Below, one piece after another: positions 1 through 64,000 of a stretch of 64,000 bases of DNA; positions within the stretch are counted from its first letter, which is position 1, and each line of letters starts with the position of its first letter. Location: positions 310,001-374,000 of the forward strand of contig CDROCS010001417.1 of assembly GCA_977020255.1 (NCBI GenBank), in the 5' to 3' direction. This DNA is from Obrimoposthia wandeli (lineage: Eukaryota). The translations under genes were made by a program, and so were the position numbers. The notes beneath the pieces were generated by a model. The model worked only from the letters and a program-made list of their open reading frames with translations. It was not told where the DNA came from and did no database searches.

Positions 1-490
1 CATTATGCATAAGACTGTTGTTTTCCAGATTTTTTTAGATTTCAATTTAGTGCTACATTACTATATAATTAAATATAATTTACTGGTTTAAAAATTATGA
101 ATTTCTATTGAGAACAAAATTGGAAAGGTTAGCGTTATTTTCTTGCATTCACTATTGATGACGTTGCATAGCATGTAGGTGTGGTAAAATCTGCATTATC
201 GGCAACAGAAGACATTCTGAACACATCAGGCTTTGATCTGTTTCTGTATTCTTCATATTAAAATCGTAAAGGCTCCATGTTAAATCATATCAGTAGCCAA
301 TGAATGCCACATAGTGTGTAAAGTAAAAGTTTCAAGATGAGGCAGATTAAGAATTGTGGCCATATTCAATTTTTGTTGTTGCAATATATAATTTAAATTT
401 ATACATACTAAATTATTATATTATCTCTTTTTTCAAATTAAGTATCACTTCATTTTACATTAAGTATGTCATGTTCGAGAGAAAATTAGC

Positions 491-563
491 TGCTGTAGCC
501 GGGAGTTGAACCCCAGGTCTCACAACTTGCAAGTCGCGTTTTATATCACTAAAATATCGCTGC
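491..563 (-). pseudogene. tRNA-like sequence (degenerate tRNA or tRNA-derived SINE head)
   Basis: The 73-nt minus-strand sequence has a B-box (GGTTCAACTCC), a TTTT/AAAA D-stem, a GCGAC/GTTGT stem around TTGCAA and a T-arm. The acceptor stem has 3 mismatches and the anticodon loop is 6 nt, so it is probably not a functional tRNA. Confidence 0.35.
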
Positions 564-1538
564 GCATAATATCTCCCAATAATTCATAGAAGAATTTCTT
601 AATGGAAATTATACAATTATAATTTGTAAGTAGATTAATTTGTCAAATCTTAAAAAGTAAATGATCAGAATATTATTAGAAAAAAGTAAATTTCGAGCTA
701 CTTTTTCTAATTTTCTTTGAAGAAATATCTGTATGAATTATGTAATCAGAAACTGGAATTATCATACTTTCATTAATTTGTTTAAGAACTGATATTTGAA
801 TATTATAATATAAATTGTGTTGTGAAATCGAAGTCTTGAATTATGTCTACGATAGTAAACATAACTGTATGAATAACGTGTGAATAATTAAACACTTTAA
901 GAATGTCACCAATGCGCCACATTCTCTACAAATGCAAGAGCTCAATCCACACATTTAGAAGTTTTATATAGGTATAGTCATTGAAAAAGCTTTATTTGGA
1001 ATTTTTTTTAACAGATCCAAAATATTTGGAAAATTTAGATATTAAAAGCTTTTAAAAAACAATCATGTTATTCAATAGTTTTTCCTTCACATAACAAGGA
1101 CATGTAGTTTAAAATATCAAATTAGAAATACTCTTTTTCTACTACTTTATATTTACAATAAAATTTAACAAATTCAAAAAGTTGATTTCTTAAACAAATA
1201 CTAAAAAATACAACTTCGAGTTGTACTTATTATGTTACAATATTGGATACAATAAAATAAATACAAATTTTCGGACAGAAAAATTATTGCAAATGGGATT
1301 TAATTAGATAAACTAAAAGCACAAAATCAGTAAGTCAATTTACTAATTCGGTACTTTACTTTAGGCTCATTAGCTTCACGAATCAGTACATGTATCAAAA
1401 TATTGGTAACACATTATCATTCATAGGCAAGATGGTTGGTCATTGTGTAATATTTAACACATTACTCGATAGTTTTAAATTCCTAGATATAGACTAAACA
1501 TTTTAGTTGATTGCAAGTTTAACGTAACTCAATAAAAC

Positions 1539-4500
1539 ATGGCAATTAACTCGCTGATTTTGACTATTTTCATTGTCATTTTGGTTATTTCCAACATAGA
1601 ACAGTACAATTGCGATGAAATTGGTGAGATTTTTCTTCAATGTTGTACAGTTATCGACGAAAATATTTTAGACTTTTAAAGTTAAATTTTGAACAAACAT
1701 GTTAGAATATAATTAGTTGTTTTTTTTAATCATGTGAGAAATAATTTATTTTTTGAAGTATTATTATAATTTATACTCATGATAAACTTACAGGTAGAAT
1801 TTTATTTGGCATATGTACAAAAATTGTTAGAAAATGTGTTTTAAAAATTGTGCAATGTTTTATTTTGACGATAAAAATAATATGTAAAATATTTTTTATT
1901 AAATAATATTAATTATGAATAAATTTTTTTTAATGTTATTTTCTAACCTCACTTTAATATTATTGAATGAGAATTATAAATTCATTTTCAGAAAGAATTG
2001 TTCACTTTTGTATTACATTAAAATTTGCTTTTGTTCTTATAATTTTGCATATTTTACTGTTTTATATGAGGTTAATAGACATTTTAATTACACATTAGTT
2101 TAATTACTGTTTTTCCCGTCATGTATTACACGGAGAATACGTTTTATTAATTAGGTTATACCAAAATTCATTGAACAAGATTTAATACTAATTCAATAAT
2201 TATTCATTTTTTATTTTAAGTTCTCTTTTTAGTACGTATACAAGGGCCTATGTTTCAGAAATGACTAAAATTGTTAAATTTATCTGTTAATAAATTAATA
2301 TAAAATTATTATATTACTCTGTTTGACCCAATTTAATTTTACATTTTTAGCATTTTTCCAAATTTTATATTGCACACACGCATTCTAGTCACGAGTACTT
2401 GAATTTACTACTCATCAGGTGTAATTACTTAAACCTGTATATTTTTGGAAATTTTCCTTTTTCGATATACTTCATAATTAATAATTGATAAAATTTTAAT
2501 TGTAATCACAGTGGAATAAGATTTAATTGTAATAACTCACTTGTCATGTAAATCACAGTGAAAGAAAATCATTTTGAGTATTCAAGTAAGATGTAGCTGG
2601 TATTTTATAATTTGTGTTATTTTGGAAGACCAACAAAAATAATCTACTTAAGATTTCAATACAAATTATATCTAATTAATAATATTGTATTCACAAACGC
2701 GAGCATAAATTTGTGCTTCACAGACTACAATTCAAAATTTCAATTATTTTCATTTTGAAAACACATTTTCCCACTAATTAAGGTGAATTTCTTTGTTTTT
2801 TGGTTGATGGAAATGTTTTCAAAAATATTATCACCAACAAAAAGTAAATTTTGCATTAATATATAATGTTTATTAAAATCTGCTTTTCATGTTAAGTTTG
2901 ATTTACCTCACCTTGTCACACCTGAGGACAATAAACTGTAAAATTAATTGATTCTGTGACTAAGGTCATTTTGGGAATTTGAGGGTAGGAATCTGAATAT
3001 GACTTCTTTCTTTAGTAATGGTTGATAAAATTTTGGAAAAATACATTTGGAATTCTAAACAAATGAAACAAAGTTAGAAAGTAATCCATTCCTAATCTTG
3101 AAATAAAACAGCTGACTTGTAGCACAACATTTTGCATGTGAATAGAAACAATGAGAATTTTATCAAAAGGCAAAAATTGCTTTACAATTTTAATCTACTA
3201 AACCAAATAATATAATAAAACTTTTAGAAATTGTGGCACAAAGGAATTGGAACGGTTTGTGTACAGAAGTGGTTTGAAGATACAAACCAAACATGCAATT
3301 TTGGCGAAAAGGTCATATATGAAAAAAGAAAGAAATACTAATGCAATTTACTACACTGAACACTTTGATAAGTTATAAATAGTCATTGGCAAATACTCAA
3401 AATTAGTTTAAAAGAGCGGCAAATACAAAAAAAATCTATATGTAATTTAAAGCTTTTTAGTTTTTGAATTCGTACATGTTTACTACATGATTTTCACATA
3501 AAATCAGTTATGACAACAGAAAAAAAACAACATTAAATGGGGTTGTACATTAGAAAAAATTTAAGATATGTTCGAAGAATATTGATTGATTTTGAGCCTA
3601 TTCCATCAAAGAAATTGTTCGTATTACCGTGTACTCCCATCTTTATACCTAATCTAGGGTTAAGACTAAATAGTATAGAGAAGGCTAAATGTGCCCTAAA
3701 TGAGAAATGAAATTTGAATGTGGTTGTAAAATTTAAATCATGTAGATTAATACTAATGTTTCCCAAAATAAACAATGGCAAGCAATACAATTACTTATCG
3801 ATATTCCCTGGAGCAATCAAAAAGAAGGAAGGTCAAATAAAGTTATGAAAGATCTCATGTCAACAGGTGTTACTGACAAATATCTTTCAAATACTATTTT
3901 ACGTCCAAATTTATCTGTATATCTAATTGCAATAAATATTATAGTATTAGTATATTATTATCGTTTATATGTTTTTGGATAACATTTTTAAAAATTAAAT
4001 TTGAAGAATTTTATAGCTTATCGGAATTTCATGTCAAATGTCATAGACATACAATCATTTGAAAATTCAAAAATATCAGGTTTGAAGTCATAATCCAAAC
4101 TTATACAAAATCACAAACAGTGGCTTTCAAAGGAATTTTGGTCACATATTTATTCAAGAATCACAACTTTTAATATACGTATGTTTAGAATCGACGACAC
4201 TGGCTTTGCATACCAGTGGACATAATAACAGTTTGAAAATAAATATTTCTACACAGTGTTTGTTTTTTTGTACATAAAAATGTGTTTTCTGACCGAATCA
4301 ATATCTCAAAATTCTGACGAGATAGAATTATATTATTATCATTTTCGTAATACACCACCACATTTAGACCAGAAATATACTACTTCAATAAATAACAAAA
4401 ATATAAATTTTTAATATCTAATAAAAAATTCTCTCTATATATGTATATGTATATTTTAAACCCATTTCATCAGTTTTTCATGATATAAAAATTTTAAAAT

Positions 4501-7500
4501 TACATTTCCATCTGAAAATTTTAAAATATCAATGTGTCGATTAACAGTTAAACATGCTTATTTCACATGTTAAATGAACAATTTTGTCTATCTTTAGTTT
4601 AGTTTTGTATAAATAAAAATAATGAAGTTTTCGTAACTGTTTCATTTGACCAGATCTCTAAATTAGAGCGTATAACCTCCGTTTTATTTAAATACTAAAA
4701 ATCATAATTTATAAACCGTCTATTACAATGTCTATAAATATTCCAAAATTTCCGTTTCTTTTGACCTAATTGGTGTCATTATCCTCATTTACCTGCCGAC
4801 ATTTTATTGGATTATAAATTAGAATTAATATTAATGGTGTGGACATTGTTTTGCATCAGTAATACAACGTAACAAAGTCAATGGGATTTGCCCGGCCAAC
4901 ATCGACTCATTTTTCATCTCCAGTGGCGTGGAAAACACCTCCCATCGCAGTCGGTAAAGGACTTAAAATAACTGCAGACAACAACTGTTTATACTGAAAG
5001 AGCTTCCCTAAGTTTTTATGTATATTTCAAATTTTACAGAAATCTAAATTTATGAGAAATATTTTTACATACATTTTATAACGTAAAATGTGTGTAGGAA
5101 TTGTTAAAATAAATTTCAGTGTTTATGACCCATTTTTTGTATATATTTTAACTTTTAATATTTTTCCTTTTCTTATCCATTTTTTCTCTTTCCCAAACTT
5201 CATTATGTTTTCATTCACCCAGCCTTTCTCATTGTCTTTATCGATAACATCATTAGAGAATGTTTCGTTAAGAAGATTTTTCTTTTAAACTTATACTATC
5301 CAGTGCTATTAAATGTTTGACAAAAAAATCAACTTTTACACTCCTTGATGTTTTGTTTGTATGAAAATATCTTTCAAGTTCTCGGTCCTAGACGCCGGTA
5401 TATCAGAACTAATAAGGACTTCATTCATATTACCAAAATTTAAAGGGACAAATCTTTCAAATGATCTTTAATAAACACTCTGAACTTCTCTACTTTAGTT
5501 TCCCAATCAGGTTGTTAACTTTGGCTTAAGAACTTTACGGTATAAATATGAATATTATCCACATGCACTTGTTTTGTTCATATTATATTCCTTTCTTTTC
5601 ATTTCCATATTCTTCTGCAAATGAAATAACCTTCATTTTAAATTTTGCTGTAAAACGTTTTCTCTGTTTTTTTACAATTATGTTTGAGGGATAATTTTTT
5701 TCTCAAAATGTTTAATTTTTGCTGTAACAATGACAAATCTAATAAAATATTTATTAATACTAATTGTTGTTATGAAGATTATGCATACAAAAATGAGATA
5801 AAAACTGTTTTTATTTGCTGAGGATTATGTGTCAGAAAATATGGTACTGGAGATATTGGCCAGCCGGTTAGAACTCTGGTACTGAATATTTAACCGACAA
5901 AAAAGTGGTTATCGAACATCAAGACTGATGTATTTATAAGCTGTTATATTATAATATTGTTGGGGTTTCTATATGAAAACACTGTGTTCTAATATAGATC
6001 CTCTTTAGTGGAGGGCCCCAACGTGAGTTCTATAGAAGCAGGACCTGTATATGGTTGTGGCCTACTTAATGTTATGCTTGCCTGTCTCAATTCTTATCTG
6101 AAGGTTTTTTGTTGTGTCTTAATCTGAAGGGTTTAGAACGATGCTTTCTAGTTGTAGGAAATCGTTTATTTATTAACACACTAGACTAACACGAATCAAT
6201 ACGTTAAAGTACGTATTTCTAAAAAGTTACAATAAAATTCCTAAGACTTCTGTAAGTCTCTACACAAGTGGGGATGATCCACGTATCGATTTTAATTTTA
6301 AGGTTGAAGGTTTAAAAAGTCTTTCTAGTATTTTGGTGATTGCACAAAATCAAAACTTGCTCTAATTTATAGAGGCTTTCAATCAAATTATATGATATCA
6401 AATTTTACGATACCAAATTTATATATTTATCAAATTGTACGATATCCAATTTATAAATTACGGCTCAAAACTTTCAAAATCGACTTCCAAATTGCTATTT
6501 TAATCAAGCTCTAAATTCTCAAAATCGTCTTCAATTTACTATTTAAATCAAATTCTCAATTCTCCAAAATCGGCTTCACAATTACTTATTTAAAATCGAG
6601 TTATAAATTCTCCAAAATCGGCTTCACAATTACTTATTTAAAATCACGTTCTACTTTTATCTCCGCGCTTGTTCCTTACCTCTTCCGTATAATCTGGCGT
6701 CCGGTCTATATTGGCCTCCTCAGATGTCGGTCGAATCCTTTACTCGGTACCCTTGGCTTGCTGTGATCGCACTGTACGGTTCTCGCTCTGGGTGATTCTG
6801 ACGGTCTCTCCTCGCTTTTAGTTGTAATTCTTCTTTATTTTCGCTTTTTGCTTCTCTTGATCTGGTTGCTCGGAATCTATCGCGGAGTTTTTCTTTAACA
6901 AATTGTCGCTCTTGATTGGGGTGCTCGGAATCTATCGTCGAGACTTTCTTTAACAAATTGTCGCTCTTGATTTGGTTGTTCGGAATCTATCGCCGAGACT
7001 TACTTTAACAAATTTTCGCTCTTGATTTGGGTACTCGGAATCTATCGCCGAGATTTTCCTTAACAAATTTCCGCTCGGATTTAATCACGAGTCTTTCTGA
7101 TTCCAACTTTTGGCAAAATAATAACTGCTACCGCCAAATTTAATAATAATTTAGACTTATATAGTCTAAATTTCTCGTGGTGTGTCGCTGTCACTCGAAT
7201 TTTCTTCCTTCTCTTCTTACGGTCCTGCAAGCAATGATTAATCGATCTGATTACTAATCGACACTCACCCCACGAAACAGCTGTTGCTTTTATTTTCTTG
7301 TGTGTGTCTGCTAAATTCCACTCTCGACCGAGATAAGCGATTGTGTGTCCGCGAGCAATAATCCTCTTGTCGGCTGGTGATTCACGATGGGCAGAGATTT
7401 CTGACAGTTGACCTTAATTGTGTGATGAATAATTCAATCAATTTCTAATATCACCTTACTTCCTGGGTGACTCACGATGATTCACTGTTGCTGCTGCGTC

Positions 7501-8387
7501 GCGAGATTTCTGACGTTTGACCTTAATTCTTGTTGAATAATTCAGTCAATTGCTAATATTACCTTAATTCTTGTTCTTCTTCTATTTCTTAATTAATGTT
7601 TTGGTCCTTTTTAATTTAACTCCAACCTCCTATACACAACACACCGAACACGACCCCTCAAGGCCCCAAATATTCAATTTGCCCTTTACTCTCATCGATT
7701 TATTTTAACTATATAATTTTTTATTTAATTTATAACCTTACTTTCAAGGATTTTATTTTGATATAAATTAGATTAATTATTTAAAATTTATCCAATCCTA
7801 ATCCTAACAATATTATACTTTATTTTATTGTGCAGGAAAACTGAACTGCCATGGTTACACAAATCTCTACACTTGCTATCAGCGTGAGTTTTTCTTGGTT
7901 TTTTCTTACACTTTTTCTCAAATTTTTAATTAGTCCGATGTGTGACTTTCTTCGTTGAGGTCGAACGATTTAAAACGAATGCCTATTGAGCTATTTTCGA
8001 TAAGCAGAATGGCGATGTTGTATGAATTACTAATTGTTTATGTTTAATATTCTACATGTCATAGTGTCGAAGAAATTAGTCACTGCGACAAGGAATTGAA
8101 TATTGTGTCTATTCGTGCATTCTACAATTAAATTTATTTTTCTTTCTGTTTAACATATTTTTTCTAATTTATGCAACATATAAAAAAGTAAATCTTAAGT
8201 TATATGTAGATTTATTACTTATAAATAAAAGCCATACATTGTGCAAAATAAATGATTTTAAATTTAGATGTTTAGAAATTAATTTTAAAACATAACACGA
8301 AGAATGCCTTTTTTAACAGTTACCGAACGCAAACGAAGTGTGGGATATAAGACTGAGCTGAAGTCATTTCCAGGTGAAGACTCACAG
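1539..8387 (+). CDS. Putative small secreted protein or peptide precursor (3 candidate exons: 1539-1623, 7836-7883, 8320-8387; 3' end unresolved)
   Basis: Exon 1 reads MAINSLILTIFIVILVISNIEQYNCDEI(G), is signal-peptide-like and ends at G|GTGAG. Phase-compatible TGCAG| and AACAG| exons continue GKLNCHGYTNLYTCYQ and LTERKRSVGYKTELKSFPGEDSQ with no stops. The chain contains an RKR basic site. Confidence 0.45.
4700..5700 (-). mobile_element. Degenerate pogo/Tigger-like DNA transposon remnant
   Basis: Minus-strand fragments are RKRFTAKFKMKVISFAEEYGN (pogo-type N-terminal HTH) and DNEKGWVNENIM (DDE_1 'N.KGWM' motif). There are many stops and frameshifts, and the boundaries are approximate. Confidence 0.45.
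6558..6645. repeat. 48-bp-period tandem repeat (2 good copies; degenerate copies upstream to about 6470)
   Basis: aattctccaaaatcggcttcacaattacttatttaaaatc occurs at 6558 and 6606. Confidence 0.8.
6854..7082. repeat. 55-bp tandem repeat, 4 copies plus a partial
   Basis: Units ctcttgat..ggtgctcggaatctatcg..gagactttctttaacaaattgtcg start at 6854, 6909, 6964, 7019 and 7074. Confidence 0.9.
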
Positions 8388-11300
8388 GTGATAATTTATT
8401 ATTTTGGTATCGTTGATGCATACATTTTGTGAACTTTAATTTTAAATATCTGTACGATTTAAATATATTTTAAAAAAATGTAATGGATACTACTTATATT
8501 TATAATTAGATAATGTGATTTTATAACTTTTGTAAACAATTTAACTATAACTTTTTAATTTAAATTAAAGAAATTTTAAGATAGTTTAGCAAAGAAATTA
8601 TTTTAAATATTATCTTTGATTTGATTGATAAAAACTCATGAAACAACAGAAGACTTTATTTATAATTTCATATTTTATACAATAATACATATATGAACCA
8701 TTTCAGTCTTATCCATTTATGGCCGATGAACCGCAATTCAGAAAATAATTCCGAAATCCAGTTTGAAACATCATTCGATATTCAATATATTTGACACTGT
8801 CGTTTTCTGTTATTTGCAAATTTTTCTTTAAAATAAAATTCATTAGACTTTAATTACGTAATCCATATTTTTTTTAATATGACATATTTGAAGACCATTA
8901 GGAAATTGAATTCAAACTGCTAAATAAAGTGTGCAACGAAACTTTAAAACCTTTCGTTTTTTCTTTAATCATATACATGAAGTTGCATATATTTAGATTT
9001 GTTTGATAAAAAACAAATGAAGATTGATAAATAATACAATCAAAATTATTTTAAGGTTTTAATCCATTTCGTCCTATCTTACGGTAACTAAAACCGGTTT
9101 CGATGCATTATACTAACAAAGAAAGTGATTGAAGTAGACTTATATACTTTTAGGAGAAAAAACAAAATATAATTTTTGTAAAATTAAATTTTAATACATT
9201 TATTAAATCAACAGATATATAAAATATTAAAAAATATATATAAGCTTTACTCAAAGACCAAAGAGGTTCTATTTTTCATCGGTATCAGCAAAATATCCAT
9301 TAAGCCACATTGAAATATTCTATATTTCTCCATCTAAATGGAGAGCAATCAAATAAACAAGGTCATGTCTAAAAGCCAGTCTGGGATAACTTTCAATCTG
9401 CAAAGAATTACCTTCATATGCATAAATAGGATGCAAAATTCTAAAATAATTCTGAAGTGATCAATATCAGATGTTGTTAAAATTTCAATTAAATATTTAT
9501 TTTTGACTTTTGATATTTTCACAGGATTTATAACTCGTATAATTTGATACCTTTATCATATATTACATGGTTTTATTTTGAAATAAAAATGTCTTACATC
9601 ACTCAGAAGCGGATTCATTTTAAAAATAAAGAACTGATTAAAAAACATATATTTATATAAAAATATATTTGAACAAAATACAAATATTATGAAACAAAAA
9701 AAAACTGATTACAATTTATTACTAAAATACAGGTGTAAATATACAAATGTAAGAAACATGGTAAAAGTAAACTAATATAGAAGAAAAGAAATAGTAAAAT
9801 CATAGAGATACGAGCACCTTCAATTTTCCATTTAATCACTTTTGTAACCATAAACCCAATTGTTACTGCATCACTCTTTTCAAAAACGCATTAACATCTA
9901 TTTCCCTTTTATATTCATCTAAAATGCTGAATTAGCTCCTCGAATATAAAAGTCGTTCTTAATGAATATAAAATTTGGAACTACTTTTTCAACTTTCTGT
10001 TTAAGATATTGAAATCGGATTTTGAATATTTGATAGATAATAGCTAAACTTTCTTCTTTCAATTGTTACAAGATTTACAAAAGCTATTAGTTGAGTCTTC
10101 TTCACGAACATTAATTTTTATTTTACATATTGTTTTACTTTTTCATACATATTTTTATCCGAATCTTCACACATTTCTAAATCTTCATACTCGCTGAGTA
10201 TTTGTTGGCTGTCTTCCCTCATTGATAATTATCTTTGATATGAATGCATTTATAATGATTTTTCTTCAATGGCACATCCTTTTATACTAATTTGTAACAA
10301 AGGCATAAATCTAGTTGGTTCATATAACCAAATCATTGAATTTGATTAGGCAAAAAATGCTATATTTTAATCATCCAATTATAATAGGTTTGCAAGGTAT
10401 TTACTAGAAATGAGCGATAAAATAACAAGTTCATATATATATTTATTTGTATAAAGAAGAATTTACAGAAAAATAAAGTATAATGAAACTCGTAAAAATT
10501 AAATTATAAAGGAAGAATATAATATGATATTTCACACTTACCATTCAATAAGTGGAAGCCGAGACGATATGTAAAAAGGTTTCTTGACTTCACAGTTGTT
10601 ATTTTTCCTTTGTATTAATTTTTATTTTCATATTAAAATTTTCTTGAAAATTGTTGTGTTATGAGATGCAAAACACCGTTGAATGACATAAATCTACCAT
10701 TTGTAATTCATATTAGCATCATACAATCAATCACAGTTTCAGGCAATCTTGGAAAACCAATAAATTTTTATAAAATGCCGAGAAAATAAATGAGGAATGC
10801 CTGTTTGAACCTGATTTTTTCTGTTACTTATATATTTGAAGTTTACATCGCTATATGTAAATGTATTTTCCAGTCGTATGATATTGGGATTGATAAATTT
10901 GAATTATCTGTACGCTGTTGAATCCATTTTTCAAAATATATTTTATTAAATTTTTAAAATATTTTCTAGCAACTATAAACGGTAAAATTATTAATTTTTT
11001 CAAATGAATAATACTAAAAACACTGATAATGAAGTCGATCGTTTAGTTGACAAAATGTTTTCATGGAAAATTAAGGGTAAACACATTTTATATTAATTAA
11101 ACTGTATATAAAATAAACCTAAACTGTAGTTTACTTTTTGTATTTTTTTTCTAAAAATATTTGACAAAACCATCATCATAATCATTTTCATCGATATCCC
11201 CGACCTTTTAGGAGAGGTTCTAGAGATGCTAGTTGTTTCTTCTTCAGTCGGCCCGGCTTCTTCTTCGGCTGCACAACTACTGGTTGCTGTGCAGAAATTT

Positions 11301-12799
11301 CCGTACCAGGTGGCTTTGGCAGAATTGGTCGCGACGTTTTGGTAGGTGCTGCAGCCAAAGTAGATAGCACAACTGATGAGGTTGACGGTAGAAGTATAGA
11401 AGCTGCCTTTTTCTGCTTCTTTAGTGCTCACTTCTTCCTTCACATTTGTTCCTTCGCTGATTGTCGGACAAATTGGGATGAAACAGTTGTTGTGTTCCAA
11501 TATTTCCAAATACGCGTAAATAATAATTAAATCAAGCCAATATTGTGTTCCAACAATTTAATCATATCTTGACTCAATTTTATACCACGAAAAGTAGCTT
11601 TTAACTAATTCATCAAGTTTAGTAGTCCCAATATGACCTTCCTGAGCACTATTCTACATATTTTTATGAGTGACTCAGGCACATATAATCGATCATCGAA
11701 AGATAATAATTCATTTATTAGTGACAGATTATCTTTGATTCCTAGGAAACATAGGAAACACATACCTTCAGATAGTTTTTGAGACCAAACAGGATAGCCC
11801 GTCCAAACAAGTTATATATTACTTTAAAGAACTCACACAGTTTAAATATTTATTTTAATTCTTTAAACTATCCATGCAATGAATATATGCTTATTAATTA
11901 AGCCCACCATACCTGACTCTTCATCCTGTTCCAATGGATCGTCCAGGGAGATAGGAACTTTTGATAAATTATCTGCGATGGGTTCTACATCGAAAAGTAT
12001 AATTCGGAAGTCTTGTCAACCACCGTTGGATCCTCGAATTAAATTTATCAATAGATTTTCTGAATAAAGACATTAGAGGCATATTATCCGTACATAACCT
12101 GAATTTTCTTCCTATTAGAAAGTTTTTCAGCTGTTCAATCTCAAATAAGACAGCTAGACATTCTTTTTCAACTTGGGAATACCATATTTCGGCATTATTC
12201 AATTTTTTGATACGTAAATAAACACTGGTAGTCGGTTATCAAAGAATTATAATGAATTAATTTTTGATTATTTATCTTTTAATTTTTCAAACTGTTTTTC
12301 ATGGTTTTTATTCCATACAAAAACTTTACTCTTCATGATGTCCCATAAATCTCCGACTAATTCTGAATATCCCTTACAGAATCTTTGGCCAACATATCCT
12401 GCTAAACCTAAAAATATTATTAACTCATTATGGTTTTTAGCAGTTGGATATGCCTTCAGCTTATCACACTTTTCTTCATTCGAACTTAAACCATTTGCTC
12501 TTAAAATGTGACACAAGATTTTACCAATGTCTTATTGTATATACACTTTTCTTCCTTTTTGACAACATTTGTTTTCAATCTCTTCAATAACTTAGTTAAA
12601 ATAGCATCATGTTCTTTATGTGATTTAGCAAATATTCGAATATCGTCCACATAACATAATCCACCTTCTAGACACACTATTACATGTTCCATGCACTTTT
12701 AAAACACTTCTGAAGCTGAACTAAGTTCGAAAGGCAGTCGTTTAAACCTAAATCGTCTAAATGGTGTACAACACACCACATATTTCCGACTCTCTTTAC

Positions 12800-13534
12800 T
12801 TAATAAAATTTGGTGAAAGCTTTTTGTGAGTCTAAAACCGAGAAAATAGATGCACCATTCAATATGATCATCTTGTCTTGAAACGAAGGCATTTGGAATG
12901 GCTCCCGCTTCACTGCATTATTTAAATATCGGAAGTATATGCATAGGCTAATATCGCCGTTCTTTTTTACAATGGAAACTAAAGGAGAGCACCACTCATA
13001 CGAGTCGATCTCCTTGATTATGGCATCGGTGAAAAGTTTATCTATCTCTAATTTTACTTTCTCCTTACCAGCTGGCATTACTCTTCTTGGCATACAGCAT
13101 TTTGGACTTATACTTTCATCTACCTGAATATGATATGTCATATTTCTTATAACGTTTTCCTTTCTGACATCTGACTCTTGAGCATTATTCTTACAGAAAT
13201 CAACAGAACACACTGGTAACATAATAAGTTTTAAATGTTTACATAATTCAGTATTTAATAGTAATTTATTATTAAGTACAGAAACACCATAGAACTTGGC
13301 TTTGACAGACTGATTACCCACTTCAACTTCAAATATATTATACCCTAATATTTTAAGGCTTGAATTGTTGTATGTTGCTAATTTTATGTCAGTCGGTCTC
13401 CATCTCCTTTCATGGAAGTAACTGCAAGGTATTATATTGACCACACACTGAAGTATTTTATCATTAATCTTCACAGAACGTGTAGGTAATACAACTTGTA
13501 TTTCATCTTTCCTTTTCACATTGAGTATATCCAC
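12800..13534 (-). pseudogene. Gypsy pol fragment (protease region and RT N-terminus)
   Basis: The ORF-track protein contains PRR...EIDKL...IIKEIDSYEWCSPLVSIVKKNGDISLC and IFSVLDSQKAF. Confidence 0.9.
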
Positions 13535-14643
13535 AAATGTATGTGTTCGATTACTTCCAGTTATAGGGGTACAGCATTTATTTTAATAACTTATTTAGTA
13601 ACCTATCCTACCACATTTTCGACATTTAGCTCCCCTAGCTCTACATAACTCACTATATCGCATGTGCTTAACCGAACCACATTTATAGCCAGTTTTCTTG
13701 TTGTCTGTAAAGCTCTACTAAAATTATCTCGTGACATTCCGATCGAAATTTCTGTTTTGATCATCATGACCCACGTTTATTATTTGGTTGTAATAATCAT
13801 TATTACCAACGTTTCTGTAATTATTATTCCCAACGAAATTTGCATCTATGTCATCATCTGTTACATTTTCCTTGACAAAATTCACACCTCTATAATCATC
13901 CTTTACCGACATCATCCGACAATGTTTGTTGGCATTTTTTGCTTTTGCCACTAATGAGGCGAATGTTAATTTTGTTTCGTCATGGTTAAGAAGTGCTCAA
14001 TTAATTTTTCATTCTTAAGTCCAAATATAAATAGGTTGTAGTCAAATCCCAAATCCTAGATGGCTTGGAGCAAAATATATTTAAATTCTGCCGTTTCACG
14101 GATTATAGAATATTAAAACAAGACTTCAAACAAAATATGTCTCTGAGAATTTCTCGTGGGTTATCGAAAAAGGCATTTAATGCACGCTCTTCTAAGTCTA
14201 CATGCATATTCGCTGCTCTGTTCATTTGGTTCTTGTTTTATATTAAATTGTAATAATTTTCTAGCTAATAATATGGACCTACTGTCCTGAAAATATTCTC
14301 GAAATCTGACTATAACATCATCATATGACTTTTTGGGTTTCTCTTAACCCGTCATAAATATCTTATCCGTTTCTTCCTAATGAATTTATTAATAATGATA
14401 ATTTATTTCCTTCAACCCTAACCTCATTGATTATTAGTGTATTCTCGAACACTCTTATAAAATGTCAAAAGTCACCTACTTTCGGGCTGTTGCCTAGTAT
14501 CGGAAATGTAGAGTGTACATTGTCTCTAATATTCTTTGGCATTTTATTTCTAAAAATTTCTATTTAATTTAAAGGAATACCAATACCAAATGTATTAATC
14601 CGCTTTATTGCTGCAGTATATTACACGTTTAAAGTCCTACCAG

Positions 14644-15009
14644 TGTTATCCTAGGCGCAGATTTTAAATGCAAAAGCAATCCTATCTAATTTAAATGGCA
14701 ATAGTTAGAATAATAATGTGGTACAACAAGAACAACAATGACAACACAACAGCAACGATAATACGTGCTTAATAATATCGGATTCGATTATGAATGTTAA
14801 CAAATATCCACCAAATATCCAAATATCCAAATATTTCTGAGTTTTAATATACTCGTCGCCAATTGTTGTGTTCCGACAGTTCCAAATACGCTTTGTTAAT
14901 AATGAAATCAAGCCAATATTGTGTTCCAACAATTTAATCATACATCAATTTCAAATAGATTTTTTCCCACAACCATCATATTTATAATTTCCACACTCAT
15001 TATATCACA
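14644..15009 (-). repeat. Putative 5' LTR of the Gypsy element; an 80-bp partial copy lies at 11487-11566
   Basis: The minus strand begins TGTGATATA, ends GATAACA and is followed by C-TGGTAGG (PBS-like). 14863-14942 matches 11487-11566. Confidence 0.55.
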
Positions 15010-16429
15010 ACTGTCCAAATTCTCGACGAATGGAGTCAAATCCTCCTCCTACTTCTGTGTTGTATGCACGAAATTTATTTAATCGACAGCAGATTCTTCT
15101 TCGCTGAACAAGTCCCTGTTGGAGTCTAGAGTGAAGACTGTCTCTGACTGAGACATTAGTATTAATTGTCATGGACATTGGCGTTTGATCCTAGCCTAAA
15201 TGTTGTCACCGACGCCCTCATTGCTGCTTCCTCTAAAGTTGACGGTCAAGCAACGTTGACTGTATTCTGCTGAGGAGTACAGTCTTCCCGATTTACTACC
15301 GAATCCTGTCTAATCAGGTCAATTTATTGGGATCTCTGTACCCCTTTTCATCGTGTTGCTTGTCTTGGAGTCAAAGTGGTGAGAAGTTCGCCCAGATCCA
15401 TCGGATCTTGACTAATTAAGTTGATGTACTGCGATGCCTCTCATGCTCCTCTTGTTGCTCCATCTTATAGTATCATCGAGTCTTGACTAAGTCAATATAC
15501 TGCAACGGTGTTGGCGTTCGTCGCAGCACTGGAGAGAGGTCTTCTTACAGTTTCTCCTTGAGCTCTGAATCGATGTCAACATTGTCATGAAATTTTTACT
15601 ATCAAAATCGGTAGCAATAGAAAAGATCCGTTAATTTTTGTCGAATTTTAAGCAAAGCTTACAAAAGTTGTAAATTTGAAGTTCTTTTCTCATTAGCTTC
15701 AAATAAATTACATTCTAGCACCAAAATTGAAATGTAGTATTCTTTTAGGCTTTTAAAGACTGAACAAATTAATTGTTGTGCCAGTATTTCTTGTTGCGCT
15801 GTAATTCCTTCAATATTTTCCACTCACATGCTTGATTTGGTTGTTGTAATTTTCATTAGCCGAGTAGTTTGTTCTGAAAATTGTAGATTAAATAAATATG
15901 ATTAATTTATATACATATCAGCCCTGGTTGACATATTAAAAACATCGGTTTCTTTCTCAAAGGATTTTAGGATTGAAGTCTTTTATTTATTTATTTTATT
16001 TCCTTTTATTTTTTTCTTCTTTAACTGCAATTGGGAGCAGACGATTCAAGTCTGAGTTGTATTCTTCCAAGACTTTGAATAAATGTTTTAACACTCATGC
16101 AGCAGTTAACAGTGTCGTTAAGGTTTTCGATCGTAATTCTGAGAGGGTTTAATGCTGCCAACACAAATTTGGCGATCTTTACAAAATTCTCATTCCACAA
16201 ATTTCCAAAATTTAAATAGAATGATACCTTTTTGATTTGTCCACAAATCTTAGAAATCTTTCTATCGGTGTTGACCATGACTGATAGGCTGTTTCTTTCA
16301 TTGCTAAGCTTGCCACCACCACATTGTAATTGAGTGATTGAGAATTGAGAAGGAAGTGCGTAACATGGCGAGTTTTCCATCTACTGATTCTAAACGTATA
16401 ACAAACTCGATGTGAAAGAACGAGCTCAC

Positions 16430-16910
16430 GGGTCAGTTAATGAACCCCCAGAACATAGGTAAGAGGCTCTCGCAATAGCGCCTGGTCAAAGTCATCAGTA
16501 GTAGTAGCACAGAACCACTCGATTGATGCAAAGGTACTGCTGACTTCGAACTTTACCAGGATGTTATCTTTGTTCTTATGAATAGTAGATAGGGCTGAGG
16601 TTGGAATACCGAACATTTCTTGCAATGAGGCCCAACGCGGTTGACAACATCAACGTTTTTGACCTTCTAGAGCAGTGCCCGGGAAACTTTTCATTTGGCG
16701 GGCCAAAATGTAGATTTTTTGAACGCTCGGGGCCAGAAATGGGTTAGGCTGTTACGTAACTCTGAAAAACTAACGAAAGTGGTGGTTTCATTACATTATC
16801 CAAAACTTTACGCGGGCCGGATTAAACCACAACGCGGGCCGGACTTTCCCGGGCGCTGTTCTAGAGCGTAATAGTAGTGGGATTGGAAGCAGTCGCTAGA
16901 GCCATGATGA
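16430..16910 (-). mobile_element. Tigger/pogo (CENP-B-like HTH) remnant interrupted by a hAT MITE
   Basis: TTITLE precedes the MITE, and FGIPTSALSTIHKNKDNIL and DDFDQALL follow it. These match the psq/CENP-B-type HTH N-terminus of Tigger transposases. Confidence 0.6.
16673..16858. mobile_element. hAT (Charlie-type) MITE, 186 bp
   Basis: TIRs are CAGTGCCCGGGAAA and TTTCCCGGGCGCTG. The 8-bp TSD TTCTAGAG is perfect (16665-16672 and 16859-16866), and there are internal CGGGCCGGA repeats. Confidence 0.9.
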
Positions 16911-17476
16911 GTGAGTCAATGACCGTTGGCGTATAGTCAACATGTAGCTTTGATTAAGTTGGCTAAACGAAATCAGTGACACTTGCATGTATTTCCTGGC
17001 TTATTGATTCTTGAAATGAGTCACGATGTAATTTAACCATAATATTAGCTTATCCAATCATTTACGTTATCAGTTTCTGACCTTTGAGCAATTTCTTTAA
17101 ATATTAGTTTGGATTTTGAATTAAATTGTTTTACAACTGAAACATTAATTCGATTTTTTTAACTATAAGTTTGTAAAACATTTATCGTATTCTTAATTAT
17201 TAATATGTTGTAAATTAATATTTACAAATCCATATCACTAACGTTTGGTAGTAGTAGGTTTTAGTTTATTTTACCTTTGAACTATTTCCAAATTGAATGT
17301 CGTCATCGAAATTAGGTTTTCACGACAACTGCCATATTTGAGCGATAAACTAACAAAAATTAGGTCGATATTGATGCTACTGTTGACTGATATTTCAATC
17401 AATTAGCTTCGAATCAACTTTGACACTGATAACTTATAAAATAGATTACTACAATAACTTCGCCATTATCAGCATT

Positions 17477-20400
17477 ATGGATTCTTTGGACGTCTACACG
17501 GATCGAATGCAGCACCTGAAAGGTAATTTGAAAAACTAGTAAAAATATTTCTTATTAGTAAATATGCCAAAATTAATTTAAAAAAAAATTCTGAATAAAA
17601 CAATATAAATAGAATTTTTAGTCAATTTTTTTGAAGTGTTATAAAATTATTATTTAATATTCTTCTTTTTTTCTAAAATTGGGTTTGTCAGATGGCTAAA
17701 ATAAAATTAAACTAAATGAAAACTATATTATAAAATATGATTCGATGAGAAGTAGGCCTATTGTTTCAATAAGAGTCGAATATATTTATTTTGAATGTTT
17801 GTTAGATACCGGTGCAAACCTTAATGTAATTGAAAGATTTTTATTAAGTGATGCACATAAACCACATTTATTGCTTTTCTAAGGGGATTATGAACAGAAT
17901 TTTTTCACTATAAAATGATGAGTTTTATCGAATGCAGACATGATATGGGGTTCTATTATTACGAGTGATGATCATTGTGTCTTATAATAGATGTCAAAAG
18001 GTATTTCAGAATTATTCTGAATAGAAGTAAAAATAATTTTATTTGCTTGATTCAAAAAGTATTTTCTGCTATCCAATTTTACACAAATGAATTAAAATTT
18101 TCGGTGTTATGAAAAAGTGAAATTTGACTTTTGAAGTAATGAAAATCGAAACGTTTACAAACTTTCAATGCTATGATTTTTGGTATAATTTAACTGACCA
18201 TTGCACACATTAGATTAAGGCAGTGGTGGGATTCAAGGGTTCGCACCGGTTCGCGCGAACCGGTTCCTAAAAATATAAAAGTTCGCAGAACCGCCTGAAC
18301 CGGTTCCTGGACTACCTTCTTCGACTGAAACGTAATCATCTGGATAAAAAATATATAATTTTTTAATTCGTTGATTGAACGCATTATTTATTCTTATTTA
18401 TTCTTATATTAATATTAATGGTAAAGTCAAAATTTCAAAACTATTATTAAAATTCAGCAAACATTTAACTACAATATATTAATATTTAAACATAAAAAAA
18501 TCCGAGCACAGATTTTTTCATGTATATATAATATGGTGAAATGAACCTTCTACATATAACAATGGTTCAACCGTTTAAGTAAAATTGATAAATATATTTT
18601 AATGATAAATTATATCGAGTGTTTTACATGTAATTTGTAATGGGATATTATAATATGATACACAGTGTATGTTTAGTAAACATCGTTAGCCCTGAATCAT
18701 GGGATATTGATGAAGTTGTTGTACCGTGGAAACAAGCTGAAGAAAAATTACCCGGATTCTATAAGCAGTTTCACCATAAAATATGCGTTAACGATTTCCG
18801 TGACTATGTAGAAAATGTTATAGAAAACCGTCCCAATCAAGATGTTCCTTCTACAATACAAAAAGCAAAAAATATTATTAATACAATTGCTTTGAGTTCT
18901 GCTGAAGCGGAACGCGGATTTTCAGTTATGAATGTGATATATAGCGATAAAAGGAATCGTCTTGAAGTTCAAAATGTCGCAAATCTTATGGTAATAAAGT
19001 TAATTGGTCTTCCTCTTAATTTATGGGATTCTATGGATTCTGTTAAAACGTGGCTAAGAAAACACCACACAGCTGATGATAAAAGAGTGAAGCATTCATC
19101 TAATAGTTCTTATAATTCTAATGGATTATCAATCTGGAAATATTTGGAATATGATGGTAAATAAAATGATTAATTGAACTTGTTTATTATTAACCACACA
19201 CGGAAAAATTGATTTAATTCCACATCAACCGGTAAATGAGCGAACCGGTTGCTAAACAGTTTGAATCCCACCACTGGATTAAGGCATATCTGAATTAGAC
19301 AAATCTTAATAAATTATGACAGAATATTATTAATTAATATTATATTTTCTAACTTTGAATTTGCTTAACCTTCTTGAAACTGTACGTTCAACAATTGAGC
19401 AATTCTGAAATGTCATTGGGCACTTTATCTGTTAACTTTTCGTTTGGGTTTTTCAATTTTTTTCCCCTTTAAATTTTTTCTGGTACTTAATGCGACATTG
19501 TTCCAGTTGTCTGGTACGTGTTGTACAACGAATGTTATATCAATTCTCTTCATAGATGTTATGGTTTCTGTACAGGAGTCATTAGCCAAAAGCATAGCTT
19601 CGCCAATCCATTTTCTTTACTACCGCTTGGTGTTCTCAATGGCGCCCTGGCCCAGAGTGAATGAGTGAGGTAACATTTATGAAAGAAAGTATACAGATAT
19701 GAATCTAACTTATGTTGTTAATTGCGACTCCACCGAATGTGGCTAGATGGCCTTTGGAATTGACCAATATTCGAGAGCTTCGCCTTCATGACAGGTCAAA
19801 CTGTTTGTGAAGCCAAGACTTGTATACAGTCATATTATCCAAATAGGCTTCTGACAGTTGTAACAGATTGGAAACTGACGTAAATCCTGTAGATGAAAAA
19901 CATCGATGTTTTGCACTTTTCTAAATCAAATGTATGGGTACATTTATAGATTTTAAAGCGTTTGCGCACAAGTTAAATGGTAGACACTTCATCGCAATGC
20001 TGATGCTAGCCTTTAATTCCAATCTTTATTTTCTTCAAATTAAAAACTTTTTATATTTATGTCTGTCAGCTGAATAAAAATGAATATGGGCTGTATTATT
20101 ATATTTCCCAACTATGAATTTACTCAACATCGTTGAGACTCAACATAATGTAGCGTATACTGTATGGTTTTTTTTTAAACAATTAAGTTATTTTAGACAA
20201 TGGAAACTAGGGAAATCACAACATTTAGAATATTGGAACACTGATAAAAGGTTTCGTTCGAAATATATTTCGCAATTATTTGAAATAATACAATGATAAA
20301 AAAATTTAAGACGACTGATCAGATGAGTTGAAAAAATATGGGAAGCAATAAGAGAAGACAATATAAGAATCTTTACTAAATTTCCAATTAGAAGGAATTT

Positions 20401-23400
20401 TGAAAATGTAAATACAGGACTTCATACAATATAATGAAAAAATATCAAATTCATACAGGATAGCCTTAGATGTCATACTTAAATTCACAAGCCAATAATG
20501 CAATCAACATTTAATCAGATTGGCCCCCACATTCCACAGATCTGAATATTATTGTTAATTTATTACCTATTTACTGTTTGATGTTTAAAAGTATTATATT
20601 TACCATATATAATGCACAAAGCGGGTTTAGATTTCTATACACTTCTTGGTAATCGGTATTCTTAAGATCAATTTAAAAAAATCAAATAATGTATATTAAA
20701 TGACTTTATAAAAATAAATTAACCTTATGTTTATGTAATTTTCAAATACAGGTATATTTTCTGATAATTCTTTTATTTTTATAACAAATTATTTTAGAAC
20801 CTGCTAATTTCTAATTGAATTGGTAAAAATAAAAAACAGATAGAAGAATAGATAACGTTGACAAAATCGAAATTAAGATAATTAATGTAATTTTTCATAT
20901 TTATTAATTATTTACCACGATGTTTTAGATTTTGATTATCTTTGTCTGGGAATGTCTAAAATAATAAGGAAACATATCTAATTTCATATGAAATATTATT
21001 ATTTAAACAATTAATTAAACTAATTAAAGGAAATTCTATTTAAAAGATTTTAACCAACTTTAAAAAACTCAAAAACACGTTTTTGTTCAATTTTATAATT
21101 AATTACATAGGGAAGCTTCATTGTTTCCTTAACGTTTTCCTTCAAACATAGTTATTTTAAAAGTAATTTCCTCAGATAAAAACTGTTTATGAATATGACA
21201 TACTGTGCATAAACAATTCAAATTACCCATTTGCAGCTTAAATAGAAAGGGAACTGTTAAATTTGGTTTCGCAACTTTTGGTCCCCATTTTGGGTTTGCT
21301 GAAATACAAAAATAACCTGAGGCAAATCTAAAAACAGTTCAATTTGACAGTCTTGAATAACTGGAATTATTCGAAGTTCAAAGGTCAAAATTTCAAAACA
21401 TGTGTACATTAATAACACTTGAGTTTAAAATTCCACCTCCAACGGAGAATTAAAGTTATGACACTTTGTAACTTTAATTGTTCATTCTGTGAAGTGCTAC
21501 ATTGTTCTGCTGAGTGTATTCAATTTCAATTCCAATTCAATTTAGTCACTGTTGAACTGGAAAATGCAAGTTCTCAGTTTTTCGTATCGAAAATCATAGG
21601 TAAATGTAAACAGTTAAGAGTGCAATAATTAATTTATAAGAATTAAATATACCTACAACTTAAGTTTAACCTTTCCATATTTTGGAACCTCTGAAATGAG
21701 ACCATCGAAGGGACCGAAAAATATAACCCGATTTTCGAAGTAGTTCTATAATATATGTAACTAGCATCAGAAATTGATATTGATCTTGTAACCAAATTTT
21801 ATTTGGAAATATTTATTTTCTAATCGAATTGTTTCTAAATACGCGAAATAGTAATGTAGAAGTATTCATTTACAAAGATGCAAAACCATCCAGAAGTAAT
21901 TTGGTTAATAGACTCGAAGAAGCATTTTTAATATGGGCCTTTGGCTTGACTTTTGGGTGTGGATATTAGTTTTCTCATTATAATTACTTTTGACATGCCA
22001 TAAGCTTCATTCAAGTGCCTTTAGTTATTTTGACTTTCTCGGCGAGATGCATATCTTTGCGTATCATATGATTGCGTAATTTTACTTACTGATCATGAAA
22101 GATTAATCAAAATTAATTAAAGAATAACTACAATTTCTTAAAAAAAAGTCTTTTGATATAATAATAACAGTAAAAGAAATTGAGGATAATTGTCACTTTA
22201 TCTTAAGTCAAGCGCTATAATGCAACAAATAAATATTGAAATACAGTAAAAAATAAATTCAAATATAATAAGAATCGAAATGTATAAAAAATATCCAGTT
22301 AAAGAAATTAATTCCAGTGCATTTTAATCAATAAGTTTATCAATAAAACACCATAAACTTCATATAATTGGTTAAAAAATGATCAATTTGAATTTGATCA
22401 AAAAGAAGTTATGATTCTCTAATATAGGTGGTGTGTTCCAGAGTGTATTACCAAATATGTTATTAAAAAGAATAGTAAAGTTAACTGAATAAATACTATT
22501 TTATCTCCAAAATATTGATGGCCAATGAATCTTACAAAAAATGTTAAACAAATTAACAAAATCTTTCATTTTTCCCTTTACCCACTGGAAAACGGGATGG
22601 GTCTTCCCGACTTGTGATCAATTGAAACCGATATAAAACTCATTTGTGAATTGTATATCTCTATTACAAAATCCAAATATCAGTTCCAAACAATCATTAT
22701 TCGCAAGCAAAATTCGACTGTAATGTTTATCTTCAAAGTTTTTTTATATTATGAAGACAAAATATTTGAAGTAATAAAAGATAATATAAATATAAAATTA
22801 ATAGTTTAAGAAATGTTATGCAATCTTCGTTTGAACGAAAACATTTAAAAAGAATCCAAATATCATCCAAAAAAAAACATGACAAAAATCAAATTATAAT
22901 CCTCTAATACACAGTTGTTGGAACATGTTTTATTAGGGACATGAATATGCCAGAATTTTCATTAAATTCCTTCTAGAGGAATCCTTAAGTCATATGAATT
23001 AAACTGGGAAATAAGTCGATCAATGATGGGTTTGAACCAATGGCCACTGGCTAATAAGAATATTTAACTACTGACAAAGATATCCCAGCTCATTGAAGCA
23101 AATTTATTCTGACAAACTTATTTTCAGATTAAATTTTAGATTCAGATGACAATACATTTTAAGATTAATCTGAATTTATCAGGGAAAATCAGTTTACTCC
23201 CGACGGGCTCCAAATGAGGATTAGACTAGTCATCACGGATAGATGAAGTAATGCATGGAACAAATGAAAATTCTGGGACGTTCTGCAGGCAATTCTTAGT
23301 GGGTATTCCTAAAATTTGAAATTTATTTAAGTCGAAAAAATCATAATAAATCTGAATAATTGTAATCGAAATAATCAGCTTTGAGAAACTTTCTGAAGAA

Positions 23401-26400
23401 TCGTTGGTGGATTCTATGCCTTGTAATGTTTACGCTGACCTCAGATAAGTGAGGCAGTGCGAATTAATACATGACCTTTGACCTACATTTTAAGTGGCAA
23501 CTGAACAGGAAAATTGAGAGTTGTAAACATTCTGAACCATTCTGTGTTCAGCGGTTTATAGCTGCTGATTTATTCTAGTGACACGTTACCAAACCATTTC
23601 AATACAATGTAGTATGTGATTTGGAAAGTATTGTAACCGTCTGGACACTTTTATCCGTTATATGCCTTGAGTAATATTTGATACAAATCCGTTACTGACA
23701 ATTAAAAGTACATTATCCCCATTTATAAATTCTGATCAGTTATCTGGAGATTACGAACCGTGATAGTTCAAGGATAGAATGCTACGACTTTTATGAGAAC
23801 TCCCATTTAATTCTCAGTCTCGGCAACTAACTTTCTCTTGAATCAAACTCATACAGTGCACTTTTAAGAATTTATTGTAATTTCAGTCCAGAATTTAATT
23901 TACTACGTAACATAAAACTACATTATTTAACCCATTTGATGCCATACTTCGTTTAAACGAATAATGCATTTCTTTGAGCAACTGATACTTTTTCCTATTG
24001 TTAAAATTAAAATACTTCGATTAAGCAATATTATAGCGCTTTATTTTCATTCTTTAGGTATTTTAAAGATAAGTGAACGAATAAAATATATTTAAAACAA
24101 ATTTATGCTGATCTATGGATCAAGCAAGAAGATCATTATAAGAAAAAAAATTTAATTACAAGTCAGTTGATTACATAAAAATAGTTAGAAAATTATTTCT
24201 TATGAAAACTTGTCAAATTTTCACAATTTTCTATTTCGTCAATATTCATTTAAAATACAGCTAAATCCCGTTAAATACCGTGAAAACTTTCTACTACATA
24301 TGATTTTAAAGGGTTTTTGAGGAACCACGGGTCATAAAAATTACTTGTTAATAAAGAATCACAATCGACTAGACATCACAAAGCTGCTTCACCATACAAT
24401 GTTAGAACCGATCTTCAAGGTACTACTAAGCGTCGCTGAGCACAACAATTACACTCATAAAATGTGTCTTTCAATGTGTCTTATCAATTTTCATCAAGTA
24501 TAAGTAGGTGGATGTGTCCGGTCTAATCCACATCCCCCCTTGTCCTTTAAGACCGTGCATGTGTGTGGAGTGAAATTTCGTGTAGGTTTGTGGAGTGAAA
24601 TTTCACTCCACACACATGCACGGTTTTAAAGGACAAAGGGGGGGCCCTAACATTTTTTCGCGCCTCACGGCGCGAAGGGCTCGGGACTGATATAGGTCAC
24701 AGACTAGCTTGGCGATGTGCAGATGTCTGGCTCTCATATATGTCACAGACTAGCTTGGCGATGTGCAGATGTCTCGCTCTCATATATGTCACAGACTAGC
24801 TTGGCGATGTGCGGATGTATCGCTCTCATATATGTCACAGACTAGCTTGGGCGATGTGCGGATGTCTCGCTCTCATATATGTCACAGACTAGCTTGGCGA
24901 TGTGCAGATGTCTCGCTCTCATATATGTCACAGACTAGCTTGGGCGATGTGTGGATGTCTCGCTCTCATATATGTCACAGACTAGCTTGGGCGATGTGTG
25001 GATGTCTCGCTCTCATATATGTCAAAGACTAGCTTGGCGATGTGCGGATGTCTGGCTCTCATATATGTCACAGACTAGCTTGGCGATGTGCGGATGTATC
25101 GCTCTCATATATGTCACAGACTAGCTTGGGCGATGTGCGGATGTCTCGCTCTCATATATGTCACAGACTAGCTTGGCGATGTGCGGATGTCTCGCTCTCA
25201 TATATGTCACAGACTAGCTTGGCGATGTGCAGATGTCTCGCTCTCATATATGTCACAGACTAGCTTGGGCGATGTGTGGATGTCTCGCTCTCATATATGT
25301 CACAGACTAGCTTGGGCGATGTGTGGATGTCTCGCTCTCATATATGTCACAGACTAGCTTGGGCGATGTGTGGATGTCTCGCTCTCATATATGTCACAGA
25401 CTAGTTTGGGTGATGGGCGGATGTCTCGCTCTCATATATGTCACAGACTAGCTTGGGTGATGTGCGAATGTCTCGCTCTCATATATGTCACAGACTAGTT
25501 TGGGTGATGGGCGGATGTTTCACCACACCACACCACACCACACCACACCACACCACACCACACCACACCACACCACACCACACCACAAACAACAACACCA
25601 CCACCGCCCGCCCCTTAGGGGCGGGCTCCATTCTCGCGAAAATAACTACAAAAACATGCGCTACAGTATCACTTTACCTCTCACAACTACACATGTCGAC
25701 AACCCGTGTCATACCCAAGACCCTAACATACATCGCACACCGCCCGCCCTTGGAGGCGGCCTTCATTCTTGATCTTTAGGCACGAAAACATTACAAAATA
25801 TAAATTATTTAAATAAGACGCCATTTTTTTTGTGCCAAATTTAAAATTTTCAAAATGGCTTTTAAACAAAAAAATTTAAAAATTAAAATAAAATTGTTTA
25901 CAAAATTTTTATAGTTTAAAAATAAAATTTCCAACATAATTTTTTACAACAATTTTTATAGTTTAAAAAAATAATTTTACACAGAACTTTTATACTTTAG
26001 AATTAAAATTTTAAACTTAGAAAAAGACGAATTGGATACAAATATTTATTAAACCAAAGAGAAAATTAGGTACATTAAATTTGTGACATACAAATTCAAA
26101 CATACAAAAAAAATTATTCAAGTGAAAAATCATCTGGATATCTATGATGTCTGTAGACAACTGACCGGTTTTTCTCTACCCATTTTCTCTCATCGTCATT
26201 GCTACTCAATGCGATCTTACTCATATTTACGGTATAGAGCTGGTGATTAATTGAACTAATGCGTTGTTGTTGTTACACTCGTTTACTAACCCCACTATCA
26301 TATGCAGCTAAATAATTCGCATGGCGTAGCACAGTCTGCTTAAGGCTAATTCCCTTTGCTCTCATCTAGAACTTTCCGTCTATAGTTTCTAAGCTATATG

Positions 26401-29400
26401 ATTTGGAGCGTAAAAATACCCATTGCTTATATCTACATTGCTTACTCTCATCCTTAAACTTGCCTATCGCAGTATTGGCTAAAGGATGGTTTATAGAAAA
26501 TTTTGATGTGTCTAATAATCCATCTGAAATCATTGCAGACAACAGTGTAGCTTGCACGTCTACATTATGACACTTTAGAAAAAAATTCTAATTTGGATAT
26601 AAAAAGTTCGATTTTTAATCATTTTATGTTTATATTTATGGATTTTAGAATACATTTTATCGTGTATATTTCAGAATAATGTAAATTAAGATGCAAAGTT
26701 GAATTTTATATCATTTATAAGGATTTTAGTTGACAAATGAATTTACTGTGTAATTTTTCTGAATAATGTAAATTTCGAATTAGAAAGTTCGATTTTCAGT
26801 CAATTTATAGATTAGAAGATACATTTACCAAGGATTTTTAGAATAATGCAAATTATAATGCAATTAATTGATCATTTTTCAATGAATTTACCCATATTTC
26901 TATAAATTTTCTTTGATTTTAGTTTAAGGACAAAATTACTTTCAGAACAAATAAGTTGTATTTACTGACGATTCTTATGTGCCAGCGCGTCAATAAAGTT
27001 TTCATGGTTTCTTATATGGTAGATGCACTAATTGGATTTATTTTCAACATATTTAAAGGATTCCTCCGTGTAATAAAGATATAATTTGAAGAGAGTATAT
27101 AATGATCAATAAGTGAGAGTTTATTACGGACAATTATACGGATAATTAGAGAGATTACTTTGATCAATTAGTCAATTTATGATCAAGAGTATATTATTAA
27201 TCTGCATCTTTAACTAAGAATTTTATTAAATTTCAAAATGATTCATTAAATCTAAAATGTTCTCTACTTTCTTTTAAAAACGTTTTTTTGTAAAAGAATC
27301 TGTAAAAGTTTTGTTAATAAAAAATGATTAGTTTCAAAGAATATTGTTTGAAGATTAGCTTATTTAAGGAAATTAATCTATGTAATAAATAATTAATTAA
27401 ATTATCACTAGTAAACATCGGATATCAATACTATATTGGAACATTTCGTTTAGAAATTATTACATCAGGACTAGAAATGGATTAAATTATATTCTCTCTT
27501 TCGATTCATTTAAACCTAAAATTATTTTCAAGTATCATTTATTGATATAATTTATTCAATAATGTTTAGAGTATGTATTTATCTCAGTCATAATTTATTC
27601 ATATTACTTGAGTCTATTGATAACTATATTCTCAAAACATAATTTTTCATTGATCGATATATCAAACAAGAAAATTCTTGCAAAACTCTACAAGCTTATT
27701 GATTCATTGGTGTTATCAATATTTTGGAAACTTATTTTCAAACATCAACAACTAGTCGATTTATTACTTCAAATAAATCGGTTTAGTAAAGAAATTATAC
27801 ATAAAAGGTTCTATAAGAGAAATTAAGAAGATGCATGAGATTTGTTACATTTAGATGAGATATGACATGGGTGTTTATAAGGTTTAAGAATAGAAAATAA
27901 TGGATAGAGTTTTAGAAGAGAAACTCACGATTTGTTCAAAAGGTTCTCTAGAAGAGTAATTAATACATAGAAGATTAAAGATAAGTAGCGGTTCAGAGGA
28001 GAAATTAACGATACTTTTAGGAGGTATCAAAAATATAGCCTAGATTGGATTATGAAGTGAAATTGATGTGATTTATTTAAGAGATTTAGGAATGGAATTT
28101 AGGAAGTTTATAAAATAATTTATTACATATAAGAGGAAATTTACGAGGTATTTAGAAGGTTATAGAAGAAATATTAATGCATAGAATGGTTATAAAAGAC
28201 AAATTGAAAAAGTGTTTAAGAGGTTTCAGAAGATATATTATAGATTTGAAGTGTTTAGAAAAGATTTAGCAGGAATGTTTAGGAGGTATCAAAAAATATA
28301 GCCTTAAAAGGCGTTTAGAGAAGTATTTAAAAGGAGTATTTAGGAAGTTTCAGAAAAAAGAAATTAAAACCTAAAATTGGTTCATAGGGGAAATTAAAGG
28401 GTTCCAAAGAGAATTTAACCGAGGAGTTCAGAAGAGAAAATATAACCTTAAAGGAGATATATATATATCAATAGGTATTAAGGAAAACTTAAAGAAACAA
28501 CTTCTGAGTATTGATAAAGTCATCATATTTTTATAAAAAATCGGGTGAAATCTTTATGATTACTATTAATAGTTTTGGTTCATATAAATGGATTCTATCT
28601 TCATTAGACATTAAAAATACTTTTAATCAATTAATATTAAGACATTGAATGAAAATTAACGATTTCATTAATACATAGTAAATAAGTTATTTTCAAAGAG
28701 AGTTTTATCGAAGTCATCAATATTATCGTTCCAAAGCCAATATTTAAGCATTTCATCTATTCCTTCTACATTCCTTCAATTAAAATCAAAGCTAGGTATG
28801 ATATTTTTTTAAAGATAATGTTTGAAGTATTTTATTGAAATTTAGATGCAATAATGAAGAATAGTGTTAAAGAATTGACATTAGGATGAATTAGAGGTTA
28901 TATCTGAAAGGGATAATCTAGAATTGATTGATATAAAGAAAATTAGGGTTGATAATAGAGGTTTATGAGAAGGAAAGTTATTGAGAATTATAGGAAAATT
29001 TATAATTATGTTCTAATGTTGGACTTGTGATGAGGAAATTATACCCGGATTGTTATATATGAGAAGAGATAGTAATTAAAACGTATGCAATATTCAAGAA
29101 TATAAATGATTAATTACTATTTATATATGTTTCAAAAGGAAGATATTGAAAATTTCTAAGAGTATTAGTGAGAATGAATCAAATAGTTACAGAGACATAT
29201 CTATCCATTACTTATCAATTTCATCCATCGTTTCAAATTCATGGATCATCTGATTCAATCAATAACTTTAAACATAACATAGAAATCTCTGGAAGATGCT
29301 TCGTGATCATAAATAGTCTTAACCCAAGATCTCAAAGAAAGTTATACCGAAATTATATAGATTTAACTAATATCCAAAGACTACATCCAAAGTCAATACT

Positions 29401-32400
29401 CAAGCATCTTATCTACATTCATTTCATCAGCCAGCCTTGAATCATCATTGATATGATATTTATAATGTAGCATTTCATGAAGCAATGCAAAGTAGAAGAA
29501 GATATTACGAAGTATTTAGGAGATTTCAGAAGAGAAAATATACCCTAAATAAATTGAGGAATTAATCAGATATTGTGATGTATGACGGAATATTAAGAAA
29601 GTTTTAGAAGCGAGATGGGTTATTTTCTCTTCAAGCAACTCTAAAAGGACTGCATAATGCATACAAATCATCACGATAATAACATGTATTGCATGACGAA
29701 ATCTTTACATAACCTCATATATTATTGATTATTTTCAAAGTTAGTTATACTGAAATGATCAATAATGTATGTATTGTATCAATATTATGCACAAACCTGA
29801 TGAAAATACCTCATGTCAAAGAATCTTATATCAAATTTACAATCATAACAGGTATTTAAGATGATTTTATATCACATGTAATTGATAATTTTCTTAAGAA
29901 ACTGATACCAAAGTAATAATATTGCATATAATTCTTCAATATTATAACAGTTATCGTAAGCTTTAAAGTTCTATATAAAACCTTGAAAGACATATGGTGA
30001 TTATTGAAAGTTGTACTTAAATTATCAATATTTTACTATTATTTCAATATAGTAAGTCATATTCAAGTTTTTCATATTTTTCTTCTACTCATCAAATTGT
30101 ACACAGTCATTAAATACTTCAATTAAATCACCATTAAGGTTAAGTGTGAAGTAATAATAAGTAGAATAATTACGGTATATTTAAGAGCTTTAAGAAAATA
30201 AAGTGAACCATATTGATTATTTTCTCAAGAAACTTATACTACGTCAATATCATGATCAGATAATCAATTATGATTTTATATAATCTTTAAGAGAATGCTT
30301 ACTACTACATCAGTTTCTATATGGACTAAACGATAAAATCAAAAATCACCCAGCACTACTAGAAGTAAAAAATTTTCAACAAGCCATAAATGAAGAACAA
30401 CTTGTAGAAGTAGTGAGAAGTGATGACTTATTTTGTATAATTGATTCTACTTTTATTTGTGAGTAGAAAACGTTTTTGTAATCTTAAGCTATTTATCACA
30501 CATTTTTAAACCTATGAGTTAAACAAGTAAATAGAGATAGCAAAGAATAATTTTTATTAAAGATACATACATTGTTACACCATCATCTCTTCACAATATC
30601 ATAATCTTCATTACTTCGATCCATCTTCATTATCACAATCCTTCTTCTCATCAAAGCAATCACTCATCTTCAACCTTCATTATCACAATCTCTATTCATT
30701 CATCTTCATTATCGTGATTAATTAAAATAATCAATACATTTTTAAATATACATTTTAAAATATGTAGAGAAATATATATTATGTACTGATTTATACATGT
30801 TCAGAGATGGAATTTAACAAGGTGTTTACAGAGGAGAATTCTTCGAGAAAAGTTATTTAGTGATATTATTCAATTGTTTATTCTTTGAAGTCCGATTCAA
30901 ATTGATTGATAATGTTGTTTATGTAAATCGCTTCGTATTAGTCATATCCTTGAAGGGCTCACGTTCTTCGGTTACACGCGTGGGTCTTGTTATTGTTTCA
31001 GTTACTGGATTAATATTTTCTCTATGATTATTTCTATTATAATCCATATTAGCATATAAATTACTACCAGAACCAATATATGTGCTTGCTCTATCTTGAT
31101 TATCCATTTTCAATAAAAATCAATATCGGAATATTGTTTATAGAGATAATTTGTAATCTAAAAATAGATTTTCAAATAATATATAAGAATTAGTTTATAA
31201 TAATCAGTTTATAATAACCAGAAATGTTACTTCATAATATCAAATTTGTGAATATTAATTACAAGGGAATGGTTGTAAGCAATATTCAACACTTTAGTAG
31301 TAGGTGGAAGGATGGAGTCTAGACCACTTGACCCCCCCCCCTAAAGGGTGTCACACCATAAGGATGTCTCGCCACACCATAAGGGTATATGTTGGGTCAC
31401 CGGAGGTGAGGCAACATATACCCTTATGGTGTGGCGAGACATCCTTATGGTGTGACACCCTTTAGGGGGGGGGGGTCAAGTGGTCTAGACTCCATCCTTC
31501 CACCTACTTTTACCATTTCGAAGCCACATCAGTACCGACACAAGTGTGATAGTTATACTATCTGGTACAAATCTGGTAATATATTTTACATTTAAGTTTT
31601 AATATAATTTTGGAACATGTCGAATCATGGGGTGTAAAGCTGTGCTATATGAAAGCACTCTTCCGTTCAATATCAAAATCGAGAGAATTCAATCAATCAG
31701 TGTCAGTACTTAGTACTTAGAAAAACCAATAAACCTGAGTAAGATGAGTAAGAGTATGAGAATGGAAGCAGTTTACGAACCAGAAATTTTTCCAGGGCTA
31801 CGTTATATCAAATACAATCCTCTATGCGTGAACATTTTTGCGAGCGGGAAGGGCGATGATACTTGGCGTTAAGACCCTAGAATATGAATATCTTGTTGAA
31901 TGTATTTTATTTAATAAACATCTTCAAACTTGTGTTCTTTCCTAAACAAAGACATTACTTGCAAAAAGATGCAAAGTTGCAAAAGTTGTAATGTTACTAA
32001 AAATATATTTTCCCTTGTTTTCTGAATTATAAACAATACTCTTATAGCTTTAAATTTGTCAATAAAATAGAGAAACTCGGTGAACCATCATCAGCAGAGA
32101 AAAATGAAGAAATTATTGAAGATACTGATAAAGAAGAAAATAAGCGATTGGATTTCTTAAATGCTCTGATTTTTATAGAACTCGTAATAGCTAATGCTTC
32201 CAGTATGGAAATGTCTCATATGTCCCACCTTTTTTGATAGTTTGTTTAGAGCTAGATTTAACCAACTTAGTGTGGAAAAATTAAACAAAACCCCAATGAG
32301 CGAGATTTTAGTAAATCCATTATATATTGAAAATTATCGTGACGGGTTTGATGAAACTGAGATTCTAAAATTGAAATTCACACATGTAATCAATACATCT

Positions 32401-35400
32401 CCAGTGGATAAGATATCTTATAATGAATTAAAGTAAAAATCAATCTATGTAAATACGAAATTAGGAGAAACAGACTAATAATATAATTAAATAAACCATC
32501 AAAAATGGTGGGAAAGTTCTAGTATGTGGTCATTATGGAGGTTTACATGCTGTTTGTATTGTTATTGCATTTTTATCTCTTACAATGAGTGTTAAAACTG
32601 TCGGGAATCTTGCTAAAGTTAAACATAGTATTGCTACACCTAATGCAACTTTGCTTAATCAAATACGTATTTTTAATCATTATCATACAAAAATTGTATT
32701 TCTTATGATTCTCATATCATCTAATCAGATTTTAGTTGTATAGTATATAAACAGTTTACTTTTCAGTCCTACTTCATTATCATGTCTACTCGCAATTATT
32801 TCAAGCAAGATGTTGATCGGGCGGTGAAGAGTTTCATCTCGAAATATCTTATAGAAGAAAATGTTCTGAGACTCATCGAAGCAACGGATCTACCTCTGGA
32901 GGAGCATGTACGAAGAATAATTCACAATAAGGCAGTCAATCTTCTCATTCTGGGCTATAATAAGAAGAAAGAAGAGATGAAAGAAAAGAAGAGGAGCTTT
33001 TTCTGGGAGAAGAGTTTTTTATTGTTTGTTGGTGGATATATTTTAATTAAATATTTTAAGTAACTTTGTCTTATAAACACTATCTTAATACTAATATTTT
33101 TAATATAGACTTAAAGAATAATTATGCATGGAATCTTGCCGTGCTTAATACAACTTTGCTTAATCAAATACGTATTTTTAATCATTATCATACATAAATT
33201 GTATTTATCATGTTTCTACCATTATCCAATCAGATTTTAGTTGTATATAAACAGTCAACGTTTTGACCATACGTCATTATAATCTCTACTCATAATTATA
33301 TCAAACAACATGTTGATTATATATGTCAAACAAACCAGGTATAATTCATAAATTTCCTCACATATATCAATCAATTTTAGATTATCCCTTTCAGATATAA
33401 CCTTGAAGATGAGTGATTGCTTTGATGAGAAGAAGGATTGTGATAATGAAGATGGATCGAAGTAATGAAGATTATGATATTGTGAAGAGATGATGGTGTA
33501 ACAATGTATGTATCTTTAATAAAAATTATTCTTTGCTATCTCTATTTACTTGTTTAACTCATAGGTTTAAAAATGTGTGATAAATAGCTTAAGATTACAA
33601 AAACGTTTTCTACTCACAAATAAAAGTAGAATCAATTATACAAAATAAGTCATCACTTCTCACTACTTCTACAAGTTGTTCTTCATTTATGGCTTGTTGA
33701 AAATTTTTTACTTCTAGTAGTGCTGGGTGATTTTTGATTTTATCGTTTAGTCCATATAGAAACTGATGTAGTAGTAAGCATTCTCTTAAAGATTATATAA
33801 AATCATAATTGATTATCTGATCATGATATTGACGTAGTATAAGTTTCTTGAGAAAATAATCAATATGGTTCACTTTATTTTCTTAAAGCTCTTAAATATA
33901 CCGTAATTATTCTACTTATTATTACTTCACACTTAACCTTAATGGGGATTTAATTGAAGTATTTAATGACTGTGTACAATTTGATGAGTAGAAGAAAAAT
34001 ATGAAAAACTTGAATATGACTTACTATATTGAAATAATAGTAAAATATTGATAATTTAAGTACAACTTTCAATAATCACCATATGTCTTTCAAGGTTTTA
34101 TATAGAACTTTAAAGCTTACGATAACTGTTATAATATTGAAGAATTATATGCAATATTATTACTTTGGTATCAGTTTCTTAAGAAAATTATCAATTACAT
34201 GTGATATAAAATCATCTTTAATACCTGTTATGATTGTAAATTTGATATAAGATTCTTTGACATGAGGTATTTTCATCAGGTTTGTGCATAATATTGATAC
34301 AATACATACATTATTGATCATTTCAGTATAACTAACTTTGAAAATAATCAATAATATATGAGGTTATGTAAAGATTTCGTCATGCAATACATGTTATTAT
34401 CGTGATGATTTGTATGCATTATGCAGTCCTTTTAGATTAAATTCCGTCAGATATTTCAATTTATTTATGAAATCTCCTAAATACTTCGTAAGCATTGCTT
34501 CATGAAATGCTACATTATAAATATCATATCAATGATGATTCCTGGCTGATGAAATGAATGTAGATAAGATGCTTGATATTGACTTTGGATAGTCTTTGGA
34601 ATTAGTTAAATCTATATAATTTCGGTATAACTTCTTTGAGATCTTGGGTTAAGACTATTTATGATCACGAAGCATTTCCAGAGATTTCTATGTTATGTTT
34701 AAAATTGATTGATGATGATTTAATCATGGATAAATTGATAAGTAATGGATAGATATGTCTCAACTATTTGATTCATTCTCACTAATACTCTTAGTTTTCA
34801 ATATTTTCCTTTTGAAACATTATCATTTATATTCTTGTATTGCATACCTATCTCTTCTCATATATAACAATCCGGGTATAATGACTTATAAGTAGCTCTA
34901 ATTCATCCTACAACATATTTTTCATTATTGATTATTTCAATCTTCAACATTATCTTTAAAATATCAACCTAGCTTTGATTTTAATTGGGAATAGAAGGAA
35001 TGCTTAAATATTGGCTTTGGAACATAATATTGATGACTTCGATAAAACTCTCTTTGAAAATAACTTACTCGTTAATTTTCATTCTGTCTTAATATTAATT
35101 GATTAAAAGTATTTTAATGTCTAATGAAGATAGAATCCATAAACCAAAACTCTAACTTCTAAAACTCTAATTCTAACACTAACATCATTTTCCAAAAATA
35201 TATATGCGAAAAATTTACAAGAAGATGGTAAAAGTTTGAATAATATCTCTGCTTTTGTAAAAATTGTCTTCGTTATGGCCGAAATATGAGTAAAATACTT
35301 ATGATTAATTTTTGGTATAACTCGCTTTGAAGCAGTATAAAGCTGAAATTCAATATGATCGCTTATATCATAATCTTAAATGAAATGACCGTAATTTTGA

Positions 35401-38400
35401 TAAAATACGATTTCACTACAGTTTTAGAACAGTAGACTTATTTCCCTTCTAAACCACCTAAATATCTTCTAACTCACATTAAATTTCCTTTCAAAGTCAA
35501 ATATATCCTATATTTTTTCTTCTGAATCCTACTAACCTTATATACATCGCTTTTATTTTCATTCAATCTAGCTATCTAGGCTATATTTACCAAAACCTCC
35601 TAAACATTCCTGCTAAATCTTTTCTAAACACTCCAAATCTATAATATATCTTCTGAAACCTCTTGAACACTTTTTCAATTTGTCTTTTATAACCATTCTA
35701 TGCATTAATATTTCTTCTATAACCTTCTAAATACCTCGTAAATTTCCTCTTATATGTAATAAATTATTTTATAAACTTCCTAAATTCCATTCCTAAATCT
35801 CTTAAATAAATCACATCAATTTCACTTCATAATCCAATCTAGGCTATATTTTTGATACCTCCTAAAAGTATCGTTAATTTCTCCTCTGAACCGCTACTTA
35901 TCTTTAATCTTCTATGTATTAATTACTCTTCTAGAGAACCTTTTGAACAAATCGTGAGTTTCTCTTCTAAAACTCTATCCATTATTTTCTATTCTTAAAC
36001 CTTATAAACACCCATGTCATATCTCATCTAAATGTAACAAATCTCATGCATCTTCTTAATTTCTCTTATAGAACCTTTTATGTATAATTTCTTTACTAAA
36101 CCGATTTATTTGAAGTAATAAATCGACTAGTTGTTGATGTTTGAAAATAAGTTTCCAAAATATTGATAACACCAATGAATCAATAAGCTTGTAGAGTTTT
36201 GCAAGAATTTTCTTGTTTGATATATCGATCAATGAAAAATTATGTTTTGAGAATATAGTTATCAATAGACTCAAGTAATATGAATAAATTATGACTGAGA
36301 TAAATACATACTCTAAACATTATTGAATAAATTATATCAATAAATGATACTTGAAAATAATTTTAGGTTTAAATGAATCGAAAGAGAGAATATAATTTAA
36401 TCCATTTCTAGTCCTGATGTAATAATTTCTAAACGAAATGTTCCAATATAGTATTGATATCCGATGTTTACTAGTGATAATTTAATTAATTATTTATTAC
36501 ATAGATTAATTTCCTTAAATAAGCTAATCTTCAAACAATATTCTTTGAAACTAATCATTTTTTATTAACAAAACTTTTACAGATTCTTTTACAAAAAACT
36601 TTTTTAAAAGAAAGTAGAGAACATTTTAGATTTAATGAATCATTTTGAAATTTAATAAAATTCTTAGTTAAAGATGCAGATTAATAATATACTCTTGATC
36701 GTAAATTGACTAATTGATCAAAGTAATCTCTCTAATTATCCGTATAATTGTCCGTAATAAACTCTCACTTATTGATCATTATATACTCTCTTCAAATTAT
36801 ATCTTTATTACACGGAGGAATCCTTTAAATATGTTGAAGAGAAATCCAATTAGTGCATCTACCATATAAGAAACCATGAAAATTTTATTGACGCGCTGGC
36901 ACATAAGAATCGTCAGTAAATACAACTTATTTGTTCTGAAAGTAATTTTGTCCTTAAACTAAAATCAAAGAAAATTTATAGAAATATGGGTAAATTCATT
37001 GAAAAATGATCAATTAATTGCATTATAATTTGCATTATTCTAAAAATCCTTGGTAAATGTATCTTCTAATCTATAAATTGACTGAAAATCGAACTTTCTA
37101 ATTCGAAATTTACATTATTCAGAAAAATTACACAGTAAATTCATTTGTCAACTAAAATCCTTATAAATGATATAAAATTCAACTTTGCATCTTAATTTAC
37201 ATTATTCTGAAATATACACGATAAAATGTATTCTAAAATCCATAAATATAAACATAAAATGATTAAAAATCGAACTTTTTATATCCAAATTAGAATTTTT
37301 ATTCTAAAGTGTCATAATGTAGACGTGCAAGCTACACTGTTGTCTGCAATGATTTCAGATGGATTATTAGACACATACAAATTTTCTATAAACCATCCTT
37401 TAGCCAATACTGCGATAGGCAAGTTTAAGGATGAGAGTAAGCAATGTAGATATAAGCAATGGGTATTTTTACGCTCCAAATCATATAGCTTAGAAACTAT
37501 AGACGGAAAGTTCTAGATGAGAGCAAAGGGAATTAGCCTTAAGCAGACTGTGCTACGCCATGCGAATTATTTAGCTGCATATGATAGTGGGGTTAGTGAA
37601 CGAGTGCAACAACAACGCATTAGTTCAATTAATCACCAGCTCTATACCGTAAATATGAGTAAGATCGCATTGAGTAGCAATGACGATGAGAGAAAATGGG
37701 TAGAGAAAAACCGGTCAGTTGTCTACAGACATCATAGATATCCAGATGATTTTTCACTTGAATAATTTTTTTTGTATGTTTGAATTTGTATGTCACAAAT
37801 TTAATGTACCTAATTTTCTCTTTAGTTTAATAAATATTTGTATCCAATTCGTCTTTTTCTAAGTTTAAAATTTTAATTCTAAAGTATAAAAGTTCTGTGT
37901 AAAATTTTAATTCTAAAGTATAAAAGTTCTGTGTAAAATTATTTTTTTAAACTATAAAAATTGTTGTAAAAAATTATGTTGGAAATTTTATTTTTAAACT
38001 ATAAAAATTTTGTAAACAATTTTATTTTAATTTTTAAATTTTTTTTGTTTAAAAGCCATTTTGAAAATTTTAAATTTGGCACAAAAAAATGGCGTCTTAT
38101 TTAAATAATTTATTTTTTGTAATGTTTTCGTGCCTAAAGATCAAGAATGAAGGCCGCCTCCAAGGGCGGGCGGTGTGCGGTGTATGTTAGGGTCTTGGGT
38201 ATTACACGGGTTGTCGACATGTGTAGTTGTGAGAGGTAAAGTGATACTGTAGCGCATGTTTTTGTAGTTATTTTCGCGAGAATGGAGCCCGCCCCTAAGG
38301 GGCGGGCGGTGGGTGGAGTGTTTCGGTGGTGTTGTTGTTTGTGGTGTGGTGTGGTGTGGTGTGGTGTGGTGTGGTGTGGTGTGGTGTGGTGTGGTGTGGT

Positions 38401-41400
38401 GTGGTGTGGTGTGGTGTGGTGTGGTGTGGTGTGGTGGTAGTTAGTGATATACACGAGAGCGAGACATTCGCACATCACCCAAGCTGGTCTGTGACATATA
38501 TGAGAGCGAGACATCCGCACATCGCCAAGCTAGTCTGTGACATATATGAGAGCGAGACATCCGCACATCGCCAAGCTAGTCTGTGACATATATGAGAGCG
38601 ATACATCCGCACATCGCCAAGCTAGTCTGTGACATATATGAGAGCGAGACATCCGCACATCGCCAAGCTAGTCTGTGACCTATATCAGTCCCGAGCCCTT
38701 CGCGCTAAAAGGCGCGAAAAATTTTGAGGGGGTAGGACCCCTCCCTTGTCCTTTAAAACCGTGCATGTGTGTGGAGTGAATTTTTACTCCACACACCTAC
38801 ACGAAATTTCACTCCTCACACATGCACGGTTTTAAAGGACAAGGGTGAGGGGGTGTGGATTAGACCGGACACATCCACCTACTAGTATACTTTAATTTTA
38901 ATCTAAACTGATTTAGAAGGCTGGATGAAAAAGTTATGAAGCACAGGTTTACATGATGTTTCAATCGCTTTATTTCGGTTACTTAGCTAGTGAAGACCTG
39001 ATAACTTACAATAACATAATTGAGATTAATTGAATATGTTTGAAGACAAACTTATTCCTACATATCTTATTTATTCAAAATGCTCGTCGCCATCTTCAAA
39101 TATTATTTCATTTACTAATCAAAAGTGTCACATACAATTTACCGATTGTCCAACTAAACACCAACACGTATCAAACAAGACAGTAAAATGTATTTATAAT
39201 CATTTGTAGTCTGATTGGCCAATTTTGATTTTCAAATTATTATAATTCAGCAGACTATTATTTATCAGCAGTACTTTTGAACGTTTTATTTTGAAAAGTA
39301 GAGGATAGTTAGCTTATACATTTCTTTTCAGAAAGTCACAAGCAGGTGCAAATTAAAACATTCGGAAATTGGATCAACGGTCAATTTGCTAAGGTAACAA
39401 AGTGTGTTATTTGAATAGGACAACTGTTTTTATCAAAGTTTGAATACATAAGTGAGAAATATCACCTCTATATTATTATTTTAGTATTTTTTAGCATTTA
39501 AAAAAATTATTTTGCATCTCTCCTACTTAAAGCATGTTGTGTGCAGAGATGTGGCGATATAAGATTGGAAAATGAATGGCAATTTATTGAGTAAAACAAA
39601 AACGAAGCATACTAATAATTAATTTAACACTGAGAATTAGTGAACTGCCGAAAGAAAAGAAAGTTCCACCAGCAGACATATCTCGAGGAGATAGTGCACT
39701 TTGTTTTGAGATCAGTTTGGCATTTGCCGAGTAATTAGAAGAAACAGTAATCCATACCATTTTTACAGTAAACCATTCCTAACTTTTGTCAGTTTCAATT
39801 CAAATATTCGATAAATATTTTTGTTTCCTAGTAAACAACATTGAATAAAATATAGTTTCATTGAATATGTAGTTGCATTTAGTTCTAGAACTATCTAATC
39901 AATCTCTATTCAGAGTATATCAACCGTGTGAGCTAATGAAGAAAATACTATTTCCTAGTACAGTTAGATGCAAAATTTTGAGGCGCATTGCATAATTTAT
40001 TATATAAGGAGTTAAAATTTCTGTATAGAAAAATTCGTTAAATATTTCATGTATTTATAAAGAAAAGTTAATTCTGAAATGTAAGTTCATATATTTTAAT
40101 TTTATCTCGAATTTTTATCAACTCATCTGCATTACGTTTAAAAGTTATTAGTTAAATTTAATTTTTAATAATATTTAAGTGAAAGAATAATGTAGATAAC
40201 TTTGGAAGCTATTTTAAATATGCGATATATTTCAAAATTGCGATATATTTCAAAATTGCTTTATAAAGTATTATATATTACGATATAATGTGTATGAATA
40301 ATTTTAATAACATTTTATTCAATATATTTCATTTAATAATAAATTCACTAGAGAAGAAATATCACAAAAAATTATTCAAATATAACTAATATTAACAAGA
40401 AAATAAATCCAACTGGGCACCTCTGAATATTAAAATCACTAAATATAAATAAGGGTAAATATTTTTAAGATATCATTTTATCATTCATAACTAAATACAT
40501 GTAAAAACTGAAACTTTGAACTAAAAGTTCAGGTTAATTTTGTTTCAATGCTCTTAAATAGTCAAATTTTCAAAGAAAACATCTTTAGAAAATTTTATTT
40601 CTCATAAATATGTATATAAGTTATATTAATGAAAATGTTTAACTAATTTTTTATATCAAAAAGTAAAGTTAATAATTATAATGTATTTTCGATTCATTTG
40701 ATGTTCAATCTCAACATTGCATTTAACCTAAATACATTTTGAAAATAACTTAAATAAGCATATACTTCAAAAGATTTCAAACTTAAAAGAAAATCATTTT
40801 AGTTTGTAGTAAAAGTTAATTTAATATTTATTAGTCCATAAAGTAAAATAAATTAATTAACTTTTATCATATGTTTATGAATAAATACAGGCAATATTTA
40901 AAATTTGTATTAACGACAATATTTTATATTTGAATTCATATCAACCTATTTATGCAATTTCATAAGGTTCAAACAAATAATGCACAATATAATGAAAATT
41001 GTAGATTAATAATTTTAATACTGATGACAACTATAGAGAAATTCATATATAAAATGATAAAAATTATTTGAATATAAAGAAAATTTGTCATTTTGAGTCA
41101 AAAATGTTTCCTTGTGAGAATTAAAAGACAATAAAATGCTCATAGAAGTTATTTCCTTTCATAAGAAAATGTTCATTAGATATTTTAAAGAACCGATAAT
41201 AAATTATTATTACTATTTTATACATATATTTATAAGTAATATTATACTTATTTTACAAACCATTTGAAGTAAAAATGTAATGAATAAACAACTGTACCTT
41301 TGATTTGTTTAACTTATGTTTTATAATAACTACCTAAAATGCCACATAACAACGTGTTATATTTTATACTACACATGGTATATATTTTATTCAGGCTAAA

Positions 41401-44400
41401 TCCCCGCACCGTATTCGAGAGTTAGTTCTAGATATTCAGGACGGAACAATCCTCATTTATCTCCTGGAGATTCTGTACGGCAGTAAAATTGTAAATTTAA
41501 TTTGATTATTTTCACTTTCCCAATTGTCTGAAACAAGCTAGAGTTATAGTACACTTTATTTTGATACTTCATAGTCAATTGGATACAAATTGTTCGTACA
41601 TACATCTATTCGTATCTATGATGCTTAACACATGTCGTTGAAAGTTGTAGCAATTCACTTGTTGACATGTGCATTTCGTTTGGTTTACAAATACAAGTCA
41701 AATATAGTTCTCAATAAACGCCAATTCAGTTGAAGTTATTACATTTATATTATGGAGTTTTTAACTTTATCAAACTATACCATACAAAAAAATCTTTTCA
41801 ATAATGAATTGCACCCATTTTTTGATAGCAAAAGAAGCAATTAGTTTTTTCCCCATTACATTAACATTTGAAAAAGTACGTCATGCTCAGAGGCAGCACT
41901 AGCAAAACTCGCGTCTAGGCTACAACAAAAGGGTACACATTTATAAAGAAAATTGTATCCATGAAGAAACCAATCGAACCAGCCTTAGACAGAAGCAGTT
42001 CTCCTCTATCCCTAGTTCTTAAGCTGTTCCTGCTCATCATACTTTTTCATAAAAAGGAAATTTCTTTCCTTGAATAATTTCAGGTTTTACTCTAATCACA
42101 AATTAAAATTTTATGTAGTTTAATATTTCATATTTGGTTTGATATAAAATTATCGGTGTAAAATAGAAATCAAAAAGGACAAATAATCGTAATTTTATAT
42201 TATTAATTTTTTGTACTTTGATGAGCTTTGTAATTAGCAAATAAAAAATAATTTTTATCTTCAATTTGATGTTTGTGTTTAATTGATGATTTTTAAATGC
42301 ATGTTATGTATGGATTTTATCATACTTACTTCAATTCTTTAAGCAAATATGATCTGTTTGCAGAAAAAGGAAAATCCTAGAATAATGCAAAGGATACATT
42401 TTATTCAAAATATCGAATCATCGCTGACATTTCTCAAAATCGAACGAAAGGTGATATTTATTTGAAAAATGGATATTTTTAAATATTTTATTTGATACGA
42501 TAATTTGCTTTTGCAAAAGAATCGAAAGCTTCAGATTTAAATTGATTATTTGTAATGTTTTCCGGTACTTAAAGATATAACTTATAACATATGTCAAACA
42601 ATACACAGACAGAAAAGATTTCTTAATATAATTAAGAAATTAAACATTTATTTCAGATCAAGCTGGTAAATATCAATGCCTCCGATATAGTGGATGGAAA
42701 TACTTCCATAACGTTGGGATTAATTTGGATGATTATTCTCGATCACCAGGTAAGCCTTACTTTAAGCTGTAATAAGCACTCTTTTTTTTTACAAATTTAT
42801 TGTAACTATTAATAACTGAACACTTTTATTTTATGTAATCTTGCATTTAATGAAACTAAGAAATATTTTCTTTACTAAAATTGTAAATTTAATTTAAAGC
42901 AAAACTTGTTTTAGAATACATAAAATTAATTATCAATACTTAAAATATATTAAACATTTTGTTTCAAACATTTTAATTAAATTTATACAATTTTAAAATA
43001 GTCATAAAATTAGAAGTTTTCACAAATTATACAATTTTAGATGCGTATATATAGTTATAAACATATTTATATTACAATAAGGCAGGATACATTTTTGACA
43101 CATGGACTATTTTTATTAGCTGCTTATTTAACAGTATTTGGTGCAGTCAGAAAAACTTAAATTTTAGAATCATACGATTATTAATATTACAATATAATAT
43201 TAATTGATTTAAAATAAAACAATATTGTTCGGTTTTTAATTATTCAGACATGTAATACGAAAATCAATAGAACAAATTGTTAGAGAAATTTTTTAAATGG
43301 TGAAAAAATGTTGAAATTTTTAACTATTACGTGACTTTTGACTTGCTTTAAAATTAATTAAATTTTGCACTTACTACAAGAAATGATACAGTTTGTTTAT
43401 TTAGTTATTATGTCAAGAATATGCGGCACAAATATTTTTCCTTCAAATTTTATTAATGTTTATTGCACTATTTCTGTTGCTTCTTTTTTCCAAGATAAGT
43501 GTCTGTTAATGTCATTTGCTTTTCAGCTTTAATATTTTCTATCAAAGAAAATATATATTCATACTTGAAGGTATTTCCAAGCAGTGGTACATTTTTATGG
43601 AATATTTACAAAGACTTCTTTATTTAAATACTCTTTATAAATCGCTAGCATTCTCACTGCTTACAACAGAGCTGCGACTCCATTAAATCGGTCTTTTGTT
43701 GTTATTTTTGGATACGATTTTTTCTGTAAACGTTAACTTAATCCTTATAAGACTGAGCGCAGGGAATGAAGTCGTGCACCGCGTTTTCAAACATCACAGC
43801 TTTTAGTATTTTTTCATTTTTCAATTATATTAACTAGGTATTAGATTGATAATTAAACCAAACTAAGCTGACACAAAAGACTGTTCTTTAGATAGACGGA
43901 AGCTATCTCAGCTACATAGAACCTGGACCCCCAACCCCTGATATCCTGGCTATGTCCGTGTCAAAAACCACAAATTTGGCCTCATCAACATCAGAAAGAC
44001 CCAGAGCTTCTACAGCAACAGCAAAACCAAAATCGGTACCTTTTGTATCCCCACGAAAAAGAATGATGATTACTACAAACAGCATTCTGAACAAGTTTGT
44101 TTTATTTTTGTGTACTTCTGAGATCACAACTTAGTAAAAGAATTGTTATGTACTATATTATTTAAAAAATAGTTAACGTTGTTTATAATAATCAGTAGTT
44201 TCAATATGAAATTTTGCTTATAAAACATTCCGAATAAATTAATTTAATATTTACAGTGGCTACAACTTAAAAGTGAAAGATTTCGGTCCGTCTTGGAGAG
44301 ATGGATTTGTATTCAATGCGATAATCCACAGTATGGACTCCGATCTCATAGATATGGAACGAATTCAGGCTTTGTCAAACTATGAACGACTCGACAATGC

Positions 44401-47400
44401 CTTCACAACTGCTGAAGAGGCATTTGATATTCCAAAAATCCTGGATCCTACAGGTAATTGTATAAATAATTTTTTAAATGTCATATTACTAACTATTTTA
44501 CGTAGTCTATTATTATTATTTTTCATTTTTCACTTTATCCTTGTAAATTGACTTAGATGTCGACGTTCCTGATCCAGATGAGAAATCAATAATGACATAC
44601 GCATCACAGCTGCTCAAATATCGTGCTTCAGCCCCAGCGTCAAAGAAAACGGACGAGAAAGGTTCAGACGTCCCCAATCCGGATTCTACGAAACAACTCG
44701 ACCAAGAAATTATTCCCAAAGTAGACTATTTAACTCATTTCTGCAAATGACTCTAACTCAGGGATGGCGCACCTGTTTTGCGCCATGGATCGCATGGTTT
44801 GCATAAAACATGCACCTATGCATTCCTAAATACAAATATTTATGACTTCAAAAATACTAAGAACCGTTTTAGTGTCTTCTCTGTGGAAGACTCGATGTAG
44901 CAATGAGCTGATTGTTCGAGTCTGTAATCTTTATGCATTGACTAGATTTCACTGCTTAACTCGAGAAAAACGTTGTTCACTTATGTAGGTAGTGCATACG
45001 AAGACAGCAATATCTGGGAACCCTTCTTGGGATAAAATATGTATGTCACTGACCTTGTCCATTGGCAAGTAGTCCGGTAGTATTGTAACATCCCCATTTA
45101 ACGGTGGTGTGAAAAGTTGAAATAGACAATTCCGGATATGGAAATCCTGAAATTCCATACCAAATTCCTGTAACAAGCAGTACAGAACTTCACAAATGTG
45201 CACAGTTATAATTTTGCAGCTGATGGTCCCATAAGTGAGGTTTCGTAGAAAAAACTTTCAAATGATCACATGTGAGATGATTGACTTCTCTATCAGTCTA
45301 TTAGTATGCGCGGCTTATATTCGCTTTCCTCGCTGAATGCTTACTCACAAGGGAAGGCTTCAAACTTGAACACTCAAAATTGAATGAAATATAGCTCATA
45401 TTTACATATTGGTAAAACAAATATATATTCATTCGAGTTTTTTTCGTGTGAGTTCAAAAACAAGTCCGTATATTTACAAAAGAGATGCTAAAGTGTTTGA
45501 TTTGTAAGTTATGAAAAATCCAATATTGGGAGAAAAATAAAATAATCTTATTATAAAATATATCTAAAATATGAACTTCTTAGTTTTAAATTTTATTTAA
45601 ATAGCAACTATTAAAAAATATTTGAAAACATAAATGTCAGAATTTAAAATTTCTAAATATATTTAAAATAAATAAGATTTTCTAAATAATATGGAAAATT
45701 TAATGTAATATTCTTTACACATTTTCTATTTATTATTTTAATTTGCTAATTTAATTAATAGTTAGGCACTTTAATTATTTATTCATATTATATTATATTT
45801 TTCGAATTTAATCATTAGTGAAAGCATAAATAAAATTATTATTTTACAGCATAAATTTAAAACTTTAATAGATCGTATAAAATGAACAAAATCATTTAAA
45901 AAATTGATTTTAAATCAACTATTTGTGTAGAAAGAAAATTTTCACAATATTTGTTATTCACATATTATATTTATTGTTAGGTCTGTATAATAATTAAAAT
46001 TATATTCAACACCAAAATCTTCCGTCCTATTTCTGTGGTCTCTTTTAAGTAAAGCGCGCTGTTCGCAAATGCAGGTAGTTGTGCAATAATATGAAGACAA
46101 TTAGTTACACAATCATACAGGTACAAACATTCAATTAACTAGTTTATTGTGAGATTATAATTATTTACCAAACATTTATTAAATTAATATATGATAAAAT
46201 TAATTAAATGTTTTTCGAAAATATTGAGAGTTTTATTAACTTACAATTGATATATATTTGTTATTTTCGTATATCCATTTTAATCTGTTAATTCGAAGCT
46301 TCTATAATGTAATTTCTTTGTGATTTTATATGGTCCTTCATATCTCATATCTTGTTTATTTCTAACGTCAGTTTTTACCAAAACATTATCATCTATTTCA
46401 AAATTTCTGAAATTGCTTTTTACTTTCATGAGATCTTTCCAATTTTCATTACTATCACTGCTGACTGTGAATAAAAATTATTTAATTTTTTCAAAAGCAA
46501 TTTTAACAGGATTCTAGTTAATTGATGATTGCATTGTAGAGTTCAATGTATATTCAATATTCGGTAGCGCTTCTTCCCAAATTCTGTAAAGCTAATCTTC
46601 TAAACAACATGCAATCCAGTCGCTAATAGTTCTAAATTGACGTTCTACTTGACCATTGGTTTGGTGATGATATGGACTTGAATAATTGATTGTAAAATTA
46701 CTTTTCTTCGCAAGGTCTAACAATAATTTGAATTCAAAACACTTTCCTCTATCTACGTTAATTTTCTTCGGAGCACCAAACTTCAATATCCATTTATCTA
46801 CTAATATATTTATAACAATATTTTAAAATTGAATTCGAACTGACTCTAATACAACATATTTAGAAAATTGATCTATTATAGCCAAAATATTTTTCCATTG
46901 ACTGTAGTCTTAAATGGGCCACAAAAATCTACATATAAACTTTCATATGGCTCATTGGCAGATAATGTTATAACTTTTTCTTTAGTACGTCCTGTATAAG
47001 TCTTTCTTTTCTGACAAATCATACATGATTTAACTATACTTGTCATATTTTCCAAATCTCTCATATAAAAGCTATTTTCAATCTGACTTAATACTTTTTT
47101 CAGCCAGCATGATATAAATCTTTGTGCAATTGACCAACAAAAGCTGACCTCTCTTCTAAAGGGATGTAATTTTTTTTACTACGATAGATAATACCAGAAT
47201 TAATGCTGAACTCACAGTTTTCATTATTGTCAATCTGTTTTCTTATATTAAATATATATTTTAAAACTTTTGTAATTCGTGAATTTTTGATTCTCCTGAT
47301 ATAGATAATATTAAAATATAATCTAAATATTCTAAAGCTTCAGTCCAAATCGTATTTTTTAAGATAATTGTCATTAATTTTTGAAATGTTGAAGGAGCAT

Positions 47401-50400
47401 CTGCAATTCCTAAATGCATTCTGTTGAAGCAATATTGTCCAAACTTCGTAGAGAAAGCTGTTTTATGTTAACATTCTTCATCTAATTCAATCTGATAATA
47501 AGCACTTCTTTAGTCTATTGATGAAAAGTATTTTGCGCCATAGAGTGCTTCAAGCATTTCTTCAACAATAAATTCGGCTTCTTGTCGAATGCTTCTTTAA
47601 GCCTATCTTCATAATTCTTCTGGCCATCTGTTTAGTCATATTTTTCACATTTCTCGGTCATAAATGCTCTAATCAGAATATTTCTTTGGCTGACATCCAG
47701 TGATATCATTTCAAAATATGACCTGATCTTCGGCAGGAACTCTTCAACTTCTTTTGATTCTGTATATTCCTTTGGTTGTGGAATACACTTCACGAGTTCT
47801 TCTATACTCAGCTTCCTTGATTCTTGTTGCGTGGTCGCCATGTTAAGTCTGTATAATAATTCAGATTATATTCAACACCAAAATCTGCCTTCCTCTTTCT
47901 GTGTGCTCTTTTAAGTAAAGCGCGCTGTTCGCAAATGCAGGTAGTTGTGCAATAATATGAAGACAATTAGTTACACAATCATACAGGTACAAACATTCAA
48001 TTAACTAGTTTATTGTGAGATTATAATTATTTACCAAACATTTATTCAATTAATATATGATAAAATTAATTAAATGTTTTCCGTAAATATCAGAGTTTTA
48101 TTAACTTACAATTGATATTGTATATACTACAATATATTTAGGAATTACTTTACTTAAAATCATTGTTAATTTGTTATATTTTTGATAAATTAGATAATTT
48201 TATTAACGTTTTAACTAAATACAGAACTATTTTGAGCTCAAACTGAAAGGGTTTTGTGAGAGAATAATTTATTATTAATCAATCAATGTACAATAAATTG
48301 CTTGACTGGCGTATATTTGCTCTTCTGCATGGCATATTATGTGCATAGTATGTTGGCCACCCAGCTTTAATTACTTATAAAAATGAAAAGAAAATCTTTA
48401 AACTTTGTTATAAAGCAGCATTACAACGTTGGTCAGGCTATTATACATCCCAGATAGGCACCCAAACGTTTACAGTTATAAACAGTGATAATTTGACTAA
48501 ACAATAACAGACGCGCAAAACTCACCCAGAAAAAGGTTACGCCTTGATGAGTGTAATGTTCAAAAGCAGACAGATCATCATTTTTTTTTATTTCCATGTA
48601 AATGCTGGGTAGTCTTGAGAGGAATAACACTCATATAAGTTTAAGGTTATGTTATTACTGTTTTGTCTTTCCAATCATTAAGGCAAATGTATATTTCTTC
48701 AATAATCCTAATCTGATTTATTCATTGAAATAAGGTTAAAATGTGAAATAATCAATGAAACGGTGAATAAAAATTAATCATTAAAATAAAACCAAAATAA
48801 TAAGAATGTCAGCAAAAAATTACAATTCGATATTTTTAATATAAATATTTGACTAAATTCGGTTTGGATAGTGCAGAGCCATAAATCACCGATATTTGCA
48901 TATTTGCATATGACAAAAAAAATTGTTTAATATTTGGTTGTTGCACAAATAATGTCGTTTTTTAATAAATACAAATTCAATATAGAAACACACATATTTT
49001 AAATAAGTAAGTTTATCAAAATAGGATCATTTGAATTTATACAATTTTCTCAACAACCTGTTTGAAAAAATTCTCGATTTCTACATTTGAAGAAGTCGCA
49101 CACCTACGATTTTATACTTTCTATATGATGATATTTCTTCCCATCCATGCTTGAAAATAGAAAAATAGATTGGAGCCATGCTTTGTGAGTATGAAGGATG
49201 TGCAAGGAGATCATAATTTAAGCTACTTATCTTCTTCTGTGTTTGAATCTAAACATGTGGTCAGGCATTATCGTGGAGCAAAATGGTTCTTTCCGATTAG
49301 CAAACTGAATTGTTTTAATAATTTTTTTTTACATATATCAATTTTGTTGCAATATGAGTCTGGATTAATTAAAACGCCCGGGGTCCAATACGATGGTACC
49401 ACTGTTGGGAGGCCGAACATTGGGGTTAATACCTTTTTTAGAACATCCAAGGAAATGAAGGGGCTGAAAAGGTCGTGAGACGTAGTGACAGTTTGACGTT
49501 TTTTTAAAAGTGTGGTAAAATAATGCCTTGATGATTTATTGCTTAAGAACCGTTATTATTCAATTCCCTGTTCAAAATATGCAATGAATGAGGAGATTCA
49601 TTTGGGTGACTGTAACAATGAACAGTTTTCAGAATTTTAAGATAATAACTTTCTGGGTTTTGATGACAACTTTAGTTAACTAATTTATATTTATCTAACT
49701 TTGAATGTTGGATTTTATATTTTAATAAAAGTGAAAAATCACCTCAAAATGACAAAAAAGAGATACAAATGAAAATTTCTTTAAATATATTTGTTAAACA
49801 ACATATATACCCTGTCCCAAAACTATATAGAGATTTTATTATCTCTCATTTCAAAAGTTTAAAGCTATTAAATAATGTAGTTGTTAAAATATTTTATTTT
49901 ATTAAAATTCCATCAAAGATTATTTTGTGAAATATAATTTGTCCCAAAACTATAAAGGCATGAACATGTTAAAAGTGATTTAGATCCCTCAAATCAAAGC
50001 GTAACTGTAAGATATGAACGATTTAATGTAACTTATATATTAGAGAATGTAACGTAAAGGACGAATATTTACATAGTAAGAAAGACAGAAAATAGATTAT
50101 TTACATGATATTGGCAAAACGCTATCGGAAATGGCTTCCATTTGTAAAAGATACCTTTGAAATATATCAAACTAAATAAAGAAACCCATATCGTATGGTT
50201 TAGTGAGAACAAAGGGCGGAAGTTTACACCGTATATTAAATAAGTATATATTAAAATATAGCAAAATTAAAATATAACAAAAGAAAGCTCCTGCTTTTAC
50301 CAAATATCACTAAATGAAGCGTGTAAATGTTGTATAAATACTTTAAAAGATAAGAATACCACACAAAAATATTTTTTTAAAGAATGAAAACAACAAAAAT

Positions 50401-53400
50401 TGTTTCAACGAACCTGTTGGTATACATTGGTAAAAATGTGACCATTTAAAAAAGTATCTTCTGGTTTGGGGTGCCGTTTTTTTATACCGATAAAGTTACA
50501 TTAGATAGAGGTATATTAGAAAATCCATTACCGGATATTTAGATATTTCCTGCAAGATAAGGCTTGTCCACGAACTGCCAAAGCAACGAAGGAAGGTTTT
50601 GGTTGACAACAATCTGAAGTTTTGGCCAGCTAAGTCTCCAGATATACATTATTGAAAACATCTTCGGAATGCTGGTTGTAGAACTATAAAAAGACAAAAA
50701 CGATATTGAAATTCTCCATAGAAACATTTTATACATTGCCGACAAAATACCTGTAAATTCTTTTACAAAGTTGTATGCAAACTTTACGAGTAGAGCTTTT
50801 ACTGTTTTACAGCATAAAGGAGCAAATTAGTAAATAAATTTCGGTTGGTTTTTGGTAATTTACCATATATTTTTGAGAGACTTAGGAACCAATATGTTCT
50901 AATTTTGAACCTTTGTTGAATAAAGCTATCGTAAAAATTTCCCTACGCTTTTATTTCTAAAATAATCATAATTTGACCTTAGAATATGGTAAAAGTTCAA
51001 TGGAATTTCTTGTAATAAATTATTAAAATCGGAATGTCTGGGACGGTATCTATAACTAACATTTATATGGGTAATGTATCCCTAAAGAAATTTTAAATTT
51101 TTTCTAGAGTCCCAAGTCACCAACAAGTATCTATGTTCTTTTGTATTTAAAATAACTGATCACATATTCTATTGTATTACTAGAATTCATCTGATATCAA
51201 ATCTACCGAAATTGAAGCTGAATCGACATTACCAACTTCTAAACAAAATGTAAGAGTAATTTATTGTAGTGCAATTTAAAATTTTCATCCCGTTTATTTA
51301 AGGTTAACTGTGATCCTGAAGCTAAATTTGATGGCGTTAGTTCGCGAAGCATGGATGTGAGTTTATATTTGTTTCTTAACATTTATACTTAACCCTGTGA
51401 GTTACCATTTTATTAGTTATTATTAAGCTTCGAGTTTTCGATCATAAACCAAAATCACCATTGGTTCTTCCTTACGTCTTGAATAATATCATCTTTATAG
51501 TTTGTTGTTGCACTTGATGCTTGAATATTTCTTTTTCTTCCATAAATGATCTGAAACGATGAATCTTTTGAAGAACTATTTACCTTTACATTTAAAGAAA
51601 ATTCAATTTGTGGCAAAATTGTGCCAGGTTTTCCTGTTTTAGTAGACGCTATTGTGGTAACAATCAAATCCCTTACAGTGCGTATAAATCTTTCTGATAT
51701 ACCGTTGATAAAATGTTGAAAGCTCCTGTTCAATACCAAATTTTCATAGCCAATCATGAAAATAATTTCGAGTAAATATTCATCCTCTATCTGTTAAAAT
51801 GCTCTTAGAATATATTCTATTTATCTCGAATGCTTTAGTAATTCTTATTTTATCTTCTGTTGTAGTTGCTGATAATGATACCAGTTTACTAAACCGATCG
51901 ATTACTATCAACATATATTTATGTTTAGATCTTTCTTCCTTCATGATATATATGATTTTTGATTTCTGGGATGCATTATACTATATCGAAAAGTGGTATA
52001 ATATAGTGCATCACAGAACGATCTCCCTACCTATATTTTTACAGTAAACGTTTCAACGTCATACATTACACATTTTAAATTTCAATATATTGTAAATTGA
52101 ATAAAGTTTTACTTTATTTTGTAAAAATCTTTCATTGGAGTTTGGATCGAGTCTAATAATTATTGAAATGAAAATATTAAAAGCCTAAATTGTCTCAAAA
52201 CGATATCACTAGGAGTATTCTATAATTTCCTTATATTGATTATATTAAAATGGATGATATAATAAATGTTAATAGAAAAAAGAATGTTTAAATATTAATA
52301 TTCAATGGATAGCGAAGACGCCCCTCGGGGACAGTTTTCAAATTTTAGGGAGGTGCTCAGAACGAAAGAAGAATTTCAGGAGAACCAGAGTTGAAAAAGG
52401 GTGTTTGGGTTTCAGTGCAGTTATAAACAGTTTAAAAAATAAATTCATCAAAATATTAAGTCATTGCTTTCTAAAAGAAATTATATAATGTATAATTATT
52501 ATATTTAAAGTTAAATATATTTTATTTATATATCATGTGCAATTTATTTAATGGAATAGTTTTTATAATTTTGTTTTATTCGCTAATTATAAAGGGTAAA
52601 TTATAAAAGAAATTCATTGAATGTTAAGTATGTCAGTCAAGAAATGCCGTCAATTTGCAATGGATTATTTGATATTAGGATTTATCAAGTCATCACATAA
52701 TTAGAGTCTCTCGTTGTGTCGTATTTGCAAGTAATCAGTTTCCACCGATGTCAAGCAGACTACGGGAGCACTTGTGTGCTAAGCACTCTGTCAAAACAAT
52801 ATATAATGTAATTTTTCGAAGTCTTTGAGAACAGGTCAATAATTGATCAACAATAGCTAAACTTGTGAAAAAATTCAATGGCTAAACAGAAAATGATCTT
52901 AGTGCTTCTTACATATTTGCACAGATTAATATAAAAAAGGGAAAGTCACAACATCGGTAAAACATTTATTATTCTTGTCCTACGAGAATTTTTCTCAACA
53001 GTGGTGCATCAAGATCCAACTCATATATTAAAAGTGTTTCCCATCAGTGATACTTTTGTTCAGAGGTGAATTAAAAAAAATCCAAGGATCTCAATCAACA
53101 GCTATTCGGGAAAATGTATCTTCAATTAGAGAAGGTTACTTTACCAGATATCTCATATCCACTGTTTGCCGAAAAGCTCATCACATATACTAAATGAGAA
53201 TCCACCTGCAATCTGATGAAATCATCTTTCCACATACATCCAATTCATTTGGAAGACATAAGTACATGTGCAACAGACGCGATACTTTCTACGGTTGGCA
53301 GTTATCGAGGTTTCAACGCTTTTTCGAAAAAAGTAATTCCTGTATACATTGTGTGACTCACATACAACATATCGTTGCCAAACATCTGAGTCCAAAACTG

Positions 53401-56400
53401 AATGAATAGAGTAGAAAAATTTATGAGCTATTGCTGCATGCTGAGGTTTGTTAACTTTCTAAGGGAGCGCGTCGTGTCAGATTCGCAAACCTCTTCAATT
53501 GCATTCTAATTTTTTAATGAATAAGTTGTTTCATATATTTTATCGACCTAAAACTCATTCTGAAATATCTATTTTATATGGCGGGTCTTTATCGAAAGCT
53601 CAATGAAGTGAACAAGGCCAGAAGGCAGGATTTTGACTAATTTATTACAAACGAACCAGATCCACTTTCATAGGCAAGCTTGGCGCAAATCTGCAAAACA
53701 TTCTACGAGAAGAATTTCACTACGTCTCGGAACACGCTGCTTGGAAAGGTGACTTACTACCACAGGAGGTGGAGCACTATGGAAATGTCAGATATTCTGA
53801 AAAACGGCATTATCACTCGTTTTCATGATATGATCATTCTAAAAGTGAAAACTTGGATAGTTAATTTCTTACAAACGCCGCTGATTCTGAATTGACCCTT
53901 CAAGAGGAGCTGTTGGAACTAGCAAAGCTCACTTCAACCATGGAGACTTCATACAACTGTGACAGCGCAACAAAATGAGCAACTCTCTACCTAATATTAT
54001 GGTCCACGATGTGGATTTTGCTGTCGGTATTCTCCACGATTTATTTGTTTGAATCCGGTTTTAGTACAGTAGTCAATATTTTCACAAAACACAGAAACAG
54101 GCATAATAGAATTTAGAGAGGAGTTATGTTTCTGGCTCTCCTTAATCTGAAGCCCGACACCAAGAAATGGCAGCTGAACACCGGGTACAGAGATCTTATT
54201 AGAACATATATATATATATATATATATGTTTATTAAATAAATATAGAAGTTTACTTGGATTTTAATGTTTTTTGTCTATTTTGCTTGGAAGAGGGCGCTT
54301 TCAAAGGTTTAAGGTAAAAATTCATAAAAAGGACACGAGTAAATAAGATTGAGCAAGGAGAAATATTGAAAATGCTTGAAGAAAGAAATTCTTTAATATA
54401 ATATGAAAAAAAAACATGAGAGAAAATTTCTTACTGCACTTAGTAAACTTAAAAACATTAATGAAAAGCAAAAACAATGTATTGCAAGAGTATAAAAAAT
54501 ATATAATTCATATATTAGAAATATATCAAGAATGTTAGACTTAGAAGGTCCTAATTATTATGATACAATTTTTTTTATAAAGGATTTAGTACAGAAGTGC
54601 CAGCCAGATTGATATAATTACTAGTAGAACTAAAAAATATGCAGAAAATTAATTTCTAAAAACAATAGCTTAAAGAATGATACAATGATATGAGGTATGA
54701 TATCAAACTCTGGATATATGGTAATTTATTAACGAAGTATCTTACAAATGATGGCATGTCAAACATTGCTCAAATACAACTAAATAATACAAGGTTGCAC
54801 ATTGCTAAATATACTCTATCGTAGTTAGATGAAAATAAATATTGCTTATATATCTCGGCTGTCTAAGTCCCCAGTTATAAAACATATTTTTGGAAGATTA
54901 TCAAATAGATTCTCACCGAATAATTCAAATTATGAAGACGTCGAGAGCCTCAAGCGTACAATTATAAGAGAATAGAATAAGTAATGTGAAAATGACACAA
55001 AAGAGCTACATCTTTTCTGAACGATTATTAAAGATAGTTTAAAAGAATGTATCATTTAAACATTGTTATTTATAATATTATAACTTTTGTTTTTGCTTAT
55101 TTTATGTTAAAATATGTCATAGGAATATCTTTTTGGAACAAATGAATTTTTTTAATTTACTATTTCTTTTTATTAATGTAGATAAATACAATTTTTGAAA
55201 TATGTATTTCCTTAAACATAAAAATTTATGTTATCTCTACATATTTAAAATTCTTGTCATTGCAGTATAAACGTGTAGAGTTACATACAAAAATTAAGTT
55301 AGGCAAAATCTTTTGGGACGCATTATAATTATTTCATTCTAATATGTATTTTAATAAGCCCAAGTATCAAGTAATTTAGTTGTTTCTATTGGAATATTGG
55401 CAGGCAGAATCAAATAATGGGCTGGTGAAAGTTGAAAAATCAAATGCGAACAATTTGGAGATAGTTGAAGTAAAAGTTTATATCTAATATTCAATCTTAT
55501 ATCCATATTTAGACTCACGTTCCAACAATTAACAATGCTGTTAAAAATGTTTATATTTCTCTGGAGAACCGACCTAGTAAAGATTTAGATTCGGATCATG
55601 TTTCTTTTGCCTCTGAAAATTCCCCAAATGCAGAAAACGCCGAGTCTTTAGATGGCAATGAAATATCTCAAATAAAAACAAATGTTGAAGAAGATGAAAC
55701 AAATGTAGATAAACATAAAGATGATCTAATTTTTGTGCTTGATCGAAATGAGGAAGACATTTTAAATAATGGAAATCCAAACGACACGAAAATTATGAAT
55801 GCTTGTTTAGAAGAAGATTTGGTTTTGGATGTTAATGATGAAGTAGAGATAAGTGTCAAAGAAAAAGAGTTTGAAGCTTTAACTTTCCAGATGAATATCA
55901 AAGTTCCTGAAGAGAACTGTAGTATAAAACAACCTGTGGAAACTAATGAAGGATATATTTCTATAGACGTAAAAAATGAAATCTTTGAGGAAGCAGAATT
56001 TGATTTTAAAAAAATCGATAACTCCATTCACAAACCTCTTTTGGAGCGTGTAGAAATCAAAGAATCTGAAGTTCCGAACGAGGTATTTGGAGAAAATGTG
56101 GAAGATTACACTTCAAAAAATGTTCAAGGACATGAAAAACCGACAAATGAAGAATCTATTGATATTTTGAATAAGAACATACAACTTATTGAAGAACCAA
56201 AATCTGAAGAAAGGTTAGGAATTAAAGGAGACCTTACAAACTTTACAGATACTGATAAGGTTTCAGTTATTGAAGAATTTGTTGAAGTTGAAACGATGAT
56301 ATTGAATGGTACTGGAAGAAAATCTGAAAAAAATATCGAAGAATCAACATTTGAAAATATTCATAAGAATGAAGATTCAACAACCCTTGATATATTGAAA

Positions 56401-59400
56401 ACAGCCGAAGAACCTCCAGAAATGGATTCAATTGTTGTAAACGAGAACGTACAACTAACTGAAGAACCTTCACTTTTTCATTTAGAGTCTATAGAAACGT
56501 TTGAAGAACCTAAAAGTGAAAATATGAAGGAACAAGAAGACGCAGCAGATGTTAAGAAATTTATATCAGAAGAAAAAGTGGAAACAATAATTCAGAATTC
56601 TCGACTTGAAGAGGAACCTCCTGTATTGGCGGAAAATCTAGAACGATCCTTAGAAAATGCGTCCAAACAAAACTTTTTGTCAACTGCTACAAGGTTCGAA
56701 GATAGCACTGAAATAAACTTTGCGGAAACAAATTTCGGAAAATGTGAAAGAAATAAAGATGATAGTCTTAAATCAAACGAAGACCCCGATTTATTTAGTG
56801 GTGATAAAAAGCAAGAAAAAAAGAATGAGTTCAAAGAAGAAAACTTTGAAAAGTATACAAAGGAGCATGAAATTATTGTGGAAAGTGCATTATCAGATTC
56901 GTTAAGTAAAGAACTTTCTGCTTTAAACGAAGGAGATTTACTTTTGAAATTGGATAGTTTTGAAGGATGTGAAGAATCGGTATTTACAGACAAAGACAAC
57001 AAAAATTGCAATGATTTGACGAATTTTTTCGAAATCGAGAATACAAATAACTTGGAACCTTCAAAAGAAGTATGTTATGATTCTTTATTGTTGTTTTATT
57101 ATTATTTTACTAAGTGTAAGGTATAAAATTGATACTATATTGGTACTATAAATTCCATGATAAAGCCAGGTATGTATGAAATTTTCAATAAACAGAAAAA
57201 TTTTATTATTGCGATTTTAAAATTTTATCACAACCACAAATTCTGTTGTACTGATATATTTAACTTATACTCGTTTATATATCAAGTTTTGAATACCAAG
57301 ATTTATGGTGTAAAATTCGGAGTCTACTTATATATGAATATTAGTATTGATTAGTATTTTTAATTTTAAGACTCGTATTCAGTAACATTTCTTCAAGAAA
57401 TCAATAACCAATGAAGCTTAAAGGAGTAATTTAAGGAGATATTTCAGGAATTTTAGCTATTGGTATTGATAAATTATCCATATCTGAGAAAATAACATTA
57501 CAAATTATTTAAGGGAAAATGGTATCAAAATAATGAAGCTTTCTCATTATTAATAAAAATAAATAAATACGTTTGAAGTTAGTAATAATTTTAAGTTAAT
57601 TGAACATTTTAAATTGAAAATTCTTTCAATTAGTGTAATTAGTCGTGATAATAAAAATATTTTATCTAAAAACAAACAAGTTTCTGTAATTAAAAATATA
57701 ATTTTGGAAATAATATAATTTTTAATTTTTTTAAGACAAAGATAATCAAAATCTACAACATCCCAGTAATAAATTACAAATTAGTATTCAAATCAATAAA
57801 AAATATTCCAAAAAGTATTCCAATTGAGTACACAAAAATACAATTTACATAATCTTAATTTCGATTCTGTTAACGTATACTACTTTTCTATCAGAATTTT
57901 TCATCTCCAACGATTCAATTTGAAATTGATTAGTAATGATATAACTTCAACAACAAAAAGAATTAACAACTTTGAAGTTGAATACTTCACTTTGAAATAT
58001 CTTATATATTGGGAGAAACTCCTACAGTTATTGATTTAAATTTTATAATTTTTAGTGTTTATTTAGAGAATTATATTTTAATTCTTAATTTAATATTAAG
58101 CTAAATATCTTGAAAACCCTGCAACATCATAGCATGGATGAGCATTTTCATTTGTGCGATGGTCAGGTAGAAGACACTCTAGAGTTGAACCTTTACATAT
58201 TTATTTTCTTTCTTAGAAAAGAAACGGTGCATTTGTATTGTGAATTATTAAGAAGAATTTAATTACAGGAATTACCCTTAGGTTTCCAGTCAAGTACGGT
58301 AACAACCCCAGATTATTTACATATACATTCTCCGTTTACTTATCTCATCCCGCATGCCACTCGCTCTAATCGAAGAATCAACGAAGAATGGAGCGTAATC
58401 AACAATTTTCGTCATCATTGCCACCTAAATTTTTATTTTGTTAGGATACTTCAATCTCTTATAATTGTTAGTGCCCTGGTTGATTATATTTTAATTTATC
58501 TAGAATAAAATAGATCTAATGCTATGTAATTTCATTAAAAACCTAATTTAAAAAAAGTGTTTTTAAACACAAAATAAATAAATAACTATTTGATAAATAC
58601 AGGGTAATTCTTGTAATTAAATTCTTGCTAATAATTCACAAAACAATATGCATTGTTTCTTTTCTAAGCAATTTTAACTGAAGCTAAATCAAAATGAAAG
58701 AAAATAAATATGTAAAAGTTCAACTCTAGAGTATTAACTACCTGACCATTGCAGAAATGAAAATTCTCATCTATGATATTTTTGATATTTTTTAAATTTA
58801 AACAGGTTTAAACCTGTATGCATATTTACAAAGAAATCGAAAATATTAAGTTTGACTAAATTATTCTCTTTAAAAATCCCTCGAAATAATTTTCTTTCAA
58901 ATATAGTTTGGTTTAGTTACTTATTATAAAATTTAGATAATTTTATTTAAATCTTTGTTTCAGGTTTTACCATTACATGAAAGAAATCTGTTTGTAAAGA
59001 ATGTTGAAAGCAGAGAACCGGAAAAAGAAACATTTTTGGTAAGATGCTAATTTGTACTATAACTCATTATTGTGAATAATTTTCTTAACTCAATAATAAA
59101 ACGTATTTTTTTATTGAATTTTATTTGTGAAATTTTTTTAACATATATTTTGAAAAATTCTGCATTTTAGATTTTTAACGCTTGCTTCTTATATCTATAT
59201 CTTAGTCTTTGTATATTTTTGTCTGGATATCCATATAGCAGACATACTTATTATAAAACATGAAAACAAATATAATTAATCATGAATTTCTTACACGGGA
59301 ACGAATTGTTTTGTGCAATGCTCTAATTTTGATATTTTGAAATTCTTAAATTACAATAAACCTTATAATATTCGAAATATAGGTTGGGTGTTGAATGACT

Positions 59401-61234
59401 CCAAATAAAAATTAACAGTTTAAAAATTCAAATTGTAACTGTATTTAGTAAATTTACATAATTTCCTTTTCCTTCCATAAATTCTTTTAATTTCCAGTAG
59501 TGTAAACGTATCTTTTATTTATTTTAGTTTACTTTTCTTTCATTTAATTTTTGAAATGTCACAGACATATATGTTCTATGGTAAAATAAATAATATGAAA
59601 GATAAAACATTTAATTTGTTTTGATTTTAAAAAATTACTGGAGAAAAGTTAATATTTATTCTTAACATTTAATTTGCTAAATACCTGCAAAAACAAAAAT
59701 TTTGAACTAAACGAACAAATTAATTTTGTTTTAAATAAAAGATGTATGTAATAAGAAAATACCCTACTATTGAGATAACTACAACACTTATGCAGGCGAC
59801 TATTACAAAGCCGTCAGAATTATATTCAAATTAAAGGAAAATGCTAAAACAAATAAATATATATGCATCTTAATAAGCTCCGAAATTTTACAACAATTTT
59901 CTCATGAATATAAGAAACTGTAGCAATTTTGAAAATTTCAAGACGCAGCTGAAGACTTTACTAATTTGAAATTATTGTGAAGAATAAAGTAAAACCAGAA
60001 GCACGTTTGAGTAATAAATCAAGGATTTATTAGATATAAACGCTGTATTAAATATATTATTGTAATTATTAATTGTTCCTAAATAGACAAAATATCAGAT
60101 GAAGCTGATTTTGAAAGAATTATTTTCTGCAATGATGTATGTAGGTTATATTAATAAATAAATTTTGTATATTATTTCTTGTAAATATAACTGAACTTAA
60201 TATTAAAAGTTTTGAATTATTTTGAAGTTAAAATTTATTTCACAAATATTATAACTTTAAAAATAGTTAATTTTATGTTCTAACTCAGAATTATATTTAA
60301 CCTATTCAAAATCCCATTTTTAAATATATTTAATGCATAACATTTGAAACATTACAATTTTAAAACAAACAAACAAAATGCACTTCTTTCTTTTTTTATA
60401 TGTCTATTTAGCAAATATTAAGCAAAGATTCGTAGTCAATTTAATATGATTAATTTATAAAATTAGAATTATTAAGATTAAATAAATATACCACTTGATA
60501 TTTTTATCTTAATAATAAACATTATTTGCTCAAAAACTCAAGCAACTGGCTATTTTCAAACTCATTCACTTCGATATTTACAAAATAAGTTCAACAATCA
60601 ATATCATAAAATTTAATCGCTCACATCACTATGTTTAGAATTTTTGTCCTTTTCACTAGCAATCATTCATATTTGTAATGATTTCAAACTGGAAATTTTA
60701 AGTAATCCGGGTATAATATGGAACTGTCTATTTCGAAAAACTGCAGATAGATGATGTTTTGAAAATAATTATTAAAACAACAAACTGTAGCCGTAAACAT
60801 GCGCTAAATCATTGCGAATTTGTTGCACTACTTGAGAAGTGGGAAGTGTTTAAGTCGCGAAGCTGGGTACATATATGAAATTGAAGTTGTCGTGTACCGA
60901 TAAACTCTTTTCCGCCAGCCGCTTACAAATGATGCCTCCACCCCGCATGCAATTTCAGTTTAATACCCCTAAAACAGAATACTTTAATAACATTTTCTTC
61001 TCTTTCTTGGCATTAAATGAAATTTATATAAAATTTGCTTTTCAGACTCAAAGAAATGCACCAAGTGAAGTGGAAGAAATGAAAACTCAGGAGAATCTTG
61101 ATATCCAAAGCAATTCTCCTGACATTGAAGATGATGTCAAGTCTTCACTTAGCCGCAGAGTTTTAATGTTTCTTCTATTACTTTTATTAATTATCTTGCT
61201 GCTACTGTCGTCATCAAAATCTAAGTCAAATTGA
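17477..61234 (+). CDS. Spliced gene: tandem calponin-homology domains, acidic linker and C-terminal transmembrane segment (calmin-like or KASH-less nesprin-like), about 962-1004 aa
   Basis: Phase-consistent GT-AG exons are 17477-17522, 39332-39393, 41395-41490, 42364-42450, 42657-42749, 43892-44094, 44257-44453, 44557-44720, 51184-51249, 51303-51356, 55513-57069, (58269-58394, uncertain), 58964-59038 and 61046-61234. CH1 motifs: [72 protein letters not shown]2 motifs: [48 protein letters not shown]. The C-terminus is [26 protein letters not shown]. Confidence 0.85.
18221..19276 (+). mobile_element. Internally deleted hAT DNA transposon, 1056 bp
   Basis: The 16-bp TIRs CAGTGGTGGGATTCAA and TTGAATCCCACCACTG are perfect, as is the 8-bp TSD GATTAAGG (18213-18220 and 19277-19284). 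Subterminal AACCGGTT repeats are present. Confidence 0.95.
18640..19164 (+). pseudogene. hAT transposase C-terminal dimerisation-domain fragment
   Basis: [25 protein letters not shown] matches the hATC motif; the rest of the transposase is missing. Confidence 0.9.
21880..22075 (-). mobile_element. Possible pogo/Tigger HTH remnant
   Basis: Frameshifted minus-strand pieces [12 protein letters not shown] and [12 protein letters not shown] resemble the Tigger N-terminus. Confidence 0.3.
24540..24636. repeat. Subterminal hairpin (39-bp stem, 1 mismatch, 19-nt loop); mirrored at 38743-38845
   Basis: 24540-24578 pairs with 24598-24636. A nested perfect 24-bp palindrome, tgtggagtgaaatttcactccaca, lies at 24589-24612. 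Confidence 0.9.
24696..25517 (+). repeat. 46/47-bp minisatellite, about 18 copies (left arm)
   Basis: The unit is gtcacagactagcttg(g)gcgatgtgcggatgtctcgctctcatatat. Units start at 24696, 24742, 24788, 24834, 24881 and so on to 25487, head-to-tail with no spacers. Confidence 0.95.
25521..25586 (+). repeat. (CACCA)13 microsatellite (left arm)
   Basis: Direct reading of the sequence. Confidence 0.95.
26114..26578 (-). pseudogene. polB: Polinton-type DNA polymerase B C-terminal fragment (left-arm copy)
   Basis: It reads [23 protein letters not shown]...VFLRSKSYS...F*MRAKG...[11 protein letters not shown]. It has an in-frame TAG after DGKF and an extra TAA at the codon that is CAA in the right copy. 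Confidence 0.8.
30919..31113 (-). CDS. Short hypothetical ORF in the element core, divergent from the TBP-like gene
   Basis: 64-aa ORF from the track, separated from the TBP-like ATG by 110 bp containing TATATAAG. No recognisable homology. Confidence 0.25.
   Translation of the reverse strand: MKMDNQDRASTYIGSGSNLYANMDYNRNNHRENINPVTETITRPTRVTEEREPFKDMTNTKRFT
31224..31945 (+). pseudogene. TATA-binding-protein-like pseudogene (interrupted by the mini-element, stops and frameshifts)
   Basis: It reads [17 protein letters not shown]...[63 protein letters not shown]. This aligns with the TBP repeat pattern IQN...PIRL...YEPELFPGLIYR...IF.SGK.V.TG.K. Confidence 0.8.
31299..31508. mobile_element. 210-bp near-perfect palindromic mini-element with AGTAGG...CCTACT ends (second family)
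   Basis: Two arms of about 103 bp surround a GGA loop. The arm sequence matches the element end at 63455 (AGTAGGT.GAAGGATGGAGTCTA..CCACTTGACCCCC...GGTGTCACACCATAAGG). The flanks are TTTAGT and TTTACC, an imperfect TSD. Confidence 0.8.
32296..32743 (+). pseudogene. Dual-specificity phosphatase-like (pseudophosphatase) remnant
   Basis: It reads LYIENY...[36 protein letters not shown], then [16 protein letters not shown], following the DSP order LYIG..THVIN..GKVLVHC..G.SRS..IAYL..PN..F..QL. It has stops and frameshifts. Confidence 0.7.
32782..33063 (+). CDS. Intact 93-aa hypothetical protein with a C-terminal hydrophobic tail
   Basis: The ORF is uninterrupted and ends [33 protein letters not shown] lies about 30 nt upstream (about 32745). 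A decayed duplicate of its start and of the DSP tail lies at about 33120-33320. Confidence 0.5.
   Translation: MSTRNYFKQDVDRAVKSFISKYLIEENVLRLIEATDLPLEEHVRRIIHNKAVNLLILGYNKKKEEMKEKKRSFFWEKSFLLFVGGYILIKYFK
37304..37765 (+). pseudogene. polB: Polinton-type DNA polymerase B C-terminal fragment (right-arm copy)
   Basis: ORFs 37226..37516 and 37517..37765 are in frame across one TAG. Motifs are DT.KF...HPL...[44 protein letters not shown]. The catalytic YxDTDS region is absent. Confidence 0.8.
38341..38435 (-). repeat. (GTGGT)19 microsatellite (right arm)
   Basis: Direct reading; it mirrors the left (CACCA)13 tract. Confidence 0.95.
38448..38679 (-). repeat. 46/47-bp minisatellite, 5 copies (right arm)
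   Basis: Reverse-complement units end in gtgac at 38495, 38541, 38587, 38633 and 38679. Confidence 0.95.
44759..45250 (-). mobile_element. hAT (Charlie/Buster-type) 3' remnant
   Basis: A TIR-like CAGGGATGGCGCACCT lies at 44759. The minus-strand [15 protein letters not shown] resembles the hATC motif. The other end was not found. Confidence 0.55.
45975..48118 (-). mobile_element. Heavily deleted Ty3/Gypsy element with both LTRs (about 2.1 kb)
   Basis: Near-identical LTRs of about 278 bp lie at 45975-46253 and 47841-48118. The PBS TGGCGACCACG directly follows the 5' LTR. Also present are a gag start (47632..47841), RT (FSSIDLKSAYYQI...TAFST.FG.Y) and integrase ([32 protein letters not shown]). 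Confidence 0.9.
51455..52030 (-). mobile_element. LTR-retrotransposon integrase remnant in an intron
   Basis: [12 protein letters not shown]...LPQIEFSLN...SSFQIIYGR matches the C-terminal half of the rve integrase core. Confidence 0.7.
52740..54200 (+). mobile_element. Degenerate hAT (Buster/Charlie-type) transposase remnant
   Basis: Frameshifted pieces include [35 protein letters not shown] and [24 protein letters not shown]. Boundaries are approximate. Confidence 0.7.
55513..57069 (+). CDS. Large 1557-bp exon of the CH-CH-TM gene (acidic, low-complexity linker)
   Basis: It is open in one frame from TTTAG|ACTCAC to GAA|GTATGT, contains ORF-track entry 55735..57126, and is rich in Glu, Asn and Lys. 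Confidence 0.85.
58137..58771. repeat. Foldback/MITE-like element with imperfect inverted arms of about 140-170 bp
   Basis: 58137-58279 is the reverse complement of about 58600-58771, allowing one insertion of about 25-30 nt. For example, ctctagagttgaacctttacatatttattttct pairs with agaaaataaatatgtaaaagttcaactctagag. Confidence 0.75.
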
Positions 61235-63454
61235 TTGGATCTTTATATTTATTGATACATTACAATAGCGTTGCCATAACAGGGCATGGAATACATGAAT
61301 CCCAGTTTGAAAATAGGCGTCTCTAACAATACATCAATCAATTCCTGGAACACAGGACGAGCTATCAAATATTAAATTTACACATTTATCCTTTGTTTCG
61401 CTTTTATTAATTTGAATGTTAACATAATTTATTAAGCTTTATCGGAATATTTTTATAACAATAAAATAAAAATACAAATATCTCGTAAATGCTATCTTTT
61501 GAAATTTCACAATTGTAATACATGTATGCTGAAAATTTCTTTAAAAATCAAATAAATTTAAAAAAGTTACTTAATGTCAAAATTTATTGTTTTTTTTAAT
61601 CATATATAATTTTAAGCATTTTTATACATATCTCAGTTATTGTTTGACAAATTACACTATGTGTGATCGTCCTAAAAAGAAAACTTTTCTCAAACTTTAG
61701 CGAAATTAAATCACTAACTTCAGTCTCAATTAAAAGTATATTTGTAATATTTTGAATTACTCAATATATTTTTAAATTTATTTTTGTCTTTCTTAAGGTC
61801 AGTCATCTTTTAGATAAGCTCATTTGCAGCAAGGCACATTTAATATATAATCTTTACCCAGGAAATGCCTGTTAATCTCATTTTTTTAAAAATACGTCGT
61901 CTTGAGTGTTTACAGAAGAAAATCGGATAGGGAAGCGATAGTTATACTTTTTCTTTTTAAAGTTATTTTTAGTCAAAATTTTACAGGAAGAGATATATTT
62001 TCAAACATTATTTATATTTGATTTTTTTATATTTAATTATACTAAATACATTTAAGAATATCTTTATTCAAATATTTTTTGAAAGTTTAATATGAATTAT
62101 TTAATGTATTAATTAAAGTTTTATTTTCAAATTGAACAAATTTTGGGAGCCGGTAAAATAAAACATTTCAAGATAAAACTTTATTTTTTTACATAAAATC
62201 GATCCATCGATAACATTCAAAGACTTTTTTTATTAGATAATTACATGCTTACTTTTATTATTCAGCATGTGATTATCTACATATTTTTACATTCTGCATT
62301 TACAGCTTATGTTAGACATAATTCCGTTCTAAAACAGTTTCAAATATGAAAAATGCATACATTTTTTTCAGAATTTCCACAGCATCACATTTTAAAGATT
62401 TTCTAACACTTTGAGGCCCAAAGTATATTGAATGTCCTATAAGATCATCAGAATTAATTTTATTCCTGAATATATTTAAATTTCTTTCTAATGCATTTTG
62501 AAAATGGAAATCTAAAAAAAATTACAGAGTTCAAAAGAAAATAGTGGATTCTGTTATAGAATTTATAGAATTAATATTATAAAAAAAATCGATTTAATAG
62601 TTTCATATTAATTAAATATATTAATAACAAGAAGTTCTGTGTATAAAACATAAAATAAATAGTTATTTTTATATTAGTATAAAATGTTTTGTCCACAATA
62701 AAAATAAAACTGAGTAATATGCTAAACTCATTAATGTTGACATTGTCGAATTTATGGATATAAGTTAAAATTTTTCTTATAATACTTAAGGACGGACGTG
62801 AACAAAATAATATCGTACATCGTACAAAAAATACATTTCTAGAAAGTTGGCAATAGAATTTTCATAAAATCACTTTCCAATCACTTTTTAGTATTTTTTT
62901 ATATGATGTTGAAGGTTATGTGCTTTAAATTAATTAAAGCTATCTCTCATGTCAATTGATGCTTTAAGCGTAAAAACTTGAATACTTTTCTAATTTGTAA
63001 CACTTTATTATACATTTGTCTAAACTTTAGCCAAAATTTAGAAACAAAATGCTTACTTTTAAAAACTCTCAAATAGAACAAATTTTACACATGTTACATT
63101 CCCTAATTTATCTTAGGTATAATTTTTTAATGTAAATCGATTATTTACATACTATTTATTAAATGCAGATAAAAAACTTTTTCTTAGAATACTCAAGAGA
63201 TTAAATTGAAGACTAAGTTACCAGTGAACCAATCATAACTAGAGTTTCAAAAAAAAATCAAATAATGTTCATTTCAAACAATAAAAAATTATGGTTTATA
63301 AAGACCAATTAAATACTTCACATTGATATTTTTATACAAAATACATTTGACGTAAGCATAAAAATATTAATATTAAAACTTATTCAAAATTGAAATTGTA
63401 AAAAAATATTTTCAAATTTTGCCATGTAGCCCGAGAGAATTAATATTAATTAAG

Positions 63455-64000
63455 AGTAGGTAGAAGGATGGAGTCTAAGCCACTTGACCCCCCCTCCCCC
63501 CCGTGTGCACACACCAAGTTAAAGGGTGTCACACCATAAGGGTGTCACACCATAAGGGTGTCTTGCCACACCATAAGGGTATATGTTGCCTCACCATAGT
63601 GGTGTCACACCATGAAGGTATATGTTGACTCACCATAAGGGTGTCACACCATAAGGGTGTCTTGCCACACCATAAGGGTATATGTTGCCTCACCATAGGG
63701 GTGTCACACCATGAAGGTATATGTTGACTCACCATAAGGGTGTCTTGCCACACCATAAGGGTCTGGCTCAGAAAGGTTAAGATAGGGGGGAGGGGGGGAA
63801 GGGTCAAGTGGCTTAGTCTCCAACCTTCTTTGGTATACCACTATGGTCGTCCATAATTCAAAGGGTCAAGGTCAGTTTTGACTTGAAGGTTTGAAGGTAT
63901 GGTCATGACCGTCTTTGGTCGGCCAACATACCCAAGGGGTTGTGGTCGTCCATAGGTCAAAGGGTCGGGGTCAGTTTTGACTTGAAGGTTTTAAGGTATG
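63455..64000 (+). mobile_element. Left end of a second AGTAGG-terminated (Polinton-like) element, truncated by the window edge
   Basis: It starts AGTAGGTAGAAGGATGGAGTCTAAGCCACTTGACCCCC, the same family as 31299. The first 40 nt or so pair with 63785-63829. It contains arrays of GGTGTCACACCATAAG-type units with a 99-bp higher-order period (63541 and 63640) and a second 99-bp-period repeat (63844 and 63943). Confidence 0.65.

What the first reader, a model, noticed from the sequence alone, without database searches (positions are those of the whole stretch)
24503..38883. Polinton-like element that is about 80% inverted repeat, with arms of 5.5-6.2 kb
Seen: exact AGTAGG...CCTACT termini, a perfect 6-bp TSD (AGTATA), 11.65 kb of 14.38 kb in two inverted arms, and polB remnants in both arms. 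I saw no integrase, ATPase, protease or capsid gene. Established: AG...CT ends, 6-bp TSDs and a protein-primed PolB define Polintons/Mavericks, whose TIRs are usually hundreds of bp to about 1-1.5 kb. Inference: this is a non-autonomous, panhandle-shaped derivative whose TIRs have grown to include former gene territory. It was still integrated cleanly in trans, so it may be an undescribed class of Polinton satellite.
Basis: partly seen in the sequence, partly recalled or inferred. Interest (0 to 1): 0.88.

Follow-up and report, generated by a model that had tools for sequence, protein, structure and literature searches.

The report
Giant-armed hitchhiker of Polinton viruses
This 14-kb stretch is one of several hundred copies of a virus-like jumping element that carries only broken gene remnants between two mirror-image arms about 5 kb long and likely moves by borrowing the enzymes of an abundant complete relative; an unrelated family of the same shape is also present in the genome.

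Summary
Real, and a family. Ends, TSD and arms are confirmed. In the 1.35-Gb host genome (likely a planarian) a core probe has 558 hits and an arm probe 1,542. Twelve of 13 copies with both ends and direct flanks have a perfect 6-bp TSD, each different, and three have empty paralogous sites. Typical copies are 12-15 kb and 65-78% inverted repeat; the window's 81% includes a private extension. The element is a chimera. Its outer 1.3 kb comes from Polinton family A1 (28,195 ends in the genome). The polB tail and TBP-like and phosphatase-like remnants come from a family-C-like Polinton, whose 1.2-kb TIR already holds that tail. No remnant shows selection. Inner arms are kept alike in patches (0.7% within copies, 2.5% between); the tips are not. 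Arm-extension junctions recur at several loci, so extended forms transposed. A second, unrelated family with B-type ends (about 10 kb, up to about 93% inverted repeat, 3,473 arm hits) shows the shape arose twice. Both run at 70-87% of their helper's length, hinting at packaging (untested). Verdict: new variant of non-autonomous Polinton. The scan had not noted it before.

The parts
24497..24502 (.). left target-site duplication AGTATA
24503..24690 (+). left tip, family-A1 type; holds a 110-bp hairpin (24534-24642)
   Evidence: fold -70.3 kcal/mol, z -14.5
24690..25587 (+). subterminal 46/47-bp array (17.8 copies) and CACCA array, shared with A1
25588..25818 (+). rest of the A1-derived end; sharp A1/C junction near 25818, the same in every arm shown
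25825..26587 (-). family-C-type TIR piece: polB C-terminal tail (about 155 codons, broken) and its AT-rich 3' region, left arm
   Evidence: 82-87% DNA identity to family C
26588..28935 (.). AT-rich inner left arm of unknown origin; lacks about 0.8 kb that sister copies carry in both arms
28936..30673 (.). core DNA of sister copies, mirrored into the right arm in this copy only (29640-30673 at 99.8%)
31222..31939 (+). broken TBP-like gene, 72% DNA identity to family C
31299..31508 (.). nested 210-bp snap-back hairpin of the family-B terminus, inserted in the TBP-like gene; absent from 10 of 10 copies scored
32144..32699 (+). broken dual-specificity-phosphatase-like gene, 67-68% DNA identity to family-C-type copies
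32782..33063 (+). 93-codon ORF of unknown origin, open in 20 of 25 copies but without a significant selection signal
33403..34436 (.). private 1,034-bp arm extension (mirror of 29640-30673)
34465..35140 (.). private deletion-rich mirror of 28588-29531; real error-prone copy or local sequence error
35141..37296 (.). AT-rich inner right arm
37297..38091 (+). family-C-type TIR piece with polB tail, right arm
38092..38883 (-). A1-derived right end with arrays (38340-38685) and tip
38884..38889 (.). right target-site duplication AGTATA

Best explanation
A multi-copy Polinton/Maverick derivative with only broken gene remnants, A1-type ends and 4-6 kb inverted arms, likely copied and integrated in trans by the polymerase and integrase of the abundant A1 Polinton. 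Shown: family status, 6-bp TSDs, empty sites, chimeric build, no selection on remnants, patchy likeness of arms, inherited arm-extension junctions. Inferred steps: (1) a family-C-like Polinton gave a one-ended derivative (TIR with polB tail, then TBP-like and phosphatase genes, nothing from the ATPase onward), as expected if synthesis ran in from one end and then switched to copy that end back; (2) one recombination replaced the outer 0.2-0.3 kb of the C-type end with 1.3 kb of A1 end, and arm-to-arm copying put it on both sides, handing the element to a larger helper pool; (3) A1 proteins amplified it to several hundred copies; (4) arm-to-arm repair copying keeps inner arms alike in tracts and sometimes runs on into the core at short inverted microhomologies, lengthening the arms, while the variable arrays shield the tips.
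For: 558 core and 1,542 arm probe hits, reversed controls 0. 12 of 13 both-ended copies with direct flanks have perfect, all different TSDs; 3 of 13 have empty paralogous sites with exactly 6 bp overlap. A-type ends number 28,195; A1 copies carry DNA_pol_B_2, rve+chromo, Pox_A32 and TBP; family tips are 3.7% from A1 tips, less than the 5.4% among themselves. Family C has 1.2-kb TIRs holding the polB tail, one with the same inner boundary as here, followed by the TBP-like gene. One A1/C junction in all arms shown. Omega 0.70-1.47, none significant, for 7 remnant segments. Inner arms: 0.66% within versus 2.48% between copies, patchy (X2 183, df 72, p 1e-11); nearest neighbour is the partner arm in 32 of 36; tips 5.4% within and between. 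Extension junctions recur at separate loci, one at 3 loci with 12-14 bp overlap. Terminus snap-back minis of 175-201 bp are 7 of 27 end pairs, so fold-back synthesis happens in this system.
Against: No intact A1 helper was shown: none of the A1-type copies among the 10 terminus-anchored loci had an unbroken polB frame. The direct C-like parent was not found: core remnants are only 67-74% identical to sampled C copies, and about 4.6 kb of arm and core has no source. Only 8 of 16 core-anchored copies keep an inverted block of 2.3 kb or more, and only 7 of 16 showed both ends in the fetched range. Two of 25 loci have mirrored flanks, so some long palindromes here may be misassembled. Arm likeness could be raised by consensus polishing. 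Copy-back in a free replicon and break repair in the chromosome give the same shape and were not told apart. Short derivatives with TSDs (5.9 and 7.2 kb) exist, so long arms are not needed to stay bounded.
Confidence: 0.72

Rival explanations
1. Packaged satellite: the arms are stuffer selected so that a defective, copy-back genome reaches a length that the helper's capsid will package, and the family spread between cells in helper virions.
For: Ten complete A-ended copies are 70-87% of a 17.4-kb A1 copy, and three B-ended copies are 76-85% of a 12.5-kb B copy. Human adenovirus genomes under 75% of wild-type length rearrange towards full size (PMC9863843, passage). The shape arose twice. Helpers carry a packaging-type ATPase.
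Against: Two families only; helper lengths rest on few copies; most complete copies were picked by having both arms or the core, which biases length. A-ended elements of 175-201 bp, 0.8, 1.6, 3.2, 5.9 and 7.2 kb are integrated. Capsid ORFs were recognised by position and recall, not by a Pfam hit. No particle data.
Confidence: 0.2
2. Neutral by-product in the chromosome: an ordinary deletion derivative whose arms grew and are homogenised only by host double-strand-break repair after insertion, as proposed for Galileo; arm length is tolerated, not useful.
For: Patchy homogenisation and one-arm deletions or insertions; the private 99.8% extension in the window; the same model in PMC3573991 (passage).
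Against: The main arm boundary is shared by most copies and extended forms recur at several loci, so long arms were present before and during amplification; two families ended near the same fraction of helper length.
Confidence: 0.3
3. Assembly fold-back artefact.
For: Two loci with mirrored flanks; a deletion-rich private tract in the window; no read spanning the element was available.
Against: Different direct TSDs with non-mirrored flanks in 12 copies, empty sites, a 3-4 kb unique core, arms that differ by substitutions and large one-arm indels, shared junction classes.
Confidence: 0.03

Closest known systems
Polintons/Mavericks (Polinton-type PolB with Endonuclease VII domain)
   Same: AG...CT ends, 6-bp TSD, polB remnant, similar total length; full-gene relatives A1, B and C in the same genome. 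A Maverick expansion is reported in Dugesia genomes (10.64898/2025.12.11.693146, passages).
Butterfly polintons with gene-containing TIRs of about 2 kb (10.1101/2025.02.07.637071, passages)
   Same: TIRs that duplicate coding DNA; polB-less polinton insertions also reported there.
   Different: Those TIRs hold hexon and adenain genes of gene-rich elements; here arms are 2-3 times longer, make up 65-93% of the element and the element is non-coding.
Galileo / Foldback elements with extended, recombinant TIRs (PMC3573991, passages)
   Same: Internal tandem arrays in TIRs, TIR growth by recruiting inner sequence, longest TIRs in non-autonomous copies, chimeric subfamilies.
   Different: P-element superfamily, 7-bp TSD, TIRs up to about 1.26 kb; here Polinton ends, 6-bp TSD and 4-6 kb arms.
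Copy-back (panhandle) defective interfering genomes and helper-dependent adenovirus genomes
   Same: Both ends from one parental end, helper-supplied enzymes, length near 75-85% of helper (size rule from PMC9863843; copy-back genomes recalled, no call).
   Different: Integrated and inherited in the host genome; packaging and interference untested.
Non-autonomous Polintons in Repbase (recalled, not checked)
   Same: Polinton ends without core genes.
   Different: I could not read the original description or Repbase, so their arm lengths were not compared.

Membership tests
Polinton/Maverick (autonomous) | TIRs with AG...CT ends | tested here: met
Polinton/Maverick (autonomous) | 6-bp TSD | tested here: met
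   12 of 13 both-ended copies perfect, 1 with 5 of 6
Polinton/Maverick (autonomous) | complete protein-primed PolB | tested here: not met
   last 155 or so codons only, omega 1.34
Polinton/Maverick (autonomous) | retroviral-like integrase | tested here: not met
   no tblastx match to A1, B or C integrase regions
Polinton/Maverick (autonomous) | packaging ATPase, protease, major and minor capsid genes | tested here: not met
   no tblastx match; no ORF of 110 aa or more in the element outside the arrays except the 112-aa frame holding the small ORF
Non-autonomous Polinton derivative | ends shared with a full-gene Polinton in the same genome | tested here: met
   A1 family
Non-autonomous Polinton derivative | amplified as a dispersed family after gene loss | tested here: met
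Non-autonomous Polinton derivative | movement by helper proteins | not testable with these tools
   inferred from shared ends; no intact A1 copy shown
Foldback/Galileo | long TIRs with internal tandem repeats and variable inner boundary | tested here: met
Foldback/Galileo | 7-bp TSD and P-element-type transposase | tested here: not met
   6-bp TSD; remnants are Polinton genes
Copy-back defective genome / viral satellite | both ends and all content from one end of the parent | tested here: inconclusive
   traceable content is all from the non-polB end of a C-like element, but 4.6 kb has no source and the outer ends are A1
Copy-back defective genome / viral satellite | packaged in helper particles | not testable with these tools
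   length ratio only

The most novel reading that the evidence does not exclude
Giant-armed Polinton derivatives are integrated defective satellites: copy-back genomes whose arms serve as stuffer to reach the helper capsid's lower size limit, which switch helpers by swapping ends, arose at least twice in this genome and together hold about 2% of it. Their length would be a genomic footprint of virion-based spread of animal Polintons.
Probability: 0.2. Interest if true: 0.85.

Novelty: new variant of a known kind. Interest (0 to 1): 0.6.

Why it matters
Polinton surveys look for core genes and for TIRs under about 2.5 kb around a long loop (PMC11131425), so elements of this shape would be missed. 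Here two such families add up to roughly 0.6-0.8% and 1.3% of the genome by probe counts times typical length (rough). They give hundreds of natural replicates of a 4-6 kb inverted repeat for measuring arm-to-arm conversion and palindrome instability. They show end-swapping between Polinton families as a way to change helper. They offer an observational test of whether animal Polintons spread as virions: a lower length limit tied to helper length, and presence in protected particles.

Tried and rejected
Candidate counts of the genome searches (2,244; 28,533; 43,893; 24,410) are loose first-look numbers and were not used as copy numbers. Family B was first taken as the possible parent and rejected: different terminus, polB tail only 41-57% identical in protein. 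A1 as source of the polB tail was rejected: 40-59% protein identity, no DNA match except a 51-bp patch. The tip row was confounded by the tip's own hairpin and replaced. A function for the 93-codon ORF: no Pfam hit, atlas scores under 0.8, omega 0.70 with p 0.12; not supported. Sequencing runs: four contig sets of one sample, no RNA holder listed. Two contigs run from unique flank 22 and 24 bases into the termini, under the tool's 31-base bar, and none spans the element: inconclusive, also for the deletion-rich tract. The contig look-up for the metagenome polB was closed. Four of 20 planned core-anchored copies were not fetched. The original Polinton paper and a Polinton review were not held. 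Earlier scan notes held nothing on this. Literature searches found no description of multi-kb-armed non-coding Polinton families; subscription papers, Repbase/Dfam and bioRxiv supplements (including the Dugesia repeat libraries) were not seen.
Full report
Observation. The element at 24503-38883 has AGTAGG...CCTACT ends and a perfect AGTATA duplication. Its arms span 6,171 and 5,481 bp (81%); 74% of bases lie in inverted alignments. Each end has a 110-bp hairpin, a 46/47-bp array and a CACCA array. Both arms carry the C-terminal tail of a Polinton-type PolB. The tract 34465-35140 is private and deletion-rich; I cannot tell error-prone copying from sequence error.

It is a family. The host genome is 1.35 Gb in 6,912 contigs. 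A Burro-like retroelement suggests a dugesiid planarian; this is inference. A 26-mer of the arm has 1,542 hits and one of the core 558, reversed controls 0. I examined 25 other loci: 9 picked because both arms were hit and 16 taken at every fifth place down the core-probe list (16 of 20 planned). With the window, 13 have both ends and direct flanks; 12 have a perfect 6-bp TSD, all different, and one has 5 of 6. Three sit in other repeats whose paralogues show the empty site with a 6-bp overlap, one of them a 14.2-kb copy inside an A1 Polinton. Against tidiness: of the 16 core-anchored loci only 7 showed both ends in range and 8 kept an inverted block of 2.3 kb or more; the others are truncated or have one-arm deletions. 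Two loci have mirrored flanks. Eight complete copies besides the window are 12.1-15.2 kb with 65-78% of their span in arms.

Where the parts come from. The genome holds at least three full-gene Polinton families. A1 shares the element's terminus (28,195 hits); a 17.4-kb copy with a TSD has DNA_pol_B_2, rve+chromo, Pox_A32 and TBP matches. B and C have other termini. The element's outer 1.3 kb matches A1 at 80-90%; the next 0.77 kb, with the polB tail, matches C at 82-87%; the TBP-like and phosphatase remnants match C-type copies at 67-74%. Family C's own TIR is about 1.2 kb and already duplicates the polB tail, in one copy with the same inner boundary as here, and the TBP-like gene follows at that end. 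The A1/C junction is the same in every arm shown, so it arose once. About 4.6 kb of AT-rich DNA has no source among my loci. All seven remnant segments tested evolve without a selection signal. No A1 copy with an unbroken polB frame was among the 10 terminus-anchored loci.

How the arms behave. In the inner arm, partners differ by 0.76% and arms of different copies by 2.5%; the partner is the nearest neighbour in 32 of 36 arms; 132 sample-private alleles are in both arms against 72 and 65 in one (which includes the two mirrored loci). Without those loci the figures are 0.66% and 2.48%, and differences are patchy along the arm (X2 183, df 72). True tips differ by 5.4% within and 5.4% between copies (13 copies). 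Shared private alleles alone could be inherited from unsampled parents; the patchiness is what points to tract-wise copying. Polishing could contribute and needs reads. Inner boundaries fall in classes (26 loci): 11 at one junction, 8 at or near a slightly shorter one, 3 at an extension with 12-14 bp of inverted microhomology, 1 at another extension that a second copy carries internally, the window's private one, and 2 unscored. Recurrence at separate loci shows that extended forms transposed.

Mechanism. I read it as a one-ended, copy-back-like derivative of a C-like Polinton that swapped in A1 ends and was amplified by A1 polymerase and integrase, with arm-to-arm repair keeping and extending the arms. 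The family, chimerism and arm statistics are shown; the founding switch, the helper and the timing of copying are inferred. Snap-back minis of 175-201 bp (7 of 27 end pairs) and a fold-back at the C406 end show that template switching at these ends occurs.

It happened twice. Nested in one copy is a 10,556-bp element with B-type ends, TSD TATAGA, 4.8-kb arms and a 0.7-kb core, with no coding match. Its inner-arm probe has 3,473 hits; 2 of 3 further loci have both ends and perfect TSDs, one of them with a partly deleted arm, and the third is rearranged. Ten complete A-ended copies are 70-87% of a 17.4-kb A1 copy and three B-ended ones 76-85% of a 12.5-kb B copy, close to the 75% floor of adenovirus (PMC9863843, passage). 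Sampling favoured long copies and short A-ended elements are integrated too, so I give the packaging reading 0.2.

Comparison. It fails the tests for an autonomous Polinton and meets those for a non-autonomous derivative. A Maverick expansion in Dugesia is reported without structure in the passages seen (supplements closed). PMC6431247 was read in passages; PMC5294982 added nothing. Eight searches found no account of multi-kb-armed non-coding Polinton families; Repbase and subscription papers were not searched, and non-autonomous Polintons there are recalled only. The family labels A1, B and C are mine.

Verdict. A real, amplified and recurrent architecture: a new variant of a known kind, interest 0.6, rising to 0.85 if the arms prove to be packaging stuffer.

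Noticed in passing
L038/L039 (G000:C1267:53896-64451); also L135-L140: Second giant-armed family: 10,556 bp, TSD TATAGA, about 4.8-kb arms, 0.7-kb core, B-type ends, no ORF of 110 aa and no tblastn match to Polinton ORFs. Inner-arm probe has 3,473 hits; 2 of 3 further loci have both ends and perfect TSDs (9,468 and 9,853 bp), with two terminus variants.
   Followed up: partly
G000; window 31299-31508: Terminus snap-back minis of 175-210 bp: 7 of 27 end pairs among the first 100 A-type hits, and a B-type one inside this element.
   Followed up: partly
L091-L092, L087-L088: Family C full-gene Polintons (13.7-13.9 kb) have 1.2-kb TIRs that duplicate the last 165 or so codons of polB, with a variable inner boundary.
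   Followed up: partly
L051, L091, L098: All three full-gene Polinton families carry a TBP-like gene (Pfam E 4e-11 to 6e-12); some C-type copies also carry a dual-specificity phosphatase. A search for polinton + TATA-binding protein gave 5 listings, none on animal Polintons by title or abstract start.
   Followed up: partly
G000: Family B is a very young, large Polinton expansion: 144 of 144 scored polB hits nearly alike, many in long open frames.
   Followed up: no
L025-L026 (C3067), L033-L035 (C4636): Mirror symmetry runs beyond an element's ends into the flanks (C3067: 11 substitutions, no gaps in 1,971 bp): real palindrome formation or haplotype walk-back in assembly.
   Followed up: partly
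L123-L124 (C406), right end: The terminus folds back on its hairpin and carries an internal copy of about 30 bp of its own flank, a template switch at or after insertion.
   Followed up: no
L060-L061, L052: Giant gypsy element with RING, BIR, fusion glycoprotein before the protease, and a phosphatase domain, fitting the planarian Burro description (PMC6431247); basis for the host inference.
   Followed up: partly
window 63451-64000: Family-B-type Polinton terminus and arrays at the window's end.
   Followed up: no
window 45975-46253 and 47841-48118; 18634-19164; 55513-57126: A 279-bp direct repeat pair (95%), a hAT transposase C-terminal remnant, and a 537-codon acidic open frame without Pfam match.
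   Followed up: no

Follow-up and report, generated by a model that had tools for sequence, protein, structure and literature searches.

The question raised by this locus is whether a gene resembling that of the TATA-binding protein (TBP), lying inside a mobile element, belongs to the element's own machinery or was merely carried off from the host. The window (the whole stretch of DNA analysed, 64,000 nucleotides) comes from an AT-rich eukaryotic assembly of 1.35 Gb. The predicted element with AGTAGG ends was delimited at 24503-38883, between perfect 6-bp copies of the target duplication AGTATA, and consists of inverted arms of about 6 kb around a unique 2.7-kb core at 30674-33402 (Table 1). 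Long ORFs are absent from it. Searches by tblastn with the ORFs of related elements recovered pPolB as the only Polinton core-gene remnant, confined to the arms, and gave no match to integrase, ATPase or capsid; within the core they recovered the TBP-like gene, a phosphatase-like gene and a small ORF. A late-type motif (described below) is kept at 32028, 32746 and 33072, ahead of the three downstream genes, with a duplicate at 33246. Exact copies of the element's 30-nt terminus number 12,605 across the genome. The element is a non-autonomous Polinton derivative: the original prediction was right to place the gene in the core of a Polinton-like element, but that element is a palindromic derivative with PolB remnants only and not a full Polinton.

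Table 1. Features of the window, with positions, strand and basis or remarks.
Feature	Positions	Strand	Basis or remarks
Older, second TBP-like remnant of another Polinton family	10486..10940	+	sequence comparison
Palindromic Polinton derivative	24503..38883	.	AGTAGG ends, 14.4 kb
pPolB C-terminal remnant, left arm	26141..26587	-	tblastn
Remnant of small divergent parent ORF	30922..31110	-	tblastn, 78% to L086:3001-3252
Putative early-type promoter of the TBP-like gene	31180..31208	+	TATATAAG at 31180-31187, initiator-like TCAGT at 31204-31208
Mini-TBP pseudogene, exon 1, first-lobe strands	31224..31575	+	interrupted by hairpin and frame breaks
Hairpin mini-element, 210 bp, AGTAGG ends	31299..31508	.	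imperfect 6-bp duplication (4/6 bases)
Intron-type stretch, 37 nt, phase 1, in Gly codon of first-lobe turn	31576..31612	+	putatively spliced
Mini-TBP pseudogene, exon 2: CRIMG strand, whole second lobe, YEPE stirrup	31613..31945	+	sequence, Pfam
Late-type motif YATAAACR ahead of phosphatase-like gene	32028..32035	+	sequence
Decayed dual-specificity-phosphatase-like gene	32068..32700	+	parent ORF matches PF00782, 43.7 bits
Late-type motif and small ORF of no known family	32746..33050	+	motif at 32746
Late-type motif and first bases of ATPase gene	33072..33123	+	similarity to parent stops here
pPolB remnant, mirror copy	37298-37750	+	tblastn

The TBP-like gene is real. The frame with IFASGK, noticed earlier, lies at 31714-31869 (52 aa) and matches Pfam PF00352 with 29.7 bits (E 5.9e-7; cut-off 22.9), or with 32.1 bits if the stops are translated as X; the scores ranged overall from 29.7 to 35.8 bits, and exon 2 of a parent scored 49.8 bits. 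The gene starts, as proposed, at the ATG at 31224, behind a canonical TATA box and an initiator-like motif (Table 1) where only a TATA-like motif had been noted. The final strand, ILGVK, is read in a different frame from 31859, which fits the predicted frameshift near 31850, and the insertion proposed at 31299-31508 is the AGTAGG-ended hairpin, which none of the 19 other copies shares with the window copy. Both of these breaks are there, but the list was incomplete: exon 1 has frame breaks, the intron-type stretch has a bad acceptor, and exon 2 has, besides the break near 31850, a stop at 31711-31713. The claim that both TBP lobes are represented likewise holds for the CRIMG strand, the whole second lobe and a homologous first lobe, but not for the reading of ILSG as the first-lobe motif. 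ILSG lies in the wrong frame, the homologous lobe continuing in another frame to KSG and then into the 37-nt stretch; it was set aside, as relatives read KPHQ...IIFKSG followed by a short intron.

All 20 copies of the window family that were examined are broken, and each carries the TBP-like gene. None of them has exon 1 in a single frame, and two have the last strand in frame; all 20 show a non-canonical intron acceptor and a stop behind the first strand of the second lobe. Since these breaks, the hairpin apart, are common to the 20 copies, the gene died before the family amplified. Exon 2 is present in at least 40 genome copies at 98-100% identity, among 3,099 candidates. Substitutions within the dead family gave a ratio of 0.51, not 1 (12 synonymous and 24 non-synonymous, one frameshifted copy included). 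The locus in the window is a pseudogene and cannot make the protein.

Intact copies, for which a search had been proposed, are present in related Polintons of the same genome and of other samples. Relatives at 78-93% DNA identity hold a two-exon gene with both exons open, in the gene order SSB, IAP, TBP, phosphatase-like, small ORF, ATPase, core-like, integrase, penton-like, capsid-like, protease-like, nuclease-like and pPolB; the capsid-like, penton-like and nuclease-like labels are our assumption, assigned by size and order. The idea that the parent carried a TBP-like factor of its own was borne out by this intact gene beside the IAP, phosphatase-like, ATPase, integrase and pPolB genes. In the parent families (L086/L087), PF03175 (pPolB) scored 52.4 bits and PF00665 (rve integrase) 46.4 bits, and a Walker A motif is visible in the sequence of the ATPase. 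Peptidase_C5 reached 17.7 bits and Adeno_PX 16.7 bits, both below the cut-off, and the capsid-like ORFs of the parent had no Pfam match.

At nine loci (eight in the same genome and one on a metagenome contig), one and the same Gly codon is split by a GT..AG stretch of 37-40 nt, probably a spliced intron, which was overlooked in the original prediction; the L034/L042 family is intronless. The joints listed for one sample, 15 of 49 from four runs of unknown kind, do not include that of the intron, an observation uninformative on expression or splicing. Over 72 codons, dN/dS was 0.05-0.30 in all 10 pairs of five related copies, and 0.04-0.28 between related copies and the window copy; these codon comparisons show purifying selection on the TBP-like gene between related Polinton families. 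The product of the neighbouring gene, folded alone, resembles a single-stranded DNA-binding protein (SSB) of the T7 gp2.5/Enc34 type (Z 8.5, rmsd 2.8 Å over 103 residues to the phage Enc34 SSB). It had been considered as a TFIIA- or TFIIB-like cofactor, a candidate rejected on this fold, and the Atlas gave no useful lead for it.

With an intact copy as query, 62 proteins were retrieved among 72 candidates, mostly of 145-150 aa, and a profile search gave 65 clusters at E<=1e-30. A Polinton core gene lies on the same contig at 42 of the 81 outside loci; contigs are often short, many of the others measuring 1-2 kb. Three forms were found in association with Polintons: a mini form of 143-165 aa, an intermediate one of 165-171 aa and a two-lobed one of 172 aa, the last with 156 relatives, some of them annotated in bivalves. 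Judged by sequence, the window gene belongs to a wide family of mini-TBPs of about 145 aa. Archaeal taxon labels given to mini-TBPs in the Atlas were set aside, resting on one to nine members each. In the tree built with host TBP and TRF genes, a quick, unrooted tree of 80 rows with SH-aLRT support only, a branch with SH-aLRT 96 separates the mini forms from the rest, host genes included, a second (98) separates the two-lobed forms, and mini plus intermediate forms are split from cellular plus two-lobed ones (98).

Had a host TBP been captured recently as a processed copy and kept as a functionless passenger, the broken state of the window copy and of all 20 family copies examined would be expected. 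This explanation is refuted. Over 44 aa, the TBP piece of the window shares 45% identity with the host TBP; at the DNA level the window matches none of the 10 host TBP/TRF loci, and the gene is found in every copy of the element examined. The low dN/dS of the intact relatives, an intron at a site where the host TBP has none, and the separation from host genes in the tree also speak against it.

An AF2 model of an intact natural copy (56 sequences; pLDDT 94.8) predicts a saddle fold without the two first-lobe helices. Residues 1-75 contain only strands and no helix is seen in residues 1-81 (pLDDT 87-97), with matching gaps in the family alignment, and the second lobe is complete; the canonical feature of two helices per lobe is, in the model, missing from the first. 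All 144 of 144 residues aligned with TBP (Z 13.8, rmsd 2.5 Å), the top 44 Foldseek rows were TBP structures, and the best viral matches (BFVD) were giant-virus TBPs.

Residues of the DNA face were counted in 124 family members with the yeast TBP numbering of Table 1 of PMC12529657. The intercalating phenylalanines are kept at F116 (119/119), F190 (123/123) and F207 (121/122); the position of F99 is not Phe, so that three of the four remain. At what we take to be the positions matching yeast E186, E188 and I194, the two TFIIB-contacting glutamates are kept in 117/123 and 121/123 and the isoleucine has become Arg in 113/123. The other fixed changes of the DNA face are V71>N (111/113), V122>R (118/120), T124>M (123/124), N159>S (120/124) and L205>N (120/121). 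As described in the relevant section of PMC7221094, the glutamates of the second-lobe stirrup form the TFIIB contact, and TFIIA, TAF1, Brf1 and Mot1 make contact largely on helix H2 of the first lobe. Phenylalanines are inserted at positions 2 and 8 of the TATA box, according to the pertinent passage of PMC13193136.

In related elements, (T/C)ATAAAC(A/G), or YATAAACR, lies upstream of 65 of 98 late-type gene regions, against 2.1 expected from shuffles and 1/98 on the reverse strand; regions more than 70% alike had been removed, and 10 loci with a two-lobed or unlinked TBP dropped. The motif was first spotted by eye on the discovery data, and the top upstream 7-mer is ATAAACA. It precedes ATPase, core-like, integrase, penton-like, QGG, capsid-like, protease-like and nuclease-like genes, with frequencies such as 22/25 for ATPase, 12/12 for capsid-like, 7/17 for integrase and 1/8 for QGG. 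As it also precedes 4/19 SSB and 3/5 PolB genes, it is not strictly late. Ten held-out elements were fetched later; they are kin of the discovery set, two of them being 92-98% identical to marker proteins. Of their 30 starts anchored by homology, 27 have the motif, against 0/30 on the reverse strand. Counts on the two strands of whole long loci were 14:0, 11:0, 12:1 and 7:1.

The distances from the motif are those of a TATA box, as far as sequence can tell, with the motif about 35 bases ahead of the genes. Gene starts fall at +30 to +39 in 56/122, decoy ATGs drop from 57 in 2460 nt before +28 to 21 in 2273 nt after it (p 1.4e-4), and YA peaks at +30 (51/173; p 1.2e-5, uncorrected for 40 positions). 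The motif is absent upstream of the TBP genes themselves (0/44), where a canonical TATA is found in 18/44 and TCAY within the last 35 nt before the ATG in 36/44. In L163, two of three late-type sites read YATAAATA, as do some in L165.

That the motif is a Forkhead site of the host or a variant polyadenylation signal, unconnected with the TBP-like gene, is very improbable. ATAAACA does fit the Forkhead consensus, RYAAAYA, and is frequently found where the preceding gene ends. It is, however, strand-biased (182 vs 46), whereas GTAAACA is not (31 vs 31), and start codons peak 30-39 nt downstream; the Forkhead reading was rejected on these grounds. So was the polyadenylation reading: the base before ATAAAC is a pyrimidine in 71/80 and A in 6/80, and the word is therefore not AATAAA.

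The pairing of motif and TBP was followed in several controls. In a distant Polinton group of the same host that lacks TBP, the motif stands ahead of 0/21 ORFs; its members are near-identical copies, in effect one or two lineages. The 20 stretches of this group contain one TBP match (L199), some 5 kb away from the capsid match and surrounded by several motif sites, which is provisionally taken as a separate nested element. The two-lobed TBP lineage (one sample set), in which the DNA-face residues differ from those of the mini-TBPs, lacks YATAAACR before its genes and has YGTAAGA repeated instead, at 35, 35, 35, 41, 57 and 82 nt from the ORF starts; other cases fit less well. No TBP-less member of the same clade was found among viral contigs (capsid and ATPase queries) or ten elements of the same genome, and the motif could thus be a trait of the clade. 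Three of the ten held-out elements have no TBP within 20 kb and keep the motif before the capsid gene; they lack ATPase and look truncated.

Together these observations suggest, by correlation, that the intact mini-TBP probably acts as a late transcription factor that reads (T/C)ATAAAC(A/G) and recruits host TFIIB and Pol II. Host TFIID would first transcribe the TBP and SSB genes early, from canonical TATA and initiator promoters. The first lobe of TBP meets the downstream half of the TATA box, and so position 7. On YATAAACR, the conserved second lobe of the mini-TBP would sit over the YATA half and the remodelled first lobe over the AACR half, where it would read the C at position 7. The protein would then favour TATAAACA/CATAAACA over TATAAAAG or random DNA. 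Its EPE stirrup would recruit host TFIIB, since the elements encode none: TFIIB had no match among the 25 element ORFs scanned, and the genome holds 19,768 TBP candidates against 29 for TFIIB. Pol II would start about 30 bases downstream. Without helix H2, the mini-TBP would lack the surface that Mot1/BTAF1, TAF1, TFIIA and Brf1 contact, and would thereby escape host regulation and drive the virion genes outside TAF1 and Mot1 control. The suggested control of host Pol II transcription would hold only as a steering of Pol II to the element's own late genes. The window element, having lost the function before it amplified, would depend on autonomous relatives in trans.

The main rival to the late-factor reading, which we regard as unlikely, is that a host TBP/TRF paralogue reads the motif and the mini-TBP is a decoy that binds TFIIB or host promoters, damping host transcription alongside the IAP and phosphatase-like genes. 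In its favour, a variant box could be read by one of the two TBPs or further TRF-like genes of the host, almost every family member keeps the TFIIB glutamates, the first Phe has gone, and in the parent family the neighbours of the gene are host-modulating ones. A decoy, however, needs no six fixed DNA-face residues that differ from those of the host, and the motif is conserved between samples on contigs whose GC content spans 27-48%, and differs from one TBP lineage to another. A C at position 7 inactivates the yeast TATA element TATAAAGT, and C or G there can force a Hoogsteen pair, according to the relevant text of PMC4457894. Still less probable is a DNA-bending protein for replication or packaging, with the motif read by another element or host protein. 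The SSB-fold gene is the commonest neighbour of the mini-TBP (20 of the 81 outside loci), and single bacterial TBP lobes have non-transcriptional roles (PMC7221094, in the section consulted), yet bending would account neither for the retention of the TFIIB glutamates (117/123 and 121/123) nor for the TATA spacing of the motif to the YA start and start codons.

As a late factor, the mini-TBP was compared with known systems. It shares with cellular TBP and its paralogues such as TRF2/TBPL1 (PF00352) the predicted saddle over 144 residues, a full second lobe, the YEPELFP stirrup and three intercalating phenylalanines. Unlike cellular TBP, it is about 35 aa shorter, lacks H1 and H2 of the first lobe in the model, has lost F99, has six DNA-face positions fixed to other residues and is a gene of a mobile element. 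It fails two defining features of a canonical TBP, the first-lobe helices and the four phenylalanines. Polar replacements at the same positions of TBP, V122, T124, V161 and L205, liken it to the TBP mimics of beta- and gammaherpesviruses (KSHV ORF24, EBV BcRF1), and are described for KSHV ORF24 in the pertinent part of PMC12529657. Pairing with a variant late TATA box (TATT) is shown for these mimics; for the Polinton mini-TBP it is suggested by correlation. By the account of ORF24 in that part of PMC12529657, the protein is multidomain (752 aa), has four phenylalanines, binds Rpb1 directly and in the model is incompatible with TFIIB, whereas the mini-TBP has 144 aa and keeps the TFIIB glutamates. 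Its ORFs, bounded from start to stop at 144-170 aa, have no room for the Pol II- and vTA-binding domains of herpesvirus vTBPs (ORF24, BcRF1, UL87).

The mini-TBP also resembles the TBPs of Nucleocytoviricota, which give its best BFVD matches, in a diverged regulatory surface on the first lobe. Most Nucleocytoviricota with a TBP encode their own TFIIB, and the first glutamate is conserved in about 40% (PMC7221094, same section); in the Polintons that glutamate is kept in 117/123, and no element-borne TFIIB was found in the 25 ORFs or in the genome scan. By analogy, the mini-TBP would work like the herpesvirus and giant-virus TBP mimics, but belongs to neither system. The parent families are like Polintons/Mavericks (adintoviruses) in their terminal inverted repeats, 6-bp duplication, pPolB and rve integrase, and probably also in their ATPase, protease-like and capsid-like genes. 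In the account of Starrett 2021 (PMC8502044), as far as its consulted sections go, TBP is a label in the legend to Fig. 5 only, in the section on non-animal datasets, and the TBP family, size reduction, intron and promoter motif are not described there.

Beyond that label, no description of the mini-TBP family or of the motif was found in the running text of the open-access papers and preprints searched. TBP and TATA have no mention in the main text of PMC11161782, 10.1101/2023.10.06.561300, 10.64898/2026.06.19.733378 and 10.64898/2026.10.13.758929, or in the text supplement of PMC8502044, and PMC12166617, in the portion seen, concerns introners in dinoflagellate elements.

The window locus is a real but dead copy of a shrunken viral-type TBP. 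For the wider picture, we lean slightly towards a two-stage, virus-like transcription programme in the Polintons of animals, run with a single helix-stripped TBP of 144 aa and its own promoter code. TBP surface and promoter word would co-evolve (YATAAACR with mini and intermediate forms, YGTAAGA with two-lobed ones) as orthogonal pairs plugging into host TFIIB, with very short spliceosomal introns in some of the genes and annotation of others as host TBP paralogues of bivalves. Polintons are not known to encode an RNA polymerase. A factor and a promoter word would make the timing of their virion genes a testable question, would allow late genes to be recognised by sequence and would strengthen the case that these elements live as true viruses in animals. 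The mini-TBP would be a natural minimal TBP, in which binding of DNA and TFIIB is separated from the TFIIA, TAF1, Mot1 and Brf1 contacts, and would show how TATA specificity can change. Element TBPs could confuse the annotation of TBP paralogues, and thousands of copies of gene and promoter per genome could affect host transcription.

The TBP-like gene was directly adjoined by an inhibitor-of-apoptosis gene in two Polinton families (L086 and L050), and the window's palindromic element was without one. A dual-specificity-phosphatase-like gene was present both in the window and in the L086 family, with CGHYGSLH as its active-site region. This departs from the usual phosphatase consensus, HCxxGxxR, and the product is perhaps a pseudophosphatase. 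The SSB-like gene is the one that most often lies next to the TBP gene, and a T7 gp2.5/Enc34 single-stranded-DNA-binding fold was predicted for its product (Z 8.5). An intron seems to lie ahead of the SSB-like domain in several copies. On other TBP-carrying Polintons, two putative genes, ubiquitin-conjugating-enzyme-like and KilA-N-like, lie at L120:225-719 and L144:7145-8002. Coordinates are collected in the table, with those of other elements and frames in the window.

Features of TBP-carrying loci and of the window
Feature	Position	Remarks
Inhibitor-of-apoptosis gene	L086:3333-4355; L050:3654-4460	BIR 51 bits, RING 38 bits
Dual-specificity-phosphatase-like gene	window 32068-32700; L086:5466-6251	PF00782
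SSB-like gene, commonest TBP-gene neighbour	L101:1788-2135 and relatives	predicted fold
Near-canonical two-lobed TBP	L173:3178-3507	capsid-like and protease-like matches, both weak, on the contig
Fragment of another Polinton family	window 9284-11101	own TBP-like and SSB-like remnants
Third AGTAGG-ended element, end portion	window 63455-64000	terminus matches the 210-bp hairpin
Longest open frame of the window	window 55513-57126	537 aa

The word TGTTTWA was present in 17 of the 44 TBP upstream regions (L097-L142), chiefly in those without a canonical TATA. A second Polinton group (L184-L203) was recognized by its capsid (PF21738, 91 matches); neither TBP nor the late-type promoter motif (T/C)ATAAAC(A/G) was found in this group, and A-rich runs such as TAAAAAATG precede its start codons.

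The host loci (among L021, L022, L024 and L025) comprise two TBP genes arranged head to head within a span of 2 kb, as well as two TRF-like genes that lack introns and are located elsewhere. The single host TBP intron measured was 47 nt long.

The two-lobed Polinton TBP lineage (L170, L167-L172) had 156 relatives, including bivalve-genome annotations, one of them 'TATA-box-binding protein-like 1' [Mercenaria mercenaria]. P0256, P0267 and P0318 also fall in this lineage and may have a Polinton context. A presumably PC4-like gene lies on one two-lobed-TBP locus (L170:1302-1790). In the quick tree, the near-canonical TBP of L173 clustered with cellular TBPs, and it is therefore possibly a separate capture. 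Both first-lobe helix regions were retained, in shortened form, in the intermediate TBPs (L144-L155, 165-171 aa), which suggests a possible stepwise loss of the first-lobe helices.

Follow-up and report, generated by a model that had tools for sequence, protein, structure and literature searches.

The window analysed here, a stretch of 64,000 nucleotides from Obrimoposthia wandeli, carries at positions 24503 to 38883 a 14.4-kb element (hereafter the host) that fills 22% of the window, has AGTAGG..CCTACT ends and is flanked by a perfect 6-bp target site duplication (TSD), AGTATA. The host is a near-palindrome: 5652 of the 6171 bases of its left arm and 5027 of the 5481 bases of its right arm have an inverted partner, and these arms of about 6 kb enclose a unique centre of 2729 bp (30674 to 33402). 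One block of the arms contains 2 mismatches in 1034 nt and other blocks are 79 to 96% alike, which suggests patchy homogenisation. The terminal inverted repeats (TIRs) also contain (CACCA)n runs and a 46/47-nt tandem array (24690 to 25587 and 38340 to 38685), present in 17.8 versus 5.2 copies. Within the centre, an intact-looking open reading frame (ORF) of 93 residues with a hydrophobic C-terminus (32725 to 33063; no family at the cut-off) is flanked by two copies of a direct repeat of about 175 nt (32641 to 33317).

Each host arm carries a profile match to the C-terminal part of protein-primed DNA polymerase B (pPolB), at 26129 to 26587 on the reverse strand and, as its mirror copy, at 37295 to 37750 on the forward strand. 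Both remnants point outward and cover only the last ~155 of the 1148 profile positions. The remnant has four relatives among 252 candidates, three of them carrying PF03175. When ten profiles from related loci were compared with the host, pPolB and TBP matched and the other eight, integrase and ATPase included, gave nothing (the capsid and protease labels of the seed ORFs are our own assignment by gene order, without a family match). Searching the host with the ORFs of the first 46 loci likewise gave matches, outside the TBP gene, only at one pPolB remnant per arm, together with a weak 27-bit match at the same place as the remnant. Since pPolB and TBP are the sole profile matches, the host is a Polinton-derived, non-autonomous element. 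An earlier note on this DNA had already called it Polinton-like, and the 6-bp TSD, the long TIRs, the pPolB remnants and the gene content of related loci all agree with that description.

By base composition and gene set, the window would belong to an AT-rich eukaryote, probably an invertebrate. Several other repeats and relics lie elsewhere in it. These comprise tandem arrays of 48 nt and 55 nt (6475 to 7076), a stretch that we read as a gypsy-like pol remnant, with no Pfam match (12800 to 13582), a hAT transposase dimerisation domain remnant identified by Pfam (18634 to 19164), a probable LTR retroelement remnant with 279-nt direct repeats that start with TG and are 95% alike (45975 to 48118), an integrase-like trace inside that remnant (46346 to 46903) and another integrase-like stretch (51455 to 51929).

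The centre of the host holds a broken TBP-like gene on the forward strand (31218 to 31906), with a stop at 31711 to 31713, frame changes near 31590 to 31610 and near 31850, and a 210-base hairpin in its interior. Among 25 natural stretches scanned, 31714 to 31869 matched Pfam PF00352 with 29.7 bits (cut-off 22.9), and all eight database relatives of the stretch are unnamed TBP-like proteins of 145 to 161 residues with 50 to 64% identity. These relatives align weakly to the left of the hairpin (31251 to 31286) and strongly to its right (31612 to 31851), so that the hairpin does lie inside a TBP-like gene, where the earlier note had placed it. The gene pieces on its two sides are in the same frame in the window. 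The same note had proposed by hand that taking out the hairpin with one TTTA copy restores HF-TISKPHQ in frame; the closest empty copies show another junction.

A search of metagenome contigs with an alignment of these eight proteins found 332 relatives among 540 stretches, from which 80 loci were kept. ORFs were listed for ten of these, and 16 ORFs from three loci (L003, L008 and L017) were scanned. An rve integrase is present in all three, an A32-type ATPase and TBP were each found in both of the loci tested for them, and L008 encodes a 1148-residue ORF that is a DNA polymerase by PHROGs, with no match in a comparison against solved structures. A short TBP-like gene of about 145 residues, then, travels in Polinton-type elements with integrase, ATPase and polymerase, and it might be a recurrent accessory gene of such elements; we found no report of a TBP-like Polinton gene in our literature library, which is incomplete and has the original Polinton papers and Repbase outside its scope. 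Beside the Polinton-type gene set of L003, an ORF at positions 225 to 722 appears, in our reading of its sequence, to resemble a ubiquitin-conjugating enzyme. In viral contigs, none of 20 stretches was confirmed for the TBP piece of the window, and an alignment search gave three distant loci. The window itself contains a second, more decayed TBP-like relic (10493 to 10946) that has no DNA similarity to the host and no Polinton gene found nearby.

The hairpin (31299 to 31508) consists of a left arm of 103 nt (31299 to 31401, forward strand), a 3-nt loop, GGA (31402 to 31404), and a right arm of 104 nt (31405 to 31508, reverse strand). From its outer end inward, the left arm comprises a terminus starting AGTAGG, a C-run and 58 nt of subterminal repeats. 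The arms differ from one another by two substitutions beside the loop and by the length of the C-run (C10 versus C11), and in nothing else. Both substitutions are in adjacent bases, five nucleotides from the loop and within the 17 central bases, and there are none in the outer 95 pairs. With 14 flanking bases on each side, the single strand is predicted to fold at −129.7 kcal/mol (z −25.7), and none of 200 shuffles folded as well; the arm alignment and the fold thus bear out the two arms of about 103 bp around a 3-nt loop described before. The hairpin is short, non-coding and made of terminal inverted repeats, its G+C content is 54% versus 29% in the host centre, and an Rfam scan of 31000 to 32000 gave no match.

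Its sole match within the window is the start of a second element on the forward strand (63455 to 64000), which is cut by the window end after 546 bp and has the same terminus. Nucleotides 1 to 43 of the arms match this relative at 91% and nucleotides 46 to 103 at 93 to 97%, the two blocks being separated by ~38 extra nucleotides that are present in the 63455 copy only. Four differences from that copy are common to both hairpin arms, which indicates that the arms come from one source. The right arm agrees with the relative up to and including the last repeat base before the loop, a place at which the left arm is off by two bases. The match to the first ~100 bp at 63455 noted earlier is therefore a true homology, interrupted by the ~38 nt, and by this sequence comparison we assign the arms to the terminus of a sister subfamily of the 63455 element rather than to that copy itself. 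The family would be a second one of Polinton type, judging by its ends: AGTAGG..CCTACT corresponds to the AG(T)...(A)CT motif of Polinton ends, and 26 of 40 terminal bases equal those of the host. Both hairpin boundaries fall on the second-family terminus, exact to the base. Genes of this family were not seen within the window, which includes 546 bp of the relative, and neither its terminal nor its repeat motifs gave a match in viral contigs.

The relative contains tandem repeats of 16, 39, 60 and 99 nt that are rich in CACC-n-GGTG micro-hairpins, and an inner inverted copy of its terminal nucleotides 9 to 44 (63791 to 63828). This inner copy folds with the terminus (63462 to 63829, z −6.4); the host, too, has a fold-back just inside each end, in the form of a 110-nt hairpin after the C-run (24534 to 24642 and 38738 to 38852), and both families share an end design of terminus, C-run, hairpin or repeats, and G-run. 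We considered whether the 210-base hairpin is one terminus cut at such an inner pseudo-end, as in 63455 to 63829, and rejected this because the right arm of the hairpin carries the 58-nt repeat block in inverted orientation, while the repeats of the relative run one way only. A contig joint from 31335 to 31443 probably reflects the natural inner end of the second family. AGTAGGT/ACCTACT words at 14277, 14474 and 17253 were also discarded as further termini, as the terminal sequence does not follow them.

The region is covered by four public runs, whose contigs belong to one sample of one study and are possibly the source of the window. Other members of the host family are empty at the insertion site (31293 to 31514). 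Fifteen of the 73 joints are listed; of these, seven skip the hairpin, with ends at 31292 to 31294 and 31510 to 31523, one is a wider skip, three lie inside the hairpin and four elsewhere. The tightest of those listed, from 31292 to 31510 and thus the closest empty form, skips 217 bases in three of four runs and 218 in the fourth, and the best supported (31294 to 31517) occurs in all four runs with two to six contigs each. Loose ends behind 31294 continue into host sequence in 15 contigs of run X1 and 32 of run X3. Most of them part from the window copy after a few more bases to the right, which makes that copy a minority variant of a many-copy host family; compared with that family it has many private small indels. 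The empty sites in other host copies show that the hairpin is foreign and later than the host family, and their presence in all four runs corroborates the claim that a second-family terminus was inserted here. Contig depth was rejected as a measure of copy number: in X1 it is 102,000 to 156,000 over the hairpin and about 11,000 in the right flank, and one host bin reaches the same depth (123,000).

No contig among the joints listed is stated to bridge the filled junction, and no loose end falls at 31299 or 31508 among the 24 of 1617 entries listed. Palindromes are known artefacts of amplification and of long-read chimeras, so that the first of these observations would fit an assembly or library artefact. 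We consider such an artefact, or a local inversion of host DNA, very improbable: the mirrored DNA is foreign to the host by its G+C content, the host gene is collinear across the hairpin, other host copies have empty alleles, and both ends stop at a family terminus. The empty alleles in particular contradict a local inversion, which the earlier note had named as a refutation.

The target site is less clear. With the boundary at 31299, the flanks TTTAGT and TTTACC match at four of six positions, and random local 6-mers match as well or better in 6.7% of 200,000 draws. The letters given for this putative TSD in the earlier note are correct; the closest empty site, however, is 217 bases shorter, a net gain of 210+7 and not the 210+6 of a 6-bp TSD. 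At the place where the filled site reads three T on either side, the empty site reads two, and an eroded 6-bp TSD would need two substitutions and one extra T. The AGT to the left of the hairpin (31296 to 31298, forward strand) belongs to such an eroded TSD, or else it is an additional terminal trinucleotide that gives an (AGT)2 end on the left only. In the latter case the boundary moves to 31296, the left end becomes AGTAGT, the commonest Maverick end motif in the available text of PMC8097293, and the flanks are reduced to TTT/TTT. Neither reading is clean. As a clean 6-bp TSD is lacking, the role of a Polinton integrase in the insertion is putative.

These irregularities are what would be expected if a free hairpin or end fragment had been captured by DNA repair, end-joined into a break through T-runs without an integrase, with AGTAGT as its left end (213 nt). 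The net gain of 217 fits neither a 6-bp TSD (216) nor a perfect duplication of the empty site, and the boundary at 31296 leaves nothing but the TTT/TTT flanks. Moreover, if the arms, with 0 substitutions in their outer 95 pairs, are taken as a clock, two adjacent changes in a 6-bp TSD would be unlikely, with a chance of ~1% by hand arithmetic at 2 to 3% divergence. The arms may, however, have been homogenised, the private small indels of this host copy make one extra T plausible, and both hairpin termini are intact to the base. Taken together, we regard capture by repair as quite unlikely.

The join is symmetric to the base, both arms stopping at the same homologous base; had the two breakpoints been independent, a spacer no longer than 3 nt would be expected in 0.7 to 4.6% of cases (for TIRs of 1000 to 150 nt). 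The apex maps onto a micro-hairpin of the 63455 relative (63591 to 63604); since micro-hairpins are dense in the second-family repeats, where 370 nt contain 14 centres and 24% of positions are no more than 2 nt away from a centre, this match is weak. A hairpin-guided event is nonetheless likely, and on sequence grounds the fold-back of one end and a microhomology join of two TIRs would give the same product; the joining of two different ends inferred earlier is for this reason one of two candidate origins. One contig of run X2, with 85% likeness, joins left to right at different positions, 31361 and 31406, on an adjacent micro-hairpin, which hints at a recurrence of such events. The host follows the same trend on a larger scale, its arms of about 6 kb comparing with TIRs of 46 to 1,447 bp in intact vertebrate Mavericks in the accessible part of PMC8097293.

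We tentatively favour, at somewhat less than an even chance, the reading that the hairpin arose as a snap-back by-product of Polinton ends and was then integrated. A second-family element that was single-stranded or being copied would have turned back ~103 nt into its end, at a CACC-n-GGTG micro-hairpin, by fold-back priming, a template switch or a microhomology join of two TIRs. The product would be a short molecule consisting solely of two complete termini, a template that the polymerase of a helper could copy. It entered the TBP-like gene of the host, which was non-autonomous by then, end to end and with an irregular junction, and would be a passenger there that does nothing for the host. 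The integrating enzyme would most likely be the rve integrase of the second family acting in trans, which the snap-back reading assumes; counting against this reading are the lack of a clean 6-bp TSD at the hairpin, whereas the host has one, the single copy in the window and the lack of loose ends at 31299 and 31508 among the entries listed. According to the portion of PMC4196379 at hand, the standing model of Polinton replication is a single-stranded, racket-like intermediate, which would favour snap-back products. In the accessible section of PMC10622511, seed mismatches of yeast fold-back products were corrected in all but two clones, so that the two mismatches by the loop are no sure scar of fold-back.

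Alternatively, the site may first have received a larger second-family element, from which microhomology deletion or cruciform breakage subsequently removed all sequence between the TIRs. The 210-bp piece would then be a scar of two TIRs that was never mobile in this form, and its sequence would be the same as that of a snap-back product. Palindrome-stabilising deletions are as a rule asymmetric, and the base-exact symmetry of the hairpin is unlike them. None of the 15 joints listed, out of 73, points to a longer allele at the site, a weak further argument against such a collapse. Conversely, the GGTG on either side of second-family micro-hairpins supplies microhomology, and an older insertion would have allowed its TSD to erode. 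Homogenisation, moreover, acts on palindromic arms here, as in the host block with 2 mismatches in 1034, so that arm identity is no clock. Comparable remnants exist: two-TIR copies are the commonest complete form of Galileo (49 + 38 of 170 copies) in the part of PMC3573991 consulted, and the available portion of bioRxiv 10.1101/2024.01.15.575659 marks Polinton insertions made of TIRs only in strains of C. elegans. On balance we find a collapse in place less likely than not, yet a strong competitor of the snap-back reading.

The earlier note also took the locus as a case of one element parasitising another. This is unsupported: the host has no detectable integrase or ATPase and was probably already dead when the hairpin arrived, and with 22% of the window occupied by a likely dead element, chance nesting suffices and targeting is not needed. 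Any dependence of the hairpin would be on an autonomous element elsewhere. It is tempting to speculate, and we think it unlikely, that hairpins of ~200 bp form a whole family of Polinton satellites in this genome. Each would be a snap-back mini-replicon whose two origins are identical, relying on a helper for the pPolB that copies it and for the integrase that inserts it. If such a family existed, it would represent among eukaryotic transposons what palindromic defective genomes are among protein-primed phages, and together with the 6-kb arms of the host it would mark a continuum of palindromic Polinton parasites, with the hairpins at its small end. It would also imply that ~100 bp of end are enough for Polinton replication and integration, defining a minimal end; we know of no measurement of what Polinton/Maverick elements require in cis to replicate and integrate. 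A hairpin that moved as such would be a ready substrate for assays of end binding, priming and integration, and the single-stranded model of replication would gain evidence at the sequence level from a symmetric join. After a collapse in place or a capture by repair, in contrast, the hairpin would be an ordinary remnant, in a genome rich in repeats.

How does the hairpin compare with known systems? Like MITEs, it is short, non-coding and nearly all inverted repeat. MITEs, by definition, occur in many uniform copies and share a TSD typical of their family, and we do not file the hairpin as one, as its flanks agree at four of six bases and one copy was seen in the 64-kb window. Palindromic mini-replicons in which both ends are one protein-primed origin are known from phage phi29 and from Streptomyces linear plasmids; unlike the hairpin, these are experimental products and not integrated elements. 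As regards Polintons/Mavericks, as far as the available text of PMC8097293 goes, the hairpin is alike in its AGT...ACT ends and the (AGT)2 on its left flank, and the host in its 6-bp TSD, long TIRs and pPolB remnant; relatives of the host TBP-like gene, moreover, share their loci with an rve integrase, an A32-type ATPase and a DNA polymerase. The hairpin differs from the vertebrate Mavericks of that text in being 210 bp rather than 12.7 to 24.6 kb long and geneless, in the lack of a clean TSD and in a right end that is AGTAGG rather than (AGT)2. Polinton_CE_TIR of C. elegans, as far as its description could be consulted, also has Polinton ends without replication genes, with a TIR of 744 bp. 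Further non-autonomous Polintons, among them Polinton-N1A_NV and Polinton-1N1, are named in the accessible parts of PMC11296320 and PMC9341505, gene-bearing Polintons of butterflies have TIRs of about 2 kb in the section of bioRxiv 10.1101/2025.02.07.637071 at hand, and the available part of PMC3014272 records an apparent absence of non-autonomous copies in Anolis. A symmetric hairpin Polinton of ~200 bp was not found in the literature library described above, with the same scope.

Closer in architecture are Galileo and other Foldback-type elements, which in the covered parts of PMC3573991 likewise consist of two internally repetitive TIRs and little else, and whose non-autonomous copies show TIR extension, as does the host. 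Galileo has a P-type transposase and 7-bp TSDs, and a 3-nt spacer is not described in those parts. The inverted duplications of yeast, in the accessible section of PMC10622511, resemble the hairpin in that a short inverted repeat, present beforehand, lies at the centre of a long perfect palindrome; they are experimental products and not integrated elements, and their seed mismatches are usually corrected. Set against these systems, the hairpin is a real remnant of Polinton ends, unusually small and symmetric, inside a related element that is probably dead.
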